Origin: Amphiscolops sp. MND2022 | Taxonomy: Eukaryota | Assembly: GCA_964187785.1 (NCBI GenBank) | Contig: OZ076409.1 | Location: 24,492,001-24,556,000 of the forward strand | Direction of reading: 5' to 3' | Length of the DNA stretch: 64,000 nt | Shown: in pieces, positions 1 through 64,000 of the stretch | How the letters are laid out: each line of letters opens with the position of its first letter | Numbering within the stretch: the first letter of the stretch is position 1 | Made by a program: the position numbers and the translations under genes | The notes under the pieces: model-generated | The model's input: the letters and a program-made list of their open reading frames with translations, nothing else | What the model was told of the DNA's origin: nothing | Database searches by the model: none

Positions 1-1066
1 CCTCAGTCTTTAAATGATACAGTTGGATCCCACGCAGATCAAACAACGTCAACATTGACAAACAAAACCCTTTGACCCAGTTAATCAAATTGCACAAGCA
101 ATCGAGAAACCGGCCAATAAAAACCCCCAACAATCACTTTTTCACCCGAAAAACACATTGACATTCAATGGAAAAAACGAGAAATTCGAATACTTTGAAG
201 ACCTGTTTCATACAACACTTCGCATGCAGCCGAATCTAACAGAGGAAATGAAAATTAACCACTTTTATGCACACCTCAGAGGTTTGGCATTAAAAACATT
301 CAAAAACATACAAAGAACGCCATCTACCACACTGGAAGACATTCTAAAAGTCTTTCGCAGAAAATACGTGAAACCAGAATCCAGTGCCTCAGCAAAGCAC
401 CGATTCAATAGACTTTTCTTTGACCCCGAAAACCAAAAACTACCGGATTTCCTTGAAGAACTCCAAGAAAGTGCTGAAAAAGCTTTCGGAGATAACGCAC
501 ACCAGATGATAGAGAACCTACTCTATGCAAAGATGCCCCCTCACCTTAAAAAAATCCATCAACCAAGCATATCTCGAGAACGGCACATACGACCAGATCG
601 TTAAACATCTCGAGAGGGAGATGGAGCTAAATGGTTTGGAAGCAGACGAAACCTCGGTCAAGACCCAAATGACCGTCACCAAAAAAGAACAAAATGCTGA
701 AAAACCAACTAAAAAACAAAATGAGAAGTCTAAAGCTCAGACTCCAAAAACAGTACCTAACAAAACACTTAAAAATGACCAATGCCGGTACTGCAAGGAG
801 ACGGGTCATATGATGGCTGACTGCCCCAATCTATTAAAACGGCGTAAACTTGAAGAGGACCCGGATGCAGAAAAATGCCAAAACTGCAATACACCAGGTC
901 ATGAGGAAGACAACTGCTACTTCGGCGCCAACATGGATAACCGACCACCAAAGTGGAACCTCACAGAAGCCCAAAAGAAGGTTATCGAAGCGCACAAACA
1001 AGCTAGAAACCTATAAAACCAAAAATAGATTGACCTCAACAATCCTCTTCCAAGGATTTAAACTAA
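1..1066 (+). pseudogene. gag: Gypsy gag (capsid plus two CCHC zinc knuckles), frameshifted
   Basis: ORFs 158-604 and 525-1016; knuckles CRYCKETGHMMADC and CQNCNTPGHEEDNC; probable original C-terminus ...QQSSSKDLN* with TAA at 1064-1066. Confidence 0.9.
1057..1066 (+). promoter_or_regulatory. Putative -1 ribosomal frameshift slippery site (T TTA AAC) at the gag/pol junction
   Basis: GAT TTA AAC TAA ends the gag frame; the -1 frame continues FKLKTSRLSK (ORF 850-1152). Confidence 0.7.
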
Positions 1067-4000
1067 AAACGTCACGCCTTAGCAAACAAAACGCCCAAAT
1101 AACAACTACAAAACCACAAGGGTCAAGTGGATACAATAAACATACAACTTAAACAACTGAATACAGAACCAGACTACACACCTCAAACACACAATCAACC
1201 CGAAAACGATGAACCCCCACAAGAATCATACTATGAACTCATGAAAGATGCTCCCGACAAGTATTTTTCAGACAATACTCAAACCTCCCCTGTACCTACA
1301 GACAATTGACCAGAAATTCATCACCCGAGTACTTTCTCTTGCAATGAACAAAAACAACCCCTTTTAGATGAAGATATCACAAACCACGTCCAGCTTGACC
1401 AGGAACGCAACCTGTCAAACCTACCTATGTCAACCTCGCTAACATTGAAACGAAAACGTCACATGTACTACATGCCAATGGACTTCGAAAAACTCACACT
1501 TGACGGACTCATTGACACAGGAGCCCTGACTAGTGCAATCTCCGAACAAGACCTTAACAAAACCAAATTAATTGCAAATGAAGCAATAAAAGATACTGGC
1601 CTACCGCCAAATTTCCAAATTATGGTGGCCAATGGTCAACTAGAGGTACCAATCGGCACAGTACTACCCACTCATTGGTCTCTGCTTCCTTCGAAGAAAC
1701 AATGCAGTTTTTGATGTCACACAAGGCATCCTAACTTTTCCATACCTCTCAATGCAATTAAAACCAGACACACAAGTAACTATGCGTCAAGCAACACCAT
1801 TGTTTGCTAAAAATACATACACCCTCCAACCAGGCGAAACCCTCGCCATAGCAAGCAGAATGCCCCACCTGTTAGACCACGATGCAACAGGAATAGTCAC
1901 ACCTTCACCACAATTCGAAAGCCACGACAGCATTTTCATCACATCGTCACTTAGTACGGTCAACAATAATGCTATCGGGTACCAAGTAATCAACTCTTCA
2001 GAACTTCCATAAACAATAGTTTGTGACACCCATCTAGCAGACTTTAAAAACCTCACACCAGAAATAATCAAACATATACAACCTATAGATCCAGCGATGT
2101 TGTCATTCATGATACAACATGAGGAAACAACCGAGATCTACATAAATGAACTGCTGAAAGTTCCTTCACAAAACCCCGAACAAGAATCTTATTGGTTCCC
2201 AACACCAGAAGAACCAGGGGATCCTACAACGTATACCCCAGTCCAACAACGAATAACTCGAGCTCAAAGAACTTGAACAACTCAACCCACAAGACAATGC
2301 AAAATCAAGAAAAGCTTTTCTCTCGAATATAGACTGGACTGACACAACGTTCAGCCAAGAAGAACAGAAACAAATTGAAGAAATCCTCATTGAGTTTCAT
2401 GATATTTTTGCCAGATACCGATTCGACATTGGCACCAATCGTGAATTCAAGGTTAAACTCACACCAAACGATGATCGACCAGCCTACAGCCAAAGTTTGC
2501 CAACACCAATCAACCTCAAAGATGACATTACCGTAGAACTAGCACTTCTACACAAATATGGAATCATAAAAACCCTACCTTTTTCAAAATACGCTAGTCC
2601 AATCTTTGCACAACGCAAACCAAACGAACGCCTCAGACTACTTGTGGATCTCAGAAAAATCAACAATTTAATCACTGAAGACTACATCAACAATACCCAC
2701 CCGGTAAGCACACTGTCGGATGCAGCACAACATTTGGCAGGCAAGAAACTTTTCTGCAAATTAGACTGCTCCCAAACTTACCACTGCCTTCAAATGGCAG
2801 ACTACCAATCTATTCAGATGCTTGCTTTCAACTTTGCAAGCCGAACCTTTGCTTATCGTCGACTTGCTCAAGGCCTTAGCAGATCTCTCTAGGCGTTTTC
2901 TAGCTTCATGAGGGAGTACCTTGACAAGGCGATCAAGGTTGACCAATGTGCACAGTACGTCGATGACATTGGTATAGCAGCAAATGACTTAAAACAGTTA
3001 TGCGCCAATATCAGGACGGTCTTTGAATGCATCCGAAATGCTGGTCTAAAACTTACAATGTCCAAATGTCATTTCGGAGTCAAGCAAGTAGACTTTCTAG
3101 GCCGCACAATCACACCTGTTGGCGTGGCCCCTCAAGCTGACAAGTCAAAGATTTCCTGGCGAAATTGAGATTCCCCGAATCCAAAAAAGCACTCCAAAGG
3201 TACATAGGATTTCCTAAACTATTACCGCAATTACATCCCGAGACTCTCTGAACGTCTCTCTCCATTTTTCAAACTCCTCAAAGAAACCTCCAAATTCTAT
3301 GTACCCACGAACTTGGTGGAAGACTTCACCAACCTAAACAAACTTCTCGAAAATTCTTGCCAATTAGCTTTGAGACAACCTCTCAAAGACAAACAACTCA
3401 TAGTCATGTCTGATGCAAGCTTTACAGCAGCAGGATATGCTATCATGCTAGAAGTCGATCCCAGCCAAAAACTCCAGTCAAAACGCAAAACATATGAACC
3501 TATAGCATTTGGTTCGAAAACCTTCAACCCAACACAAACCAAATTGTCGATCTATGCAAAAGAATTCCTTTCCATATACTTTGCTTTTGTTGAATTCGGT
3601 CACCTCATGTGGGGAAGCACTTTCCCAGTCATAGTGTTCACCGACAACAGATCTGTAACCCGCTTTTTTCAAGCAAAACTCATTCCTCCAAAACTTTGGA
3701 ACGCATGCGATTATGTCCTACAATACAATTTTGTCATTGCCCATGTTGCTGGTTCAATGAATACGGCGGCGGATTTCCTATCCAGAATGGAAGTCAACCC
3801 AGTTGAAAAACTTGAAATGAGCATAAGAAACGATATCCAAACCAAAACGATAGAAGTCAATATACAATCTTCTGGTATTGTGGAAGAAGAACAAATCTAC
3901 ATCCTCCGCGACGATGAATTTGATGAAAACAAACTTTGGGAAGAAAAACAAAACGTGAGAAATCAAGCTCAAACTGAAACTCACAATGATCCAGAAAACA

Positions 4001-5750
4001 ATGTTACTGAACTTCAACAGTTCCACAAACCGACATCAGGCTTAAACACATGCTCTGAAGGGCATTTTCGAGACAATGCCAGAATCAGACTCGAACAAAA
4101 CAATGACATTGTCCTTAGGAACCTCAGAGCTAAAATAGAAGGAAACCCCTTTGATGAAAACGACTTGGCATCTGATTACAGATATCAGCATTACCTCCAA
4201 AACATAACCAGAATCGAAATCAAGCAAGAGATTCTAACGAGAAGGTACTACACAGACACAGGAACCACTTCGCACTATCAGATTTTGTTACCAAAACAAC
4301 TCCTAGAAGAACTACTTCAAGCCTTACACGGTCACAACTCAAACCATCCGGGTATCACAAAGATGATACAAGAAGTAAGGCAGAAATACTACTACCCTTG
4401 TATTGCAAAATACATTAAAAAATGGGTGAGTAATTGCCAAACCTGCATACAAACCAAAAGGATCAATAATGACCTCCTCAGGACCGAACTACTTAATTGC
4501 CCAGAATGGGATCTCGGCCCAGAATTGCCCAGAATGGGATCTCGGCCATTCTTCAAATGGACATTCTACCAAACCTACCACCCAGCGCTGGATATGACCA
4601 TATAATAACAGCGATCGATGTTTTCTCTCGATACCTGTTTGCATATCCAGTGACCCGCATCACTGCAACATCAGTAGCCAGAGTGATAATGGACATAGTA
4701 TGCAAACATACATACCTTCCAACAACAATCATCACAGATCTTGGCACACAATTCAATGCTCAAGTAACCCATGAAGTTACAGCCGTCCTAGGCGTTGAGC
4801 TAAAACACGCAACAATGAAACACGCCCAAACAATAGGACTTCTGGAAAGAACCCATGCTTCAGTCAAAACCCAACTCAAAGCAGCAACTGGAGAATTCCG
4901 ACATATTTGGCATAAGTTTCTCCCGTTAGCAGTACTAAACCACAACACAACCTATCATGCATCGCTTGGTTGCGAGCCTTCACGAGTTTTTCATGGCCGC
5001 ATCCCTCACAACATACTGGATTACAAGTTAGGATACAATCCTAATCCGAAATATCAACCCCAAACTGACGTTGCAGAAGAAATACAACGACGAATGAGAA
5101 TACTTTTAGACCAAACCAAAAAAACATAATGCAATCCTATCTCAAATACAAAGCCTATTACGATAGGAAAGCAAAAGCATCACCGTTAGAAACAACCGAC
5201 TACTGCTACATTTTAAACCCGAAAGCTGACACACAAGCAACAAAAATACCGTTTCGGGAATTCAGATGGCAGGGTCCTTACAAAGTCGAAAAAGTCCTTC
5301 CTAATAACAATTATATAGTTAGGAGACTGGGAACAAATGAAACACAACTTTTACATAGAATCAGGTTGAGAAAATTCACACCGCAAGCACAGTTAGCCGA
5401 TATTTTTGTACCCAATTACTGATGACATTGAATATGTACCAGTTGAAGTACCTGAAAATAATCACCCTCCTTCCCCCGAATTTCCAAAATATAGTGGGGG
5501 GAGCCCAGTGGAACAGACCACTGAACGCAAAGAAGAAAACTGTGATGAAAATCTACAAAAAATTCAAGATGAAGAATCAGAAATATCCCAAAAAACCCCA
5601 AAAGAAAATACACCAGAAGCCCAAACCCAAAAAACCCCAGAAAAGTCAGAAAATACCCCATTGCAAGAACAACCCATAAATACTCGTGGTGAAAAATATA
5701 ACTTACGACCTAAACCCAACCCAAACTTTTCTGACTCTTATAGATACTAG
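1057..5750 (+). pseudogene. pol: Gypsy pol: aspartic protease, reverse transcriptase, RNase H, integrase; many frameshifts and stops
   Basis: LIDTGA (protease, ORF 1427-1714); YASPIF..RLLVDLRKIN and QYVDDI (RT, 2497-3168); MSDAS..SIYAKE..FTDNR (RNase H); HGHNSNHPG...CQTC zinc finger; LQMD/TDLG/LLER DDE core; WQGPYKV (GPY/F); terminal KYNLRPKP. Confidence 0.95.
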
Positions 5751-6015
5751 AAAAACAGATTGAAGGTGATCATTCTTCTGTTGGTCTATACTCGCCGACT
5801 ATGCTTCTTTTCGTTCAATTCAGATCGTTGATAAACACAAAACATTCGTCCCAATAATACAGTGGATGGATAAATAAATACAACGATGAAAAACTATATA
5901 ACGCGAAACAAGAGAACTCAAAAAGAAACTAGAAGAAATGTTTCTCAGTCTTTCTCCCCTTTAGTCCCTTTAGACTTGGCTTTCTGGTTAGCGGAATTGT
6001 CACCTGCACAACTAG

Positions 6016-9000
6016 TCAGAGAGAGAGAGTAGCTTTTCCCAAAACTGAGCGAGGCGATGGAGAACTGTTACTAGTAGTGGAACCACTGCCACAAGTGATA
6101 TCTCCGTCATCTGGTAGCTTCTTATTATCAGGAGCCACAACTGAACGCTTGTATGCACTTTCAAACTTGGTGCAAAGAGTTGACCTTTTTGCTCCATTAC
6201 CCCTCAAAAAATTCCATGTGGAAAGTTCACGGTCCTCCAGAATCTCCTTCCCTCTTCCTAGTAGTCGAAAGACTCTTGAAATGGTGCGGGGATCCTGGTA
6301 CAAGCTGGAGACTTTGGGCACTGTAGAGTATGAAAGCTGTATAGCCCCTATACAAGATCGGAATGATTCCTCATCAGTACCCAACTCGGGTATCGGGGTT
6401 ACCAAGGCTGCTGGGATCTGTACCAACGGGGGAAGACACAAACTAGATAGCTTGAATAACTTATGTAACTCAGGCCGGCATTGCAATTCGTAATGAGAGA
6501 CGAGGAATTGAAACCAATCCTCAACTTGTCTCATGTTGACAGTCCGGAATTTTGACACAATAGATCGATACTGGCTGACCGACTTTGTTTTCTCACTGAG
6601 GTTCAACCACCCAATCTGCACGAAATGACCAGTGAGACACTCAACGGCGGCAACATACTGGTCCTCGGATCCATGTAACTTAACTCCAGAGTCGACACAT
6701 GCAAGCCCTCGAATTAGATCGGATTTAATAATTTCGTGGGACAGCAATCTCCCACAGAATGCCTTGCAGATTGAAATAGTTTGTTCAACGAAATTACCAG
6801 GCCTAGGAAGTTTGATTGTACTGACGAGATTGTGGTATTCGGAATTCAGAATGAACTCATCTGGAGACTTGAAGGGAAGATTGGGTTGACTCAGGTCGAC
6901 ACTCAAATACTTCTCCCAATCGGAAATGCTACCAAGGAAACTGTCGGGTAAAATGTTTTGTAATTGACTATATACAAAATTGGCGTACTGATTATACAAT
7001 CGAAATCCGGCACCAAATTGATCACAGACCTCAGTGAAGGCTGAGTTATCTGAAACACATGAGAAGGTCGGTCAAAAGTCTCCAATAAATGAAACAATCC
7101 TTCACCATCCTACGCTTTTACTTGAATGATTATACATAACTATGCGGATTCCAGCCGGTGACTACGCGTCACTATGCGGATTTCAGCAAATGATTATACA
7201 CAACTATGCGGATTCCAGCAAATGATTACACACAACTATGCGGATTACAGCTGGAGACTATGTGATCACTGTGCGGATTTGAGCAAACGATCATACGCCA
7301 CTATACGTCTTTCGATTATTGCACAAGCTGCACTACGGGGTATTTACAATTAATAAAAGCACGTGCCTACTCTAGAGTGTAGTCATTCATCATTATGCGA
7401 GTTTCTGAAAACGAGTATGAGTCATCATTCGGTTTTGGTCTACAATCATGCGTTACTATGCGGAATTTACAATGGTGAATATACGACACCATACTGAATC
7501 CTGGAATCAATTACAATCCTACAAGGTGAAAAGAAATGTATGCTGAAGAAAAATCCAAGGTTTTGGGAAATCAACCTAGAGAAAATAATTGCAAGCACTT
7601 CTAATTAAAAGAAAACAGAAGTTTTAATACAAAGAGCGAAATAGAAAAACAACTTTAGTCTCTGCACTAACAGTGATCGAGGACACATCTGATGATAAAT
7701 AGCCGTGCCAAATAAGTGGTATCAAGACGAAAACACTCGTCGAGGGTACTGGGCTGGAAACATAAAGAATGTATTAGATGAATAGATGCTTGCACAATGC
7801 GGATTATGGGAGGTAGATACTGAACTCTCTCATATGAAACCGATAGGACGGCAATCGGGACACACGATTAAGGTGGTCCAAGACTTTATCCCAGTGGCAG
7901 GATAACAGTTCAATCAAGATGGATGCTTCCCGAGGAGAATAGGAGAGATCCAAGACGCACTGAAATACAAAAAGAATCGAGCCTCAAAAGAAACATGTAG
8001 TCTATTTTAAAAGAGTACTTAATAATGAAAATAGTTCAAGTACCTTGTGTAAGGTTGGGAGAGACTGTAGCCAATCCCGGTCCAAGGCTGTGCGGAGTTT
8101 CATTAGAAGGAAGTCAAGGATCGTACGGTAATCGTGCCTTTCCAAAATTCTTGAAGTAGGGAGAGCAAGACATCTCTCCAGCTCATTTTGTCCAAAACCA
8201 TTGACGGAAGTAACTCGATATTTTCCGGGCAGAGAAGTTTTGAGACTGGAATTTAGCCTGTCAGGACAATTAACAAGGCTGACGCATGAAATGGAAGATT
8301 CGAAGAGACTAAGAAATGATGCGATGAAGTTGATAATCCTCTTGGGAATAAAGGTTCCTCTCGGTCCGGTGCCGAAGCAAATTTGGTAAAAGACATTACC
8401 AGGCCAAAAGTTGACGAAAACATGAGTGGTAAACTGGTTACTCTGGAAAGAAAGGGAGTAAGACCCGGAGGTTGTAATGGACGTGACCCCATAACTCAAC
8501 AATTCGCGGTACATGAAGACAAGTATAGCCTGCGAACATAATACTATTTACACCAGGAATATGTACTATAGTGAAAAAACAAAAATATAGAAATTACTCA
8601 CAAATAACCGTTGTCGTTCCCAACTGAAGGAGGAAGCTTGAGAGTTTCCAGGGAATAAGCGAACTGTCTCATTCCACATCCCAATAAGACTGTCAATGTG
8701 CCCACCATGACGTAACCCATGCTCTAGAATACGGATCTGAGAAATGACGTCTTCGCTTGGGCTGGACGTAGTGGTAAAATCCGGTAATTTGTCCTGCCCA
8801 ACCATCAATCTACAAACATCTAACTGGGGGGCGATAGGGTAGGTCTCTTTTGCTGTTCGTCTGGCGGCCAATAGAGTGTTCCCTGTCAGCTCTTTTTCAA
8901 ACTTGTCGTAGAGGGGAAATCCTGGAATTTCAAGTCTAATGCGATGTTCTTTGACGAGATGGGAGTCGGTTTTGAAATGTGATAAAAACTCAAGAACACC

Positions 9001-9955
9001 CCTACTCATTAATGACAGCTCCACTCGGCACACACGACACCACCATTTATAGGGAGTCTTGTTCCGATCAATTGGCCCGGTGGCAAAATATTTCAAAACA
9101 GGATGCTTACGCAGCATGTGGACTCTCAACGAGTACTTTGGCCGTTGTCGCTTTGTCCTGACATTAAGGGCTTCATCGCAACTAGATAAAGTGTCGACAT
9201 TCTCTTGACAGAGTCCCGTATCCATAGGATCGATGTTTTGAACGACACCTTTATCCGGAGATTGGGGGGATCTTCAATCACCTTCAGTGTAATGTTATCT
9301 GACTCGTCCACCTCAGTCTGACTGATCAGCTCCTGCGGAATTCTGCCTAATACACTTGAAAGGGTGAAGGCTTCTTGCCGTGTGATAACTAGTTCTTGTG
9401 GTGTCGCAGTAGAGGGTCCTGATGTTTCCACTTTGAGATTTGGAGCCTCATTCTGTTCAGGCTCACCTGAATGTTCGGGGGATTTTCCCCAGAAACCACC
9501 TCGGGGCGCTCAGTTGGATCGGAAGCATCTTCGGAGCGTAAGAGAAATGCAGTAAATCGGGGTGAATTGGATTGAGAGACGGGTGGCGTAACGGTGTTTT
9601 CCGGATTACCCATTATTTTTGGATCACTAAAACTCATCAATGAAAGATCCGGTAACGCCGGAGAGATCTCAATTACTGACGGTTCAGCCTCTTCATTATC
9701 CGCTCTATCGGAATTTTCGAGATCGTGGATAACGAGTTGACCGGGTGAAAAGGAGGTGTCGAGTTCGTCAGCTAACACTTGTTCAATCCCGTCGTTAGTC
9801 TTTGGTGGCGTACTATTGGAGGGTTGAACCAGTGAGGATGGTCCAGCAACAGGGAGTTCAGCTACCTGAAGGGGAATATAGGTCCTGGTTGGGGACCAGG
9901 CAGGCGACTTTAGCGATGATCCAAGTTCAACTAAAACAAGTGGGTTTTTTATCAA
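6016..9955 (-). pseudogene. Antisense spliced gene: BED-type zinc finger, hAT-transposase-like protein, with frameshifts
   Basis: Consecutive minus-strand ORFs 9389-9955, 9126-9431, 8566-9225, 8002-8514, 6903-7097, 6016-6999; WWCRVCRVELSLMSRGVLEFLSHFKTDSH finger; C-terminal W...PELHKLFKLSSLCLP resembles the hAT dimerisation region; frame-preserving GT-AG introns 8530-8601 and 7960-8043. Confidence 0.6.
7128..7300 (+). repeat. Tandem array, ~32-nt unit (GATTAYRCAYAACTATGCGGATTYCAGC...)
   Basis: About 5 diverged units with ACTATGCGGATT core; degenerate copies continue to ~7490. Confidence 0.85.
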
Positions 9956-10704
9956 GATGAACCACGAATCAAACCACGATCAATAATTTCCGCTAAATAA
10001 TAGACTTAAACCGGACGCGGTGGAAGGAAATTAAAGTGGGCGGAAGTGATTGATATCAAACCAAAAGCTTAGCTGCTTCAAAAATTCAAACATGATCTGA
10101 AGAAGATCGACTTTATTGAATAGTCTGGCCAACTATTTAATTAAAACTCTTTTCTGATCAGATAATCCAAATCAAAATTCGAATTTCTGAAACAAACTAT
10201 GAAGTGAACTTACGTGGAATAATCGCAGTAGGTGACTTGTAACCCCAAGAAGTGAGCTGTTGCCGCGGAGTTTGTTGTTGTCTTGACTTCCTCCGGTCGA
10301 GAGAATCCATGGTATCGCTAATCCGGCTGATAATCTCAGAGAATACAAATGGAGAATTAGAAATGAAACTTTAATGATGTGAAACGAAAGAAGAGTAGAT
10401 CGATGACCGAAGGAAAGAATGAAACTTTCTATCTGAAACTAAAAAGACTGCAACTGAAATTAATACATACTAGAAACACAAAAGACTGCAATTATGTACG
10501 AAATTAACAAGTTGACGTTGAAATTCAATAGAAGCCGTGGCGTTAAACGAAAGGCAAAAAGCAAATGAATGCTGAAATTTGCGCATTAATCCAGAAAATA
10601 CTCTAATCTGATTGGTCAATTAATTACCGTCCATTACTGCCAGAATGGACGATTACGTAATTATCAAAATTAGCAACCGGTCAACGATGCAAATCTCATG
10701 AATG

Positions 10705-10945
10705 GCCACCATGCGGCATGGAGAGGAATTTCACCACTGCCTGTGCGGCAGTATGCGAAAACGACTTTATCAATAAAGCGACAGTATGCGGAACTTTGCA
10801 ACTGCATATGCGTCAGAATACTGAAAGCCGCCACTACACATGCGGCAGTATGCGGAAATCCACAACTGCATATGCGGTAGTACACGGAAAATCACCACTA
10901 CACATACGGCAGCATGCGGATAATTGCAACAGCATGTGCGGCATT
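10705..10945 (+). repeat. Tandem array, ~31-32-nt unit with CATATGCGGCAGTATGCGGAA core
   Basis: Repeated ATGCGG motifs at regular spacing. Confidence 0.8.
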
Positions 10946-11752
10946 GTACAGATAACCAATCACGCGCTGAAAGCTATGTCTGCATGTTTTAAAGGACATA
11001 CACGATCTAACTCCAATTTCTTACGATGTTGTGATGTTCAGTAGTTAACACTAGCTACAGAATATGCGAGAATGATGATCTATTAACAGAATACGTTTTT
11101 ATGCATGCCAGCTCAGGCAAACCGAAAGAAAATGAAAGATAAACTAGACTTGATGCGCTTTTACCTTTTGAGATATAACGCATTTTTCAAGTGCGGGACT
11201 CGAAACAAAACTTTGATGAACTATGGGTAAATGTGATATTTCACAAAATTTAAAATTTCAGTCCTGAAAAACTTCATTCATAAATGTAAACCTCAGTCAT
11301 GTAAAACTAGATATGTATATCAATTTTCACTTAATTTCTCCATCAATGGAAATTATTAGTCATGAAATCCTTTGAAGTTAGTTTAGTTATGATTTTGTTT
11401 ATATCTCATTGAAATGGTTCAACACTGTCAAGCGTCTTGGGTGAAGATGAGATTCTCCCTGAAAGCTGAAGAAACACCTAAAATGGAAGATGTTTATATC
11501 GAATTAAAATGAAACTTGATAATTTTCGCGGATTCAACAAGTTCTATCACAGAAATGACCCTATAAGGAAAACGAAGAACCCCGAAATCATGACACCCAG
11601 TTATTCCGCGGGGTTTTGTTACAAGCGAGAGAAACGGAAAAGACAATCACCATATGGTCTTTTGACTCGTCCAAAAGCAGTAACTCCAACTAAAACGAAA
11701 ACTACCTTTAAACCTTACTTGAGGAAATCATCCTGCAACATAAGAAGAGAAC

Positions 11753-12811
11753 ATGAACAACCTGCAATTTACCCTTGAAGATAGCCCTTTGCTCTCAATT
11801 CAATCTCCTGGGATTGTAGATATATCAAGCGATTCAGGAGAAGAAATTGTCGTTCATCCGAATGATCTGTCCGACGTGGAGGAAAGATTCAGGGTTGGTG
11901 GACCAAGATCGGATATGTTGACGGCATTCGTGGGTGCAACTTCGGCAACCCTTTTCACATCCGGACCAGAAGACTCCTCAATTGTTGAGACAATTGACAC
12001 TGCTGGGACACAAATTGAGCGGCAGATGATGGAAATCATCGAGGAGCATCAATTCAGTAGAGGGTCTTCATCAACTTCATTCATTGATACGGAGCTGGAA
12101 GACTCACCCATGTCGCCATGGGAGTCGGCTCAACCTTCGACACGACCTGTAAACAGCTACGGGAGGCCAGCTGCGGCAATCCTCCTTACACCAAGAAGCA
12201 ACAACCACGAGACGACAGTGATCAATAGACCCATTCCTACTTACCCGCCTAATTTTGCAAATACTTACCCAATTTATCAACCCCAACAAATCACTGACCC
12301 TAGACATCAGCAAGCAGATCACCCTCTCAACGGTATCCAGCCAAGGACATTGGGCAACAGTGGAGCCTTCTCCGCTAACCCTAATGGTTTGCCTATATAT
12401 AATAATGCACCAATAATGATCCAGATACCTCCCCATGAAGGAAGCGCCAATGCTTCACAATTGAATACTGGACCTAATGCTGGACCCTCCCCTCACTTCC
12501 CGTTCCAAGCGGGACATAGTACAAATATACTGCTCTTGCCCTTTCAAGAAAGACTGCAATATCGACTTTTGCCCCCAGTAATGACAAACGTCGCTGGATT
12601 TTGCGATTGGTGTGGTAAATGCTACGATTTGATAGCACTCGAGACACTGGGAGAGTACCTTATTGCAACCGTTTACGACGGGGAGACGGTCAGGGACAGA
12701 GGTGTCAGGTCCCGTGCCTTTATAGATGGGTTCGAGGCTGCACTGTTCTCCTTTGAAGGTGCGGGACTGTCGCAGCCTCATGGGTGCTTTGGGTCTGTTC
12801 TGCAAGAGTAA
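11753..12811 (+). CDS. Intact 352-aa ORF of unknown function: acidic/Ser/Pro-rich N-terminus, C-terminal CDWCGKC motif and predicted helical domain
   Basis: Uninterrupted ATG-TAA ORF with coding-like composition inside the putative retroelement 3' region; no family recognised. Confidence 0.6.
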   Translation: MNNLQFTLEDSPLLSIQSPGIVDISSDSGEEIVVHPNDLSDVEERFRVGGPRSDMLTAFVGATSATLFTSGPEDSSIVETIDTAGTQIERQMMEIIEEHQFSRGSSSTSFIDTELEDSPMSPWESAQPSTRPVNSYGRPAAAILLTPRSNNHETTVINRPIPTYPPNFANTYPIYQPQQITDPRHQQADHPLNGIQPRTLGNSGAFSANPNGLPIYNNAPIMIQIPPHEGSANASQLNTGPNAGPSPHFPFQAGHSTNILLLPFQERLQYRLLPPVMTNVAGFCDWCGKCYDLIALETLGEYLIATVYDGETVRDRGVRSRAFIDGFEAALFSFEGAGLSQPHGCFGSVLQE

Positions 12812-13127
12812 AAAGGAAAACGAAGAAGCAGCCTGAAAGACAAACTCAATTTGATGAAACTCAATAAACTGCCTCCCCCCTTTTTATTTCTTTGCTTTTA
12901 TTGTCTCGTTGTTTACCCTAATCAATGAGTTAAGTCAGGTAAATACTCATTTTATAGTTTCTTTGGTTGAATTGTGGAAGCCAGATGCGAATTAAGACAT
13001 GTTGACCAGGCTTTCCTAACTTTTCACCCTAGTTTTTGCTTGAAATATTGAGTTGTTTAGTTGAATTTAGGCAATAACTTCTGAATGGAAGCAATGATTA
13101 TTCTAAACGTGACCTTTTAAATCAATG

Positions 13128-13460
13128 AGTATGCGTCACAGTACGAAAATGTGAAAATGAATACACTTCTTTATGCTGTTTGTGATTAATAATTATGCAC
13201 CATTATGCGGAAAATTTCTGACGCATATACTGCAATATGCGGATTTTAACCACCGCTTATGCGGCACCATGCGGAAAACAGTAAATTCCTTGATACGTTG
13301 TCACGGTGATATTTGCACGTCACTATGCGGAAAATCGCCGGCGCTTATGCGTCAATATGCGGTTTCCCGCGTTTTCCATCATACGGTGCTTTACTATTAT
13401 TATATTGTGATTATTCGTTGATATGCGGAAATTTGAGACCGTATATACGTCATTGTGCAG
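13128..13460 (+). repeat. Tandem array of TATGCGG-containing ~31-32-nt units
   Basis: Repeated ATGCGTCA/TATGCGGAAA motifs related to the arrays at 7128 and 10705. Confidence 0.75.
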
Positions 13461-13601
13461 TTTTCCAGGGTTTTTGTCGTAGCTGTACAAAACTTGTTTC
13501 TGCTTGTCATGCAATGTATAATTAGAGTTATAAATAGAATTACGACACATGATGTAATTCTTTTTATAGAATATGAAGACCATGACACCCATAAAAACGG
13601 G

Positions 13602-14456
13602 TGTAATCCCCACCATTTTTTCCTTGTGCTCAGGACCTTAGACCCCAATTATTCTTTGGAATAACTCTCGTTGAAAACAGTTGATAAAACCCACACTCCA
13701 AACCACTGTAAAAGCAGTTTCTCATAACCAACAGTTGTCTCATTTTCCAATTTGCTTTGTTGAAATTCTCAGCTCAATTCAAATTCTTCCCCAGCAAACC
13801 CAACACGTTTTTCACTTGAAAACAATGGGAAATAAGAGAAACAGTTTTTTTGTAGCTCAAGTCCTTGTTTGGTAGAAGCTAATCAACCGCGTTCTGTAGA
13901 CTTTAGATGATCTTGAGATCGCTTTTGGACGGCACCATAGGTAAAAGGTCACTTGGTTTATTGCATTTGGTCACTTGGCCTCAATTTCAAAGCCAGGCGT
14001 CTTGGTGAATGGTCACTTAGCTTCAAACCATTTAGCTGAAAACAACTATTCATCCCTATTCATATGTTCACATACTCTAGTGCTCTGAATGCAAAGGTAG
14101 AGCGATAGCGAGGCCTCAATGTTGCTACTTGGCGAAGAGTGCGAAGCGACCGAGACATACAACAAACATGCTATCCTCATCATATATATTCAAACGTTCC
14201 TTTCTTGAACATTTCGCTAAAATTCATTTCAGTCTTTAAAAAGTCGTTTTTAGGCATTGCTTTAGTCAGAATGGACTTGGCTTAATTTTATGGCCATTTG
14301 GCCTTAAAATATTAGGCCAGATGACACGAGAAAAAACTTAAGCCAAATGACTTCCAGCCCAGTGACTTTTAACCTTCCATAGGGTAGGACCATAGCCTCT
14401 GTTTGGAATAATGTAGCTGAGTTCAGCGTTTTCAGAGAAAAGGCACGGCTCTTACA
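13602..14456 (+). repeat. Candidate 3' LTR (interrupted by a MITE)
   Basis: Begins TGTAA after purine-rich ATAAAAACGGG and ends TTACA (5-bp terminal inverted repeat); partner LTR is outside the window. Confidence 0.45.
13942..14376. mobile_element. MITE with GGTCACTTGG / CCAAATGAC arms and shared core B
   Basis: Imperfect inverted ends; CCATAGG direct repeat at 13935-13941 and 14377-14383; diverged core CATATGTTCACATACTCTAGTGC...GCGAAGCGACCGAG at ~14061-14166. Confidence 0.6.
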
Positions 14457-15034
14457 GTGGCTGGTTGTATCTCCAGTAGCTGTGATCCATCCACTCTTTC
14501 AGAGAACAGATGGAGAGCTGATTCTACAGATCGGATGATGATATCTAGAGATGGCAAGGTACCGGTACGGTCCAAAGGCGGTACTGGTACATACCGGTAC
14601 ATGAACCGGTACTTATGTTTAAAGATAAGACAAAACAGTCATTGTTTCACAATAACGTTTTATTCCAGGTCAGAATCATAATCATGACTCAAGTAATCAT
14701 TACCGTCTTTTGGATCAAGCATTATGTAGTTGGTATAAATGAATACAAGCTTTCAAACGTTTTCATTCAGGAGTCTGTACGCCTCTATGAACTGTTACTA
14801 GGCCTATGACCAATTGGGTAGTCAGTCAACGTATAAATTGATGTTATCATAAATGACGACGCAATAACTATTACATGTGGTAACTACACTGGTACGTGGG
14901 CACTAACTGCGATCTAGATCAAAAGATCGAATCGCACTCCTTTAACTTAGATAAAAATGTCACTTTTCGTAACTAAGGTCTAGAGAATGCCAGCTCCCGA
15001 ATCGTAACCAACTGTGAAGTGATAAAAAGTATAA

Positions 15035-15246
15035 AACGTGCCGCGGATATGTCCCCATTTCCTCTAGTGCCCCGCGTCCCCTTTTGGCTGGTTACGTTCC
15101 CATTTTGCTAAGCGAGGCCGAGCAAGAGCAAAGATCTAGCGGGAAAGGAGGTCGCGAAGCAATCGTAGTGAGAGCTGGGCTTTGTGACGGTGAGGGAGAT
15201 CGTGCATCCACAGCATATGCCCTACATTACGACACTTTGCTTTCAG
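15035..15246 (+). repeat. Dispersed repeat core A (GGATATGTCCCCATTTCCTCTAGTGCCCCGCG...)
   Basis: Homologous to 18110-18325 (-), 21915-22130 (+) and 22615-22830 (+). Confidence 0.85.
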
Positions 15247-15869
15247 AAAAACCATAAGAATTGAATTTCCCTTTTTGTTTGCTTTAATGGTCCAGTACAG
15301 ATGTCCTTCGCCTTTCAGACATTAGTAACGGGGCATGTTTTTTAGATCTTCGATCTTTGGATATATGTAACGAAATTTCTTTGGTCTTATTCCCAAGACC
15401 TTAGTTATGGACCTCCACTTGTATAGGTTTTTTTGGTACCAGTACATGTCCCAGCGCGCTATATGCAAACCTTTGACATTTTAACCGAATTGAATTGCGT
15501 CAAATGGTACCCCTTCACTTTTTCGAACAATTTTTGCTCAGAAATAGGAGGCTATCCGTTTGGGTTTTTCGGGACTCTGTATGAGACTTTTTCTACATAT
15601 TTCTCAAAAATTGTGTCTCTTGATGTTTTGAGTTTTGTACTACTTTACGGGAAAAAATTCATTGGATCAAAGGGTAGCCTTCGAGTTTCATCAAGTGTTT
15701 TTGGCTTGGGAAAAGCTATTAAGCACGCTCCTTTTTCGGCACTAAGACTTGGAAAAGAAATTGCGAGAATTTTGGATGTTTCCAGTCAAAAAAAAGCTGT
15801 TTTCGAGCTTTATGAATATTTCCCTTCGGTATTTTTGCTGCTGTAAATTCGATTAAAATTTCCACAATG

Positions 15870-17230
15870 ATGTGCTTTTGCATATTCAGAAGACTTTGTT
15901 GAACCTAATTGTTGTGATAAACCTAATATTAAATAGTTTCAAATATGCTATGATGAATGATGAATTTGGCAAGTTGAGGACAATTTCTGCATCTTTTTGC
16001 GTAGGTGGTAAGGACTACTATCCACAAGCGGATGTGTTGGTTCATGCATCACCACAAGAATTCAAAGCTTTGAAAGGAAAATTGAGCAAGCACTAACTGA
16101 CGTGTCTTCTGAAATGTCATCTGTTGTCTCATTGTTGATCATCTTTAAAAAAGCTAAGTCCTCCATTACATTGTTTGAATCACAAAACACAAAAATTGAT
16201 GAAGTTAAAGATGTTTTGATAAACAAATTCGAGAATCCATCTTCCCATCCCAAAGCAACGTGCAAAAATGATAACAAATTGACCCTTGACTCTATGTCTA
16301 GAAACTCACTGGAAGAACATGATCATGACGTTATTGCTTCGAAATCTGTTGTTTTTTATAATGTAGTGGAAAGCAATGATGACAATGAAGTGGTTTCTGA
16401 TTTGATTACAATTTTAAAGACACTGCAGAGCTCTGTTAAACTTTCAACTCGACTCGGAAGGAAAAGCGCTGCTATTTCTTTCCCCGTCCACGTCCAATTG
16501 AAGGTCTATTTGGTTCTGAACATGACAAGAGATTCCTCATGGCAAATGCATGTTTTTGAAAAATAGTCTTCTTTTAATGAAACCCAAACTCAAGTGGTCT
16601 AACCGGCAGAAAGAAAAGTCTTTACTGAAGTTACGCTATGATCTTATCCAACATGGCTTTGATAGGAGACTCAGAGTTGACACAGTTTGAATCAGTTTTA
16701 TTATGGAGTTGAAATCAAAGATAGCGATGCTTCTGAGACCATCGCTTCTAAACGCATCTGAATCGTTCGAAAAAGTCAACTTCACAAAGATCTCAGTATT
16801 TTTATAGCCAGTGATTTAAAATGGCCTAATGTACAAATTCAGCTCAACAAATCTCGAAAGGCCTTTTTCTCCCTTGAGTATCGGATTCCTTTCAAAACTC
16901 CCTCAAAAAATGAAGCTGATTTTATACACTTTTATGGTGTTATCCATTCTCCTCTATGGAAGTCCTGATTGGCATCCTGATGTAACGAGGATGAAAGAAA
17001 TGGAAAAATTACAAAAATCCTGCCTCCGTTTGGTCTTTGGTTCTGAATTACAACATGAACAGCAGTTGAAAAGCTATGATATCCTCACCGTGTGTTATCA
17101 AATTGAGCTTCTTACGTTGACAATGGCATCCAAAATGTTTAGTGTATTAGCGGTATTTGCATGACTTTGCTACCCATATTGACTTCCGTGTTCATGATCG
17201 AACCTTGAGAACTCAAGTCATGAGTTTACA
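15870..17230 (+). pseudogene. Internally deleted CR1/L2-like LINE remnant (ORF1 fragment joined to the RT C-terminus)
   Basis: ORF 16102-16566 KSVVFYNVVESND...RLGRK resembles LINE ORF1; ORF 16829-17164 LILYTFMVLSILLYGSPDW..EKLQKSCLR resembles the post-RT region of LINE ORF2. Confidence 0.6.
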
Positions 17231-17930
17231 TAATTGTAACTACCACTCACTGATTCATCAAAATTCCTTTCTCTCCAGCTGCTGAAATGATCATGTAACG
17301 TCAAGCTAGTAGCTACATTCTACAACGGGAACAATGCCCAGGATGCCTAGACAGGAGCCATGGTCCTACAACAACCTGAACACTAGTTTTTTGTCCCTAA
17401 AGGTCTCCTAGGGGACTTTTCCATTGGTCTAAGGAGACTCCTCAAAGGAGAGCTCCGTGGCGACGTGCCGGCACACTCAAAGTCCGGACACGTCCCACAA
17501 GCACGTAAAAACGTTTCCTGAGGTTCCTGCGCCCTCCTACATACTTCCGAGGTCCAAAAATGAGGTCTAGCTGAAATACATTTCATTGAGGGAATAAGCT
17601 CTAAATCCACCAAAATAGGGATCTAGTAGATCCACTATAATTGCAAATCTGTAAACAACATCAAAAACATCAAAACAAACAAACTGGAATTTGTCACATT
17701 CAGGGTTTGTATCCAGTTTTCAGGGTTTTTTGGGTAACCTTCGAAAGATTCTCTTTTCTTCTGGGGCATTTTCTTGGGCCAGATGGCACAAAACCTCGTT
17801 CTTCTGGCAGTTCTCTGCTCTTCTGGGGTCTCTGACACTGTCTCCTGGGATCTCGAGGGTTTTTTGGGGGTTCCGGTGGTTTTTTCGGCCTTTTTCGTCT
17901 TTTTTCTCGCTTTTATGGGGACCTGCTAGG

Positions 17931-18491
17931 GAGTGTACGCCTTTGATCTAATTCATTAGGTCTAATGGAATTAGATCTAACTTTCAGATCTAATTTAGGT
18001 CTAACTTTAGGTCTAATTTTCAGATCTAATTCAGGTCTAACTTTAGGTCTAACTTTCAGATCTAATTTTATCTAAAATACTTAGTCAAACCCCTTTATGA
18101 TCTAATATGTGTTCTGAAAGCGAAAACATAATGTGGGGCATGTGCGATGTATGCACGCTCGCCCTCACCGTCGCAAAGACCAGCTCCCGCTACGATCGCT
18201 TCGCGATCCCCGTTCCCACTAGGTCTTTGCTCCTGTTCGACCTCGCTTAGCAAGATGGGAAAATAGGCGGCCCCAAGTGGCCGCGGGGCACTAGAGGAAA
18301 TGGGGACATATCCGAGGCACGTTTATACTTCATGTCACTTTTTAGTTTTAGATCCTCATTGACTTATTGTTTTTCTCAAATTAGATCAAATTAGAATAGA
18401 TTTTTAGACCTGATTATTTAGATCAATTTTTTATATCTCAGTTTTGCTTCCTGTCTTAGATCTCTTTCATTAGACCTGCTTCCACGCATCT
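17931..18491. mobile_element. MITE (MULE-like) with AGRTCTAA / TTAGAYCT arms, core A, 9-bp TSD
   Basis: CCTGCTAGG at 17922-17930 and 18492-18500; arms built from short repeats in opposite orientation. Confidence 0.8.
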
Positions 18492-18833
18492 CCTGCTAGG
18501 TCGGCCATTTTGAATGATCTTGTTTGATATCGCACATTTTTTGAATTTCAACGAAGTTTTCAAAACTTGATACAATGTCCTTTGTTGGACGTTATATCAA
18601 TTTTCTTCTCACACAAAATCATTACTGGGTTTTTTTTGTTTTCTCTATCAGATATCATGGATCTTCGTCATCAATCAAGTGCCATGTGTATCATCATGTT
18701 GGGGGAGAAGACACATCCGTGGTCTGCAACGAAAGTAGGGAACCCCATACCAGCCACTATACCAATAGACCAGTTACAAAAAAAACAACCAACAAACTAC
18801 TCAAACCAGCCACTATGCAGTCGACCGATGAAG

Positions 18834-21250
18834 TTTTTTTTATAGCTGCTTTGATATAAAATTCAAAAAAATTAGGCTATATGTAATAAATTTCTTCGAA
18901 CGCATCTCTGTCGCTCACAGTTCATAGAACACAGGCCGCATTGCCGATCTGAAGAGCCATTGAAATCCGTTGCTTCAAAAAGCAGCCAGCTCGTTGATCG
19001 TCGTGCGAACGACAGAGCATTTTACAGAGACGCGTGATGAACTTTTCACTGCTCTCGCCTAAAGAACCCTGTATTTCCAAGGCCACTGGCTGAAAAATGT
19101 ATCCATTGTCTATTAATTCGCGATACGTCTCAATTTTACGCGCTTCAGCCTCGGTGGCGGTGGTTCCCCGGTTGCATAAAGAGCCTTGATTCAGGCGACT
19201 GGGTGCAAGAGCATACACAACCGTGACATCCCACACCAGCTGTTTACCCATTTCCCAAGGAATCATGGTAACACCGTCTGGGCGTTTGCCATCAGTTCGG
19301 TACAGTCCACGCGGTTCGAGCATTGAAGGCAAGTCGAGAGATCCCAACGTCTGCTTTATGCGGGAATTGAGAGTAGCATGACGTGAGAAGCGACCAGCAC
19401 TCTTAGTGCAAGAAAGGACGTGTAAACCGTCCCGTTCAACTCTTTTACCACAGTGGCACGTATGCGCAACGCAGATGTTGGCACCGAAACGCAAACCAAT
19501 TGAAATTCGAAGTTGCTGATCACCAAGTTTCAGGCCTAGGTTCTTGCAAGGAACGACGTTCAGCCATTGAGACCCGAATTTGCCTTGATGAGCGTTGAAA
19601 ACTCTCGAACGTTTGTCATCCATTCTAGAAATCAAATCTTGGGCGGTTTTGACGTAGACAGGTTGTGTCCAACTTTTCTGAGTTCCATCGACAGGACTTT
19701 CCTGTTCATTCGTCAAACTCAACCACTTCTCAAGCGCTTTTGTAAACGAAACATCTTCGAATGTTTCCGAGAAAATCATCGTGAGAAAGTCACTCGCACC
19801 AAAAGCTGAGGCCAAAAAGGCGGGAAGTGCTAATAATGATGCGGATGAAACCCCAAGACCACCCATCTCAGCAGGCAGAGCCAGCTGAGTACTCGAAATA
19901 TCGTCGAAGTTCACGTTACACACTTTGGAAAGTCCGTCGCGCACTTTTTGGAAAGTTTTTGGAAAGATGCTAAAACTGTCGATCGTCGTTTATCAGTGAT
20001 GTCACCAGGGAAAAAAATTTCACATTTCGTGTGTTTAATTTTGAGTCCCAACATTCTTTCCGCTTCAACAATTTTTTTGAGATCTTCCAAAACGGTTCGG
20101 TAATCATCACTTAAATTTTCATCGTCAAGGTACCATAAGTTTATTTTCGACTCCAAACTGTCAATCAGATCCTGAATGGAATCCGAAAACAAAGCTGGAG
20201 ACTCAGGATGACCTTGCTGGGTCCCTTCACAAGATTTGATTACTGAATCACCGTAGAAAAGAAAACTTGGCTGACTGTACGCAGAGTTTGAATACTTATA
20301 AACTTCAGGGTGTATTTCAAAAACTTTCTCTAGCATGAATTGCCGGTTTATCGAATTGAAAGCGTTTTCAAAGTCAATTTTCAAAATTACGTTTTCTTTG
20401 GGCTGAGAGCTTTCTATCAAACAACGGAAAACATGTGAGGCCAATTCAGCGCCCCTTTTGGAACCTACACCTACTTGTCGATTTCCATATCTTGTTTGAC
20501 GTGATTCGAAGACATGGTATCCGGCACATTTTGCGGACAATCGGCGGAAAGTATTGCCTACATCGAAGTCTTCCATCGGGCTTTTTTAGCGCAATTAGTT
20601 TCGCACCAAAGAAGTACGGCCGAAGTTCGAAAGGTACTTTTCCTTCAAGAATCACATTCACAAGATTTGCCTACTGCCATTCTGATTCCGGCCTTAACAT
20701 TACCTTCGTCTAATTTAGTGCAAATGGAACGCAGTCGTCGATCTAACTCGCTTTTCTGCTGCGGTTTTCTGTCGCGTTTCGGTTTTTTCTCACTGACACC
20801 ATCCCGAATACGCTTGTTGATAATTGCACTAAGTGATGACCTCTGACGTTTACCTCCTCGAGGTGGTTTTTCCAAAAAATAGCTTAGAGAGGAGAGCAGT
20901 AAGCACCACAAGGCAATATTTGACAGGGTTTCACAAATATCATTAATTTTTGGTATCAAATTTTCAGCTAGGGGGATCCGTGAACTTTTAGGAACTCTTT
21001 TCAAGTGAACAACGCCTGAATTAAAATGGGTGTCTGGTCTAAAGTTATCATCCTGACACTGAGGGATTGTGTTCACTAAAGAACACCTACTACATTTAAA
21101 TTCGGCAAGATTCCGGGCTTCCGTTCTTGATAAATTGGCGCATTTTATGTGAACCCATCCGTTGCAAAGCCTACAATTTATCCAGTCTATCAACCCTGAG
21201 GGCTTCAGACACTTCGGAGCGTTGCAGGTTTCGTTGTTTTTCATCACAAC
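18834..21250 (-). mobile_element. Non-LTR retrotransposon, CRE-like clade (PHD finger - RT - zinc knuckle - restriction-like endonuclease), decayed
   Basis: PHD CNAPKC...WINCRLCNGWVHIKC...FKCSRC; RT LKIDFENAFN, GTQQG, WYLDD; CHC...HVLSC; RPDG...WDVTV endonuclease; reading ends ...FEEIYYI* (TAG 18877-18879) with a short 3' UTR and A-tail at 18834-18841. Confidence 0.85.
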
Positions 21251-21299
21251 TCAATCCCGAAAACCAACCAATTGCAGGAATACCACATTTGGGTGGGTG

Positions 21300-21622
21300 G
21301 GCGGAAGTAGGTCGAAGGAACGGGATCGAAATTAGAGTTGGTCCTCAGGTCGACATACCAAATTTTTGAATGGGATCGAAACAACCCGGATCGAAATTTT
21401 TTTAACGTAGTCAGATATGTTCACATACCCCTAGTGCCCTGAATGCAGGAGCGAAGCGAAGCGGAGCGACGTGCCATATGGCCATGCCTCAATGTTGCTA
21501 CTTGGCGAAGGGAGCGAAGCGACCGAGCCATACAACAAAGACGATAAAATTCGACCGCATTCCATTCGATCCCTGCAATTCGATCAAAAGGTTCGACCTC
21601 TGTCCTTTCGACCAGAAAAATT
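21300..21622. mobile_element. MITE-like element with GGATCGAA / TTCGATCC arms and core B; right arm abuts the next repeat
   Basis: Core B at 21406-21540; inverted short arm motifs on either side. Confidence 0.55.
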
Positions 21623-21623
21623 C

Positions 21624-22967
21624 GGGGTACAAGACATATTGCTTAATTCCATATTGCCTAATGCCATATTGCTTAATGCCATATTGCTTAATTTTGTGGG
21701 GTACAAGACATATTGCTTAATTCCTTATTGCTTAATGCCATATTGTTTAATTTTGTGGACATATTGCTTAATAATTTTTAAGCAATATGGATAATGCCAT
21801 ATTGCTTAAGTTTGTGGACTTATTGCTTAATAATTTTTAAGCAATATGGATGTGTTTTCACATTGAGTATTGAGTGATGAATCGAGTAATGCGTCGGATC
21901 TAAGTGACACTTATAACACGTGCCTCGGATATGTCCCCATTTCCTCTAGTGGCCCGCGGCCCCTTGGGGCCGCTTATATTCCCATCTTGCTAAGCGAGGT
22001 CGAACAGGAGCAAAGACCTAGCGGGAACGGAGATCGCGAAGCGATCGTAGTGGGAGCTGGTCTTTGCGACGGTGAGGGCGAGCGTGCATACATCGCATAT
22101 GCCCCACATTATATTTTCGCTTTCAGAACACGTATTTGATCATAAAGGCGTTAGACCTAATTATTTTAGATGAAATTAGATCTGAAAGTTAGACCTACCG
22201 TTAAATCTAATTCCATACGACACATATCATACTCAGAACACATATTAGATCATAAGACCTATTAGATCATATTAGACCTAAGGTCCATATTGTACTGTAC
22301 TAGGTCCATATTGCTTAAAATGATGTCCATATTGCTTAAAATGATGTCCATATTGCTTAAATTGATGTCCATATTGCTTAAAAAATTTAAGCAATTCGTA
22401 CATGGTCGATTTTTAAGCAATATGGCATTAAGCAATATGACTTGAAGCCATTTTGTGGACATATTGCTGAATAATTTTTAAGCAATATGGATAATGCCAT
22501 ATTGCTTAATTTTGTGGACATATTGCTTAATAATTTTTAAGCAATATGGATGTGTTTTCACATTGAGTAATGAGTGATGAATCGAGTAATGCGTCGGATC
22601 TAAGTGACACTTATAACACGTGCCTCGGATATGTCCCCATTTCCTCTAGTGCCCGCGGCCCCTTGGTGCTGCTTATATTCTCATCTTGCTAAGCGAGGTC
22701 GAACAGGAGCAAAGACCTAGCGGGAACGGAGATCGCGAAGCGATCGTAGTGGGAGCTGGTCTTTGCGACGGTGAGGGCGAGCGTGCATACATCGCATATG
22801 CCCCACATTATATTTTCGCTTTCAGAACACATATTAGATCATAAAGGCGTTAGACCTAAGTATTTTAGATAAAATTAGATCTGAAAGTTAGACGAACCGT
22901 TTAATCTAATTCCATACGACACATATCATACTCAGAACACATATTAGATCATAAGACCTATTAGATC
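21624..22967. repeat. Foldback-like element with CCATATTGCTTAA arm repeats and core A, tandemly duplicated (~700-nt period), running into the gap
   Basis: GTGTTTTCACATTGAGTA at 21852 and 22552; many ATATTGCTTAA / TTAAGCAATAT motifs. Confidence 0.8.
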
Positions 22968-23167
22968 NNNNNNNNNNNNNNNNNNNNNNNNNNNNNNNNN
23001 NNNNNNNNNNNNNNNNNNNNNNNNNNNNNNNNNNNNNNNNNNNNNNNNNNNNNNNNNNNNNNNNNNNNNNNNNNNNNNNNNNNNNNNNNNNNNNNNNNNN
23101 NNNNNNNNNNNNNNNNNNNNNNNNNNNNNNNNNNNNNNNNNNNNNNNNNNNNNNNNNNNNNNNNNNN
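22968..23167. other. Assembly gap (200 N)
   Basis: Run of N. Confidence 1.
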
Positions 23168-25613
23168 TTTGCTATTTCTGCATTTGAGTTATATGATACA
23201 GCTGACCTATTCTCAAAGCATATCATTCTTTGACAACAAATTGCCTTATAAATTCTTCTTCAAGTTTTGCTAATTTGTTTTTTTTTTTCGTTTCAGAATG
23301 AGTCCCCTTTTAACGGTAATATTTATATGTGCATGTTTTCTGCGTGACAAATGTATATTAACTTCTTAGCCCTGTTCGATAAATGCATGTTCTCCTGATT
23401 TCTCTACTTATCTTTTTGTTTTTTTTTTCAAGTAATAAAGCTTATAGTTTCAGTTCTTTCGAAAAATCTACCTAAAATGAATAGATTTACTTCCGCAATT
23501 TTTATGAAATGAGATCTTATCCCAAAAAAGTTGTCGTAAACATAGAGGCCACTATTCTTTTCAATATTAAGCTTTTAGAACTAGTAATACATATTCGGGA
23601 CCCAAGTGAGAGGGCCCCTAGTGTAATTTTTAGACCAAAAATCGGTGACCTCTTCTAATCACATAAAAATTTCAAGAGGACAAAGTGACTCGTCTCTTTG
23701 TATGCCCCTTATTTGAATCCCCGGAATACATAATTTTAATTATACCAGTCTACATGTTTTTCTTGAGTTTTTTCACAGCCATTTTTCACTTGAGTATGGG
23801 TTCTGATTGGCTCAATCATTTTCCAACTTCTCTAATTGTTCAAAACGTTACTGATTTGTTCCATTTTTATTTTTACGCCTACTAAACCCAATCAGTTGTT
23901 CTTTTTATGAGGTATAGTAATTAAGCGTCTTTCTCTCAATGTAATGAAGTTCAGTTATTGACTAAGTATATTTAGAGCGATTTCCTAAATGTTGTATTTG
24001 GACAATCTGATTATACAACACAATCACACTGACAGCTCTCAATCATTGAATTTTGGCCATTTTTGTGTTTTTGGACGGTTCAGGTATGTAACTAGTAAAA
24101 ACATCATGAGCGTAATTAATGACAGGTTCCTACTTTGGTGACAATCTTTTTCGTTCAAATTGTATATTCAAAGATGCCTGGTAATCTGTTTCGAACCTAA
24201 TAACTGAGTTTATAACCTCTCGGCACCAGTGATATCTTTCAGTAATATTGATTCTTCTTAAGGAGTGGTCGGAGTAATTGAAATAAAACTCATAACCTCT
24301 TGACAGCCGCATTTCAATGATACCCTAACTTTCATGTGAGCCTAATTGATTGCATGAATTTTTCACAAATACAAGTAAGCAGCGATCCCAAGATTCATGA
24401 ACGTTGTCACAATATACAAGCAGTACAGGTTAGGAAGTGGTCTTAATTCAGTGCTGCTTTTCTTGAGTTTTATCAACTTTTTGTTTTACCATTTTGGTAA
24501 GCAATCACGGGCTAACTTTCTACTGATTTTTTATTCTTGGAAAGGAAATCATGTGGTACCTCCCTTCAGAGGTTAATTATGAAGAGAAGGGTTGTTTATT
24601 CTCGATGGAAACTGCCTGGTATTGTTCTAAGCGAAGTCATCTAAGTGCATGGTGTAAATTTCAGCAGACACTTTTATGAAGATTCCCAGATGATTGAGCA
24701 GGAAAAGAGCGGATATTAATCCACTGCACTCCAGTAGCCAATTTTGTGAGAGCCAGATTTTAGTTTAACGGCCGTTTCCACGCCAATCCTGTCGTTGATT
24801 TATTAATGCATTTCGCATGCGTTCGTTCAGTCCCGTCGTGCTGTTTCCTTCAGAAATAATGAGAAAAGAAGAGTAGAAATCAACTGCCGGCTATGAAGCT
24901 TCATTTTATTATTATTCCTCTCTTTCAACCAATCAGGTGCTAGATCAGTGGCTTGTGTCTGTCATTCTTCATCCCCATCGAAAATGTCTATTCGCAAGTT
25001 TAAAAAATTCGATAACGCTTTTTCTCCTTTTTCGTTCGTTGCATCCTCAGAATTATAATTCTCTGATTGTACGTATACCATTAGTTGATAGTAGTACCAA
25101 TAATTGTCTCTGCGGCATTATCTTAGCGGTTAACCACAATGCTCAATAAGCTTACTCATTGGAATCATTCAGATAGGGTAGGTAAATTTCGAGAAGCAAA
25201 AAGCCAGGCGGAAATTGGAAGTGACACTTTTTATTATTCCCGATTCATCGACTGACCCATAAAAGATAGGTTGTTGTGCAAGATAATTGGCTCAGTTGTG
25301 ACGTTTTCTTTTGGCAACATTCCAACACCCTTTGAGCAAATACACTTTTTCTTCTTTGATCAATTTCCTGATTGGTAGATAATTGAAGGAGGGAAATCTC
25401 TTTACCTGAAAAAGTGAAAATTCACCTAAATGGTTTCACATTGTTTTTCTTTCGTTACAATGCAATGGCGCTAGTCACTTTCCTGTCCAAAAACCATCTT
25501 ACGCAGAAAAAGTCTTCGGTACTGATTTAGATCCGCTGTTTTCTTTTCCATGTGGTTTTAAAAATTTTTCATCAAATTTCATTTTTTCAACTTTCGGGAG
25601 AAAAGAGGAAACG

Positions 25614-25996
25614 ATGCAGGCTTCCTCTTCTTGGTATAATATGGCTTTCTGCTTCTCTTGTGTGCAGCATCATAAAAATGGTGGCCATGAAAATTTCGAA
25701 GAGAAACTTAGCGCCAAAGAAGACGAGATTCGAGAGTTGCAGATTTTATTGCGACAGAAGGACGCCGTCATTGCCAATCTCACTAACGAGATTCGTTATC
25801 TTAGAGACAACAGCAGTCAACGCGTTACGGGGTCATCCTCTAATTATAAAATTGCTGATAATGGTGCAGCACCCCATTTAAATTTGGGTTGTATGTCTTT
25901 GTCGAAGGTCAAACGGGTGGCCGTTTCTGGGGAGCCATCTGGTGAGAAAATGAGTGACCACAAGAGTTGTCTCAAGTCCTACGATAAAGCCAAGAA
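25614..25996 (+). CDS. PRKG1: cGMP-dependent protein kinase, first coding exon (leucine zipper and autoinhibitory pseudosubstrate)
   Basis: Heptad coiled coil LSAKEDEIRELQILLRQKDAVIANLTNEI; KRVAVSGEP pseudosubstrate; AA|GTAAGT phase-2 donor compatible with the next exon. The symbol denotes family likeness; the start Met is uncertain (25614 or 25641). Confidence 0.85.
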
Positions 25997-27989
25997 GTAA
26001 GTCGATTTTACATGAATTAGTCCAATAACTGCATTAGTGGCCACGATAGTGATTTCGTCATCAATTAAGTAGAGGTATATTTTATAGAAATGACAGCGAC
26101 GTTATCTGCGCCAAGAGCAAAACGGAATGGCACTTAGAGATAAGGTTCGCCGGGAAAAGAGTCTCAACCAACTGTCTTGTGGTGCAAATATCCTCATCAT
26201 TGTTTCAATGTCGAATATCTTGAAAAGGAAGCACGTTCCTTCATATCGACTTTCGTCGAAACTAGCCGTTGGACCACTGAGGACGCATCGCTCGCTTTGC
26301 TACTGCATTTAAACCGCTCTCAAGTGTGAACGTGCCTAATCAAGTTTTTATAGTTGAGGTTTTAAATAGATTTCAACATAGATTTTTATTTCGGAGCCCC
26401 CAACAACGAAAATTAGATTCATATCTTTTCTTGATTATTAGATAATAGGTAAATAAAAATCGCTTCATCTATATTGAAACTTATCTGCTGTCAGATTTCC
26501 TGGTCATGCCTGGTGTAATACAGCGATTTGGGAAATTTTGGATCTGAAAAATGAGAGCCTTGAAGCTATGAAAATTTTCTTTTATAATACCACACACCGG
26601 TATTATCTTTTGAAATTTCAGATAATTGCTACAAGAATTTCCAGACAAATTAGCCCAGTTTTCTCAGTCGTTCAGACTCCATATGGCGAAGTCTTTGTCT
26701 TCTTCGGAGAGCTGGGATGCTTTAAGGCCACTCTCATATTTTCATGCCACGAATGAAAAAGAAGAATACCTTCGTTCTCCGAGATATATTCTTCGGTTAT
26801 TGCGAGTCATCTGAATTTCCATTTGGGGTACCAAAAACGTTTTTGTCGGAAATGTGTGCAACATTTACTGAAATCGATATACTTCATCCAAATTAGAGCT
26901 GCAGTTCTGCGTTTTTCAAGCTCCAAAGTTTTTTAAGTTCTACAGAAAATTTTAATTTACCCTTATAGTTCCGCAAAAGGTTTTTCACCAGAGAGAATGG
27001 GCTATTCAAAGCTTCCACTTCCCTGATGTTTTACTCTGATAATGGACGAATAAACCTTGTTGTGTATTTACAAATTGGTTGTCATTCTTTTGGAAACCTT
27101 ATCGCAAGGGTTCTTCAGACTTCTTAGTCGGCGCATTTCATGAGAAAACATACCCGATTATTACAGTGACTAGTTTTATCTTCTTGTAGGACCACAGAAT
27201 AGAATAGAATAAATTGAATTGAATTATACAGAATGTATACTAATCCAAGCAGACAGTCGTCCGTTCTATTTCTGGAGGACTAAATATCTTTGTTTGCAAA
27301 CCCTTGTTGTGTCAAAAAGTCCCCCTTCGGTTTTCTTCGTGTTTCAACTTCCAAAACCTTTTCAAGCCTCAAGGTTTCCAGCTTTGGGTTTTTTAGGGAA
27401 ACTTTTTCGATTTTTTTTCCGAATTTTCGGCATTTTCAATGTTTTCATTGAGTTAAAAAGGTTTTGCGAGGCCGCAGGTCGCCCCTTCAGATATTTTTGC
27501 CAATCCAGTTGAGAATTTTTCAGGTTTCTCTACAATAAGCGGGGCGCTGATTTTAGACGCTCCCGTTTTGTTTAAATGTTATCATTTGTCGACTGACTCT
27601 GTCGGAATGCGTTTTGAAATGCTTTCTTTTATCTAAAATGGAATGTCCGGTTTCACCTGTTTGTGATCACGTATAACCGTGTCATTATATGCTCTCCCAT
27701 GAGAAAAATTGGTTTGTTTTGAGTCTCGTACAATGTTCAATTCGTATAATTTTGTTCTTGTATAAGCGTTAAGGATTTGGACTATCCCAGAAGTGTAGCA
27801 AATCAGGACACAGTGCATGATTCCCTCAACATCACCTCCAAGTGACATTTTAAAATCAGTAATGGCGTTAAAATGCGTTCGAAGCCATTGTATTCATATT
27901 TGTTCAACCACGGCTGTCAAAAACAAGACGGGAACGTCTCAAGTCGACACCCCACTTGAGACTCAGGAAGCGCAAAGTTTTCAAGAAAT

Positions 27990-29315
27990 ACTCAGGACTT
28001 TTATGAAAAACTTGAAAGTGTCGGAACACCAAAAGTGCGCCTTTTGTGCTCGGGAAACGCTTCAAAAGTTCGGATATAGCGTGCTGGGTCAAATGGAAGC
28101 GCTTTTTAAAACCTCCGCCTCCTCCTTAGTAAAATGCTATTTACTTTGGATACAACGGCAAAAAATTGGATATAGAGTGAACTTCTGCCTCCTCTTTAGT
28201 GAAATTCAACTTACTTCGGGTATAATGTCAAAAATTCGGATGTAGTGTGATGGGCCATGGCGTCCACAGGAGTGTGGCGGAGATTGTAAAGTGGACAATT
28301 CAATGTGAGCTTGCCTTGCCATCTGACAAAAAACTTGCCACTATTAATAGTCGGGCACATTTTCTTGAATGAGATGACTAAAAACACCTTGCTCACTCAA
28401 CAAAAGAAGGGCTCAATTGTTTGTACCGCGGAAGATGACAACCCTAGTTTTAGGCGATTTCTAGGAGAAAATAAAAAGTGGCAAGGTTTTCTTCTTACTT
28501 GTCATTGACATGTTTCTTCGATGACTTTTGAATCCTGCTCAAAAAGTATTTCAGTACTTCTGCAGCTTCAAATGCGACCTTCTGTGACCCTTCTCCATTG
28601 AGCTTGTACTGTTCCAGGTTTTTTATACAAATTGTTTCTTCGATGACTTTTGAATCCTGCTCAAAAAAGAGAGAGTATTTCAGTACTTCTGCAGCTTCAA
28701 ATGCGACCTTCTGATTCTATCACAAGTAAGAGTTGCCACTTTTTGGTTTCTTCTAGAAATCGCCTAAAAATAGGGTTGTCATTTTCCGCTGTAGAAACAG
28801 TTAAGAGGCCTTCTTTGCTTTTGTGTGCAATGTTTTCAAATCAGTGCATTTCAGACGAAAATGTGCTCAACTATTACATTGGTGTTTTTTGTCAGATGAC
28901 AAGCTCACGCTGAATGGTCCACTTCTACGATCGCCACACCTGCGGCTGCCGTGGCCCGGCACGCTATATCCGAATTGTTTGCGTTGTATCCGAAGTGAGT
29001 TGCTTTTCACGGAAGAGGAGGTCGAGGTCTGAAAATATTGCGCTACATCCAAATTTTCGACGCTATAACTGAACTATACTGCATTTTACAAAGGAGGCCG
29101 AGGTTCCAAAAAAGCGCTCCCATTTGTCTAGCACGGTGTATCCGAACTTGTGAAGTTATATCCGAAGTAAATTATGTTTCAGTAAGAAGGAAGTGGAGGT
29201 TCGAAAAAACGCTTCCATATAGCCCACCATGCTGTATCCCAACTTTGACGTTATATCCGGTGTAAAATGCGCTCTTCTAAGAAGGCGGAGGTTAGGAAAT
29301 ATTGCGCTGCGTCGG
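27990..29315. mobile_element. Large diverged inverted-repeat (foldback) element with TATCCGAA repeats
   Basis: ~28250-28500 is the reverse complement of ~28722-28960 (GTGGAC...GTGAGCTTG...CATCTGACAAAAA vs TTTTTGTCAGATGACAAGCTCAC...GGTCCAC); TTCGGAT motifs on the left, ATCCGAA on the right; related arm at 52870-53205. Confidence 0.75.
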
Positions 29316-30232
29316 AATTTGTTTTTTTTTTAGATCAGCGAACTGGCACATTCCTATAAGCATTTAAAGAAACTTAGTACAATCTAACGGACTCTTGTTT
29401 GGTACTCATATAATTGATAGATTTTACTCAAAAACGTCCTGAGCATTCTTAAATAAACTTTCGCTTTTTGAGCCTTAAGCGGGGCGCCGACTTGAGACAT
29501 CCTCATCTCGTTTATAATAGTTTGAAATCAATGTTATAAAATACTTCGCACTAGTGATTAGTCCAGTTTACAATGAGGAACGAGCCCATCTCATTAGGAC
29601 GAACTATGCTGTTTCTTTTTTTTCGGCATTGAGTTTTTCCGGTCCCCTCTTTGGTTAATTTGATTTTTACACCCAACTGGATGATAAAACAGCCCAGATG
29701 GTCCCCTCTTTTTCGTTTTTCGGCACAGTCAGTCTTTTTTAGTCGGCGCTTTTCTTAAGGAGAGAGTCGACTACAGTCATAGCTTTTCGTCAGTGTTTTT
29801 CATTTTTAAAATAATTTTTTCTCGAAACACCTGAAGTGACCAAAATATTTCTACCAAAAGTTCTACAAAGTTTTAAGAAGACGCCAAATTGTTGGCCCAA
29901 GGAACTCAACCAAAAAGATTTCCCGCGTAAAATACAATAACGGACGAGACTAAAGTGTCCCCCTTTCAGTTTTTTTCGGCATTGCGAGACTTTTTTCGGA
30001 AAAAAGTTCCCTAAGGGTCCCGCTTCAATTTTTGGAGTTTTACGACAGAATGGATGTTGAAAAATTCCAAAGGGCCCTTTCAGCTTTTTTCGGCATTGTA
30101 AGGTTTCACAAAATTTTCGGGTGCTGCAGAAGACAATACTTTGACACTTTGAAGTCCTTTTGCTATTTTTAGTCGGCGCATTTTAGTAGAAACTGTGCCC
30201 GACTATTACAGTGGGTAGTTTTTTTTAGACAC

Positions 30233-33228
30233 GTAAGGTCCACTTTTTTGTTCATTTGTTCAACAACCTCAAACCTCAACAACTCCAACCTCAGAAGCGC
30301 GTCCAAAACGAAAAGAAAACATAGGCGCAAAGGAATTTGCGCACGGCTTCGAGCGACAGGTCCCGCAGCCATAATTGACTATCATCATGTGCATTTGAAC
30401 CATATTACCAAGTTATTAGCTATGACGAATAGCTAAGGTTATATACGGCACGGTTGATATGTGCCATCACTAGCAAGTATACTTTCAGTTCTAAAAATTA
30501 GCTGAATTGTGCATCAAACAACCTTCCAGCATCAGTGGGCACCGTTGGAAACGTATTCCAGAGGATGAATAACCTGTTAAAATTTGCGAATGGGGCAAAA
30601 TCACGAAAAGATCCGAAATCATTTTTGTTTTCAATACAACGTAGTTGAATATCATTGCACAGCGAGGTGTGAATATAACTTAGTGTTGTCTTGATTTAAT
30701 CGTTGCATATGACATCAAATCTCTCAGGAATATTGCGGTAATGCATAATACCTTCTGTGCAGATATTCACTGGATAGAATACGTTAAGAACGGAAATTTC
30801 GCGGTTTTACGCTTCAAACAACCACATCATCAATAACTAACGGTGAGTATGTACTCCAGTGGTCCAATATGATCTCACTCTCGAAAACCCATACATCGAG
30901 AGGTCTGAAAAAAAACTTTGGTTTCCGACATCAAAAATGGACAAAAAAACTATTCACCGAAAATTTTACAGGCATGAGACAAAGCAAATCAATGAGCAAT
31001 TATGGAGTATATGATTCAATGTACATTGCCGATAGGTCTTCGAGCATTTTTACATTTTCTACTAGCAGTATAAATAAATAAAAACCTTCCAAGGATGAAG
31101 TCAGCATTTTTAACAACAGCCGTGCAAATAAGACAGTAGGAGGGTTACTAGGGGTAATCAGACCGCAATTTATGCATTTTTACAAGACCGATCCGGTGAC
31201 TTCGTCTATTTCACTCCTTCCTAAGATAAGTTTGGAAAATGTATATTTAAAAATTGAAGGATCAAGTATTCATTTATTTCAAGATTCGTAGTAAAGCACA
31301 ATTTGTATAATATACAATGAACTGCCCGAAAATCCAACAACATTTAAATCTTCACCAACAAATTCAGTTCCAACAATTTGTTGAGTTTTTGGATGGTCTC
31401 GAAGTATTAGGCTCCGAGAAAATAGGCCAAAACTTTTACAAAATTGAATAAAGAGAGCAATTCATCAAAAAATTCAAAAAATTTGAAAACTTTTTTGTCT
31501 CTATCTGTCCGACGTAAACGTTGTGACTTTCCAATTTCTAACTTTGGGCAGCTAAGCAGACCTGTTATCGAGTAGAAACACCACTGCTTGGATTAGAACT
31601 GATTGCTACTTGAAAATAGGTTGAGAAATTTTTTACGCAAAAAAAAACCGAAAATTTTTCCTATTTTTAATGGTCATTTTCGCAAAGCCCAATAATTCTA
31701 GGATAAAAAAACTTTCACCAAATTAAAGAAAACATCGTTTTACGTCGGTTAGTACCTACATCGGGCCAATTCGCTGTGGTTTGCGAAAAGAAAAATAGCA
31801 AAATCGACAAAAACCCTAAAAATTTTCGAAAATTTCGCGCTTTCGAAGCTAATAAAATCGCGCCGGTGGAAAATTTTCGGAAAGTTTTTACACGGTTAGA
31901 AAGAGCATCAAGTTGCGTTTCTTTTTGGAAAGTTTGGATGGTCGCGGAAAAATAGGCTCTGAGAAAATAGCCTTCAATTAATACAAATGCAGAGGGTATG
32001 TCACGCGAAAACATAGGCGCAAAGGAATTTGCGCACGGCTTCGAGCGACAGGTCCCGCAGCCATAATTGACTATCATCATGTGCATTTGAACCATATTAC
32101 CAAGTTATTAGCTATGACGAATAGCTAAGGTTATATATGGCACGAGAATGCTCAAAATATAATGAAATTGAAAAGAATTGAAAAGGAAAAAATTGGGAAA
32201 AAACGTAAATTTTCAGAATTTCAATCGCCATTTTCTCAACCACCAAAAAATGTAGCACAATGAAACTTTAAACATGTGAAAGAAGTCGGATAGGACGTAT
32301 TTTATGCCGGGTCGACGTTGTTTGTAATGTAGAAATGAGCAAAATTAGTGAAAGCTCCAAAATATTCGAAAAAAAATATGTTCCAAAAAAATTTTCGATA
32401 TTGAATCGCTATTTTCTCACTGCCCGAAAATCCAACAACATTTAAATCTTCACCAACAAATTCAGTTCCAACAATTTGTTGAGTTTTTGGATGGTCTCGA
32501 AGTATTAGGCTCCGAGAAAATAGGCCAAAACTTTTACAAAATTGAATAAAGAGAGCAATTTATCAAAAATTCAAAAAATTTGAAAACTTTTTTGTCTCTA
32601 TCTGTCCGACGTAAACGTTGTGACTTTCCAATTTCTAACTTTGGGCAGCTAAGCAGACCTGTTATCGAGTAGAAACACCACTGCTTGGATTAGAACTGAT
32701 TGCTACTTGAAAATAGGTTGAGAAATTTTTTACGCAAAAAAACCGAAAATTTTTCCTATTTTTAATGGTCATTTTCGCAAAGCCCAATAATTCTAGGATA
32801 AAAAAACTTTCACCAAATTAAAGAAAACATCGTTTTACGTCGGTTAGTACCTACATCGGGCCAATTCGCTGTGGTTTGCGAAAAGAAAAATAGCAAAATC
32901 GACAAAAACCCTAAAAATTTTCGAAAATTTCGCGCTTTCGAAGCTAATAAAATCGCGCCGGTGGAAAATTTTCAGAAAGTTTTTACACGGTTAGAAAGAG
33001 CATCAAGTTGCGTTTCTTTTTGGAAAGTTTGGATGGTCGCGGAAAAATAGGCTCTGAGAAAATAGCCTTCAATTAATACAAATGCAGAGGGTATGTCACG
33101 CGAAAAAAAAACCAAAACGCTAGTAAACGCGGAACAATAGAGACTTCGTCGCTTCGCTTCGCTCGCTCGAAGCCTCAAAAACAAAACAGACGTCCACAAT
33201 CTCGAAAACACACTAAAGATCCCACCTT
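30233..33228. mobile_element. Probable non-autonomous DNA element with internal direct duplications
   Basis: TAAGGT...ACCTTA ends; ~135 nt at 30317-30451 repeated at 32009-32143; ~690 nt at 31322-32011 repeated at 32419-33106. Confidence 0.5.
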
Positions 33229-34788
33229 AGCCCCACTTTTTCTCGGCACTATGCGACTTTTTTTGAAGTTTTTTGGATTGCACCAGAGGGTCCCCTTCAT
33301 TTGTTTCGATATTTTGCAACACAATGGATGTTAAAAATTCGCAAAGGGTCCCCCCTTTTACATTTTTCGGCTCTGTGACACTGTTCAAAAATCTCATTAA
33401 AAATTTTTTTTGGGAAATTATTTCATGTCTCCAAAGGGTCCCCCCTTCAATTTTTATAAATTTTTTGCAACCAGCTGGAGTTTCACAAAGCCCGAAGGGT
33501 CCCCCTTTTAAATTTTGAGCCTTAGATATGGCACCGACTTTGGCCGTTCTCGGCTTGTTAGCCTTAGATATGGCGCCGACTTGGGCCCGTCCCGGCTTGT
33601 TCAACTTTGTTTTGGCCCTGTGGAACTGATGAGTTCTCTCAATGATTGTGGAAAAGATCTACTGTTTTTTCGACACTGTGCGACTTTTTTTCAATACAAT
33701 TTCAACTTGGTCAAAGGATACCCCTTTCACTTTGATAAATTTTTCCGGCCTGAAAAGCGTGTTTGGCCAGCCCGGAGCTTCTTTTTCGGCGCTATGAGAC
33801 TTTCGCCCGATAAAAAATTTCAAAAAGTTGTTTCAAATCAGGGAAAAGCGATGTTCGAGTCTTATGCGAATCCCTTCTGGTATTTTTCGGTACTGTAAAT
33901 TTAATAAACTGACAAAAGTGTCCCTTGCATATTTTAAGAAACTTTGGTCTTTTGAGCTTTGAGTGGGGCGCCGACTTTGGTTGCTCCCTATTCGTTGAAT
34001 CGTTTAGTTGGCATGAATATTCACGAGGTTCAGCGACGAAAAAATTTAGATAACTGCCACATTTGTAAAAGATAAGTTTCAGGTTTTTTGAAAATTCCCC
34101 TGAAAATCCCCAACAAAGTGAACTTTTATTTTAAAAAATGACCAAGTTATACAATTTTGGTGCAATTTTTGACGATTTTGTGCAATTTTGAAATTCGAGC
34201 GTCTTCTGTAATGTTTGTGCACTTCGTGAATAATTTCCTTTAGTATTGAGTGAAGGAAAGTAAAGTTATTTTTTCAGATGTCATAAACGGTATAATTTAT
34301 AATAGATATTACGTTGCCTTCGAATACGTAAAGCATTTTCGCCCAAAAATAGCAAGACTTCAAAGTGTCAAGTATTTTCTACAGTACCCGAAAAACCGAA
34401 AAGTTGGACCGAACTGGTGCGCTAAAAGTGGGGACCCCTTCAGATTTTTTTAATCATCCATTCTGTTGCAAAATATCAAAAAATGCAGTGACCCTTCGGA
34501 GACATTAAAAAATTTTCAAAAAAATGAGAATTTCGAAGTTTCATAGTTCCGAAACTTGTAAAAGGAGGGGCACTTTGAGATTTTTCAACATCCATTCTGT
34601 TCCAAAATGTAAAGAGATTGAAGAGGTAACCGTTGGGCCCTTTAGTCTTGCCCGGTATTGTGTGTTACGCTAAAAAAAAACAACTTTTATAGTTCAGTTC
34701 CCTGGGCCAAATGGTCCAATTTTGGTACCTTAAATTGGAACTTTGTAGAACTATTAATAACACTCTAGTTTTTGATACTGATCCTCGA

Positions 34789-35147
34789 GGGTAGCATATT
34801 TGAGGCCCGAAGCTAGTGTAATTTGAGGCCCGAAGCTAGTGTAATTTGAGGCCCGATCAATTAGATGACTATTAGCGTCAGATAATATTATATCAGCCAA
34901 TATGTATTTACCTTATTTATTTGAAGAGGTTATCATATTTGTTGCATGGATCGGTCGCTTCGCTCCCTTCGCCAAGTAGCAACATTGAGGCATGACCATA
35001 TGGCACGTCGCTCAGCTTCGCTTCGCTCCTGCATTTAGGGCACTAGGGGTATGTGAATATAGCTGACTACGTTATAATAATTTCTATGAACAAATTTTTG
35101 GGCCTCAGATAATAACATTTGATTATGGGGCCTAAATAAACGTTCCC
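34789..35147. mobile_element. MITE with TTTGAGGCCCGA arm repeats and core B (minus), 8-bp TSD
   Basis: ATCCTCGA at 34781-34788 and 35148-35155; GGG...CCC termini. Confidence 0.8.
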
Positions 35148-36935
35148 ATCCTCGACAGTTGCCTACTTTATTGCGTGACATTACTTCTTTTTCAAATCTG
35201 ACTGGTTCTCAAGAAGAGATGGCAGATACCACTTACTATTATCTATGGTACTCGTCTCTTTCCATCTCTATTCGCGAGAAAGAATTCTTGAAGAATGGGC
35301 AATTTACCTAACACAGTTCATCTTTTCCATGATGTATATAATGATCTTATAGAAGTGTACAGTTATTTTACAGATCCTTTTATTATCGAATTTTGAAGGT
35401 AATAGTGGTTGTAGTTTGAGCTATGCAAACATGAGTGTTTTCGGTATTCCGCAATGAAGAACTGCCTTAGCAATAGTGTTAGACAATGTTACTTGGCGGA
35501 GAACGTGTAAAAGGTAAACTACATGTATTTTTGCATACATTTAGCCATCCAGATGTGTTCTCCTTCACAAGTTTGGAAATGTAGGTTGCACTTTCTCATG
35601 AATGGCTGATCCTTTTTGACAGGAAATGAGCTGGTGACGTTCATGCATCAATACCCGGGTTTCTGCGTTTTACAACACTGTGTGTGAGAATGGCTATATG
35701 TACGCGGAAATGGTATCTCTTGCGAAAGCCCTGAACCAAATAAGTTATCTCTTTTCCCATCCAAGTCTATCTGTCATACTACCCCAATAACGAAAGTGAA
35801 CAATGAAAAGTAATAAAATTAAGTGTCTACAGGCTCCGTTCCGTGAAAACATTGTTCCTACAATATCTTCAGTTTCGAAAGTAAGCTTTTTAAGGAAACG
35901 ACAGGCAGTCTAAACTTACAGACCAGAGTTATGCGCATAGAAAATGTTCCTGGCATTGTTCGTAACGACTCCTGGTTTTGCTGATGTTGCATTTAAAAAC
36001 TTTAATTTGAGCTGAACTCTGACAGAATTAATGGGCATCACTTCTAAGCGATCCTCCTCACGTACAGATGTGAATGCAAACGTCAACAATGATGTACACC
36101 AGCTTTAAAAGCTTTGATTACGAAGGCTCCTTTGATGCTTTGAAATACTATCCTTTCGTTTTTTAAGTCTAGAAAATGGAAGATAATTATTGAATAAAAT
36201 TGACATCAAATGCTTGTGGAATTTTGAAAAAAATAGGCTTGATTGCCCATTTGCTACTTTAGCTAAACTTGGAAACGATTGAATATTGGTGTAACAGTGC
36301 TTTATTTTTTCGTGTGTGTCAGTGGCATTGTCCTGTGATTAACAAAAAATTAAATTTCACCTGTGAGCTTTGAATAATTGATTTTACAGAATACGTTTCG
36401 AAATGGCTTAGTGTTATATTAAACTGCGTTTGTCCATTTTGAGACTTCAAAGGAACTGATTGAAGAAATTTTATTGCTCAGCTAATGTATTCGTCATTCA
36501 TCCCCACAAAAAAGGCATTTTGCAATACACGCCACGCTTTGAAAAGGGGGGGTTGAATACGATATTTCATGCACCAGAACTGAAAATAAAGTTGGATTGT
36601 CTTTTATTTTGAGCTAACTCTGCTGATCCCTCAAATCATAGTGTTTTTGGTAATAGGAGAATGTTACTTACATAAAACTCGCCTTATATTCGAGATGTCT
36701 TAAGTTGGAACAGGCAAAAAATTGAGTGTTTGTCTTGCATTAGGAGCATGCCTCAGAATTGGAGAAATACGGCATACTTTCAAAAGTAGGGCAAGGCTAT
36801 TTGTTGCTTCTTTCTGTATTTCTTCACTATTGATGTCTTACCATCTTGATGAAAACTACATAATTAGCTGCAGTATCCTTAGCTAAATAATCGTGTCGTT
36901 TTTATGTCATGGCTAATGTTGTGTTTGTTGATTAG

Positions 36936-37102
36936 AACTAAGGATCTGATCAGAGACGCCATCTTGGATAATGACTTCCTGAAGAACTTGGACGTTCGGC
37001 AGATCCAGGAGATTGTGGACTGCATGTATCCCACAGTGTACCAACCCCACGACTTCATCATCAAGGAAGGCGAAGTTGGCCATGAAGTTTACGTCATGGA
37101 AG
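36936..37102 (+). CDS. PRKG1: cGMP-dependent protein kinase, second coding exon (start of cyclic-nucleotide-binding domain A)
   Basis: [32 protein letters not shown]...[18 protein letters not shown] acceptor ending 36935 (phase 2), G|GTATGT donor (phase 1); 167 nt. Confidence 0.95.
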
Positions 37103-40100
37103 GTATGTGTCTACATTGTCACAGCACCAAAATGCTATTGTCACTCAGACCTCTTTCTTTATTGAAATTTCTGCGCAAGCTGAAATGTTATAGAAGCCAA
37201 GCCGTAAATGTTTTTCCTCATCTATTTTTTGACCCGATTTGTTAGCCAATCCAGTATTAATAAGAAAGAGCGCTACTCCAAGACTTCAGCTATTTTATTC
37301 AATTCTCGTACTAGCGATGCTGCGCTCATAGAAATTGAAGCGAACGAGTGTTAATAAATTGAATTGATGAAATGTTTTTTTAAAAGCCGAATATGAACAA
37401 ACTTTTTATACGATGTGCATTGATATTCAGGGTTTTGTGTTCCATGCTCGGTTTGTCGTGATACTGAAAAATTCAGATATTTTGTTCGGCAGTGAGTATA
37501 AGCGTAAGATTTAAATTTCTCAAGCTGTCGACAACAATTCGTTTCTCGTGCAATGGAACAAGCTATAATTATGCTTACGTACGCCGAGTTATTGAGATGA
37601 AGAGAACGATGTTAATTATTCGTTCTCCGAGAGCTTCGACTGCATTCAAATGCGAATGCGAAACTTCGTCTACGCTTAGTAGTTATATTTTCTTTAGTCC
37701 GATAAGAATTAAAGGCGGTGTAAACTGGTAGTGATTAATTGTGCGCTATATAAATTATTAAGAAATGCCTCTATTATTGAAGATGAAAGCCCAGAAGCAG
37801 AAGTAGTACTGTGTCCCGCAGGGGCCTATTTTGGAAGGCGGTTTTCTTCAGTGACGTAAACCAGCTTAACCCTAAATGGACTATAGTACCATTTCGTACC
37901 AGTTACTTTCTGCAAACTTCTGAAGGCATTTGCTGTGAACGTATGGAAAGAAAACTCTTCAAGATTTTTCAGACGATATTACAGCATTGCTCGCATTTTC
38001 ACGAAATTTTGACCGGGTCTCTCAGAAATCAAGAAACCGGGGTCAAAACATCGAAAGAACTTGTGCAGATTTTTGGTTTTTCCAGTTTTCGTTTGTGGCC
38101 AGTTTATCTCACTGGTATCAAGGTTGGGTTGTAGCAGCTCTAGCATGTTTTGAAACATTCTGAATTGCAATCAGAGACACGAGTCGTTCAGTGTTTTGGC
38201 GCAAAGTTCGGAATGCAAAGGGCGGCCAAAGACCTTGCGTGTCAGGGGCCCGCGCCAACGAGGCTCCAGGCCAGCAGTTCAGAAATCAAATTGAAAGCCC
38301 TGATTGTCTTCTTTCGAACGCGCTATAAACTGTTTGTCGGACTTGAATAGTTCAGAAGATATCGCGGTTCAAAGTTTAAATACCAGATTTTTGGATGGCC
38401 TCTGAAATTGCTTGGTCCATTTAGGCTTAAATGGCGATGATATGAAAATGAATTCTCTCGTATATACTATTGTTCCCTGTTTTTCAAAAATTCAAGAAAA
38501 TGCTTCAAAGTATTTTCGGTGTGGTTTTTTTCGAGTTATTCCAGAAGCATTGTGCCAACTGTATGCTTTTTTACACGTCAATGAATAAAAAAATTTAAAT
38601 TAGATGCTGCGGAAAATTGACTAAAAGTGATGGTTCTAAATGTTTTTTATGTTTCGAGTTTGATGATTGAGCTATGACGTTGCTCATTTCTGGTTTCTAC
38701 ACCTTGGGGAACATGGTATAGAGTCTGTATTTTATGATGAATAAATTATCTGTTCTCAGCCTCAGATTTTTATACTTCAAAATTGTTCAACAAAGAATTT
38801 CAAACTTTTGTTGGAGCAATGAATTGGCATTGCATTATTTATTATACGTAAAACTGGCATTAATTCAACTGAATGTGGCAATGATCGTTTTGCGACTGAG
38901 AAATTCGAAATTTGTTGCACACCTCGCACTTCTGTATAGAGAAATGGGAGGGACTGTTTTGACTGCTTTTTGCAAAAATAAACAAAAAAGTTCACGATTG
39001 CACTTGATTACTCGACCAAGGTGGAGCTGTATTTCCAAGATGATGTTAGTTCTCAATAGCAAGCCTTTTTGAGACCTTTTACATGAATTAGGGATGTGCC
39101 GGACATCAATTCCGGTCCGGTATCCGACCGGATTTCAATAAAATGCCCAGTCCGCGCGGTATCTTTTGACGAAATCCGACCGAACAAATATATTAACAAA
39201 TGATCGCACATCTCCGATGAAAACAGTTTGAAACAGCCAAAATTTGTTTCAGAATTCACGAAATCGCGGAAATTAGGTTCAAAAATATTAGGTCACCGTG
39301 AAGGAACTGAAGGCAAAAAAAACTTTTGTAAGAACTGGTTCAATTGATCCATTCAACAAATGACGAGCTTCGATTAAGCTGCATCTGAAAGGAAACGGGT
39401 AGAACTACTTTTAAGAAAACGGATCTATATATTCGTCAAAAAGTGACATCCTTTTGCTTCTTTTGATCTGATCTCTCTCCTATTAACACAGTCTCAAAAT
39501 TTGGCTCAGCGTGAATCTGAAGGTAGTTAATTTTCGATTGAGTACACTGCCGAAGAAATTGGGTTAAAATATTGAAAAAATCTATTATTAATTCATTCAA
39601 AGCAAGACGCCTATATGAACGAACCAATTATAACGCATTAGCAAGATTTTTTAATAGCAAGATTTTAGAGTAACGAAGCGACTTGCAATTATACAGTTTC
39701 TACTGTACCTGGATGTTGCAGTTGTCAAACTTAGAACATGAAAGAAAGTTCCCGTCAAATACCTTTTGGCCAGATTTTGCGATTGTCATTGTTTCTTTCG
39801 AAGTATTGAATTTACTCCCATTTGTGTTACCCGTTACTCTGACTTTTTTACAATAGCACGTGTGACGCGTGTTTTCGTAGGCCTCTTTTGTAAGAATGTG
39901 TGCGGATTAAATTGTTAGATTTTTTAAAAACCAGTTGAAACGTTGACATTCTTTAGTTTGACGAACGTTACAGGTGTAATTGCTTGACCTCATTGCGCCT
40001 CATCTGGATTTTCATCCCATTGATTGACGTTCCTTATATTTTTTGTGGCGTGGGGCTTGTTACGCGTGGAGGTTTGTCATTTTGACTGATCTGAGAATTT

Positions 40101-40391
40101 CCATGGATGGATGATTCTGAAACAAGTATTAAGCCAGTTTCGCAGTCATGCATATTTTTGCTGTCACTGTGAACCGGCTTTCCATGGCGTGATAATTGAA
40201 GATTTGATGTAATGTCGTGCAATGTAAATTTTGCCTAACACGCCGATGAACTAAATTGCAAATACTAGAAGCATTGACGGTGTTTTTGAAGTGAATGAAA
40301 GGGTTTATGGATTTTTCAGTAGAAAATGACGCTCTTTATAGCGCTTGACAAACTTGACAGATGCCCGCTTCCAGGCAAAGCTTTTGAAAAG

Positions 40392-40990
40392 GGGAGTGAC
40401 AGATTTCGTCCCAAACAGATTTCGTCCCACATGGAAATTTTGACAGATTTCGTCCCACACAGATTTCGTCCCATTTTTTAACATTAAAACAGATTTCGTC
40501 CCATTTTTGACAGATTTCGTCCCAAATAATTATAACGTAGTCAGCTATGTTCACATACCCCTAGTGCCTTAAATGCAGGAGCGAAGCGAAGCGGAGCGAC
40601 GTGCCATATGGCCATGCCTCAATGTTGCTACTTGGCGAAGGGAGCGAAGCGACCGAGCCATACAACAAATATGCTAACCTCTTCAAAAAAATCAAGTTCC
40701 ATACATATTGGCTGTAACAGCACCGAATGAAGAATCACCGAATAAATTATACCGATTAGTGCTTAATTTTGTGTATAGCATAGAATCATTTCCCATACTA
40801 TTAGTAATCCGGGACAAAATCTGTCAAAAATGGGACGAAATCTGTCTAAAATGGGACGAAATCTGTGTGGGACGAAATCTGTCAAAAATGGGACGAAATC
40901 TGTTAAAAATGGGACGAAATCTGTTTGGGACGAAATCTGTCAAAATTCGACGTGGGACGAAATCTGTCTGGGACGAAATCTGCCACATTC
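40392..40990. mobile_element. MITE (MULE-like) with CAGATTTCGTCCCA / TGGGACGAAATCTG arms and core B, 9-bp TSD
   Basis: TTTGAAAAG at 40383-40391 and 40991-40999; about 6 forward and 8 inverted arm repeats. Confidence 0.9.
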
Positions 40991-42339
40991 TTTGAAAAGG
41001 CTTCATTTGAGCGACCATGATTTGTGAAAGGGAAAATAAACGGCATTTTTCGGACAGACGTGCTTTTCAGACCTTCCGCGCAAAAGTTGAAAGTTGAAAA
41101 TACTTTGTTGAAGTCTTATTACTCTTGAAAGGATGTAACTGTTATCTAAGTATCGAACTTCAAACAATCAAACAGTCTCCTAAAAACTTTCACTGAAAAT
41201 GAACATCCATGTTGATGGGGACGATGAAGGAGCTGCTTCGCGCTTCTGAGAACCGAGTTTTTAAAAGCCTGATCATGTGATTAATCTCAATTTCCACAAA
41301 TGAAAGCATATTTTGACTACTATCAAGGCCAGACTTCATTGAAATTTATTTGTTCAGTTGCAGATAGTGAATCATTTGATCGGATAGTAATGTCGAGCGG
41401 CATGCAATATGTGAAATTATTGACTCCATTGCACTTCAGTGTGAACCACTTCAACCGGTGGGTGCAATTGAAATGGTCGTGGATAATTGCTCGACACTGT
41501 CTTCAGAAACTATTTGACCTGTTGTTCTGTTTCGTCTCTTCCTTCTGTTCAAATTGTTCCATCTCTTTCTTCTGTTCAAATTGTTCCATAGAAGTTTATA
41601 TTAAATAAAGTGGCATTTTTTGTTAGTGGGATTGCTGGTAAAACTTAATTTTTAGCGTGTTTTTCATTTCGGAAGGAACTATGAACATTTACCGTCATAG
41701 TTCTGCCGTATGTTTCATTCCATTTGACAGCACGGTTCACAAAAGACGATTTTTGTGAATTTGTGTTGAATTTTTGATCGAATTGAAAGATTTCGAAGTT
41801 TTTTTGAGTTTTATACCCGATGGTTTCCTCGAAGTTGTGAACACTTCACTTTTGACGATATGCTTTGGGAAGAGCTCCCAGGTTTTTTTAATCAATATGT
41901 TTTGACGGAAAAAACAATGCCAGTCTTGTGAAAACAGTTTAGCTCTAGACCCCACAGAAAATTTTTACGAATTGAGGTGAAAGATTTAAAGAGACCCGTG
42001 ATTTGACGTGTTTACCACAGCTTGTACCGTTACTCGAGTATTCAGTTAAAGATGCAAGAGAATACATGCACGATTGTTTTCTACAATACGGAAACTTTTA
42101 TACACGTCAAATCACTGAGAGATAGTGATTTTTCGTTCGCTTTCATATTTTCATGCATTGATACTATCTACTCCTCAGTATTGTAATAGAAGACAACTCC
42201 GTTTTATATTATTGAATTTAAAGCACTCTAAATCAGATTCAAATAGCATTAAAAGACAGACAACCCATTGCCATAACTTATCTGCTCAATTGCAAATTAG
42301 GTCTCAAAATAAGCACTTTGGATATTGATATGTTACATA

Positions 42340-42783
42340 CTCTGTTGTGCTTAATAAGAGGGGGGGTACCTACTACTGTCTCTGCCTGAAAATCAGGGAC
42401 CCCCCCTCTTATTATGACCCCCCCTGGTAGCAAACACGAAAGAAATAACTGATCTTCAAAGTTTGTCTCGAATCGAAAATACAGTTAAGCAAGAAATATC
42501 TACCGCTTCTAACGAGCTACGGCCATTTTTCAACAAACTGATCTCGGAAATCAATCAACAAAGACGAAAATTCAGAAAACCGGCCGGAAAATAACTTTTG
42601 TTTTGTATAAACATTTGTAAAAGATGCGTTTCAGTTTAATTTTTCTGCTTTAAAAATGTTTTCTAGAATTCAGGAGCTGTTTAGACCCCCCCTGTAATTT
42701 AGACCCCCCCTCTTACTGTTCGCCAGAAATTTGCTAGACCCCCCCTCTAAATATGACCCCCCCTCTTATTAAGCACAACAGAG
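42340..42783. mobile_element. Tc1/mariner/pogo-type MITE, ~28-bp perfect TIR, TA TSD
   Basis: TA|CTCTGTTGTGCTTAATAAGAGGGGGGGT ... ACCCCCCCTCTTATTAAGCACAACAGAG|TA. Confidence 0.9.
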
Positions 42784-44377
42784 TATTTCTCCGTCGAGCT
42801 ATCCTCTACAGTGGATATTCCGATTAATGTGTTTCAGACCTTGTGTTTCGAAACTTAAGTCGATTTTAATTGAAATTTGAAGGAGTCTAATTGTTTTTTT
42901 CTCATATTTAAAAGTTTCAAATTATTTGAAGTTGTGAATTTTTGGAACAAATTATTACAATGCTGCTACAACCCCTTGGATATTTTTAGCCTCAGACGCT
43001 GCGTTGTATTCGTGGGTTCTTCATGTCTCCCTCGGTACGTGGTTGATTCAATTATGAATGAAACCAAGGCCATTTCATACGTTCAACAAATAGATTAAAT
43101 TAATTGAGTTCTATCTGATTTTCGCTGATTTGTTTTAAAAATCATTTTCTAATTTCAAGAAAGTACCCGTTGAATATACACAGATCAAAAAGGTGGTCTA
43201 GTGTTCTTTGGGGGCTCAGGTGTCTAGTGATCAGTGAAGTTTTTCCGTCGTGACGTGCAATTCCACTCTAGCCTCTAATTTACATTACAGCTGAGTATCG
43301 CTTGTTGTGAAAAAATGATGATTTCCACGCAAATCAAAGACTGTGTTCCGAAAAACTCACAGAAACCAATATGCAGTTGCTGCTTCGTCAATATTTAACA
43401 GAGCCGATATTGTTTATAGCACATGCTCTTGGTGGAATGTTATTGCTTATTATGTACGTCGCCTTGAGTTCATACCGCTTGGTTACTCTGAAGTTTCTGA
43501 ACTACTCATCGTCACTTGAATTTCGTTCGTTTTTTGAAGGTATTGAGCAAATTTTTTTGCAAATTTTCTGCAAAATGAGTGCCATTGGTTTTTGCTGCCA
43601 TTTTCAACTTTGACGTTTTGGTACTTTTCCCAAACGTTTGGTAACAGAATTTCCCTATTCCGTCAAGTAGATCATTGTATTATCATTCTGTGTGCAGCCT
43701 GTGCGGCCGATACTAGTTGATGTTTTTTATTTGCCGTTTTGAGATAAAGACTGTTTAGCTTGACAATTGACGCCATTTATAGTCGAAATGACGCATGCAA
43801 ATTAGCTACCGCAATTCAAGTGTCTTTGCTTATGTTTCAATTGCAAGCTACTGTTGCAGTGCTTCAAATAATACCTAGATACATGGTTAATTTCACAGCA
43901 AAAAAAATTGAAAATCAGTTGACAAACTGTGTGCATGAGTGATCATCGGTTGAAGAAAAAAACAGAGCCTGTGAAAATGATGAATGTGTATGAAGATACC
44001 GCCGCTTTTTGCACAGCCTTATCATGTTTTGCAGAAGAATAAAAGCGGCCCTTCATATGTAGAGGCTCGAATAACGTCTAAAAGTGTTTCGGGAATAACA
44101 TTTAAAAATCAATGTATTAAGATTGGGAATGAGCGTGGAAAGAGTGTACGCCGCATTCTTATGGTCAAGTTGTTTCCGAGATGAAAGATGCCCCTTGAAG
44201 AAATGGACCTCATTATAGCCACAGGGAAAAGGTGCCCAAATGTCACGGGGGAAATGGATTAATGTGTTTTTAATTTAGTAAGTCACGGAATGCCCTTGCA
44301 AGATTGTAGTCACTGCTTTCCATCCCAGTTGGATGTCTTTTTCATTCGCGTCACCCATTTTGCTCCCCTTCGCTTTT

Positions 44378-45066
44378 TTTAGTCGGCGCTTCATGAAGTG
44401 AAACGCGACTATTATAGTGACTTTTCTTTTTTTTTTTTTTTCAATCCACACGAACTGACCAAAATAGTTCTTAAAAGTTCTACAAAATATTATGGTGTCA
44501 AATAGCACCATTTGGCCTAGCGAACTGGACCAAAATGAATTTACCTGTTTTTCCGCGTAACATATCATACCGGGCGAGACCAAAGAGTCCCCCCTTTCAT
44601 TTTTTTTCGGCACTGCGAGACATTTTTTTCGGATTTTTTTTTCGAAATTTTTTTTCCGCAAAGGGTCCCCCTGCATTTTTTTTATGTTTTGCGACAGAAT
44701 GGATGTTGGAAAATCCCAAAGGGTTCCTCCTTTCAGTTTTTTTCGGCATTGTGAGATTTTCTCCCGAAAATAAAAAAATTTTTTTCTTCAATTTTTTCAT
44801 GTTTTGCGACAGAATGGATGTTGAAAAACCTCAAAGGGTCCCCCTTTTCAGTTTTTCGGCATTGTGAGACGTTAGCGCGCCAGGGGCTCGCGGTAGCGAG
44901 CCCCGGCGCGCCACTCGGTCCATTTTTTTAGTATGTAATTTTTTCAAAAAAAATTTTCGAAAAATTTTCGAGTTTCGACTACTGTAAACGAATACTTGAC
45001 ACTTGGAAGTCTTTTTGCTATTTTTGAGCCTTGGATATGGCGCCGACTTGGGCCGGTCCCGGCTTG
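44378..45066 (+). mobile_element. Helentron-associated (HINE/DINE-like) non-autonomous element, best-preserved copy
   Basis: 5' TTTAGTCGGCGC and 3' GGCGCCGACT subterminal inverted repeat, then GCCGGTCCCGGC hairpin and TTGTT; internal AAAGGGTCCCCC / GACAGAATGGATGTTGAAAA repeats. Confidence 0.7.
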
Positions 45067-45172
45067 TTGCTGAGTAATTTTGCGTCTGCTTTGAAATTGA
45101 TTTTTACTTTGTGATTAGTTACTTTTCCACGCCGTTCAAACAGTTTCGAAATTCTTTTACGAGTTTCTACGC

Positions 45173-46450
45173 TTATTTCTTGGTCCTTTTCTTGGTTATA
45201 GAATTAACCTCCAACTCACCTTTTTGTTCTGGGGCAACTTGGTAATTTAACGTGGATAGCCATTCTCTGCCGATAATTGATTTCGTGCCTTTCTTTGCTA
45301 TCAGTGTTCTGGCTTTCTTTATGTAGCTATCGTTAACTTGAAGCTCGCAGGACACATATCCCAGCAGTTGAAGTGGCTTGCCATTGAAATCGACGTACCG
45401 CTCACTCTCCACCATTTCACGTACAAGTAAAATCTCTCTTTTCAAGATTTTCTTTATTTCATCCAGTGCGTAGATTGTAACCGGTGACCCAGTGTCAATC
45501 ATGGTCTTGAATCGGTTTCCGTTTATGAAGCCTTCCATGTAGTAGGGTTTTGTATTGTTGTCATTTCCTTCTACATTCCGAACCATGTAGTTTTCGTCCT
45601 CGTCGTCGTTATCTTCTTGATCGACTAACTGCACTCTTTTGGCAAATCCTCGATTTTTGCCAAAATTTTGATTGTTGTCACTTTTCTTTTGATTACATAC
45701 CTTTTCCAGGTGACCCTTTTTGCCCCAGTAATTACACATAGAGTTGGGGGCTTTACAACGATTCAAGTGATCTAGCGTGAAATTTGCAGCACCGCATCTC
45801 CAGCATTCTCGACTGTTTTGTTTGACACCACTCACCGAGCAAACTAGTTCTTCCTTTATCTTCGTCTCTTGGTTGATATACCCGTAAGTTTTTTTGTCAT
45901 TTTAGACCATCTTCAAAAGCAATTGCGAATTGGAGGGCATCAACTGGATTATCTTTAGGTTCGGTACAAAGTTTTTCTTGTACCTGCTTGTTTGCCATAT
46001 TTAGAACAAGTATATCGTAAACAAGCCACTCCGTCTGATTTCCAAAATTGCACTTTGCCGCGAGTCCATTCAATATGTTCTAGAATTGATGTAAGGTTTC
46101 ATTCGGTTTTTGTTTTCGGGAAAGGAATGTATGTCTACCTAGAGTTCGGTTTCGTCGTACTTGAAAGCATTCTGTGCAGTTGTGTGCAATGTCTTGTAGT
46201 TGAATTGTCAGAATATTGATCTGTGGGAACTTATCCATCAACATTTGTCGCCCCGTCTTTCCAATGAAAATGTAAAGAAGACTAACTGCATTTCTTCTAG
46301 GTTCCCATCAGTGCTGGTTGTCTGGGATTTTGCTGGTCCACATCACGAAGAAGTTCCGTAATGGAAATGGAATGCCTGGCTAATACGGCGACTTCGAAAA
46401 GTTGTCGCCACAGTCATAGCTGGGAGGTTTGTCAGCATCTTGCCAGAAAT
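45173..46450 (-). pseudogene. Second Gypsy-type LTR retrotransposon fragment (gag zinc knuckles and protease)
   Basis: CWRCG...H...CKAPNSMCNYWGKKGHLEKVC; MIDTGSPVT and IIGREWL protease motifs; upstream frames broken. Confidence 0.85.
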
Positions 46451-46782
46451 AGGTTACTCCTGGGAGTTCGAGCTGTCTTCTTCTGCTAGCAGGGCCTTGT
46501 TGAAGACCTGCGTGTCAACTGCAATTCGCGTAAGAAAAGGAATACGCGTGCAGACTGTATTTTTGAACTATATACTCAGTTATGGCATTGGTGCTAATTT
46601 TGCCACTTTGGATGTATTTGAAAGGTCTAGATGTAAACAATCGGTCATATTACGAAGTTTTTTGACTAAGGAAGACAAACAGGAGCCCAGAGTTGTCTTA
46701 AATTCTAGAGGATCATTTTTTTCAACTTCGAGTACAAAACGGTATTTTGGTGTTTTTTAACAGAAAGTTTCCTGAAAGTTTT

Positions 46783-47382
46783 TTGAGTCAGCGCTTCATG
46801 AAGTAAAACGCGACTATTATAGTGACTTCTTTCAATCCACACGATTTGACCAAAATAGTTCTACAAAAGTTCTACAAAACTTTATGGTCCCAAATTCCAT
46901 CATTTGTCCTAGCGAACTGAATCAAAAAAGTTTTTCCTCTTTTTCCGCGTAACATACAATACTGGAGTCCTTCCTTTCAGTTTTTTTTGACATTGTGAGA
47001 ATTTTTTCGAAAAATAATTTTTCCCCAAAGGGTCCCCCTTCAATTTTTTCATGTTTTGCGACAGAATAGATGTTGAAAAATTCCAATGGGTCCCCCTTTC
47101 AGTTTTTTCCGGTATTGTGAGAGTATTTTCTGAAATTTTGTTTTCATCGATTTTTTTTCATCCTTCAATTTTTTGATGTTTTGCAACAATGGATGTTAAA
47201 AATGCGAAAGGATCCCTCTTTCAGCGCGCCAGGTGCCCGCGCTAGCGAGCACCTGTCGCACCAATTCCGTCGTTTTGGATTTTTGTGAGTTTGATACTTT
47301 AAGTGTTTTGACACTTTCATGTCCTTTCTCTATTTTATTGAGCCTTAGATATGGCGCCGACTGATGCCGTTCCCGGCTTGTT
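46783..47382 (+). mobile_element. HINE/DINE-like element copy
   Basis: Same 5' (AGTCAGCGCTTCATGAAG) and 3' (GAGCCTTAGATATGGCGCCGACT...CCCGGCTTGTT) ends as 44378-45066. Confidence 0.7.
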
Positions 47383-50300
47383 CATTCTCAAAATGGGTTT
47401 TGTCTATTCAATCAGAGAAAAGTTAAGACAAACGTGACATTCAATTTCCTCAGACTCCCTGATTGTTATTTGCTCGCCCATGTTGTGTCCACACACAAAT
47501 ATTTTGGTGGAGAAAGTTTGTCAAACTAGAAAAAATTTCACGCTTTCTTGAATGCTCCGTTATGTAACATGTTACGGCAAGTCGGCGGACCTTGAAAGGC
47601 GCGCTCTGTTAATTTAGATTTGGCTATCGCTGGTTCCTGCCGGCTATATGGAAGCGACCGGGCCTCCATTTTGACTGTTTTCAGTCTTTGAAGTTCTGAA
47701 AACTGGCTCAGAAGATTCTTGAAAACATTAGCACTTCTTTGATCCCGACCGCATCATATAATTTTTTCTGTTTCAGTTTGTTCGATTTGCAATGGCTTCT
47801 ATTTGATATTCACAGGCTTAATTGCACTGCAAACGCTTGCAAAATTGAGTAGTCTGTTGCAGACATTTTCAATGAAGCCTCGTAGCTTTGTTGGACTGAC
47901 ACCAACAAATGTAATTATTGAGGTCCAAGTAAAACGCTCTTTGTTTTTGAAGTCAGGAACTTATCAGAAGTTTGAAGTTTAATGAAAAGTTTGGCTTAAA
48001 AGCGAATCCATTTAACTTATTCTTTCGTGGGTGATGGTTAAAGGGTATGTTATAATTTGCTTCCTAATTAGTATTTTGCCAAAAATACTTTCCTTCCAAA
48101 TTGCGGTCAAGTGGCTCATTGTCATAGTTTTTTTTTCGGGATCCCAAAAATTGTGTTTGGAAAAATGCGCGCTTAGCTTTCCCTTCTAAGAAAAAGTTGA
48201 GCTTCCCTAAAAAGTTATTCTTTTTTTGGCTCATGATGTGATGATCAAATTGAAGCAAAAGGTTATTTTTAAAATCTTGACGTAAACTAGAATGTCATGA
48301 ATGCAACGAAACTTGCCTTTTTTCAGTCCTGAATGGCCGAACAATTTCGTTAGACGGTTGCACAAGTTCCACTAAAAGATGCTGGTGAGATCGATACAGT
48401 TCTGTGAAAAGGAAATGGGGACAAAGCAAAATGATTTGAATTAAAAAGCAAGAAAATCGAAAAGCATCAAAGTTCGTTGAAAATGAGCCGGGTAAAAATT
48501 TCTTGAAATTTAATGTTTACTGTTTCATATTTTTTTGGTTCTATCACCAATATCGGACGAATTTTGACATTTCGTTTTTACATGTACTTTTATTGGAGTT
48601 TGGTTCGAGGCCACAACGTTAGACATTTTGAGCGCTTAGACTTGATGCAATATTTGCTTTTAAAATACACCTAGAGAATGATCATCATTCGCTGCTCAAC
48701 TTAGAAAATAACTTCGGAAGAAAATCAGCTATCTCGGGGCAGTACTTCTGTGCCTAATCCTGATACTTCAGAAAAATTGATTCTCTAAAATTAATTTTCA
48801 CTGTCGTGGTCAATATTAGAAGCTGAAACTTCTATAGAGCCAAAAGACTCTAGACATCTCGAAATAATTAGATCTTTGGAAACTAATAAAACACCAAAAG
48901 TTGTCATCTAAAAGACAACTCCCCATCTTAATGCATTTGCGAGTATCATTTTTGAACTTCGTCATTATTGCTAACAGAATATCAAACAAAATTTTTCAAA
49001 AACTAGATGAAATTTCAAGATTTTCTGTACTTGAAATGATCAGTCAGATTCGGTTTTCAATAGAATTTTTCTAATTCAATAAGCAGTGTGTCCAATCGAA
49101 CGATAACAAATTTTACATTGATTTCAGTGGAGCCGATTTTTTTCATTTAGTTTTTTTGCGAAACAAATCGTAGAAAAAAGATGAATTTTTTGACAATCTT
49201 AGGAATAGTTTTTTGCGAACATAATCCACTCAATTCCTTCCATATAAGTCGGAACCCATTTTGACAAAGATAGCTCTAAACATGTCTCAAAACTTCGAGG
49301 TAACCAAGCAAAACGACATGGTACCGTTTTGAAAAAAATATTGGAGTGTGTTTTTATTAGTCACTTGCTTTTCTTGTGTTTTTAGTACCAAAAATCAATT
49401 TTAGAAAACTGATTTTTCTCTACCGAGTTCCTTTGGGCGGCTTGACTCGGATAATGACATGAACTGAAATATTCATCAGTGAACTTTTGGAAAGGTTAGC
49501 TCTGTTCGTGATGGCAAGTGTATGGCATAATTATGTTCCTGTCAGATGCAGAGCTAATTTTTGTTATAAATGGCATAGAAGTAATAAGAATGCCTTGAAA
49601 GTCCCACCTGGAATATTTTTGTGCTCTTAGAATGGATTATACAATTTGTCAGACAAAATGACGTCGTTATCAAAATAATACAACAGCATTATAAATGATA
49701 TTACATGTTCCTATTTTCTTGGTGAATGAATGAAAAAAGCTGAATGCATTGGGCAGTGAAAATATCTCTAATATAGAAACTTCCTGTAATTTCCAAAACT
49801 GAGTTGGTCCACCTATTACATGGCACTCAATTTCGATTTTGAAATGAAAGTGTATTGTGATATTTTGTCAGTCAGGCTTCAAAGCAATCAGAATATTCTT
49901 GGTAATGTTAAAACCATGAAGACTATTCAAAAAAGAGCACTGAGTTGTAGCTTTTGAGGGTTATGCTGTACATACACTGAGCAACCCTACCATTTGCTGC
50001 ATGCTCGTTTTTCTAGTAACTCCTTTGAATGAAAAACAGCTGCAACATTTTCATTCTGCCGAATGTTGAGAAAATTCGGCCCCGCTTTTTTGAGTGCATG
50101 TAAACTCGGATTCAACATGCTGTGGTGTCGTAAAAACGCAGCTCAAACGATGCTTGCTTGTGCGTTGTTTTTTAAATAGAAAACGATGAAATTTGCCTGT
50201 GTGGTGTTGTTTTTTAAATAGAAAACGATCAATTTTGATGTATATTGCATGTTTGTGGATGCATGCATATTTGCATATTACACGAAAATGGAGCAACTGA

Positions 50301-53300
50301 ATTTCGTGTTTTTTTCCTAGAACTAGTTTTGGTGTAGGCTTATGCCAATGATAATTAGCAAAGCGGAAAGTTTTTGTTAGTGATATAAATCACCAGGTCC
50401 TTATCATTACAAGCTTTTCAGAAACGTGTAGAGCAATAGTTGCAAACACGGAAAATTTTGGTATATGCGAAGATGGAACGTGAAATCTACCGAAGTATGG
50501 ATTGTGGCCAAGCCTTTCATATTGTGCCCTTGAGCAATAGGATGTATTTTAGCAACCAATCTTGCCCTGGCTGAGTCAAAAATTTCCACGCTTTTTAAAA
50601 GTTTCGTTTATTCGTTAATTCAGTTTTGCTGAACTTTTTCGGATATAGCTATTGTGAATATGGTGGTTTTACGAATTGCGAATAAAATTAACGATGCCTT
50701 TGAGGACACTCCTAATAGAGGGGCGAATCGATGTACTAAGATGGTGTACATGTAGACAAGTATAACTAGACGGCGCCCAATAAAGGCTCGAATTCGATAA
50801 AGGCGGCGTAGCTGAAAAACGAATGAAATCTGTCGAGATGTTGAAACGTTTCTGAAATTCTTTCGTTTCAACTACAAAAATAATAAGTAGTCTTTCGTTG
50901 GGTGCTTCAGGTGGGTGTACCAAATAGCGCTCGGCTCTGCCAAGAATTTCATAACCCACGGGATGTCCTATTTGCAGTTTCTCAAAAAAATGCAGTTTAC
51001 CGTTTTCTTCTCACCACTGATAATTCTGAAGTCGCGTGTGTTTTGTAACATTGCGCGGACTGCACTGGGAAGGATTATTGTTGTTGAGCTTTTTATCGAA
51101 AACAGATTGCCTCGAAAATGTGTATAATTGTCGTATGTAGTATAATCAAAACTTGGGAGAAACCATCTACTCATTGCGTATCGTGTTGGAAATACGATGC
51201 TCTAGAGAGCCGTAGGTTCCTCAAGACGGCTTCAATTGGTTACCATACATCGCCTGTCCCCCAACCGAACCCCCCGTATTCAGCGTATAGTTGGTTTTGT
51301 GAAAGCTTCGTATATCGTGTGCAATTCACAGCCTTGGATGCATCCGTTGCGGTAAGCTTTTGGAATTGGTATATTGTCAAAGAAGATGAATTGAAGTCAT
51401 CAAGAATGACAAGTCTCAATCTTGATTTTCCCAGGAGTTCTAATTTTCAGGGAAAGTTGATTGTCAGTGATTAATTTTAAACAAAATTTAGCTCGAAACT
51501 AGCAATCAGTCATCGGATTGGAGGAAACACTTGTCTGTTATGAAGTAGTCCATTTATCCTTACTACTGTTTTTTCACTTTCTATTTCCTCATTTAATCCT
51601 GTCATTTATTATTTCCTCAAAAACACTGTCCTCTGAAATTTACATTGATTGAAGACAATGTTATGAAGCTGATTTCCAAATTTTAGCGCAACATCTCTGC
51701 GTCAACCTACTGACGAATCACCTTTATTATATGGTCAAAAAATTTTGGTTTTTCCTGTGTTTAATGTTCATAATGTTGATGTTAATCTCGTTGGGCATAT
51801 GAAGTACCCGGAGAAAGTGCAAAAATTATGGATATCTTTTTGATTACTATCAACGTACTTTAGATCCTAGTCCAAGCAGCAAATGAATTGACAAGCACAA
51901 TTGTCTTCCTATCAAAAAATCTTCGCCAATCTGTTTGCTAGAAAGGTTTTTGCCGGTAATGGTGATTCGCAGTATCTACTTCGCACGATATTGATAATTC
52001 GCGGGAAACAAAAAATTGAATGTAGATGACAACTACTTTGTTGACAGAAGTCTCCCGTTCCTGCTCCTCAAATCAATCAACGTTCGGTACGATGACTGAA
52101 GTTCATTTCCTCGAAATGACCCATACGTATAGATGAATTTAGATGTAGATGCGTGTTTTCGAAGGCAAATTCATCTGTCTTCCACTTTATTCGATTGTTT
52201 TTTTTCGTTTTTATCATCAAGAGACCGACAACTATTTGCTTTGAAGGCGGTTTTTCTTTCTGATTAACCTGTTTCATGCACCAAGCTTGAGGTTTACTTG
52301 ATGTGATGAATGATTAATGAAACGAGCTAAGTTTTGAATGAAGGATATAACCTTTTTTGTTTGTCCTTTCTAAGGTGGAATATTTAGAAGTCCATTATCT
52401 CTATTTTGTTTCAGTGTTGCTTGTGTTATTAAATAAACCAAATATTTCCTCAGTTTTCTATGCTGCATATTCTCAAAATATTTGCGGAGTGTAAAAGCAG
52501 CGAAAACCTTAATGATGGCTTCATGGATAATTACAATGGAACTACATTTCATCGGTTACCGATCCTGTTTCAATGAAATGTTTTTCACTTTTTTCATGAA
52601 AAGAGAATTCCTTTTGTCAGTGATATTCGGCCACGAAGTTTGATCGGTCAAACTGTAGTTGGTCGGTGAGTTATTGGACGTCATTTTTAGTCGGCGCTTT
52701 TGACAAAAAGTGCTCGACTCTTACAGTGGCTAGTTTTTTTGTCAGACCACAAAGCTCACCCTGTATATCTGACTTTTTAGTGTTGAGATTAATCGGTTCA
52801 CGGAGAACCCAGCGGTCGCGGGTTCCAGTCCCTGCTTCAGCCAGCATATTTCCGTGCTTTGTATTTCATTGAAGAGGATGTGGAGGTTCGAAAATATTGC
52901 GCTGTATCCGAATTTTTGATGCTATATCTAAACTATATTGCTTTTTGCTAAGGAGGAGACGTAGGTTCGAGAAAAAGCGCTGCCATTTGTTCCAAAATGC
53001 TGTATCCGAACTTACGACGTTATATCCGAAGTAAATTGTGTTTTACTATGGAGGAAGCAGAGATCCGAAAATATTGCGCTCTATCCGAATTTTGACGCTA
53101 TTATCCGAAGTAAATTGCGTTTTACCTACGAGGAGGCGGAGGTTCGAAAGAAGTGATCCCATTTGTCCCAACATGCTTTATCTGAACTTTCGACGTTATA
53201 TCACACATGTTTTTGTTAACACGTTTGGGTTATAAAGGAAGTTTTAGGTGAAGCGAAGCCTATTGCCATTCGAGTTTCAGAGACAAATTTCACCTTTTTT

Positions 53301-53989
53301 TCTGCCAGAAGAGTGTGACATTTGCTACCTCTTTCAACTTTAAGACCTTATTTCTGGTCCTCTGTGATAGGTACGCGTTTCTTTTTTCAAAGCAAATTCG
53401 AATCGACTATAGACTGGTCGGTTGAGTTTGAAATCCCATTATCAGCCAGAAGGCCATTAATATCTCTGAAACCATTCGCGATTCTGACATGATGCACTAG
53501 TACTTCTTGATGGCGTTCTCCTGGCGTTCTCCCTCTTGTGGACTTACTTCTCGCTAAAGTCACTTCTTAGTTCTATCCTAAATGATTTGGTGTGAAACTA
53601 TTATTCTTTACAAGCCTCGAGCTAAGCACTTTAGCGCCTGTTTTTATTCGGCGCTTCATCAAGTGAAACGAGACTATAATAGTGACTTTTTTCAATCCAC
53701 ACAAACTGTCCAAAATAGTTCTACAAAGTCCTACGTTATTTTAAGGTGTCAAATTTGACCATTTGGCCCAGGGAACTGAACAATAAAGGGTGTTCCTTTT
53801 TTTCAGCGTAACATACAATAGACTAAAGGTTCCACCTTTCAGTTTTTCCGGAAAATTTTATGTTGCCAGAGGGTCTCCCCTTCTTCTTTTTGATAATTTG
53901 CAACAGAATGGATGTTGAAAAATGACAGAGGGTCCCCCTCTTACATTTTTCGGCACTATGACACTGTTCATTACACTTGCGATAAGCAA

Positions 53990-56900
53990 GTGTTATGGGA
54001 AAGTGCGGGTGCTTTTTTTCCGCGCGACAACTCTCGTTTCAGCCCGCAAGTCGCAAAATTCAGCCGTTCGTGGTCTAGTGATAAGATGCTTGCTTTTCAA
54101 CGCACACTGTTCGTGTTCGAAGCCGTGCGTATGCGCTAATTTTTTTACAACTGTTTCGAAGCAGAAGGTTTCACTTTTTTCGGAACTTGAGACCCCCCCT
54201 TTCGGCTTTGAGGGACTTTTTTTGATTTTTTAATGTCCCCAAAGGGTTCTCCCTTCAATTTTTTGATATTTTGCAACAGAACGAATATTAAAAAATCCCA
54301 AAGGGTCCCTTCTTTCAGATTTTTCGCACTGTGAGACTGTTAGAAATTCTCATTTTTTCGAAAATTTTTCAAAGTCTTCAAAGGGTCCCCTTCAAAGTTT
54401 TGCAAAAGAATGGATGTTAAAAAACTCAAAGAGCCCCCGTTATAGTTTTCGGCATTGTAAGATTTTCCAAAGTGAATAATTTTTGTCTTAAAATTAGGTT
54501 TTCTCAGGCCCAGCACGCTATATCCGATTTTTGTTTGTTTTCAAAGACCGGCGTTTTTTTATGCGACTATTTTTCTAATTTGTTTTCATCGAACCCCCCT
54601 CAATTTTTACTAGAAACGAAACGTTTTGCGAGCATGAAGGACTGCTCAAGGTTTTCGTGCACTTAGCGACTTACCGGAGACCTTCGAAAAATTTTGTCGA
54701 AAAACTTCGAAAGCAATTTTCCTCAATTTTCTGTTTTTTAATGGATTTCGGTTGAGAAAGCTGGGTTTTTTACTGGTTCCAGTTGGAGAAGAATGGTTTT
54801 CGATTTTACCCTTTGTTCTCCGTATGATATTGCTTATTTGGTTTTCTTCAAAAAATTCGCAACTTTCTTCGCAAGTGTTTGCGAAGCACGGCTTCGCCTC
54901 TGTGTCAAAAAAATTTTGTAGAAAATTTTTAAATGTCTCCAAAGGGCCCCCTTCGTTTTTTTGCAACCCGATTTCCAAAGGGTCCGCCCTTTTACAATTT
55001 TTTAAAACTTTAACTTTGCGCTTTTTGAGCCTTAGATATAGTCCGATTTTAGATGTCTTATTTACAATAGCACGTGTGACGCTTGTTTCTGTAGGCCTCT
55101 ACTGTGTGCGGATTAAATTCTGTGGGATTTTTTAAAAACCAGTTGAAGCGTTCACATTGTTTAATCAACTCCAAGGGGTCCCTTTCAAATTTTTTGATGG
55201 TTTGCAACAGAATGGATGTTAAAAAATCCGAAAGGGTCACCCATTTAGCGCGCCGATTCGGTCCAATTTTTTTTGGGTTTTTCGGGTTCTGTAGAAGAAG
55301 ACTTGACGCTATTTTTGAGCCTTAGATATGGCGCCGACTTATACCGACATACTTATATATGGCGCTGTTCCTTGTTTTCTTGTTTTCTTGCGTAGTTGTG
55401 TAGTGGTATTGCTATGATGAAAAAGCATTCAGTGGAGGACACAAGAAAAGAGCGACGATGAGCAATCGGACATTTGTGACTTTGAGCAACTCACTTCGAT
55501 ATCACAGCTTCAAGCCGGCAATCGTTTTACTCTAGCTCATAAACAAGTTGTTTTTTTCTTTTTAAAAAAGTAGGTATAAATTGAACTAAAAGTTTCAAAT
55601 TTCGGGCGACAAAGATCCTTCTCCTCAGCGGGTCTCTTGTGTAAAATCAAAATTGCCAGTTTTCTCTAAATAACCGCTTCATGCTTCTTTGGTAGAAATA
55701 TTGATTGTAGATCGACAAAATTAAACGACAAAACAATCATCTACTTAGGAGACTTGTTTAATAGAGGAAGTTTTGCAGTATATCATACACGCTCAAGTCC
55801 TAAACTGTCGGTAAAATAAATCAGGGCGGCCAATATTCCGGTGCTTCTAACATTGGGAAAAACAAGTGGGATAGATTTTATTCGAAACTTAACTGCCTTG
55901 ACAGAACTGAACGCGGATAGCAGCATACTATATACTACTTCCTTTATTCGAATGGAAAAGTTTTTTCCTTTATTCGAGTTTTCAAGGTTCACTGAGACTT
56001 TCTAGTTTTGTGCTTTTGTTGCAAGATTCAAAATACGAATGTGTTATGGGAAAGTGCGGGTGCTTTTTTTCCGCGCGACAACTCTCGTTTCAGCCCGCAA
56101 GTCGCAAAATTCAGCCGTTCGTGGTCTAGTGATAAGATGCTTGCTTTTCAACGCACATTGTTCGTGTTCGAAGCCGTGCGTATGCGCTAATTTTTTTACA
56201 ACTGTTTCGAAGCAGAAGGTTTTCACTTTTTCGGAACTTGAGACCCTCCCTTTCGGCTTTGAGAGACTTTTTCGATTTTTTAATGTCCCCAAAGGGTTCT
56301 CCCTTCAATTTTTTGATATTTTGCAACAGAACGAATATTAAAAAATCCCAAAGGGCCCCTTCTTTCAGATTTTTCGCACTGTGAGACTGTTAGAAATTCT
56401 CATTTTTTCGAAAATTTTTCAAAGTCTTCAAAGGGTCCCCTTCAAAGTTTTGCAAAAGAATGGATGTTAAAAAACTCAAAGAGCCCCCGTTATAGTTTTC
56501 GGCATTGTAAGATTTTCCAGAGTGAATAATTTTTGTCTTAAAATTAGGTTTTCTCAGGCCCAGCACGCTATATCCGATTTTTGTTTGTTTTCAAAGACAG
56601 GCGTTTTTTTATGCGACTATTTTTCTAATTTGTTTCCATCGAACCCCCCTGAATTTTTACTAGAAACGAAACGTTTTGCGAGCATGAAGGTTTTCGTGCA
56701 CTTAGCGTCTTACCGGAGACCTTCTTCGAAAAATTTTGTCGAAAACTTCGAAAACAATTTTCCTCAATTTTCTGTTTTTTAATGGATTTCGGTTGAGAAA
56801 GCTGGGTTTTTTACTGGTTCCAGTTAGAGAAGAATGGTTTTCGATTTTACCCTTTGTTCTCCGTATGATATTGCTTATTTGGTTTTCTTCAAAAATTCGC

Positions 56901-59900
56901 AACTTTCTTCGCAAGTGTTTGCGAAGCACGGCTTCGCCTCTGTGTCAAAAAAATTTTGTCGAAAATTTTTGAATGTCTCCAAAGGACCCCCTTCGTTTTT
57001 TTGCAACCGGATTCCCAAAGGGTCCGCCCTTTTACAATTTTGAAAACTTTAACTTTCCGCTTTTTGAGCCTTGGATATAGTCCGATTTTAGATGTCTTAT
57101 TTACAATAGCACGTGTGACGCTTGTCTCTGTAGGCCTCTACTGTGTGCGGATTAAATTCTGTGGGATTTTTTAAAAACCAGTTGAAGCGTTGACATTGTT
57201 TAATCAACTCCAAAGGGTCCCTCTCAAATTTTTTGATGGTTTGCAACAGAATGGATGTTAAAAAATCCGAAAGGGTCACCCATTTAGCGCGCCGATTCGG
57301 TCCAATTTTTGGGGGGTTTTTCGGGTTCTGTAAAAGAAGACTTGACGCTATTTTTGAGCCTTAGATATGGCGCCGACTTATACCGACATACTTATATATG
57401 GCGCCGTTCCTTGTTTTCTTGTTTTCTTGCGTAGTTGTGTAGTGGTATTGCTATGATGAAAAAGCATTCAGTGGAGGACACAAGAAAAGAGCGACGGTGA
57501 GCAATCAGACATTTGTGACTTTGAGCAACTCACTTCGATATCACAGCTTCAAGCCGGCAATCGTTTTACTCTAGCTCATAAACAAGTTGTTTTTTCATAA
57601 ACCAGTTGGTTTTCTTTGAAAAATTAGGTATAATTTGAACTAAAAGTTTCAAATTTCGGGCGACAAAGATCCTGCTCCTCAGCGGGTCTCTTGTGTAAAA
57701 TCGAAATTGCCAGTTTTTTCTAAATAACCGTTTCATGCTTCTTTGGTAAAAATATTGATTGTTTTCGTAGATCGACAAAAATAAACGACAAAACGATCAT
57801 ATACTTATGAGATTTGTTTAATAGAGGAAGTTTCGCAGTATATCACCCACGCTCAAGTCCTATACTGTCGGTAAAATAAATCAGGGCGGACAATATTCCG
57901 GTGCTTCTAACATTGGGAAAAACAAGTGGGATAGATTTTATTCGAAACTTAACTGCCTTGACAGAACTGAACGCGGATAGCAGCATACTATATACTACTT
58001 CCTTTATTCGAATGGAAAAGTTTTTTCCTTTATTCGAGTTTTCAAGGTTCACTGAAATTTTCTAGTTTTGTGCTTTTGTTGCAAGATTCAAAATACGAAT
58101 GTGTTATGGGAAAGTGCGGGTGCTTTTTTTCCGCGCGACAACTCTCGTTTCAGCCCGCAAGTCGCAAAATTCAGCCGTTCGTGGTCTAGTGATAAGATGC
58201 TTGCTTTTCAACGCACACTTCGTGTTCGAAGCCGTGCGTATGCGCTAATTTTTTTTCAACTGTTTCGAAGCAGAAGGTTTTCACTTTTTTCGGAACTTGA
58301 GACCCCCCCTTTCGGCTTTGAGGGACTTTTTTTGATTTTTTAATGTCCCCAAAGGGTTCTCCCTTCAATTTTTTGATATTTTGCAACAGAACGAATATTA
58401 AAAAATCCCAAAGGGTCCCTTTCAGATTTTTCGCACTGTGAGACTGTTAGAAATTCTCATTTTTTCGAAAATTTTTCAAAGTCTTCAAAGGGTCCCCTTT
58501 AAAGTTTTGTAAAAGAATGGATGTTAAAAAACTCAAAGAGCCCCCGTTATAGTTTTCATCATTGTAAGATTTTCCAAAGTGAATAATTTTTGTCTTAAAA
58601 TTAGGTTTTTTCAGGCCCAGCACGCTATATCCGATTTTTCTTTGTTTTCAAAGACCGGCGTTTTTTTATGCGACTATTTTTCTAATTTGTTTTCATCGAA
58701 CCCCCCTCAATTTTTACTAGAAACGAAACGTTTTGCGAGCATGAAGGACTGCTCAAGGTTTTCGTGCACTTAGCGACTTACCGGAGACCTTCTTCGAAAA
58801 ATTTTGTCGAAAAACTTCGAAAACAATTTTCCTCAATTTTCTGTTTTTTAATGGATTTCGGTTGAGAAAGCTGGGTTTTTTACTGGTTCCAGTTGGAGAA
58901 GAATGGTTTTCGATTTTACCCTTTGTTCTCCGTATGATATTGCTTATTTGGTTTTCTTCAAAAGTTCGCAAATTTCTTCGCAAGTGTTTGCGAAGCACGG
59001 CTTCGCCTCTGTCAAAAAAAATTTTGTCGAAAATTTTTAAATGTCTCCAAAGGGCCCCCTTCGTTTTTTTGCAACCGGATTTCCAAAGGGTCCGCCCTTT
59101 TACAATTTTGAAAACTTTAACTTTGCGCTTTTTGAGCCTTAGATATAGTCTGATTTTAGATGTCTTGTTTACAATAGCACGTGTGACGCTTGTCTCTGTA
59201 GGCCTCTACTGTGTGCGGATTAAATTCTGTGGGATTTTTTAAAAACCAGTTGAAGCGTTGACATTGTTTAATCAACTCCAAAGGGTCCCTCTCAAATTTT
59301 TTGATGGTTTGCAACAGAATGGATGTTAAAAAATCCGAAAGGGTCACCCATTTAGCGCGCCGATTCGGTCCAATTTTTTTTGGGTTTTTCGGGTTCTGTA
59401 AAAGAAGACTTGACGCTATTTTTGAGCCATAGATATGGCGCCGACTTATACCGACATATTTATATATGGCGCCGTTCCTTGTTTTCTTGTTTTCTTGCGT
59501 AGTTGTGTAGTGGTATTGCTATGATGAAAAAGCATTCAGTGGAGGAAACAGGAAAAGAGCGACGGTGAGCAATCAGACATTTGTGACTTTGAGCAACTCA
59601 CTTCGATATCACAGCTTCAAGCCGGCAATCGTTTTACTCTAGCTCATAAACAAGTTGTTTTTTTCTTTTTAAAAAAATAGGTATAAATTGAACTAAAAGT
59701 TTCAAATTTCGGGCGACAAAGATCCTGCTCCTCAGCGGGTCTCTTGTGTAAAATCAAAATTGCCAGTTTTTTCTAAATAACCGTTTCGTGCTTCTTTGGT
59801 AGAAATATTGATTGTTTTCGTAGATCGACAGAATTAAACGACAAAGCAATCATATACTTAGGAGACTTGTTTAATAGAGGAAGTTTTGCAGTATATCACC

Positions 59901-62900
59901 CACGCTCAAGTCCTAAACTGTCGGTAAAATAAATCAGGGCGGACAAAATTCCGGTGCTTCTAACATTGGGAAAAACAAGTGGGATAGATTTTATTCGAAA
60001 CTCAACTGCCTTGACAGAACTGAACGCGGATAGCAGCATACTATATACTACTTCCTTTATTCGAATGGAAAAGTTTTTTCATTTATTCGAGTTTTCAAGG
60101 TTCACTGAAATTTTCTAGTTTTGTGCTTTTGTTGCAAGATTCAAAATACGAATGTGTTATGGGAAAGTGCGGGTGCTTTTTTTCCGCGCGACAACTCTCG
60201 TTTCAGCCCGCAAGTCGCAAAATTCAGTCGTTCGTGGTCTAGTGATAAGATGCTTGCTTTTCAACGCACACTGTTCGTGTTCGGAGCCGTGCGTATGCGC
60301 TAATTTTTTTTACAACTGTTTCGAAGCAGAAGGTTTTCACTTTTTCGGAACTTGAGACCCCTCCTTTCGGCTTTGAGAGACTTTTTTCGATTTTTTAATG
60401 TCCCCAAAGGGTTCTCCCTTCAATTTTTTGATATTTTGCTACAGAACGAATATTAAAAAATCCCAAAGGGTCCCTTTCAGATTTTTCGCACTGTGAGACT
60501 GTTAGAAATTCTCATTTTTTCGAAAATTTTTCAAAGTCTTCAAAGGGTCCCCTTCAAAGTTTTGCAAAAGAATGGATGTTAAAAAACTCAAAGAGCCCCC
60601 GTTATAGTTTTCGGCACTGTAAGATTTTCCGAAGTGAATAATTTTTGTCTTAAAATTAGGTTTTCTCAGGCCCAGCACGCTATATCCGATTTTTGTTTGT
60701 TTTCAAAGACCGGCGTTTTTTTATGCGACTATTTTTCTAATTTGTTTTCATCGAACCCCCCTCAATTTTTACTAGAAACGAAACGTTTTGCGAGCATGAA
60801 GGTTTTCGTGCACTTAGCGACTTACCGGAGACCTTCTTCGAAAAATTTTGTCGAAAAACTTCGAAAACAATTTTCCTCAATTTTCTGTTTTTTAATGGAT
60901 TTCGGTTGAGAAAGCTGGGTTTTTTACTGGTTCCAGTTGGAGAAGAATGGTTTTCGATTTTACCCTTTGTTCTCCGTATGATATTGCTTATTTGGTTTTC
61001 TTCAAAAGTTCGCAAATTTCTTCGCAAGTGTTTGCGAAGCACGGCTTCGCCTCTGTCAAAAAAAATTTTGTCGAAAATTTTTAAATGTCTCCAAAGGGCC
61101 CCCTTCGTTTTTTTGCAACCGGATTTCCAAAGGGTCCGCCCTTTTACAATTTTGAAAACTTTAACTTTGCGCTTTTTGAGCCTTAGATATAGTCTGATTT
61201 TAGATGTCTTGTTTACAATAGCACGTGTGACGCTTGTCTCTGTAGGCCTCTACTGTGTGCGGATTAAATTCTGTGGGATTTTTTAAAAACCAGTTGAAGC
61301 GTTGACATTGTTTAATCAACTCCAAAGGGTCCCTCTCAAATTTTTTGATGGTTTGCAACAGAATGGATGTTAAAAAATCCGAAAGGGTCACCCATTTAGC
61401 GCGCCGATTCGGTCCAATTTTTTTTGGGTTTTTCGGGTTCTGTAAAAGAAGACTTGACGCTATTTTTGAGCCATAGATATGGCGCCGACTTATACCGACA
61501 TATTTATATATGGCGCCGTTCCTTGTTTTCTTGTTTTCTTGCGTAGTTGTGTAGTGGTATTGCTATGATGAAAAAGCATTCAGTGGAGGAAACAGGAAAA
61601 GAGCGACGGTGAGCAATCAGACATTTGTGACTTTGAGCAACTCACTTCGATATCACAGCTTCAAGCCGGCAATCGTTTTACTCTAGCTCATAAACAAGTT
61701 GTTTTTTTCTTTTTAAAAAAATAGGTATAAATTGAACTAAAAGTTTCAAATTTCGGGCGACAAAGATCCTGCTCCTCAGCGGGTCTCTTGTGTAAAATCA
61801 AAATTGCCAGTTTTTTCTAAATAACCGTTTCGTGCTTCTTTGGTAGAAATATTGATTGTAGATCGACAAAATTAAACGACAAAACAATCATCTACTTAGG
61901 AGACTTGTTTAATAGAGGAAGTTTTGCAGTATATCATACACGCTCAAGTCCTAAACTGTCGGTAAAATAAATCAGGGCGGCCAATATTCCGGTGCTTCTA
62001 ACATTGGGAAAAACAAGTGGGATAGATTTTATTCGAAACTTAACTGCCTTGACAGAACTGAACGCGGATAGCAGCATACTATATACTACTTCCTTTATTC
62101 GAATGGAAAAGTTTTTTCCTTTATTCGAGTTTTCAAGGTTCACTGAGACTTTCTAGTTTTGTGCTTTTGTTGCAAGATTCAAAATACGAATGTGTTATGG
62201 GAAAGTGCGGGTGCTTTTTTTCCGCGCGACAACTCTCGTTTCAGCCCGCAAGTCGCAAAATTCAGCCGTTCGTGGTCTAGTGATAAGATGCTTGCTTTTC
62301 AACGCACATTGTTCGTGTTCGAAGCCGTGCGTATGCGCTAATTTTTTTACAACTGTTTCGAAGCAGAAGGTTTTCACTTTTTCGGAACTTGAGACCCTCC
62401 CTTTCGGCTTTGAGAGACTTTTTCGATTTTTTAATGTCCCCAAAGGGTTCTCCCTTCAATTTTTTGATATTTTGCAACAGAACGAATATTAAAAAATCCC
62501 AAAGGGCCCCTTCTTTCAGATTTTTCGCACTGTGAGACTGTTAGAAATTCTCATTTTTTCGAAAATTTTTCAAAGTCTTCAAAGGGTCCCCTTCAAAGTT
62601 TTGCAAAAGAATGGATGTTAAAAAACTCAAAGAGCCCCCGTTATAGTTTTCGGCATTGTAAGATTTTCCAGAGTGAATAATTTTTGTCTTAAAATTAGGT
62701 TTTCTCAGGCCCAGCACGCTATATCCGATTTTTGTTTGTTTTCAAAGACAGGCGTTTTTTTATGCGACTATTTTTCTAATTTGTTTCCATCGAACCCCCC
62801 TGAATTTTTACTAGAAACGAAACGTTTTGCGAGCATGAAGGTTTTCGTGCACTTAGCGTCTTACCGGAGACCTTCTTCGAAAAATTTTGTCGAAAACTTC

Positions 62901-64000
62901 GAAAACAATTTTCCTCAATTTTCTGTTTTTTAATGGATTTCGGTTGAGAAAGCTGGGTTTTTTACTGGTTCCAGTTAGAGAAGAATGGTTTTCGATTTTA
63001 CCCTTTGTTCTCCGTATGATATTGCTTATTTGGTTTTCTTCAAAAATTCGCAACTTTCTTCGCAAGTGTTTGCGAAGCACGGCTTCGCCTCTGTGTCAAA
63101 AAAATTTTGTCGAAAATTTTTGAATGTCTCCAAAGGACCCCCTTCGTTTTTTTGCAACCGGATTCCCAAAGGGTCCGCCCTTTTACAATTTTGAAAACTT
63201 TAACTTTCCGCTTTTTGAGCCTTGGATATAGTCCGATTTTAGATGTCTTATTTACAATAGCACGTGTGACGCTTGTCTCTGTAGGCCTCTACTGTGTGCG
63301 GATTAAATTCTGTGGGATTTTTTAAAAACCAGTTGAAGCGTTGACATTGTTTAATCAACTCCAAAGGGTCCCTCTCAAATTTTTTGATGGTTTGCAACAG
63401 AATGGATGTTAAAAAATCCGAAAGGGTCACCCATTTAGCGCGCCGATTCGGTCCAATTTTTTGGGGGGTTTTTCGGGTTCTGTAAAAGAAGACTTGACGC
63501 TATTTTTGAGCCTTAGATATGGCGCCGACTTATACCGACATACTTATATATGGCGCCGTTCCTTGTTTTCTTGTTTTCTTGCGTAGTTGTGTAGTGGTAT
63601 TGCTATGATGAAAAAGCATTCAGTGGAGGACACAAGAAAAGAGCGACGGTGAGCAATCAGACATTTGTGACTTTGAGCAACTCACTTCGATATCACAGCT
63701 TCAAGCCGGCAATCGTTTTACTCTAGCTCATAAACAAGTTGTTTTTTCATAAACCAGTTGGTTTTCTTTGAAAAATTAGGTATAATTTGAACTAAAAGTT
63801 TCAAATTTCGGGCGACAAAGATCCTGCTCCTCAGCGGGTCTCTTGTGTAAAATCAAAATTGCCAGTTTTTTCTAAATAACCGTTTCGTGCTTCTTTGGTA
63901 GAAATATTGATTGTTTTCGTAGATCGACAGAATTAAACGACAAAGCAATCATATACTTAGGAGACTTGTTTAATAGAGGAAGTTTTGCAGTATATCACCC
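53990..64000 (+). repeat. Tandem array of a ~2.05-kb unit (4 full copies plus 1 partial; continues past the window)
   Basis: Unit start GTGTTATGGGAAAGTGCGGG at 53990, 56041, 58101, 60154, 62192; each unit contains a HINE-like body and 3' end. Confidence 0.97.

Follow-up and report, generated by a model that had tools for sequence, protein, structure and literature searches.

The window, a stretch of 64,000 nucleotides from an Amphiscolops sp. contig (OZ076409.1), holds a decayed copy of a multicopy clade of Gypsy LTR retrotransposons, in which gag, pol and the antisense exons are all broken (Table 1). In a Pfam search of the window, gag is followed by PR-RT-RH-IN, which is the domain order of Ty3/Gypsy elements. 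The gag of this copy is frameshifted (fuller copies start its frame within the 5' LTR), and pol is interrupted by several frameshifts and stops, with a candidate -1 slip site, TTTAAAC, at its start (1057-1063). The last pol frame stops at 5750 and a minus-strand frame ends 266 nt farther on, at 6016; beyond it lies a plus-strand ORF of 352 codons (ORF352). A first-pass annotation had placed these three features correctly, and had also noted that no obvious LTR lies between pol and the antisense gene; none lies there in any copy looked at. The cargo from the pol stop to the LTR measures 7.0 kb, less than the ~7.8 kb given there.

Table 1. Features of the element, in window coordinates
Feature	Position	Strand	Basis or state
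5' LTR remnant	-1408 to -47 (upstream of the window)		followed by the PBS; partner of the 3' LTR
gag, capsid-like region and CCHC knuckle	59..1016	+	Pfam Retrotrans_gag/Ty3_capsid weak, E 0.006-0.008; zf-CCHC E 3.6e-6
pol PR-RT-RH-IN	1057..5750	+	Pfam asp protease, RVT_1, RT_RNaseH, Integrase_H2C2, rve, Integrase_p58_C
Antisense predicted exon 6	6016..7049	-	all-helical, aligns to Hermes 243-609; early stop in window copy
32-bp ATGCGG array	~7125..7313	+	predicted intron 5 of antisense gene
Antisense predicted exon 5, 82 nt	7672..7753	-	
Antisense predicted exon 4, 135 nt	7825..7959	-	non-canonical donor site in window copy
Antisense predicted exon 3, 486 nt	8044..8529	-	predicted RNase H-like fold, aligns to Hermes 153-265
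Antisense predicted exon 2	8602..9930	-	low-complexity region, basic patch, BED-like Cx2Cx16Hx5H finger; frameshifted in window copy
Antisense predicted exon 1	10214..10310	-	predicted; ATG, basic stretch, WGYKS motif
ATGCGG array	10711..10943	+	divergent intergenic region, likely promoter
ORF352	11753..12811	+	acidic low-complexity N-part, conserved C-terminal CxxC domain, no transmembrane segment
Purine-rich tract, likely PPT	12752..12767	+	directly 5' of 3' LTR, inside ORF352
3' LTR remnant	12768..13844	+	3' part missing; comparison with full copies
ATGCGG array	13204..13430	+	inside LTR

In full copies the LTRs start at the position that corresponds to 12768, so that the last 14 codons of ORF352 lie within the 3' LTR, and they end just before the PBS. 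The TGTAA...TTACA segment at 13602-14456, proposed earlier as the LTR, is not the LTR, and the purine-rich tract had been misplaced with respect to the actual 3' LTR. Used as a genome query, 13560-14500 recurs only through its bases 1-285, often as pairs 14-15 kb apart, and one such recurrence sits just upstream of the window; 13845-14456 is flank, which has in common with other places only an unrelated repeat of ~80-125 bp. A partner LTR does exist upstream of gag, and the two remnants are 97.1% identical over 894 nt. Both outer ends of the element are absent from this copy: the outer LTR parts were not found in the 10 kb upstream or within the window.

An LTR-end script run on 40 loci located both ends in 30, and 25 of these have paired TG...CA LTRs with a TSD, as is typical of Ty3/Gypsy (4-6 bp); the TSD is an exact 5-bp one, with a TGTC start, and one more locus is doubtful. 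Over 12 nt (with the CCA) the PBS matches the 3' terminus of a tRNA that the genome encodes, found by Rfam and missed by ARAGORN; read from the alignment, it would be an intron-bearing Leu(CAA). For placement of the RT within a clade, PDB gave only a weak match (E 1.6e-6). Pfam returned no env family match in the cargo, and ORF352 has a maximum 19-aa hydropathy of 0.96 and no transmembrane segment: the element is not an errantivirus or other env-bearing Gypsy. The central proposal of the first-pass annotation, a Gypsy element of more than 14.5 kb with a divergent two-gene module other than env, stands. Three points described below had been missed: that the antisense gene has predicted introns, that it likely derives from a hAT, and that modules are swapped.

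The family is real, multicopy and conserved, and its copies are collinear. ORF352 DNA has at least 41 matches in the genome (from 40 of 607 candidates scored), and of nine matched loci examined, six are complete and collinear, two have lost their 5' part, and in the ninth gag is joined to ORF352. With the last antisense exon as query, 116 matches were scored (52-100% identity), the majority free of internal stops; among 20 of these loci sampled across the identity range, pol lies upstream in 19, an ORF352 homologue is present in 19 and an LTR pair in 18. In the sole locus lacking upstream pol, the PBS directly precedes the cargo and gag-pol is missing. Ten loci chosen via distant database homologues are all Gypsy, with the gene antisense after pol; eight belong to a sister clade with RT 71-74% identical, the cargo of which is detectable by profile only (E 1e-8 to 1e-21). 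The order pol, antisense gene, ORF352, LTR is kept in most of these loci, and every cargo homologue examined lies in an LTR-element context. Because these loci had been picked by their cargo, PBS sites were also sampled (every 12th of the first 100 listed). Of nine such sites, four have an integrase in place, four carry antisense cargo belonging to a third and more distant type, three have both and four neither, and the PBS-site counts (1,517 and 3,542) were accordingly rejected as copy numbers. Three database homologues have best matches of only 29%, 28% and 48% here, among scored candidates, which suggests that the family also exists in other genomes.

The minus-strand frame noted in the first pass is real, and is the last exon of a predicted spliced gene, which had escaped that pass. 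Six exons and five introns are predicted, and the product would be ~1,050-1,100 aa long; the GT-AG splice sites are conserved and their codon positions fixed across copies. The protein has basic patches near both ends and an invariant or near-invariant Cx2Cx16Hx5H finger with aromatics upstream, to which Pfam zf-BED gives no match. Alignment with Hermes suggests a hAT-type layout, an RNase H-like region (exon 3) followed by an all-helical one (exon 6), and we consider it likely that the gene descends from a hAT transposase. Its cutting ability has likely been lost: with respect to the catalytic residues of Hermes, D180/D248/E572 (PMC2533014), D is present in 2 and 31 of 110 aligned rows, at columns placed by eye, and no conserved E follows CLP. 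Profile and fold searches were negative: Pfam gave no significant family for the cargo genes, no PF04195 (Transposase_28) in the window or the antisense homologues, and no hAT family among 45 of 150 listed distant homologues; ESM Atlas gave no usable match for exon 6 or ORF352, PDB profile searches with the cargo were blank or at chance level, Foldseek with exon 6 found nothing at E<0.001, and four cargo profiles, compared by hhalign with hAT-locus frames of the same genome in a shallow alignment, gave a negative result. A progenitor search with three distant homologues led only to further Gypsy elements, and to no free-standing or catalytically intact hAT donor. The module itself was rejected as a hAT transposon with TIRs and an 8-bp TSD: it always lies within LTR elements, and no long inverted repeat flanks 5751-12767 (25 longest pairs listed).

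Using only pairs with pS of 0.15-0.70, dN/dS is 0.030 for RT (131 pairs), 0.092 for IN (89 pairs), 0.11-0.17 for the antisense exons (3-5 pairs each, more than 90% of antisense pairs having pS >0.6, near or at saturation) and 0.23 for ORF352 (15 pairs). Judged by these ratios, the cargo genes are under purifying selection. Could the cargo instead be a functionless passenger, a DNA transposon or host locus that came to be nested here passively? Nested insertions are common, and the cargo of the window copy is broken; however, every sampled copy has it in the same position and orientation, even between clades whose RT is only 71-74% identical, frames are mostly open, and no free-standing copy was seen in 39 other loci around cargo matches. 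We give next to no credence to this explanation, which is already contradicted by the shared position, the low dN/dS and the conservation of splice sites.

The two cargo genes do not share one history with the backbone. Two copies are 96-100% identical in pol and 95-98% in ORF352 and LTR, yet only 42-65% in the antisense gene, and another copy has the antisense type of the window but an ORF352/U3 of only 63-74%. Each of two antisense types is found with each of two ORF352 types, giving four combinations, ORF352 being swapped as a block with the U3 of the LTR, and copies grouped by the RT and IN trees are split, with high support, by the exon trees (for ORF352, a quick tree only). From these mosaics, combinations and groupings we conclude that the antisense gene and ORF352 are independently exchanged cassettes, likely by template switching. 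Antisense alleles whose synonymous sites are saturated (pS about 0.9) occur on backbones with an RT pS of 0.03, and this divergence, together with the four combinations, could suggest a self/non-self or conflict system, in which swappable alleles would let subfamilies interfere with one another or evade small-RNA or protein defences, the arrays described below being incidental. Free reassortment argues against a matched toxin-antidote pair, however, and template switching of co-packaged RNAs yields mosaics without any selection, so that we find this scenario very unlikely.

The three related arrays seen in the first pass are all present, at about 7125-7250, 10778-10943 and 13204-13430, the third lying, as had not been recognized, within the LTR. 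The window contains 42 TATGCG sites, compared with 15.05 +/- 3.56 after shuffling (0 of 100 shuffles reach 42); 21 of the 42 fall in 7141-13427, and 10 in an unrelated satellite at 54-63 kb. Counts were made on 24 of 30 near-clade loci; the six excluded are the window copy itself and five others that are incomplete or offset. ATGCGG density is 5.77 per kb in the three zones versus 0.027 per kb in pol, and at least two sites are found in the last intron of 23, the intergenic region of 24 and the LTR of 20 of the 24 loci, with dominant spacings of 32, 10 and 22 bp. The arrays are thus shown to occupy three fixed non-coding places. The sister clade has a different finger and is without ATGCGG arrays.

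How might finger and arrays be related? We put at about even the chance that the antisense gene is a captured, dead hAT transposase whose product binds the ATGCGG arrays of its own element and thereby switches on or shields transcription, with ORF352 as a possible partner. A circuit like that of complex retroviruses is a rather unlikely alternative: host bZIP-type factors would act on the arrays, ORF352 would be a Tax/Tas-like transactivator, and the antisense protein an HBZ-like negative regulator or copy-number brake. ACGTCA/TGACGT sites do cluster in the array zones (ACGTCA also within near-clade arrays), GACGTCA is the top 7-mer in three of eight sister-clade loci, the first 140 aa of ORF352 contain 26 acidic versus 6 basic residues, and ORF352 travels with U3. 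However, in Pfam, PDB profile and ESM Atlas searches ORF352 resembles no known transactivator, near-clade ATGCGG is far more regular than ACGTCA, and the antisense protein retains a near-invariant finger. It is distinctly unlikely that the protein acts after transcription, binding arrays in the LTRs of the cDNA and chaperoning or tethering the pre-integration complex for nuclear import or target choice. Transposases bind element ends, each LTR has one array, and the protein is basic at both ends; but two of the three arrays are internal (intron and promoter region), so that chromatin-level control fits better, and on inspection the TSDs show no evident target-site preference.

Under the array-binding reading, an ancestral element probably acquired an intron-bearing hAT transposase gene in reverse orientation, losing TIRs and catalytic acids and keeping zinc finger and fold. 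Very probably, the introns would outlast reverse transcription because their antisense orientation shields them from splicing in the genomic RNA, for which same reason the gene would need its own promoter, placed within 10310-11753 and shared divergently with ORF352. We lean slightly towards a nuclear product that multimerises on arrays spaced 10/22/32 bp, much as Hermes BED domains bind subterminal repeats (PMC10368747). That the outcome would be activation or anti-silencing, not repression, has a little under an even chance; ORF352 may act as partner of the antisense protein.

Domestication of hAT transposases is familiar from ZBED-type genes, where the domesticating party is the host, whereas here it would be a retrotransposon. 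HTLV-1 pX/HBZ and lentiviral nef combine an antisense spliced gene, a sense accessory ORF reaching into the 3' LTR, and U3 repeats; unlike them, the present element has no env and no sequence relation, and its antisense promoter is likely internal.

In its working, the element seems most like the plant Retand/Grande elements. Retand/Tat Gypsy elements (Grande gene23, RIRE2, Retand) share with it a long region between pol and 3' LTR, conserved antisense ORFs, tandem arrays and an internal promoter, and a DNA-binding regulatory role has been proposed for their antisense product (PMC7264820, PMC11963269). Most of their antisense ORFs carry a Transposase_28 domain (TRP28), reported in the consulted parts of these papers to be of unknown role and restricted to flowering plants; the ORFs are described there as without similarity to other TEs and of unknown origin (PMC7264820), and the word 'intron' does not occur in the available text of the Retand paper. 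The present element differs in its predicted ~1,050-aa protein of likely hAT fold, encoded with five predicted introns beside a divergent sense ORF, and in lacking PF04195. With hAT transposases such as Hermes (PMC10368747) it would share the succession of a finger, an RNase H-like core and a helical insertion, and short repeats as likely binding sites, but there are no TIRs or 8-bp TSD around the gene and no conserved DDE. VANC of VANDAL/MuDR is also a fast-evolving accessory protein beside a conserved core, and binds tandem motifs in introns and upstream regions (PMC5735166); it stems, however, from a plant DNA transposon and is MAIN/PMD-related (PMC13547354). Bdelloid Juno/Vesta ORF3 (PMC5408684), planarian Burro (PMC6431247) and errantivirus env likewise add family-specific genes to a Gypsy backbone (an annelid survey, PMC8220671, offers a further animal comparison), but the cargo described in the sections consulted (PMC5408684, PMC6431247) consists of env, GDSL, DEDDy or apoptosis domains, with no antisense intron-bearing transposase among it. 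No LTR element with a spliced antisense hAT-derived gene is described in the literature covered, including the accessible part of PMC12859917, while Repbase, Dfam, GyDB or supplements may hold a consensus.

The element is a new form of accessory-gene LTR element, for which a specific origin and function can be proposed and tested. Host genomes are known to domesticate transposases, and here a retrotransposon appears to have done the same; this gives a concrete origin and testable function to an antisense accessory gene, a matter listed as open in a plant review (PMC7264820). With its single predicted finger, its one short motif, repeated in three arrays, and its many naturally occurring alleles, the family makes a ready test system, and the predicted cargo genes could easily be mis-annotated as host genes. 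The finding also suggests a route by which intron-bearing genes persist in an element that replicates through RNA. Tentatively, an ancient Gypsy lineage may have domesticated a whole DNA-transposase gene, its spliceosomal introns kept by antisense holding, and made of it a sequence-specific factor that counters silencing or activates transcription through arrays in the element's LTRs. Traded between subfamilies as deep allelic cassettes, the gene would then form a system VANC-like but hAT-built, and in a non-plant retroelement, and may explain the spread of the lineage to thousands of sites.

Both LTR ends of the element are coding, since the gag frame starts inside the 5' LTR and ORF352 ends inside the 3' LTR. 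In L011, a sample from the source genome, gag begins about 490 nt within the 5' LTR and continues across the PBS (primer binding site); ORF352 of the window copy ends 44 nt into the 3' LTR. At the gag/pol overlap of the window copy we find the heptamer TTTAAAC, a candidate ribosomal frameshift site; in fuller copies pol is in the -1 frame relative to gag.

The PBS fits the 3' end of intron-bearing tRNA-Leu(CAA)-like genes that form a tandem array on contig C8 of the source genome (G000:C8, from 35587798; sample L122), with a period of about 296 bp. The 3' motif of these genes has 817 matches genome-wide and, among 100 matches listed, most fall in this array.

Some copies are rearranged. At G000:C12:47.06-47.09 Mb (L066-L067, L123), a derivative has the PBS and a cargo that looks intact, without gag-pol; the cargo is followed by an LTR, again a PBS, and gag, in a tandem arrangement. 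Upstream of it sits an insertion of another Gypsy element, a related one. At G000:C7:48.64 Mb (L028-L029), a derivative with an internal deletion has gag running straight into ORF352, followed by the LTR.

The window also contains other features. Two minus-strand frames, which we take to resemble the reverse transcriptase and restriction-like endonuclease of a non-LTR element, lie downstream of the Gypsy copy, and a Pfam scan of one of them gave no significant match. The ~2,050-bp tandem unit has shorter relatives at 29-47 kb, and a MITE- or SINE-like repeat is dispersed between 15 and 23 kb.

Coordinates of the features discussed
Feature	Location	Remarks
LTR-overlapping coding sites	L011:9463-9953; window 13825-13844	reading frames
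TTTAAAC heptamer	window 1057-1063	candidate frameshift site
Two frames	window 18922-20585 (-)	355 and 224 aa
~2,050-bp unit	window 53982-64000	about five tandem copies, 95-100% alike in places
Dispersed ~200-240 bp repeat	window 15030-15229, 18084-18324, 21912-22156, 22611-22855	both orientations
L124 downstream frames	1239-1760 (-); 3779-4576 (+)	no cargo-profile match

In the sister clade (L102-L113, L118-L119), exons 3 and 4 of the antisense gene share one frame. The sense ORF there is a different one, acidic, of about 190-280 aa, with a Cys/Gly/Arg tail; it ends where the 3' LTR starts and is not matched by the ORF352 profile. A further element, sampled in L124, has the same PBS as the family and a 58% identical integrase, its downstream frames being different and matched by none of the cargo profiles; possibly this is another cargo type, or a relative without cargo.

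Follow-up and report, generated by a model that had tools for sequence, protein, structure and literature searches.

The retrotransposon and its gene layout

The 64-kb window (the whole stretch of Amphiscolops DNA analysed) holds one decayed copy of a family of ~16-kb Ty3/gypsy-type LTR retrotransposons, and it is this family that carries a gene on the strand opposite to gag-pol (Table 1). Between its two LTRs, gag is followed by protease, RT, RNase H and integrase, which is the arrangement of Ty3/gypsy elements. In the window, gag-pol is broken by stops and frame changes, and its Pfam families follow one another as zf-CCHC, RVT_1, RT_RNaseH, Integrase_H2C2, rve and Integrase_p58_C. The third gene, orf3, is again on the sense strand and is present in all ten full copies with 35–94% amino acid identity.

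Table 1. Features of the element copy, numbered from the first letter of the window
Feature	Positions	Strand	Description	Basis
gag-pol	59..5750	+	zinc knuckle, protease, RT, RNase H, integrase	ORF list; Pfam
Exon 6 (last exon)	5945..7049	-	~366 aa in other copies	last-exon alignment
Intron E	7050..7671	-	622 nt, phase 1	donor GT 41/41, acceptor AG 38/40
Exon 5	7672..7753	-	27 codons + 1 nt	78–100% aa identity, 41 copies
Intron D	7754..7824	-	71 nt, phase 0	donor GT 39/41, acceptor AG 39/40
Exon 4	7825..7959	-	45 aa	58–100% aa identity, 41 copies
Intron C	7960..8043	-	84 nt, phase 0	donor GT 39/39, acceptor AG 38/38
Exon 3	8044..8529	-	162 aa, predicted RNase H-like core	alignments, AlphaFold, Foldseek, VIA
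Intron B	8530..8601	-	72 nt, phase 0	donor GT 38/38, acceptor AG 36/37
Exon 2	8602..9930	-	carries the zinc finger	single open frame of 460–568 aa in 15 copies
Zinc finger	8944..9039	-	C-x2-C-x16-H-x5-H-x4-H	C, C, H, H, H columns invariant, 28/28 copies
Intron A	9931..10213	-	283 nt, GTAAGT...TTTTAG, phase 1	sequence, copy comparison
Exon 1	10214..10310	-	ATG at 10310, 32 codons + 1 nt	coding conserved in diverged copies
Tandem array	10778..10969	.	32/64-nt repeats, ATGCGGA cores	spacer, antisense-gene 5' end to orf3
orf3	11744..12811	+	third sense ORF, 355 aa, no Pfam family	ORF list; Pfam
3' LTR	12768..13844	+	ends short at 13844	start by homology to copy c12

The matching 5' LTR is located before the window begins, at approximately -1408 to -40. 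Both LTRs of this copy are truncated, and the 894 nt that they have in common are 97.1% identical. LTR lengths in intact copies are 1445–1677 nt, with one copy (c5a) reaching 2203 nt and containing an internal duplication. The LTR pairs of the ten full copies are 96.1–99.6% identical, and those of nine of the ten are 98.3–99.6% identical. ATGCGGA arrays recur in the LTR, in the spacer and in the last intron of the antisense gene; the spacer array may form part of a divergent promoter region.

The order gag-pol (+), antisense gene (-), orf3 (+) between LTRs is found in ten of ten diverged full-length copies, whose last exons are 52–93% identical at the amino acid level. All ten thus have, after pol and before the 3' LTR, a coding region on the strand opposite to gag-pol, which is the position that defines an aORF-3R. 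This layout upholds the view of the initial annotation that the gene is integral to the retroelement. The alternative that an autonomous hAT DNA transposon has inserted into one Gypsy copy draws on the abundance of true hAT elements in the genome (150 scored PF05699 matches, some in ORFs of 600–697 aa), but it is vanishingly unlikely: the gene occupies the same place in lineages whose synonymous sites are saturated, contains five introns, lacks both a PF05699 match and conserved catalytic acids, and is not bracketed by inverted repeats. A search of 5750–10400 for bracketing terminal inverted repeats found none, the 12 short pairs present having all their arms inside the gene or spacer. A recent nested insertion is refuted. 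An ancestor of the family may, however, have captured a transposase gene long ago, and this forms part of the explanation preferred below.

Introns, selection and exchange of the antisense gene

Across the 41 copies compared, the antisense gene consists of six coding exons and five GT–AG introns. Their positions and phases are conserved, and intron sequence and length drift: lengths vary among copies from 68 to 142 nt for intron B, 63 to 84 nt for C, 69 to 80 nt for D and 371 to 840 nt for E, and intron sequences are unalignable between cassettes whose exons are ~66% identical. At the nine placed splice positions, GT or AG is present in 334 of 340 copy-sites, compared to dinucleotide backgrounds of 6.3% for GT and 5.6% for AG, which excludes a chance origin of the splice sites. 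The ATG and donor GT of exon 1 are present in all 26 copies in which the end of this exon was placed; the intron A acceptor was located in 25 of these 26 by a pattern search, the pattern itself demanding YAG.

The initial annotation had placed an intron-containing gene antisense to gag-pol at 6016..9955. Such a gene is real, but its 5' end lies further out, at the ATG of exon 1, and it has one extra intron (intron A). Introns B (GTGAGT...CGCAG, joining QRLF to AILVFMYRE) and C (GTACTT...TTTCAG, joining TLHK to CVLDLSY) had been recognised correctly, as the sequence and the 41 copies attest, and so had the GTTAGT donor of intron E, with its GT at 7671–7670. The acceptor of intron E had been misplaced; it does not end at 7110 but is a TTTCAG ending at 7050, and exon 6 runs from 7049. 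The stretch ~7820–7671, for which no structure had been offered, holds the phase-0 intron D, whose donor is TT in the window copy and in one other (L072). At 7125–7283, within intron E, there is a tandem array of 32-nt repeats whose core is TATGCGGA.

Introns are retained in copies with 98.3–99.6% identical LTRs, in keeping with the earlier argument that antisense introns survive retrotransposition. Copies inserted only recently still have their introns, and the gene must therefore be read antisense to the genomic RNA. The conserved introns are thus a natural marker for this direction of reading.

In intact copies the spliced ORF encodes 1,074–1,096 aa. It is uninterrupted, with all splice dinucleotides canonical, in 7 of the 41 copies and broken in 10; in the other 24, some boundary, mostly that of exon 1, was not placeable by the probes used. 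Substitution rates were calculated for 19 copies intact from finger to stop. Nine of the 171 pairs fell within 0.05<dS<1.5, and these pairs, which belong to two groups of closely related copies, gave a median dN/dS of 0.11 (range 0.05–0.41). In 152 of the 171 pairs synonymous sites are saturated, with dN of 0.18–0.43. Judged from these rates, the antisense gene is evolving under purifying selection. Chance ORFs were rejected as an explanation of its frames. It could be argued that the antisense transcript matters and not the protein, forming dsRNA with genomic RNA that leads to silencing or self-regulation, with the reading frames incidental; regulatory antisense transcripts are proposed for other retroelements in the text of PMC7264820. 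This is extremely unlikely given the low dN/dS, frames that remain open in lineages saturated at synonymous sites, conserved intron phases and invariant zinc ligands.

The antisense gene of the window copy is itself broken. Exon 2 has frame shifts at ~9481 and ~9270, both in C runs, and the exon 6 frame stops early, at 6018–6016, leaving 343 aa. One exon 2 frame break is common to the whole subfamily made up of the window copy, c12 and c4. In this subfamily the dN/dS of the last exon is ~0.6, compared to ~0.13 for pol of the window–c12 pair. The LTRs of c12 and c4 are nevertheless 99.3–99.4% identical, and therefore the gene is either dispensable in cis or open to provision in trans. That a subfamily which is still young shares this break suggests a factor able to act in trans, and such action would account for the persistence of swapped or dead cassettes.

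Comparison of copies further shows that the antisense coding block has been exchanged between otherwise near-identical elements. Nucleotide identity between c12 and c1 is 98.9% in pol and 65.5% in the last exon; the corresponding values are 96.3% and 64.0% for the window copy and c1, and 96.7% and 66.9% for the window copy and c6. The exchanged block starts immediately 3' of the stop codon and reaches ~70 nt into exon 2, with breakpoints at approximately 5760–6020 and 9860–10000 in window coordinates.

In the databases the last exon has 282 relatives, and all of the 150 listed are ~420 aa or shorter; the search for longer relatives returned none with the last exon, and neither an annotated full-length gene model nor a relative with a name was found. 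The finger part matches only unnamed ORFs of 414–718 aa, and exon 3 likewise matches unnamed ORFs only. In the same genome, 116 matches were scored from 5,769 first-look candidates, and all ten that were followed up sit inside Gypsy copies. LTR elements are able to capture host genes, as set out in the text of PMC7264820, and a cellular gene of the host might have been recently transduced by one retroelement subfamily. This is very unlikely, and was rejected, in view of the ten matches inside Gypsy copies, the depth of cassette divergence (dN up to 0.43) and database searches that gave neither a long gene model nor a named relative.

The predicted protein

The N-terminal half of exon 2 is weakly conserved; after it come the basic KRRRPKY cluster, the zinc finger and a helical part that is conserved. 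In the 28 aligned copies K41, R42, R44, P45 and Y47 of the basic cluster are near-invariant, and WW precedes the finger pattern in all 28. The finger ranks with the best-conserved blocks of the protein (0.88), and the zinc-finger pattern noticed in the initial annotation is real, as its five invariant ligands attest. Its assignment to the BED class found no support from HMMs, the PF02892 (BED) model matching the finger part of 0/28 copies at E<=10, and hhalign of the finger part against hAT N-termini giving probabilities of 1.6% or less.

A weak link to hAT transposases comes from the predicted structure of exon 3. Its AlphaFold model (pLDDT 73.6, pTM 0.57) has the predicted order helix, b1-b2-b3, a1, b4, a2 and then further helices. 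In a Foldseek search the hAT transposase Hermes (4d1q_G) ranked first with E 0.013 and probability 0.92, a weak match in a list with none at E<=1e-3, and Hermes entries also appeared at ranks 2, 6, 9, 10, 13 and 25. The remaining rows included retroviral integrase cores, the Mos1 catalytic domain and RT RNase H domains, together with the unrelated chains Pelota (rank 3), sugar kinases and Argonaute. The VIA alignment of exon 3 spans exactly the Hermes catalytic core, residues 153–264, and is the longest among the top rows. Exon 3 is therefore predicted to form an RNase H-like core most like the catalytic core of Hermes. The predicted order of parts, with the zinc finger, ~140 aa of helices, this core and ~480 aa of helices, is also that of a hAT transposase.

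A catalytic activity is not to be expected of this core. With catalytic positions assigned by topology and alignment ranges, and not by residue-level superposition, no acidic residue occurs in the invariant or near-invariant columns of b1 (residues 23–30) or just after b4 (87–90), and there is variation at position 87 (N/D/G) and at position 90 (D/E/G/A). Exon 3 thus has no conserved DDE triad at the positions so placed, in agreement with the initial annotation, in which none had been identified.

Sequence methods gave no sign of a transposase. Pfam matched 0/31 exon 3 sequences at E<=10, and its hAT families, PF05699 included, matched 0/37 last exons at E<=10 and 0/17 distant relatives at E<=1; the hAT-like C-terminal motif that had been proposed for the protein accordingly finds no counterpart there. 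PDB profile searches with four alignments (A1–A4, covering the last exon, exon 2 and exon 3) returned no transposase. In hhalign comparisons with hAT proteins from this genome, five of them full-length and 14 partial, probabilities were 0.1–1.6%, and a 168-sequence last-exon alignment gave 0.1% against these 19 proteins. For the last exon the model is of low quality (pLDDT 52.4), and a structural search with it gave nothing better than E 3.7. In the ESM Atlas, exon 3 had no usable match, and the last exon fell among low-recognition viral RdRp clusters with 111–122 of 256 features in common, which was taken as chance. The descent from a hAT transposase put forward in the initial annotation is thus hinted at by the predicted fold of exon 3, and receives nothing from Pfam, PDB profiles or hhalign.

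These results also bear on a reading in which the accessory gene is real but its product is not derived from a DNA transposase, being a lineage-specific zinc-finger protein with a common RNase H-like or actin-like three-layer fold, or one for which the model is wrong. The consistently negative outcome of sequence and profile comparisons with BED and hAT, the want of a Foldseek match at E<=1e-3 and the last exon without a structural match all agree with it. It fits less well with the Hermes match at Foldseek rank 1 and seven Hermes rows in the first 25, with other matches that are mostly DDE transposase and integrase cores, with an alignment coinciding with the Hermes core, and with parts that stand in hAT order. 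Such an origin is rather unlikely.

A proposed role and its relation to known systems

The preferred explanation, with a probability of about 0.6, sees in the antisense gene of the window copy a decayed example of an accessory gene integral to the Ty3/gypsy family. The ~1,080-aa product of intact copies is predicted to be a zinc-finger protein resembling a catalytically dead hAT transposase, and it is likely to serve the element as a DNA-binding helper. Transcription would start at an internal promoter, within the 1.4-kb spacer that the gene shares divergently with orf3, and the transcript would be spliced. The protein would then enter the nucleus by means of the conserved KRRRPKY cluster, where the invariant finger would bind DNA, possibly the ATGCGGA arrays of the LTR, spacer and last intron. 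Once bound, it may regulate or tether the element. A bolder version, in which an LTR lineage tamed a hAT transposase as its own sequence-specific factor, the finger reading the ATGCGGA arrays and the rest diversifying and being cassette-shuffled as in a conflict with host silencing, is doubtful and is offered tentatively.

Plants are the main source of known antisense extra ORFs in LTR retrotransposons. Searches of an open-access library turned up no description of an intron-containing, transposase-like antisense gene in an LTR retrotransposon, which does not prove its absence. The Amphiscolops gene adds an example that is large and multi-exon, has intact beside broken copies, is under strong purifying selection and has clear cassette exchange. 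If the predicted fold is correct, it also offers a first structural hint on such proteins, that of a disabled transposase-like DNA binder. The role of antisense accessory genes for retroelements becomes testable with it.

The closest parallels in position are the aORF-3R genes of plant Ty3/gypsy elements, which include gene23 of maize Grande, those of rice RIRE2 and that of Silene Retand with its TRP28 domain, as described in the main texts of PMC7264820 and PMC11963269. As these texts present them, they too are antisense coding regions between pol and the 3' LTR, are found in most family copies and have an ancient origin; the Grande gene has its own promoter, DNA binding or nuclear location is predicted, and tandem-repeat arrays occur in the long region from pol to the 3' LTR. 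The present gene differs in its five spliceosomal introns, the word 'intron' not occurring in either main text. It is also distinguished by its ~1,080 aa without TRP28 (PF04195) or any other Pfam match, a predicted RNase H-like core, a further sense ORF beyond the gene, a cassette that is swapped between backbones and a host genome that, judged from its introns, is not a plant's.

The antisense gene of HTLV, HBZ, is spliced. HTLV has an antisense promoter in its 3' LTR, according to the text of PMC7264820. Retroviral antisense genes of this kind resemble the present one as accessory regulators encoded antisense to the genomic RNA. The HTLV antisense protein is a small bZIP protein whose gene is transcribed from the 3' LTR, in contrast to the large multi-exon gene with its own internal upstream region found here.

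With hAT transposases (Hermes; PDB 4D1Q, 8EDG, 8SJD, 6DWZ) the protein appears to share an N-terminal CCHH-type finger followed by a helical linker and, on the predicted structure, an RNase H-like core matching that of Hermes and a long helical C-terminal region. Unlike them, it has no HMM or profile similarity, no PF05699 match and no terminal inverted repeats, its predicted catalytic positions lack conserved acidic residues, and its gene is the intron-containing cargo of an LTR retrotransposon. Whether one class of mobile element is able to domesticate another's enzyme can now be tested.

Domesticated hAT transposases of hosts include the ZBED genes. DAYSLEEPER is likewise a domesticated host hAT transposase (PMC3499209). 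The likeness is that of a transposase-like protein under selection, presumably for DNA binding and not for cutting. DAYSLEEPER and the ZBED genes are single host genes, whereas here the keeper would be another mobile element, with many copies and diverged variants.

An antisense gene with five introns in a Ty3/gypsy-type element

The window starts inside a Ty3/gypsy-type LTR retrotransposon whose plus strand encodes, in order, a gag with a zinc knuckle, protease, reverse transcriptase, RNase H and integrase (ORF list, Pfam); stops and frame changes disrupt the gag–pol frames of this copy. Positions −1408 to −518, upstream of the window, and 12951–13844 share an 894-nt repeat (97.1% identity). 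In intact relatives the LTRs measure 1445–1677 nt (2203 nt in one copy, c5a, which carries an internal duplication), and in 9 of 10 full copies, elements of ~16.3 kb, the LTR pair is 98.3–99.6% identical. The remnant repeat and its lower identity therefore indicate that the 5′ LTR of the window copy is missing its start and the 3′ LTR its end, and that this copy is older than the copies with these LTR pairs. Pol ends at ~5750 and is followed, before the 3′ LTR, by the antisense gene, a 1.4-kb spacer with a tandem array, and orf3, the third sense ORF of the element. The latter is present in 10/10 copies at an identity of only 35–94%, matches no family in a Pfam search, and overlaps the LTR at its end (LTR from ~12768, ORF to 12811). 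Farther on, the inverted-repeat unit at 15034–18324 may be another mobile element inserted past the cut-off 3′ LTR.

The antisense gene is borne by the element, interrupted by introns and under selection. Its six coding exons were deduced from conserved coding blocks and their frames, by comparing the window with 10 full-length copies and then with 40 gene-region copies picked from 116 scored own-genome matches to the last exon (5,769 first-look candidates).

Features of the window, with splice dinucleotides counted only in copies in which the boundary could be placed (background: GT 6.3%, AG 5.6%)
Feature	Position	Strand	Remark	Donor GT	Acceptor AG
Exon 1	10310-10214	-	ATG at 10310
Intron A	10213-9931	-	283 nt	26/26	25/26 (search pattern itself demands YAG, hence no independent count)
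Exon 2	9930-8602	-
Intron B	8601-8530	-	72 nt	38/38	36/37
Exon 3	8529-8044	-
Intron C	8043-7960	-	84 nt	39/39	38/38
Exon 4	7959-7825	-
Intron D	7824-7754	-	71 nt	39/41	39/40
Exon 5	7753-7672	-
Intron E	7671-7050	-	622 nt	41/41	38/40
Exon 6 (last exon)	from 7049	-
orf3	11744-12811	+	355 aa
ATGCGGA-core array, intron E	7141-7464	mostly sense	~32-nt period
ATGCGGA-core array, spacer	10785-10856	mostly sense	~32-nt period
ATGCGGA-core array, LTR	13204-13429	mostly sense	~32-nt period
Inverted repeat pair	15034-15229 / 18129-18324		196 nt, 84% complementary, enclosing 2.9 kb
Copies related to the inverted repeat	21912-22111, 22612-22810
Two long open frames	18922-20585	-	355 and 224 aa (ORF list)

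Introns B and C had been placed exactly by the initial annotation, as had the donor of intron E; the acceptor it gave for the latter, at 7110, was wrong. The stretch at ~7820–7671, for which it offered no structure, contains intron D; at its donor position, the window and one near copy have TT. Intron length varies by lineage (B 68–142, C 63–84, D 69–80 and E 371–840 nt), and the introns cannot be aligned between cassettes, the exchanged coding blocks of the gene, whose exons are ~66% identical. Intron C in two gene-region copies (L036, L037) and intron D in two others (L045, L050) have a length that is a multiple of three and lack an in-frame stop; retention would add just 22–23 residues.

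Selection was assessed on 19 copies intact from finger to stop, giving 171 pairs. The median dN/dS is 0.11 (range 0.05–0.41) over the 9 pairs with unsaturated synonymous sites; as all of these belong to two clusters of closely related copies, they are not independent. Synonymous sites are saturated in 152 of the 171 pairs, with dN of 0.18–0.43 and the frames nonetheless open.

Exchange and decay of the coding block

Sequence comparison indicates that the coding block and the backbone, the rest of the element, have had separate histories. Two other full-length copies, c12 and c1, share 98.9% nucleotide identity in pol and 65.5% in the last exon; the corresponding values are 96.3% and 64.0% for the window and c1, and 96.7% and 66.9% for the window and a further copy, c6. 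Along the element, c12 and c1 show 98.2% similarity from the LTR start to ~250 nt before the antisense stop codon and ~67% over the exons, returning to 90% from ~70 nt into exon 2 onward. The exchange breakpoints fall at ~5760–6020 and ~9860–10000 in window coordinates; exon 1, intron A, the spacer and orf3 go with the backbone. Backbones that are 96–99% identical carry at least three cassette types. Recombination between co-existing elements would be the simplest cause of such a swap, possibly by template switching during reverse transcription.

In 7 of 41 copies the spliced frame, of 1,074–1,096 aa, is uninterrupted and each of the ten splice dinucleotides is canonical; in 24 some boundary, mostly that of exon 1, was not placed by the window-derived probes, and in 10, the window included, the gene is broken. 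The window copy has frame changes in exon 2 at ~9481 and ~9270, a non-GT donor at intron D, and a last exon that stops early (343 aa vs ~366). The break at ~9270 is common to the window, c12 and c4, the last two being the nearest copies examined. In this subfamily dN/dS is ~0.6 for the last exon (0.038/0.063, 0.042/0.074); for pol, still under constraint, it is ~0.13 in the window–c12 pair (0.019/0.141). The LTR pairs of c12 and c4 are 99.3–99.4% identical. This cassette type seems to be decaying in elements that were still recently mobile, and the subfamily apparently stayed mobile while carrying an accessory gene that was dead. Together, the shared break, the relaxed last exon and the young LTRs suggest that the elements either do not need the gene product in cis or receive it in trans.

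Predicted protein and its possible descent

Conservation is poor in the N-terminal half of exon 2; next comes a basic cluster, KRRRPKY, that is nearly invariant. A finger of the form C-x2-C-x16-H-x5-H-x4-H, preceded by WW, lies ~140 residues from the first strand of exon 3. The protein is most conserved in the finger block (0.88) and in ERHD(F/Y)RTILDFLLMKLRTALD at the end of exon 3 (0.91). The finger proposed initially stands as a pattern, its five ligand columns being invariant in 28/28 copies, but not as a member of a Pfam family, since none is matched in those copies at E≤10. No Pfam family was matched either by the window exons, by sets of 31 and 37 aligned copies at E≤10, or by 17 distant database relatives at E≤1. 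PDB-sequence profile searches likewise gave no family, and hhalign against 5 full-length and 14 partial hAT proteins of the same genome gave probabilities of just 0.1–1.6%. For the last exon, a full HMMER search of 1.84 billion representatives yielded 282 relatives, 176 of them at E≤1e-10; the best 150 are all exon-sized ORFs of ≤420 aa. Database searches with exon 3 and the finger part returned unnamed ORFs only. One finger-containing ORF, P0297, is 718 aa long, far longer than the other finger-part matches; a possible reason is that it stems from a copy in which intron B is open in frame, so that the ORF continues across it into exon 3.

The modelled structure of exon 3 provides the one positive lead on the identity of the protein. 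The model (pLDDT 73.6, from a 150-sequence alignment) has the order helix, three strands, helix, strand, helix and then further helices, which is RNase H-like. In a Foldseek search it gave no match at E≤1e-3; rank 1 was Hermes transposase (4d1q_G; E 0.013, probability 0.92, TM 0.30), with further Hermes entries at ranks 2, 6, 9, 10, 13 and 25. The remaining rows were mostly retroviral integrase cores, Mos1 and RNase H domains, together with unrelated chains such as Pelota (rank 3), sugar kinases and Argonaute. The last-exon model is all-helical and of low confidence (pLDDT 52.4), and a structure search with it gave no match. The hAT-like affinity suggested earlier is thus favoured, weakly, by the Hermes match, but not by Pfam, PDB profiles or hhalign; descent from a hAT-like transposase is given a probability of roughly 55–60%. 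The aligned copies have no conserved acidic residue in the first strand of exon 3 or after the fourth, in agreement with the initial failure to find an intact DDE triad; if this is a transposase core, it is a dead one.

Proposed mode of action and comparison with plant elements

The antisense gene would be transcribed from the spacer, head-to-head with orf3, and its transcript spliced. The sense genomic RNA would be unable to lose these introns, which would explain why copies with 98.3–99.6% identical LTRs keep all five. The protein would then enter the nucleus and bind DNA via its finger. A possible target is the ATGCGGA arrays; these could consist of binding sites or serve as a signal carried by the genomic RNA. 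The cores are almost confined to the sense strand of the element, with 111 plus-strand and 6 minus-strand matches in ten 19-kb copies, and in the 64-kb window all 11 matches to TATGCGGA lie inside the element on the plus strand (shuffle mean 1.04). At least one match is present in the intron of 10/10 copies, the spacer of 8/10 and the LTR of 7/10, and the arrays are kept even in cassettes with unalignable introns.

In the open-access literature searched, no multi-exon, transposase-like antisense gene is described in an LTR element. Its closest described counterparts are antisense ORFs that the plant elements Retand, Grande and RIRE2 carry between pol and the 3′ LTR (PMC7264820, PMC11963269). 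The gene described here has five introns; the main texts of these two papers do not mention introns. The plant ORFs have in common with the gene their position, their presence throughout a family, predicted DNA binding and tandem arrays (PMC7264820, PMC11963269).
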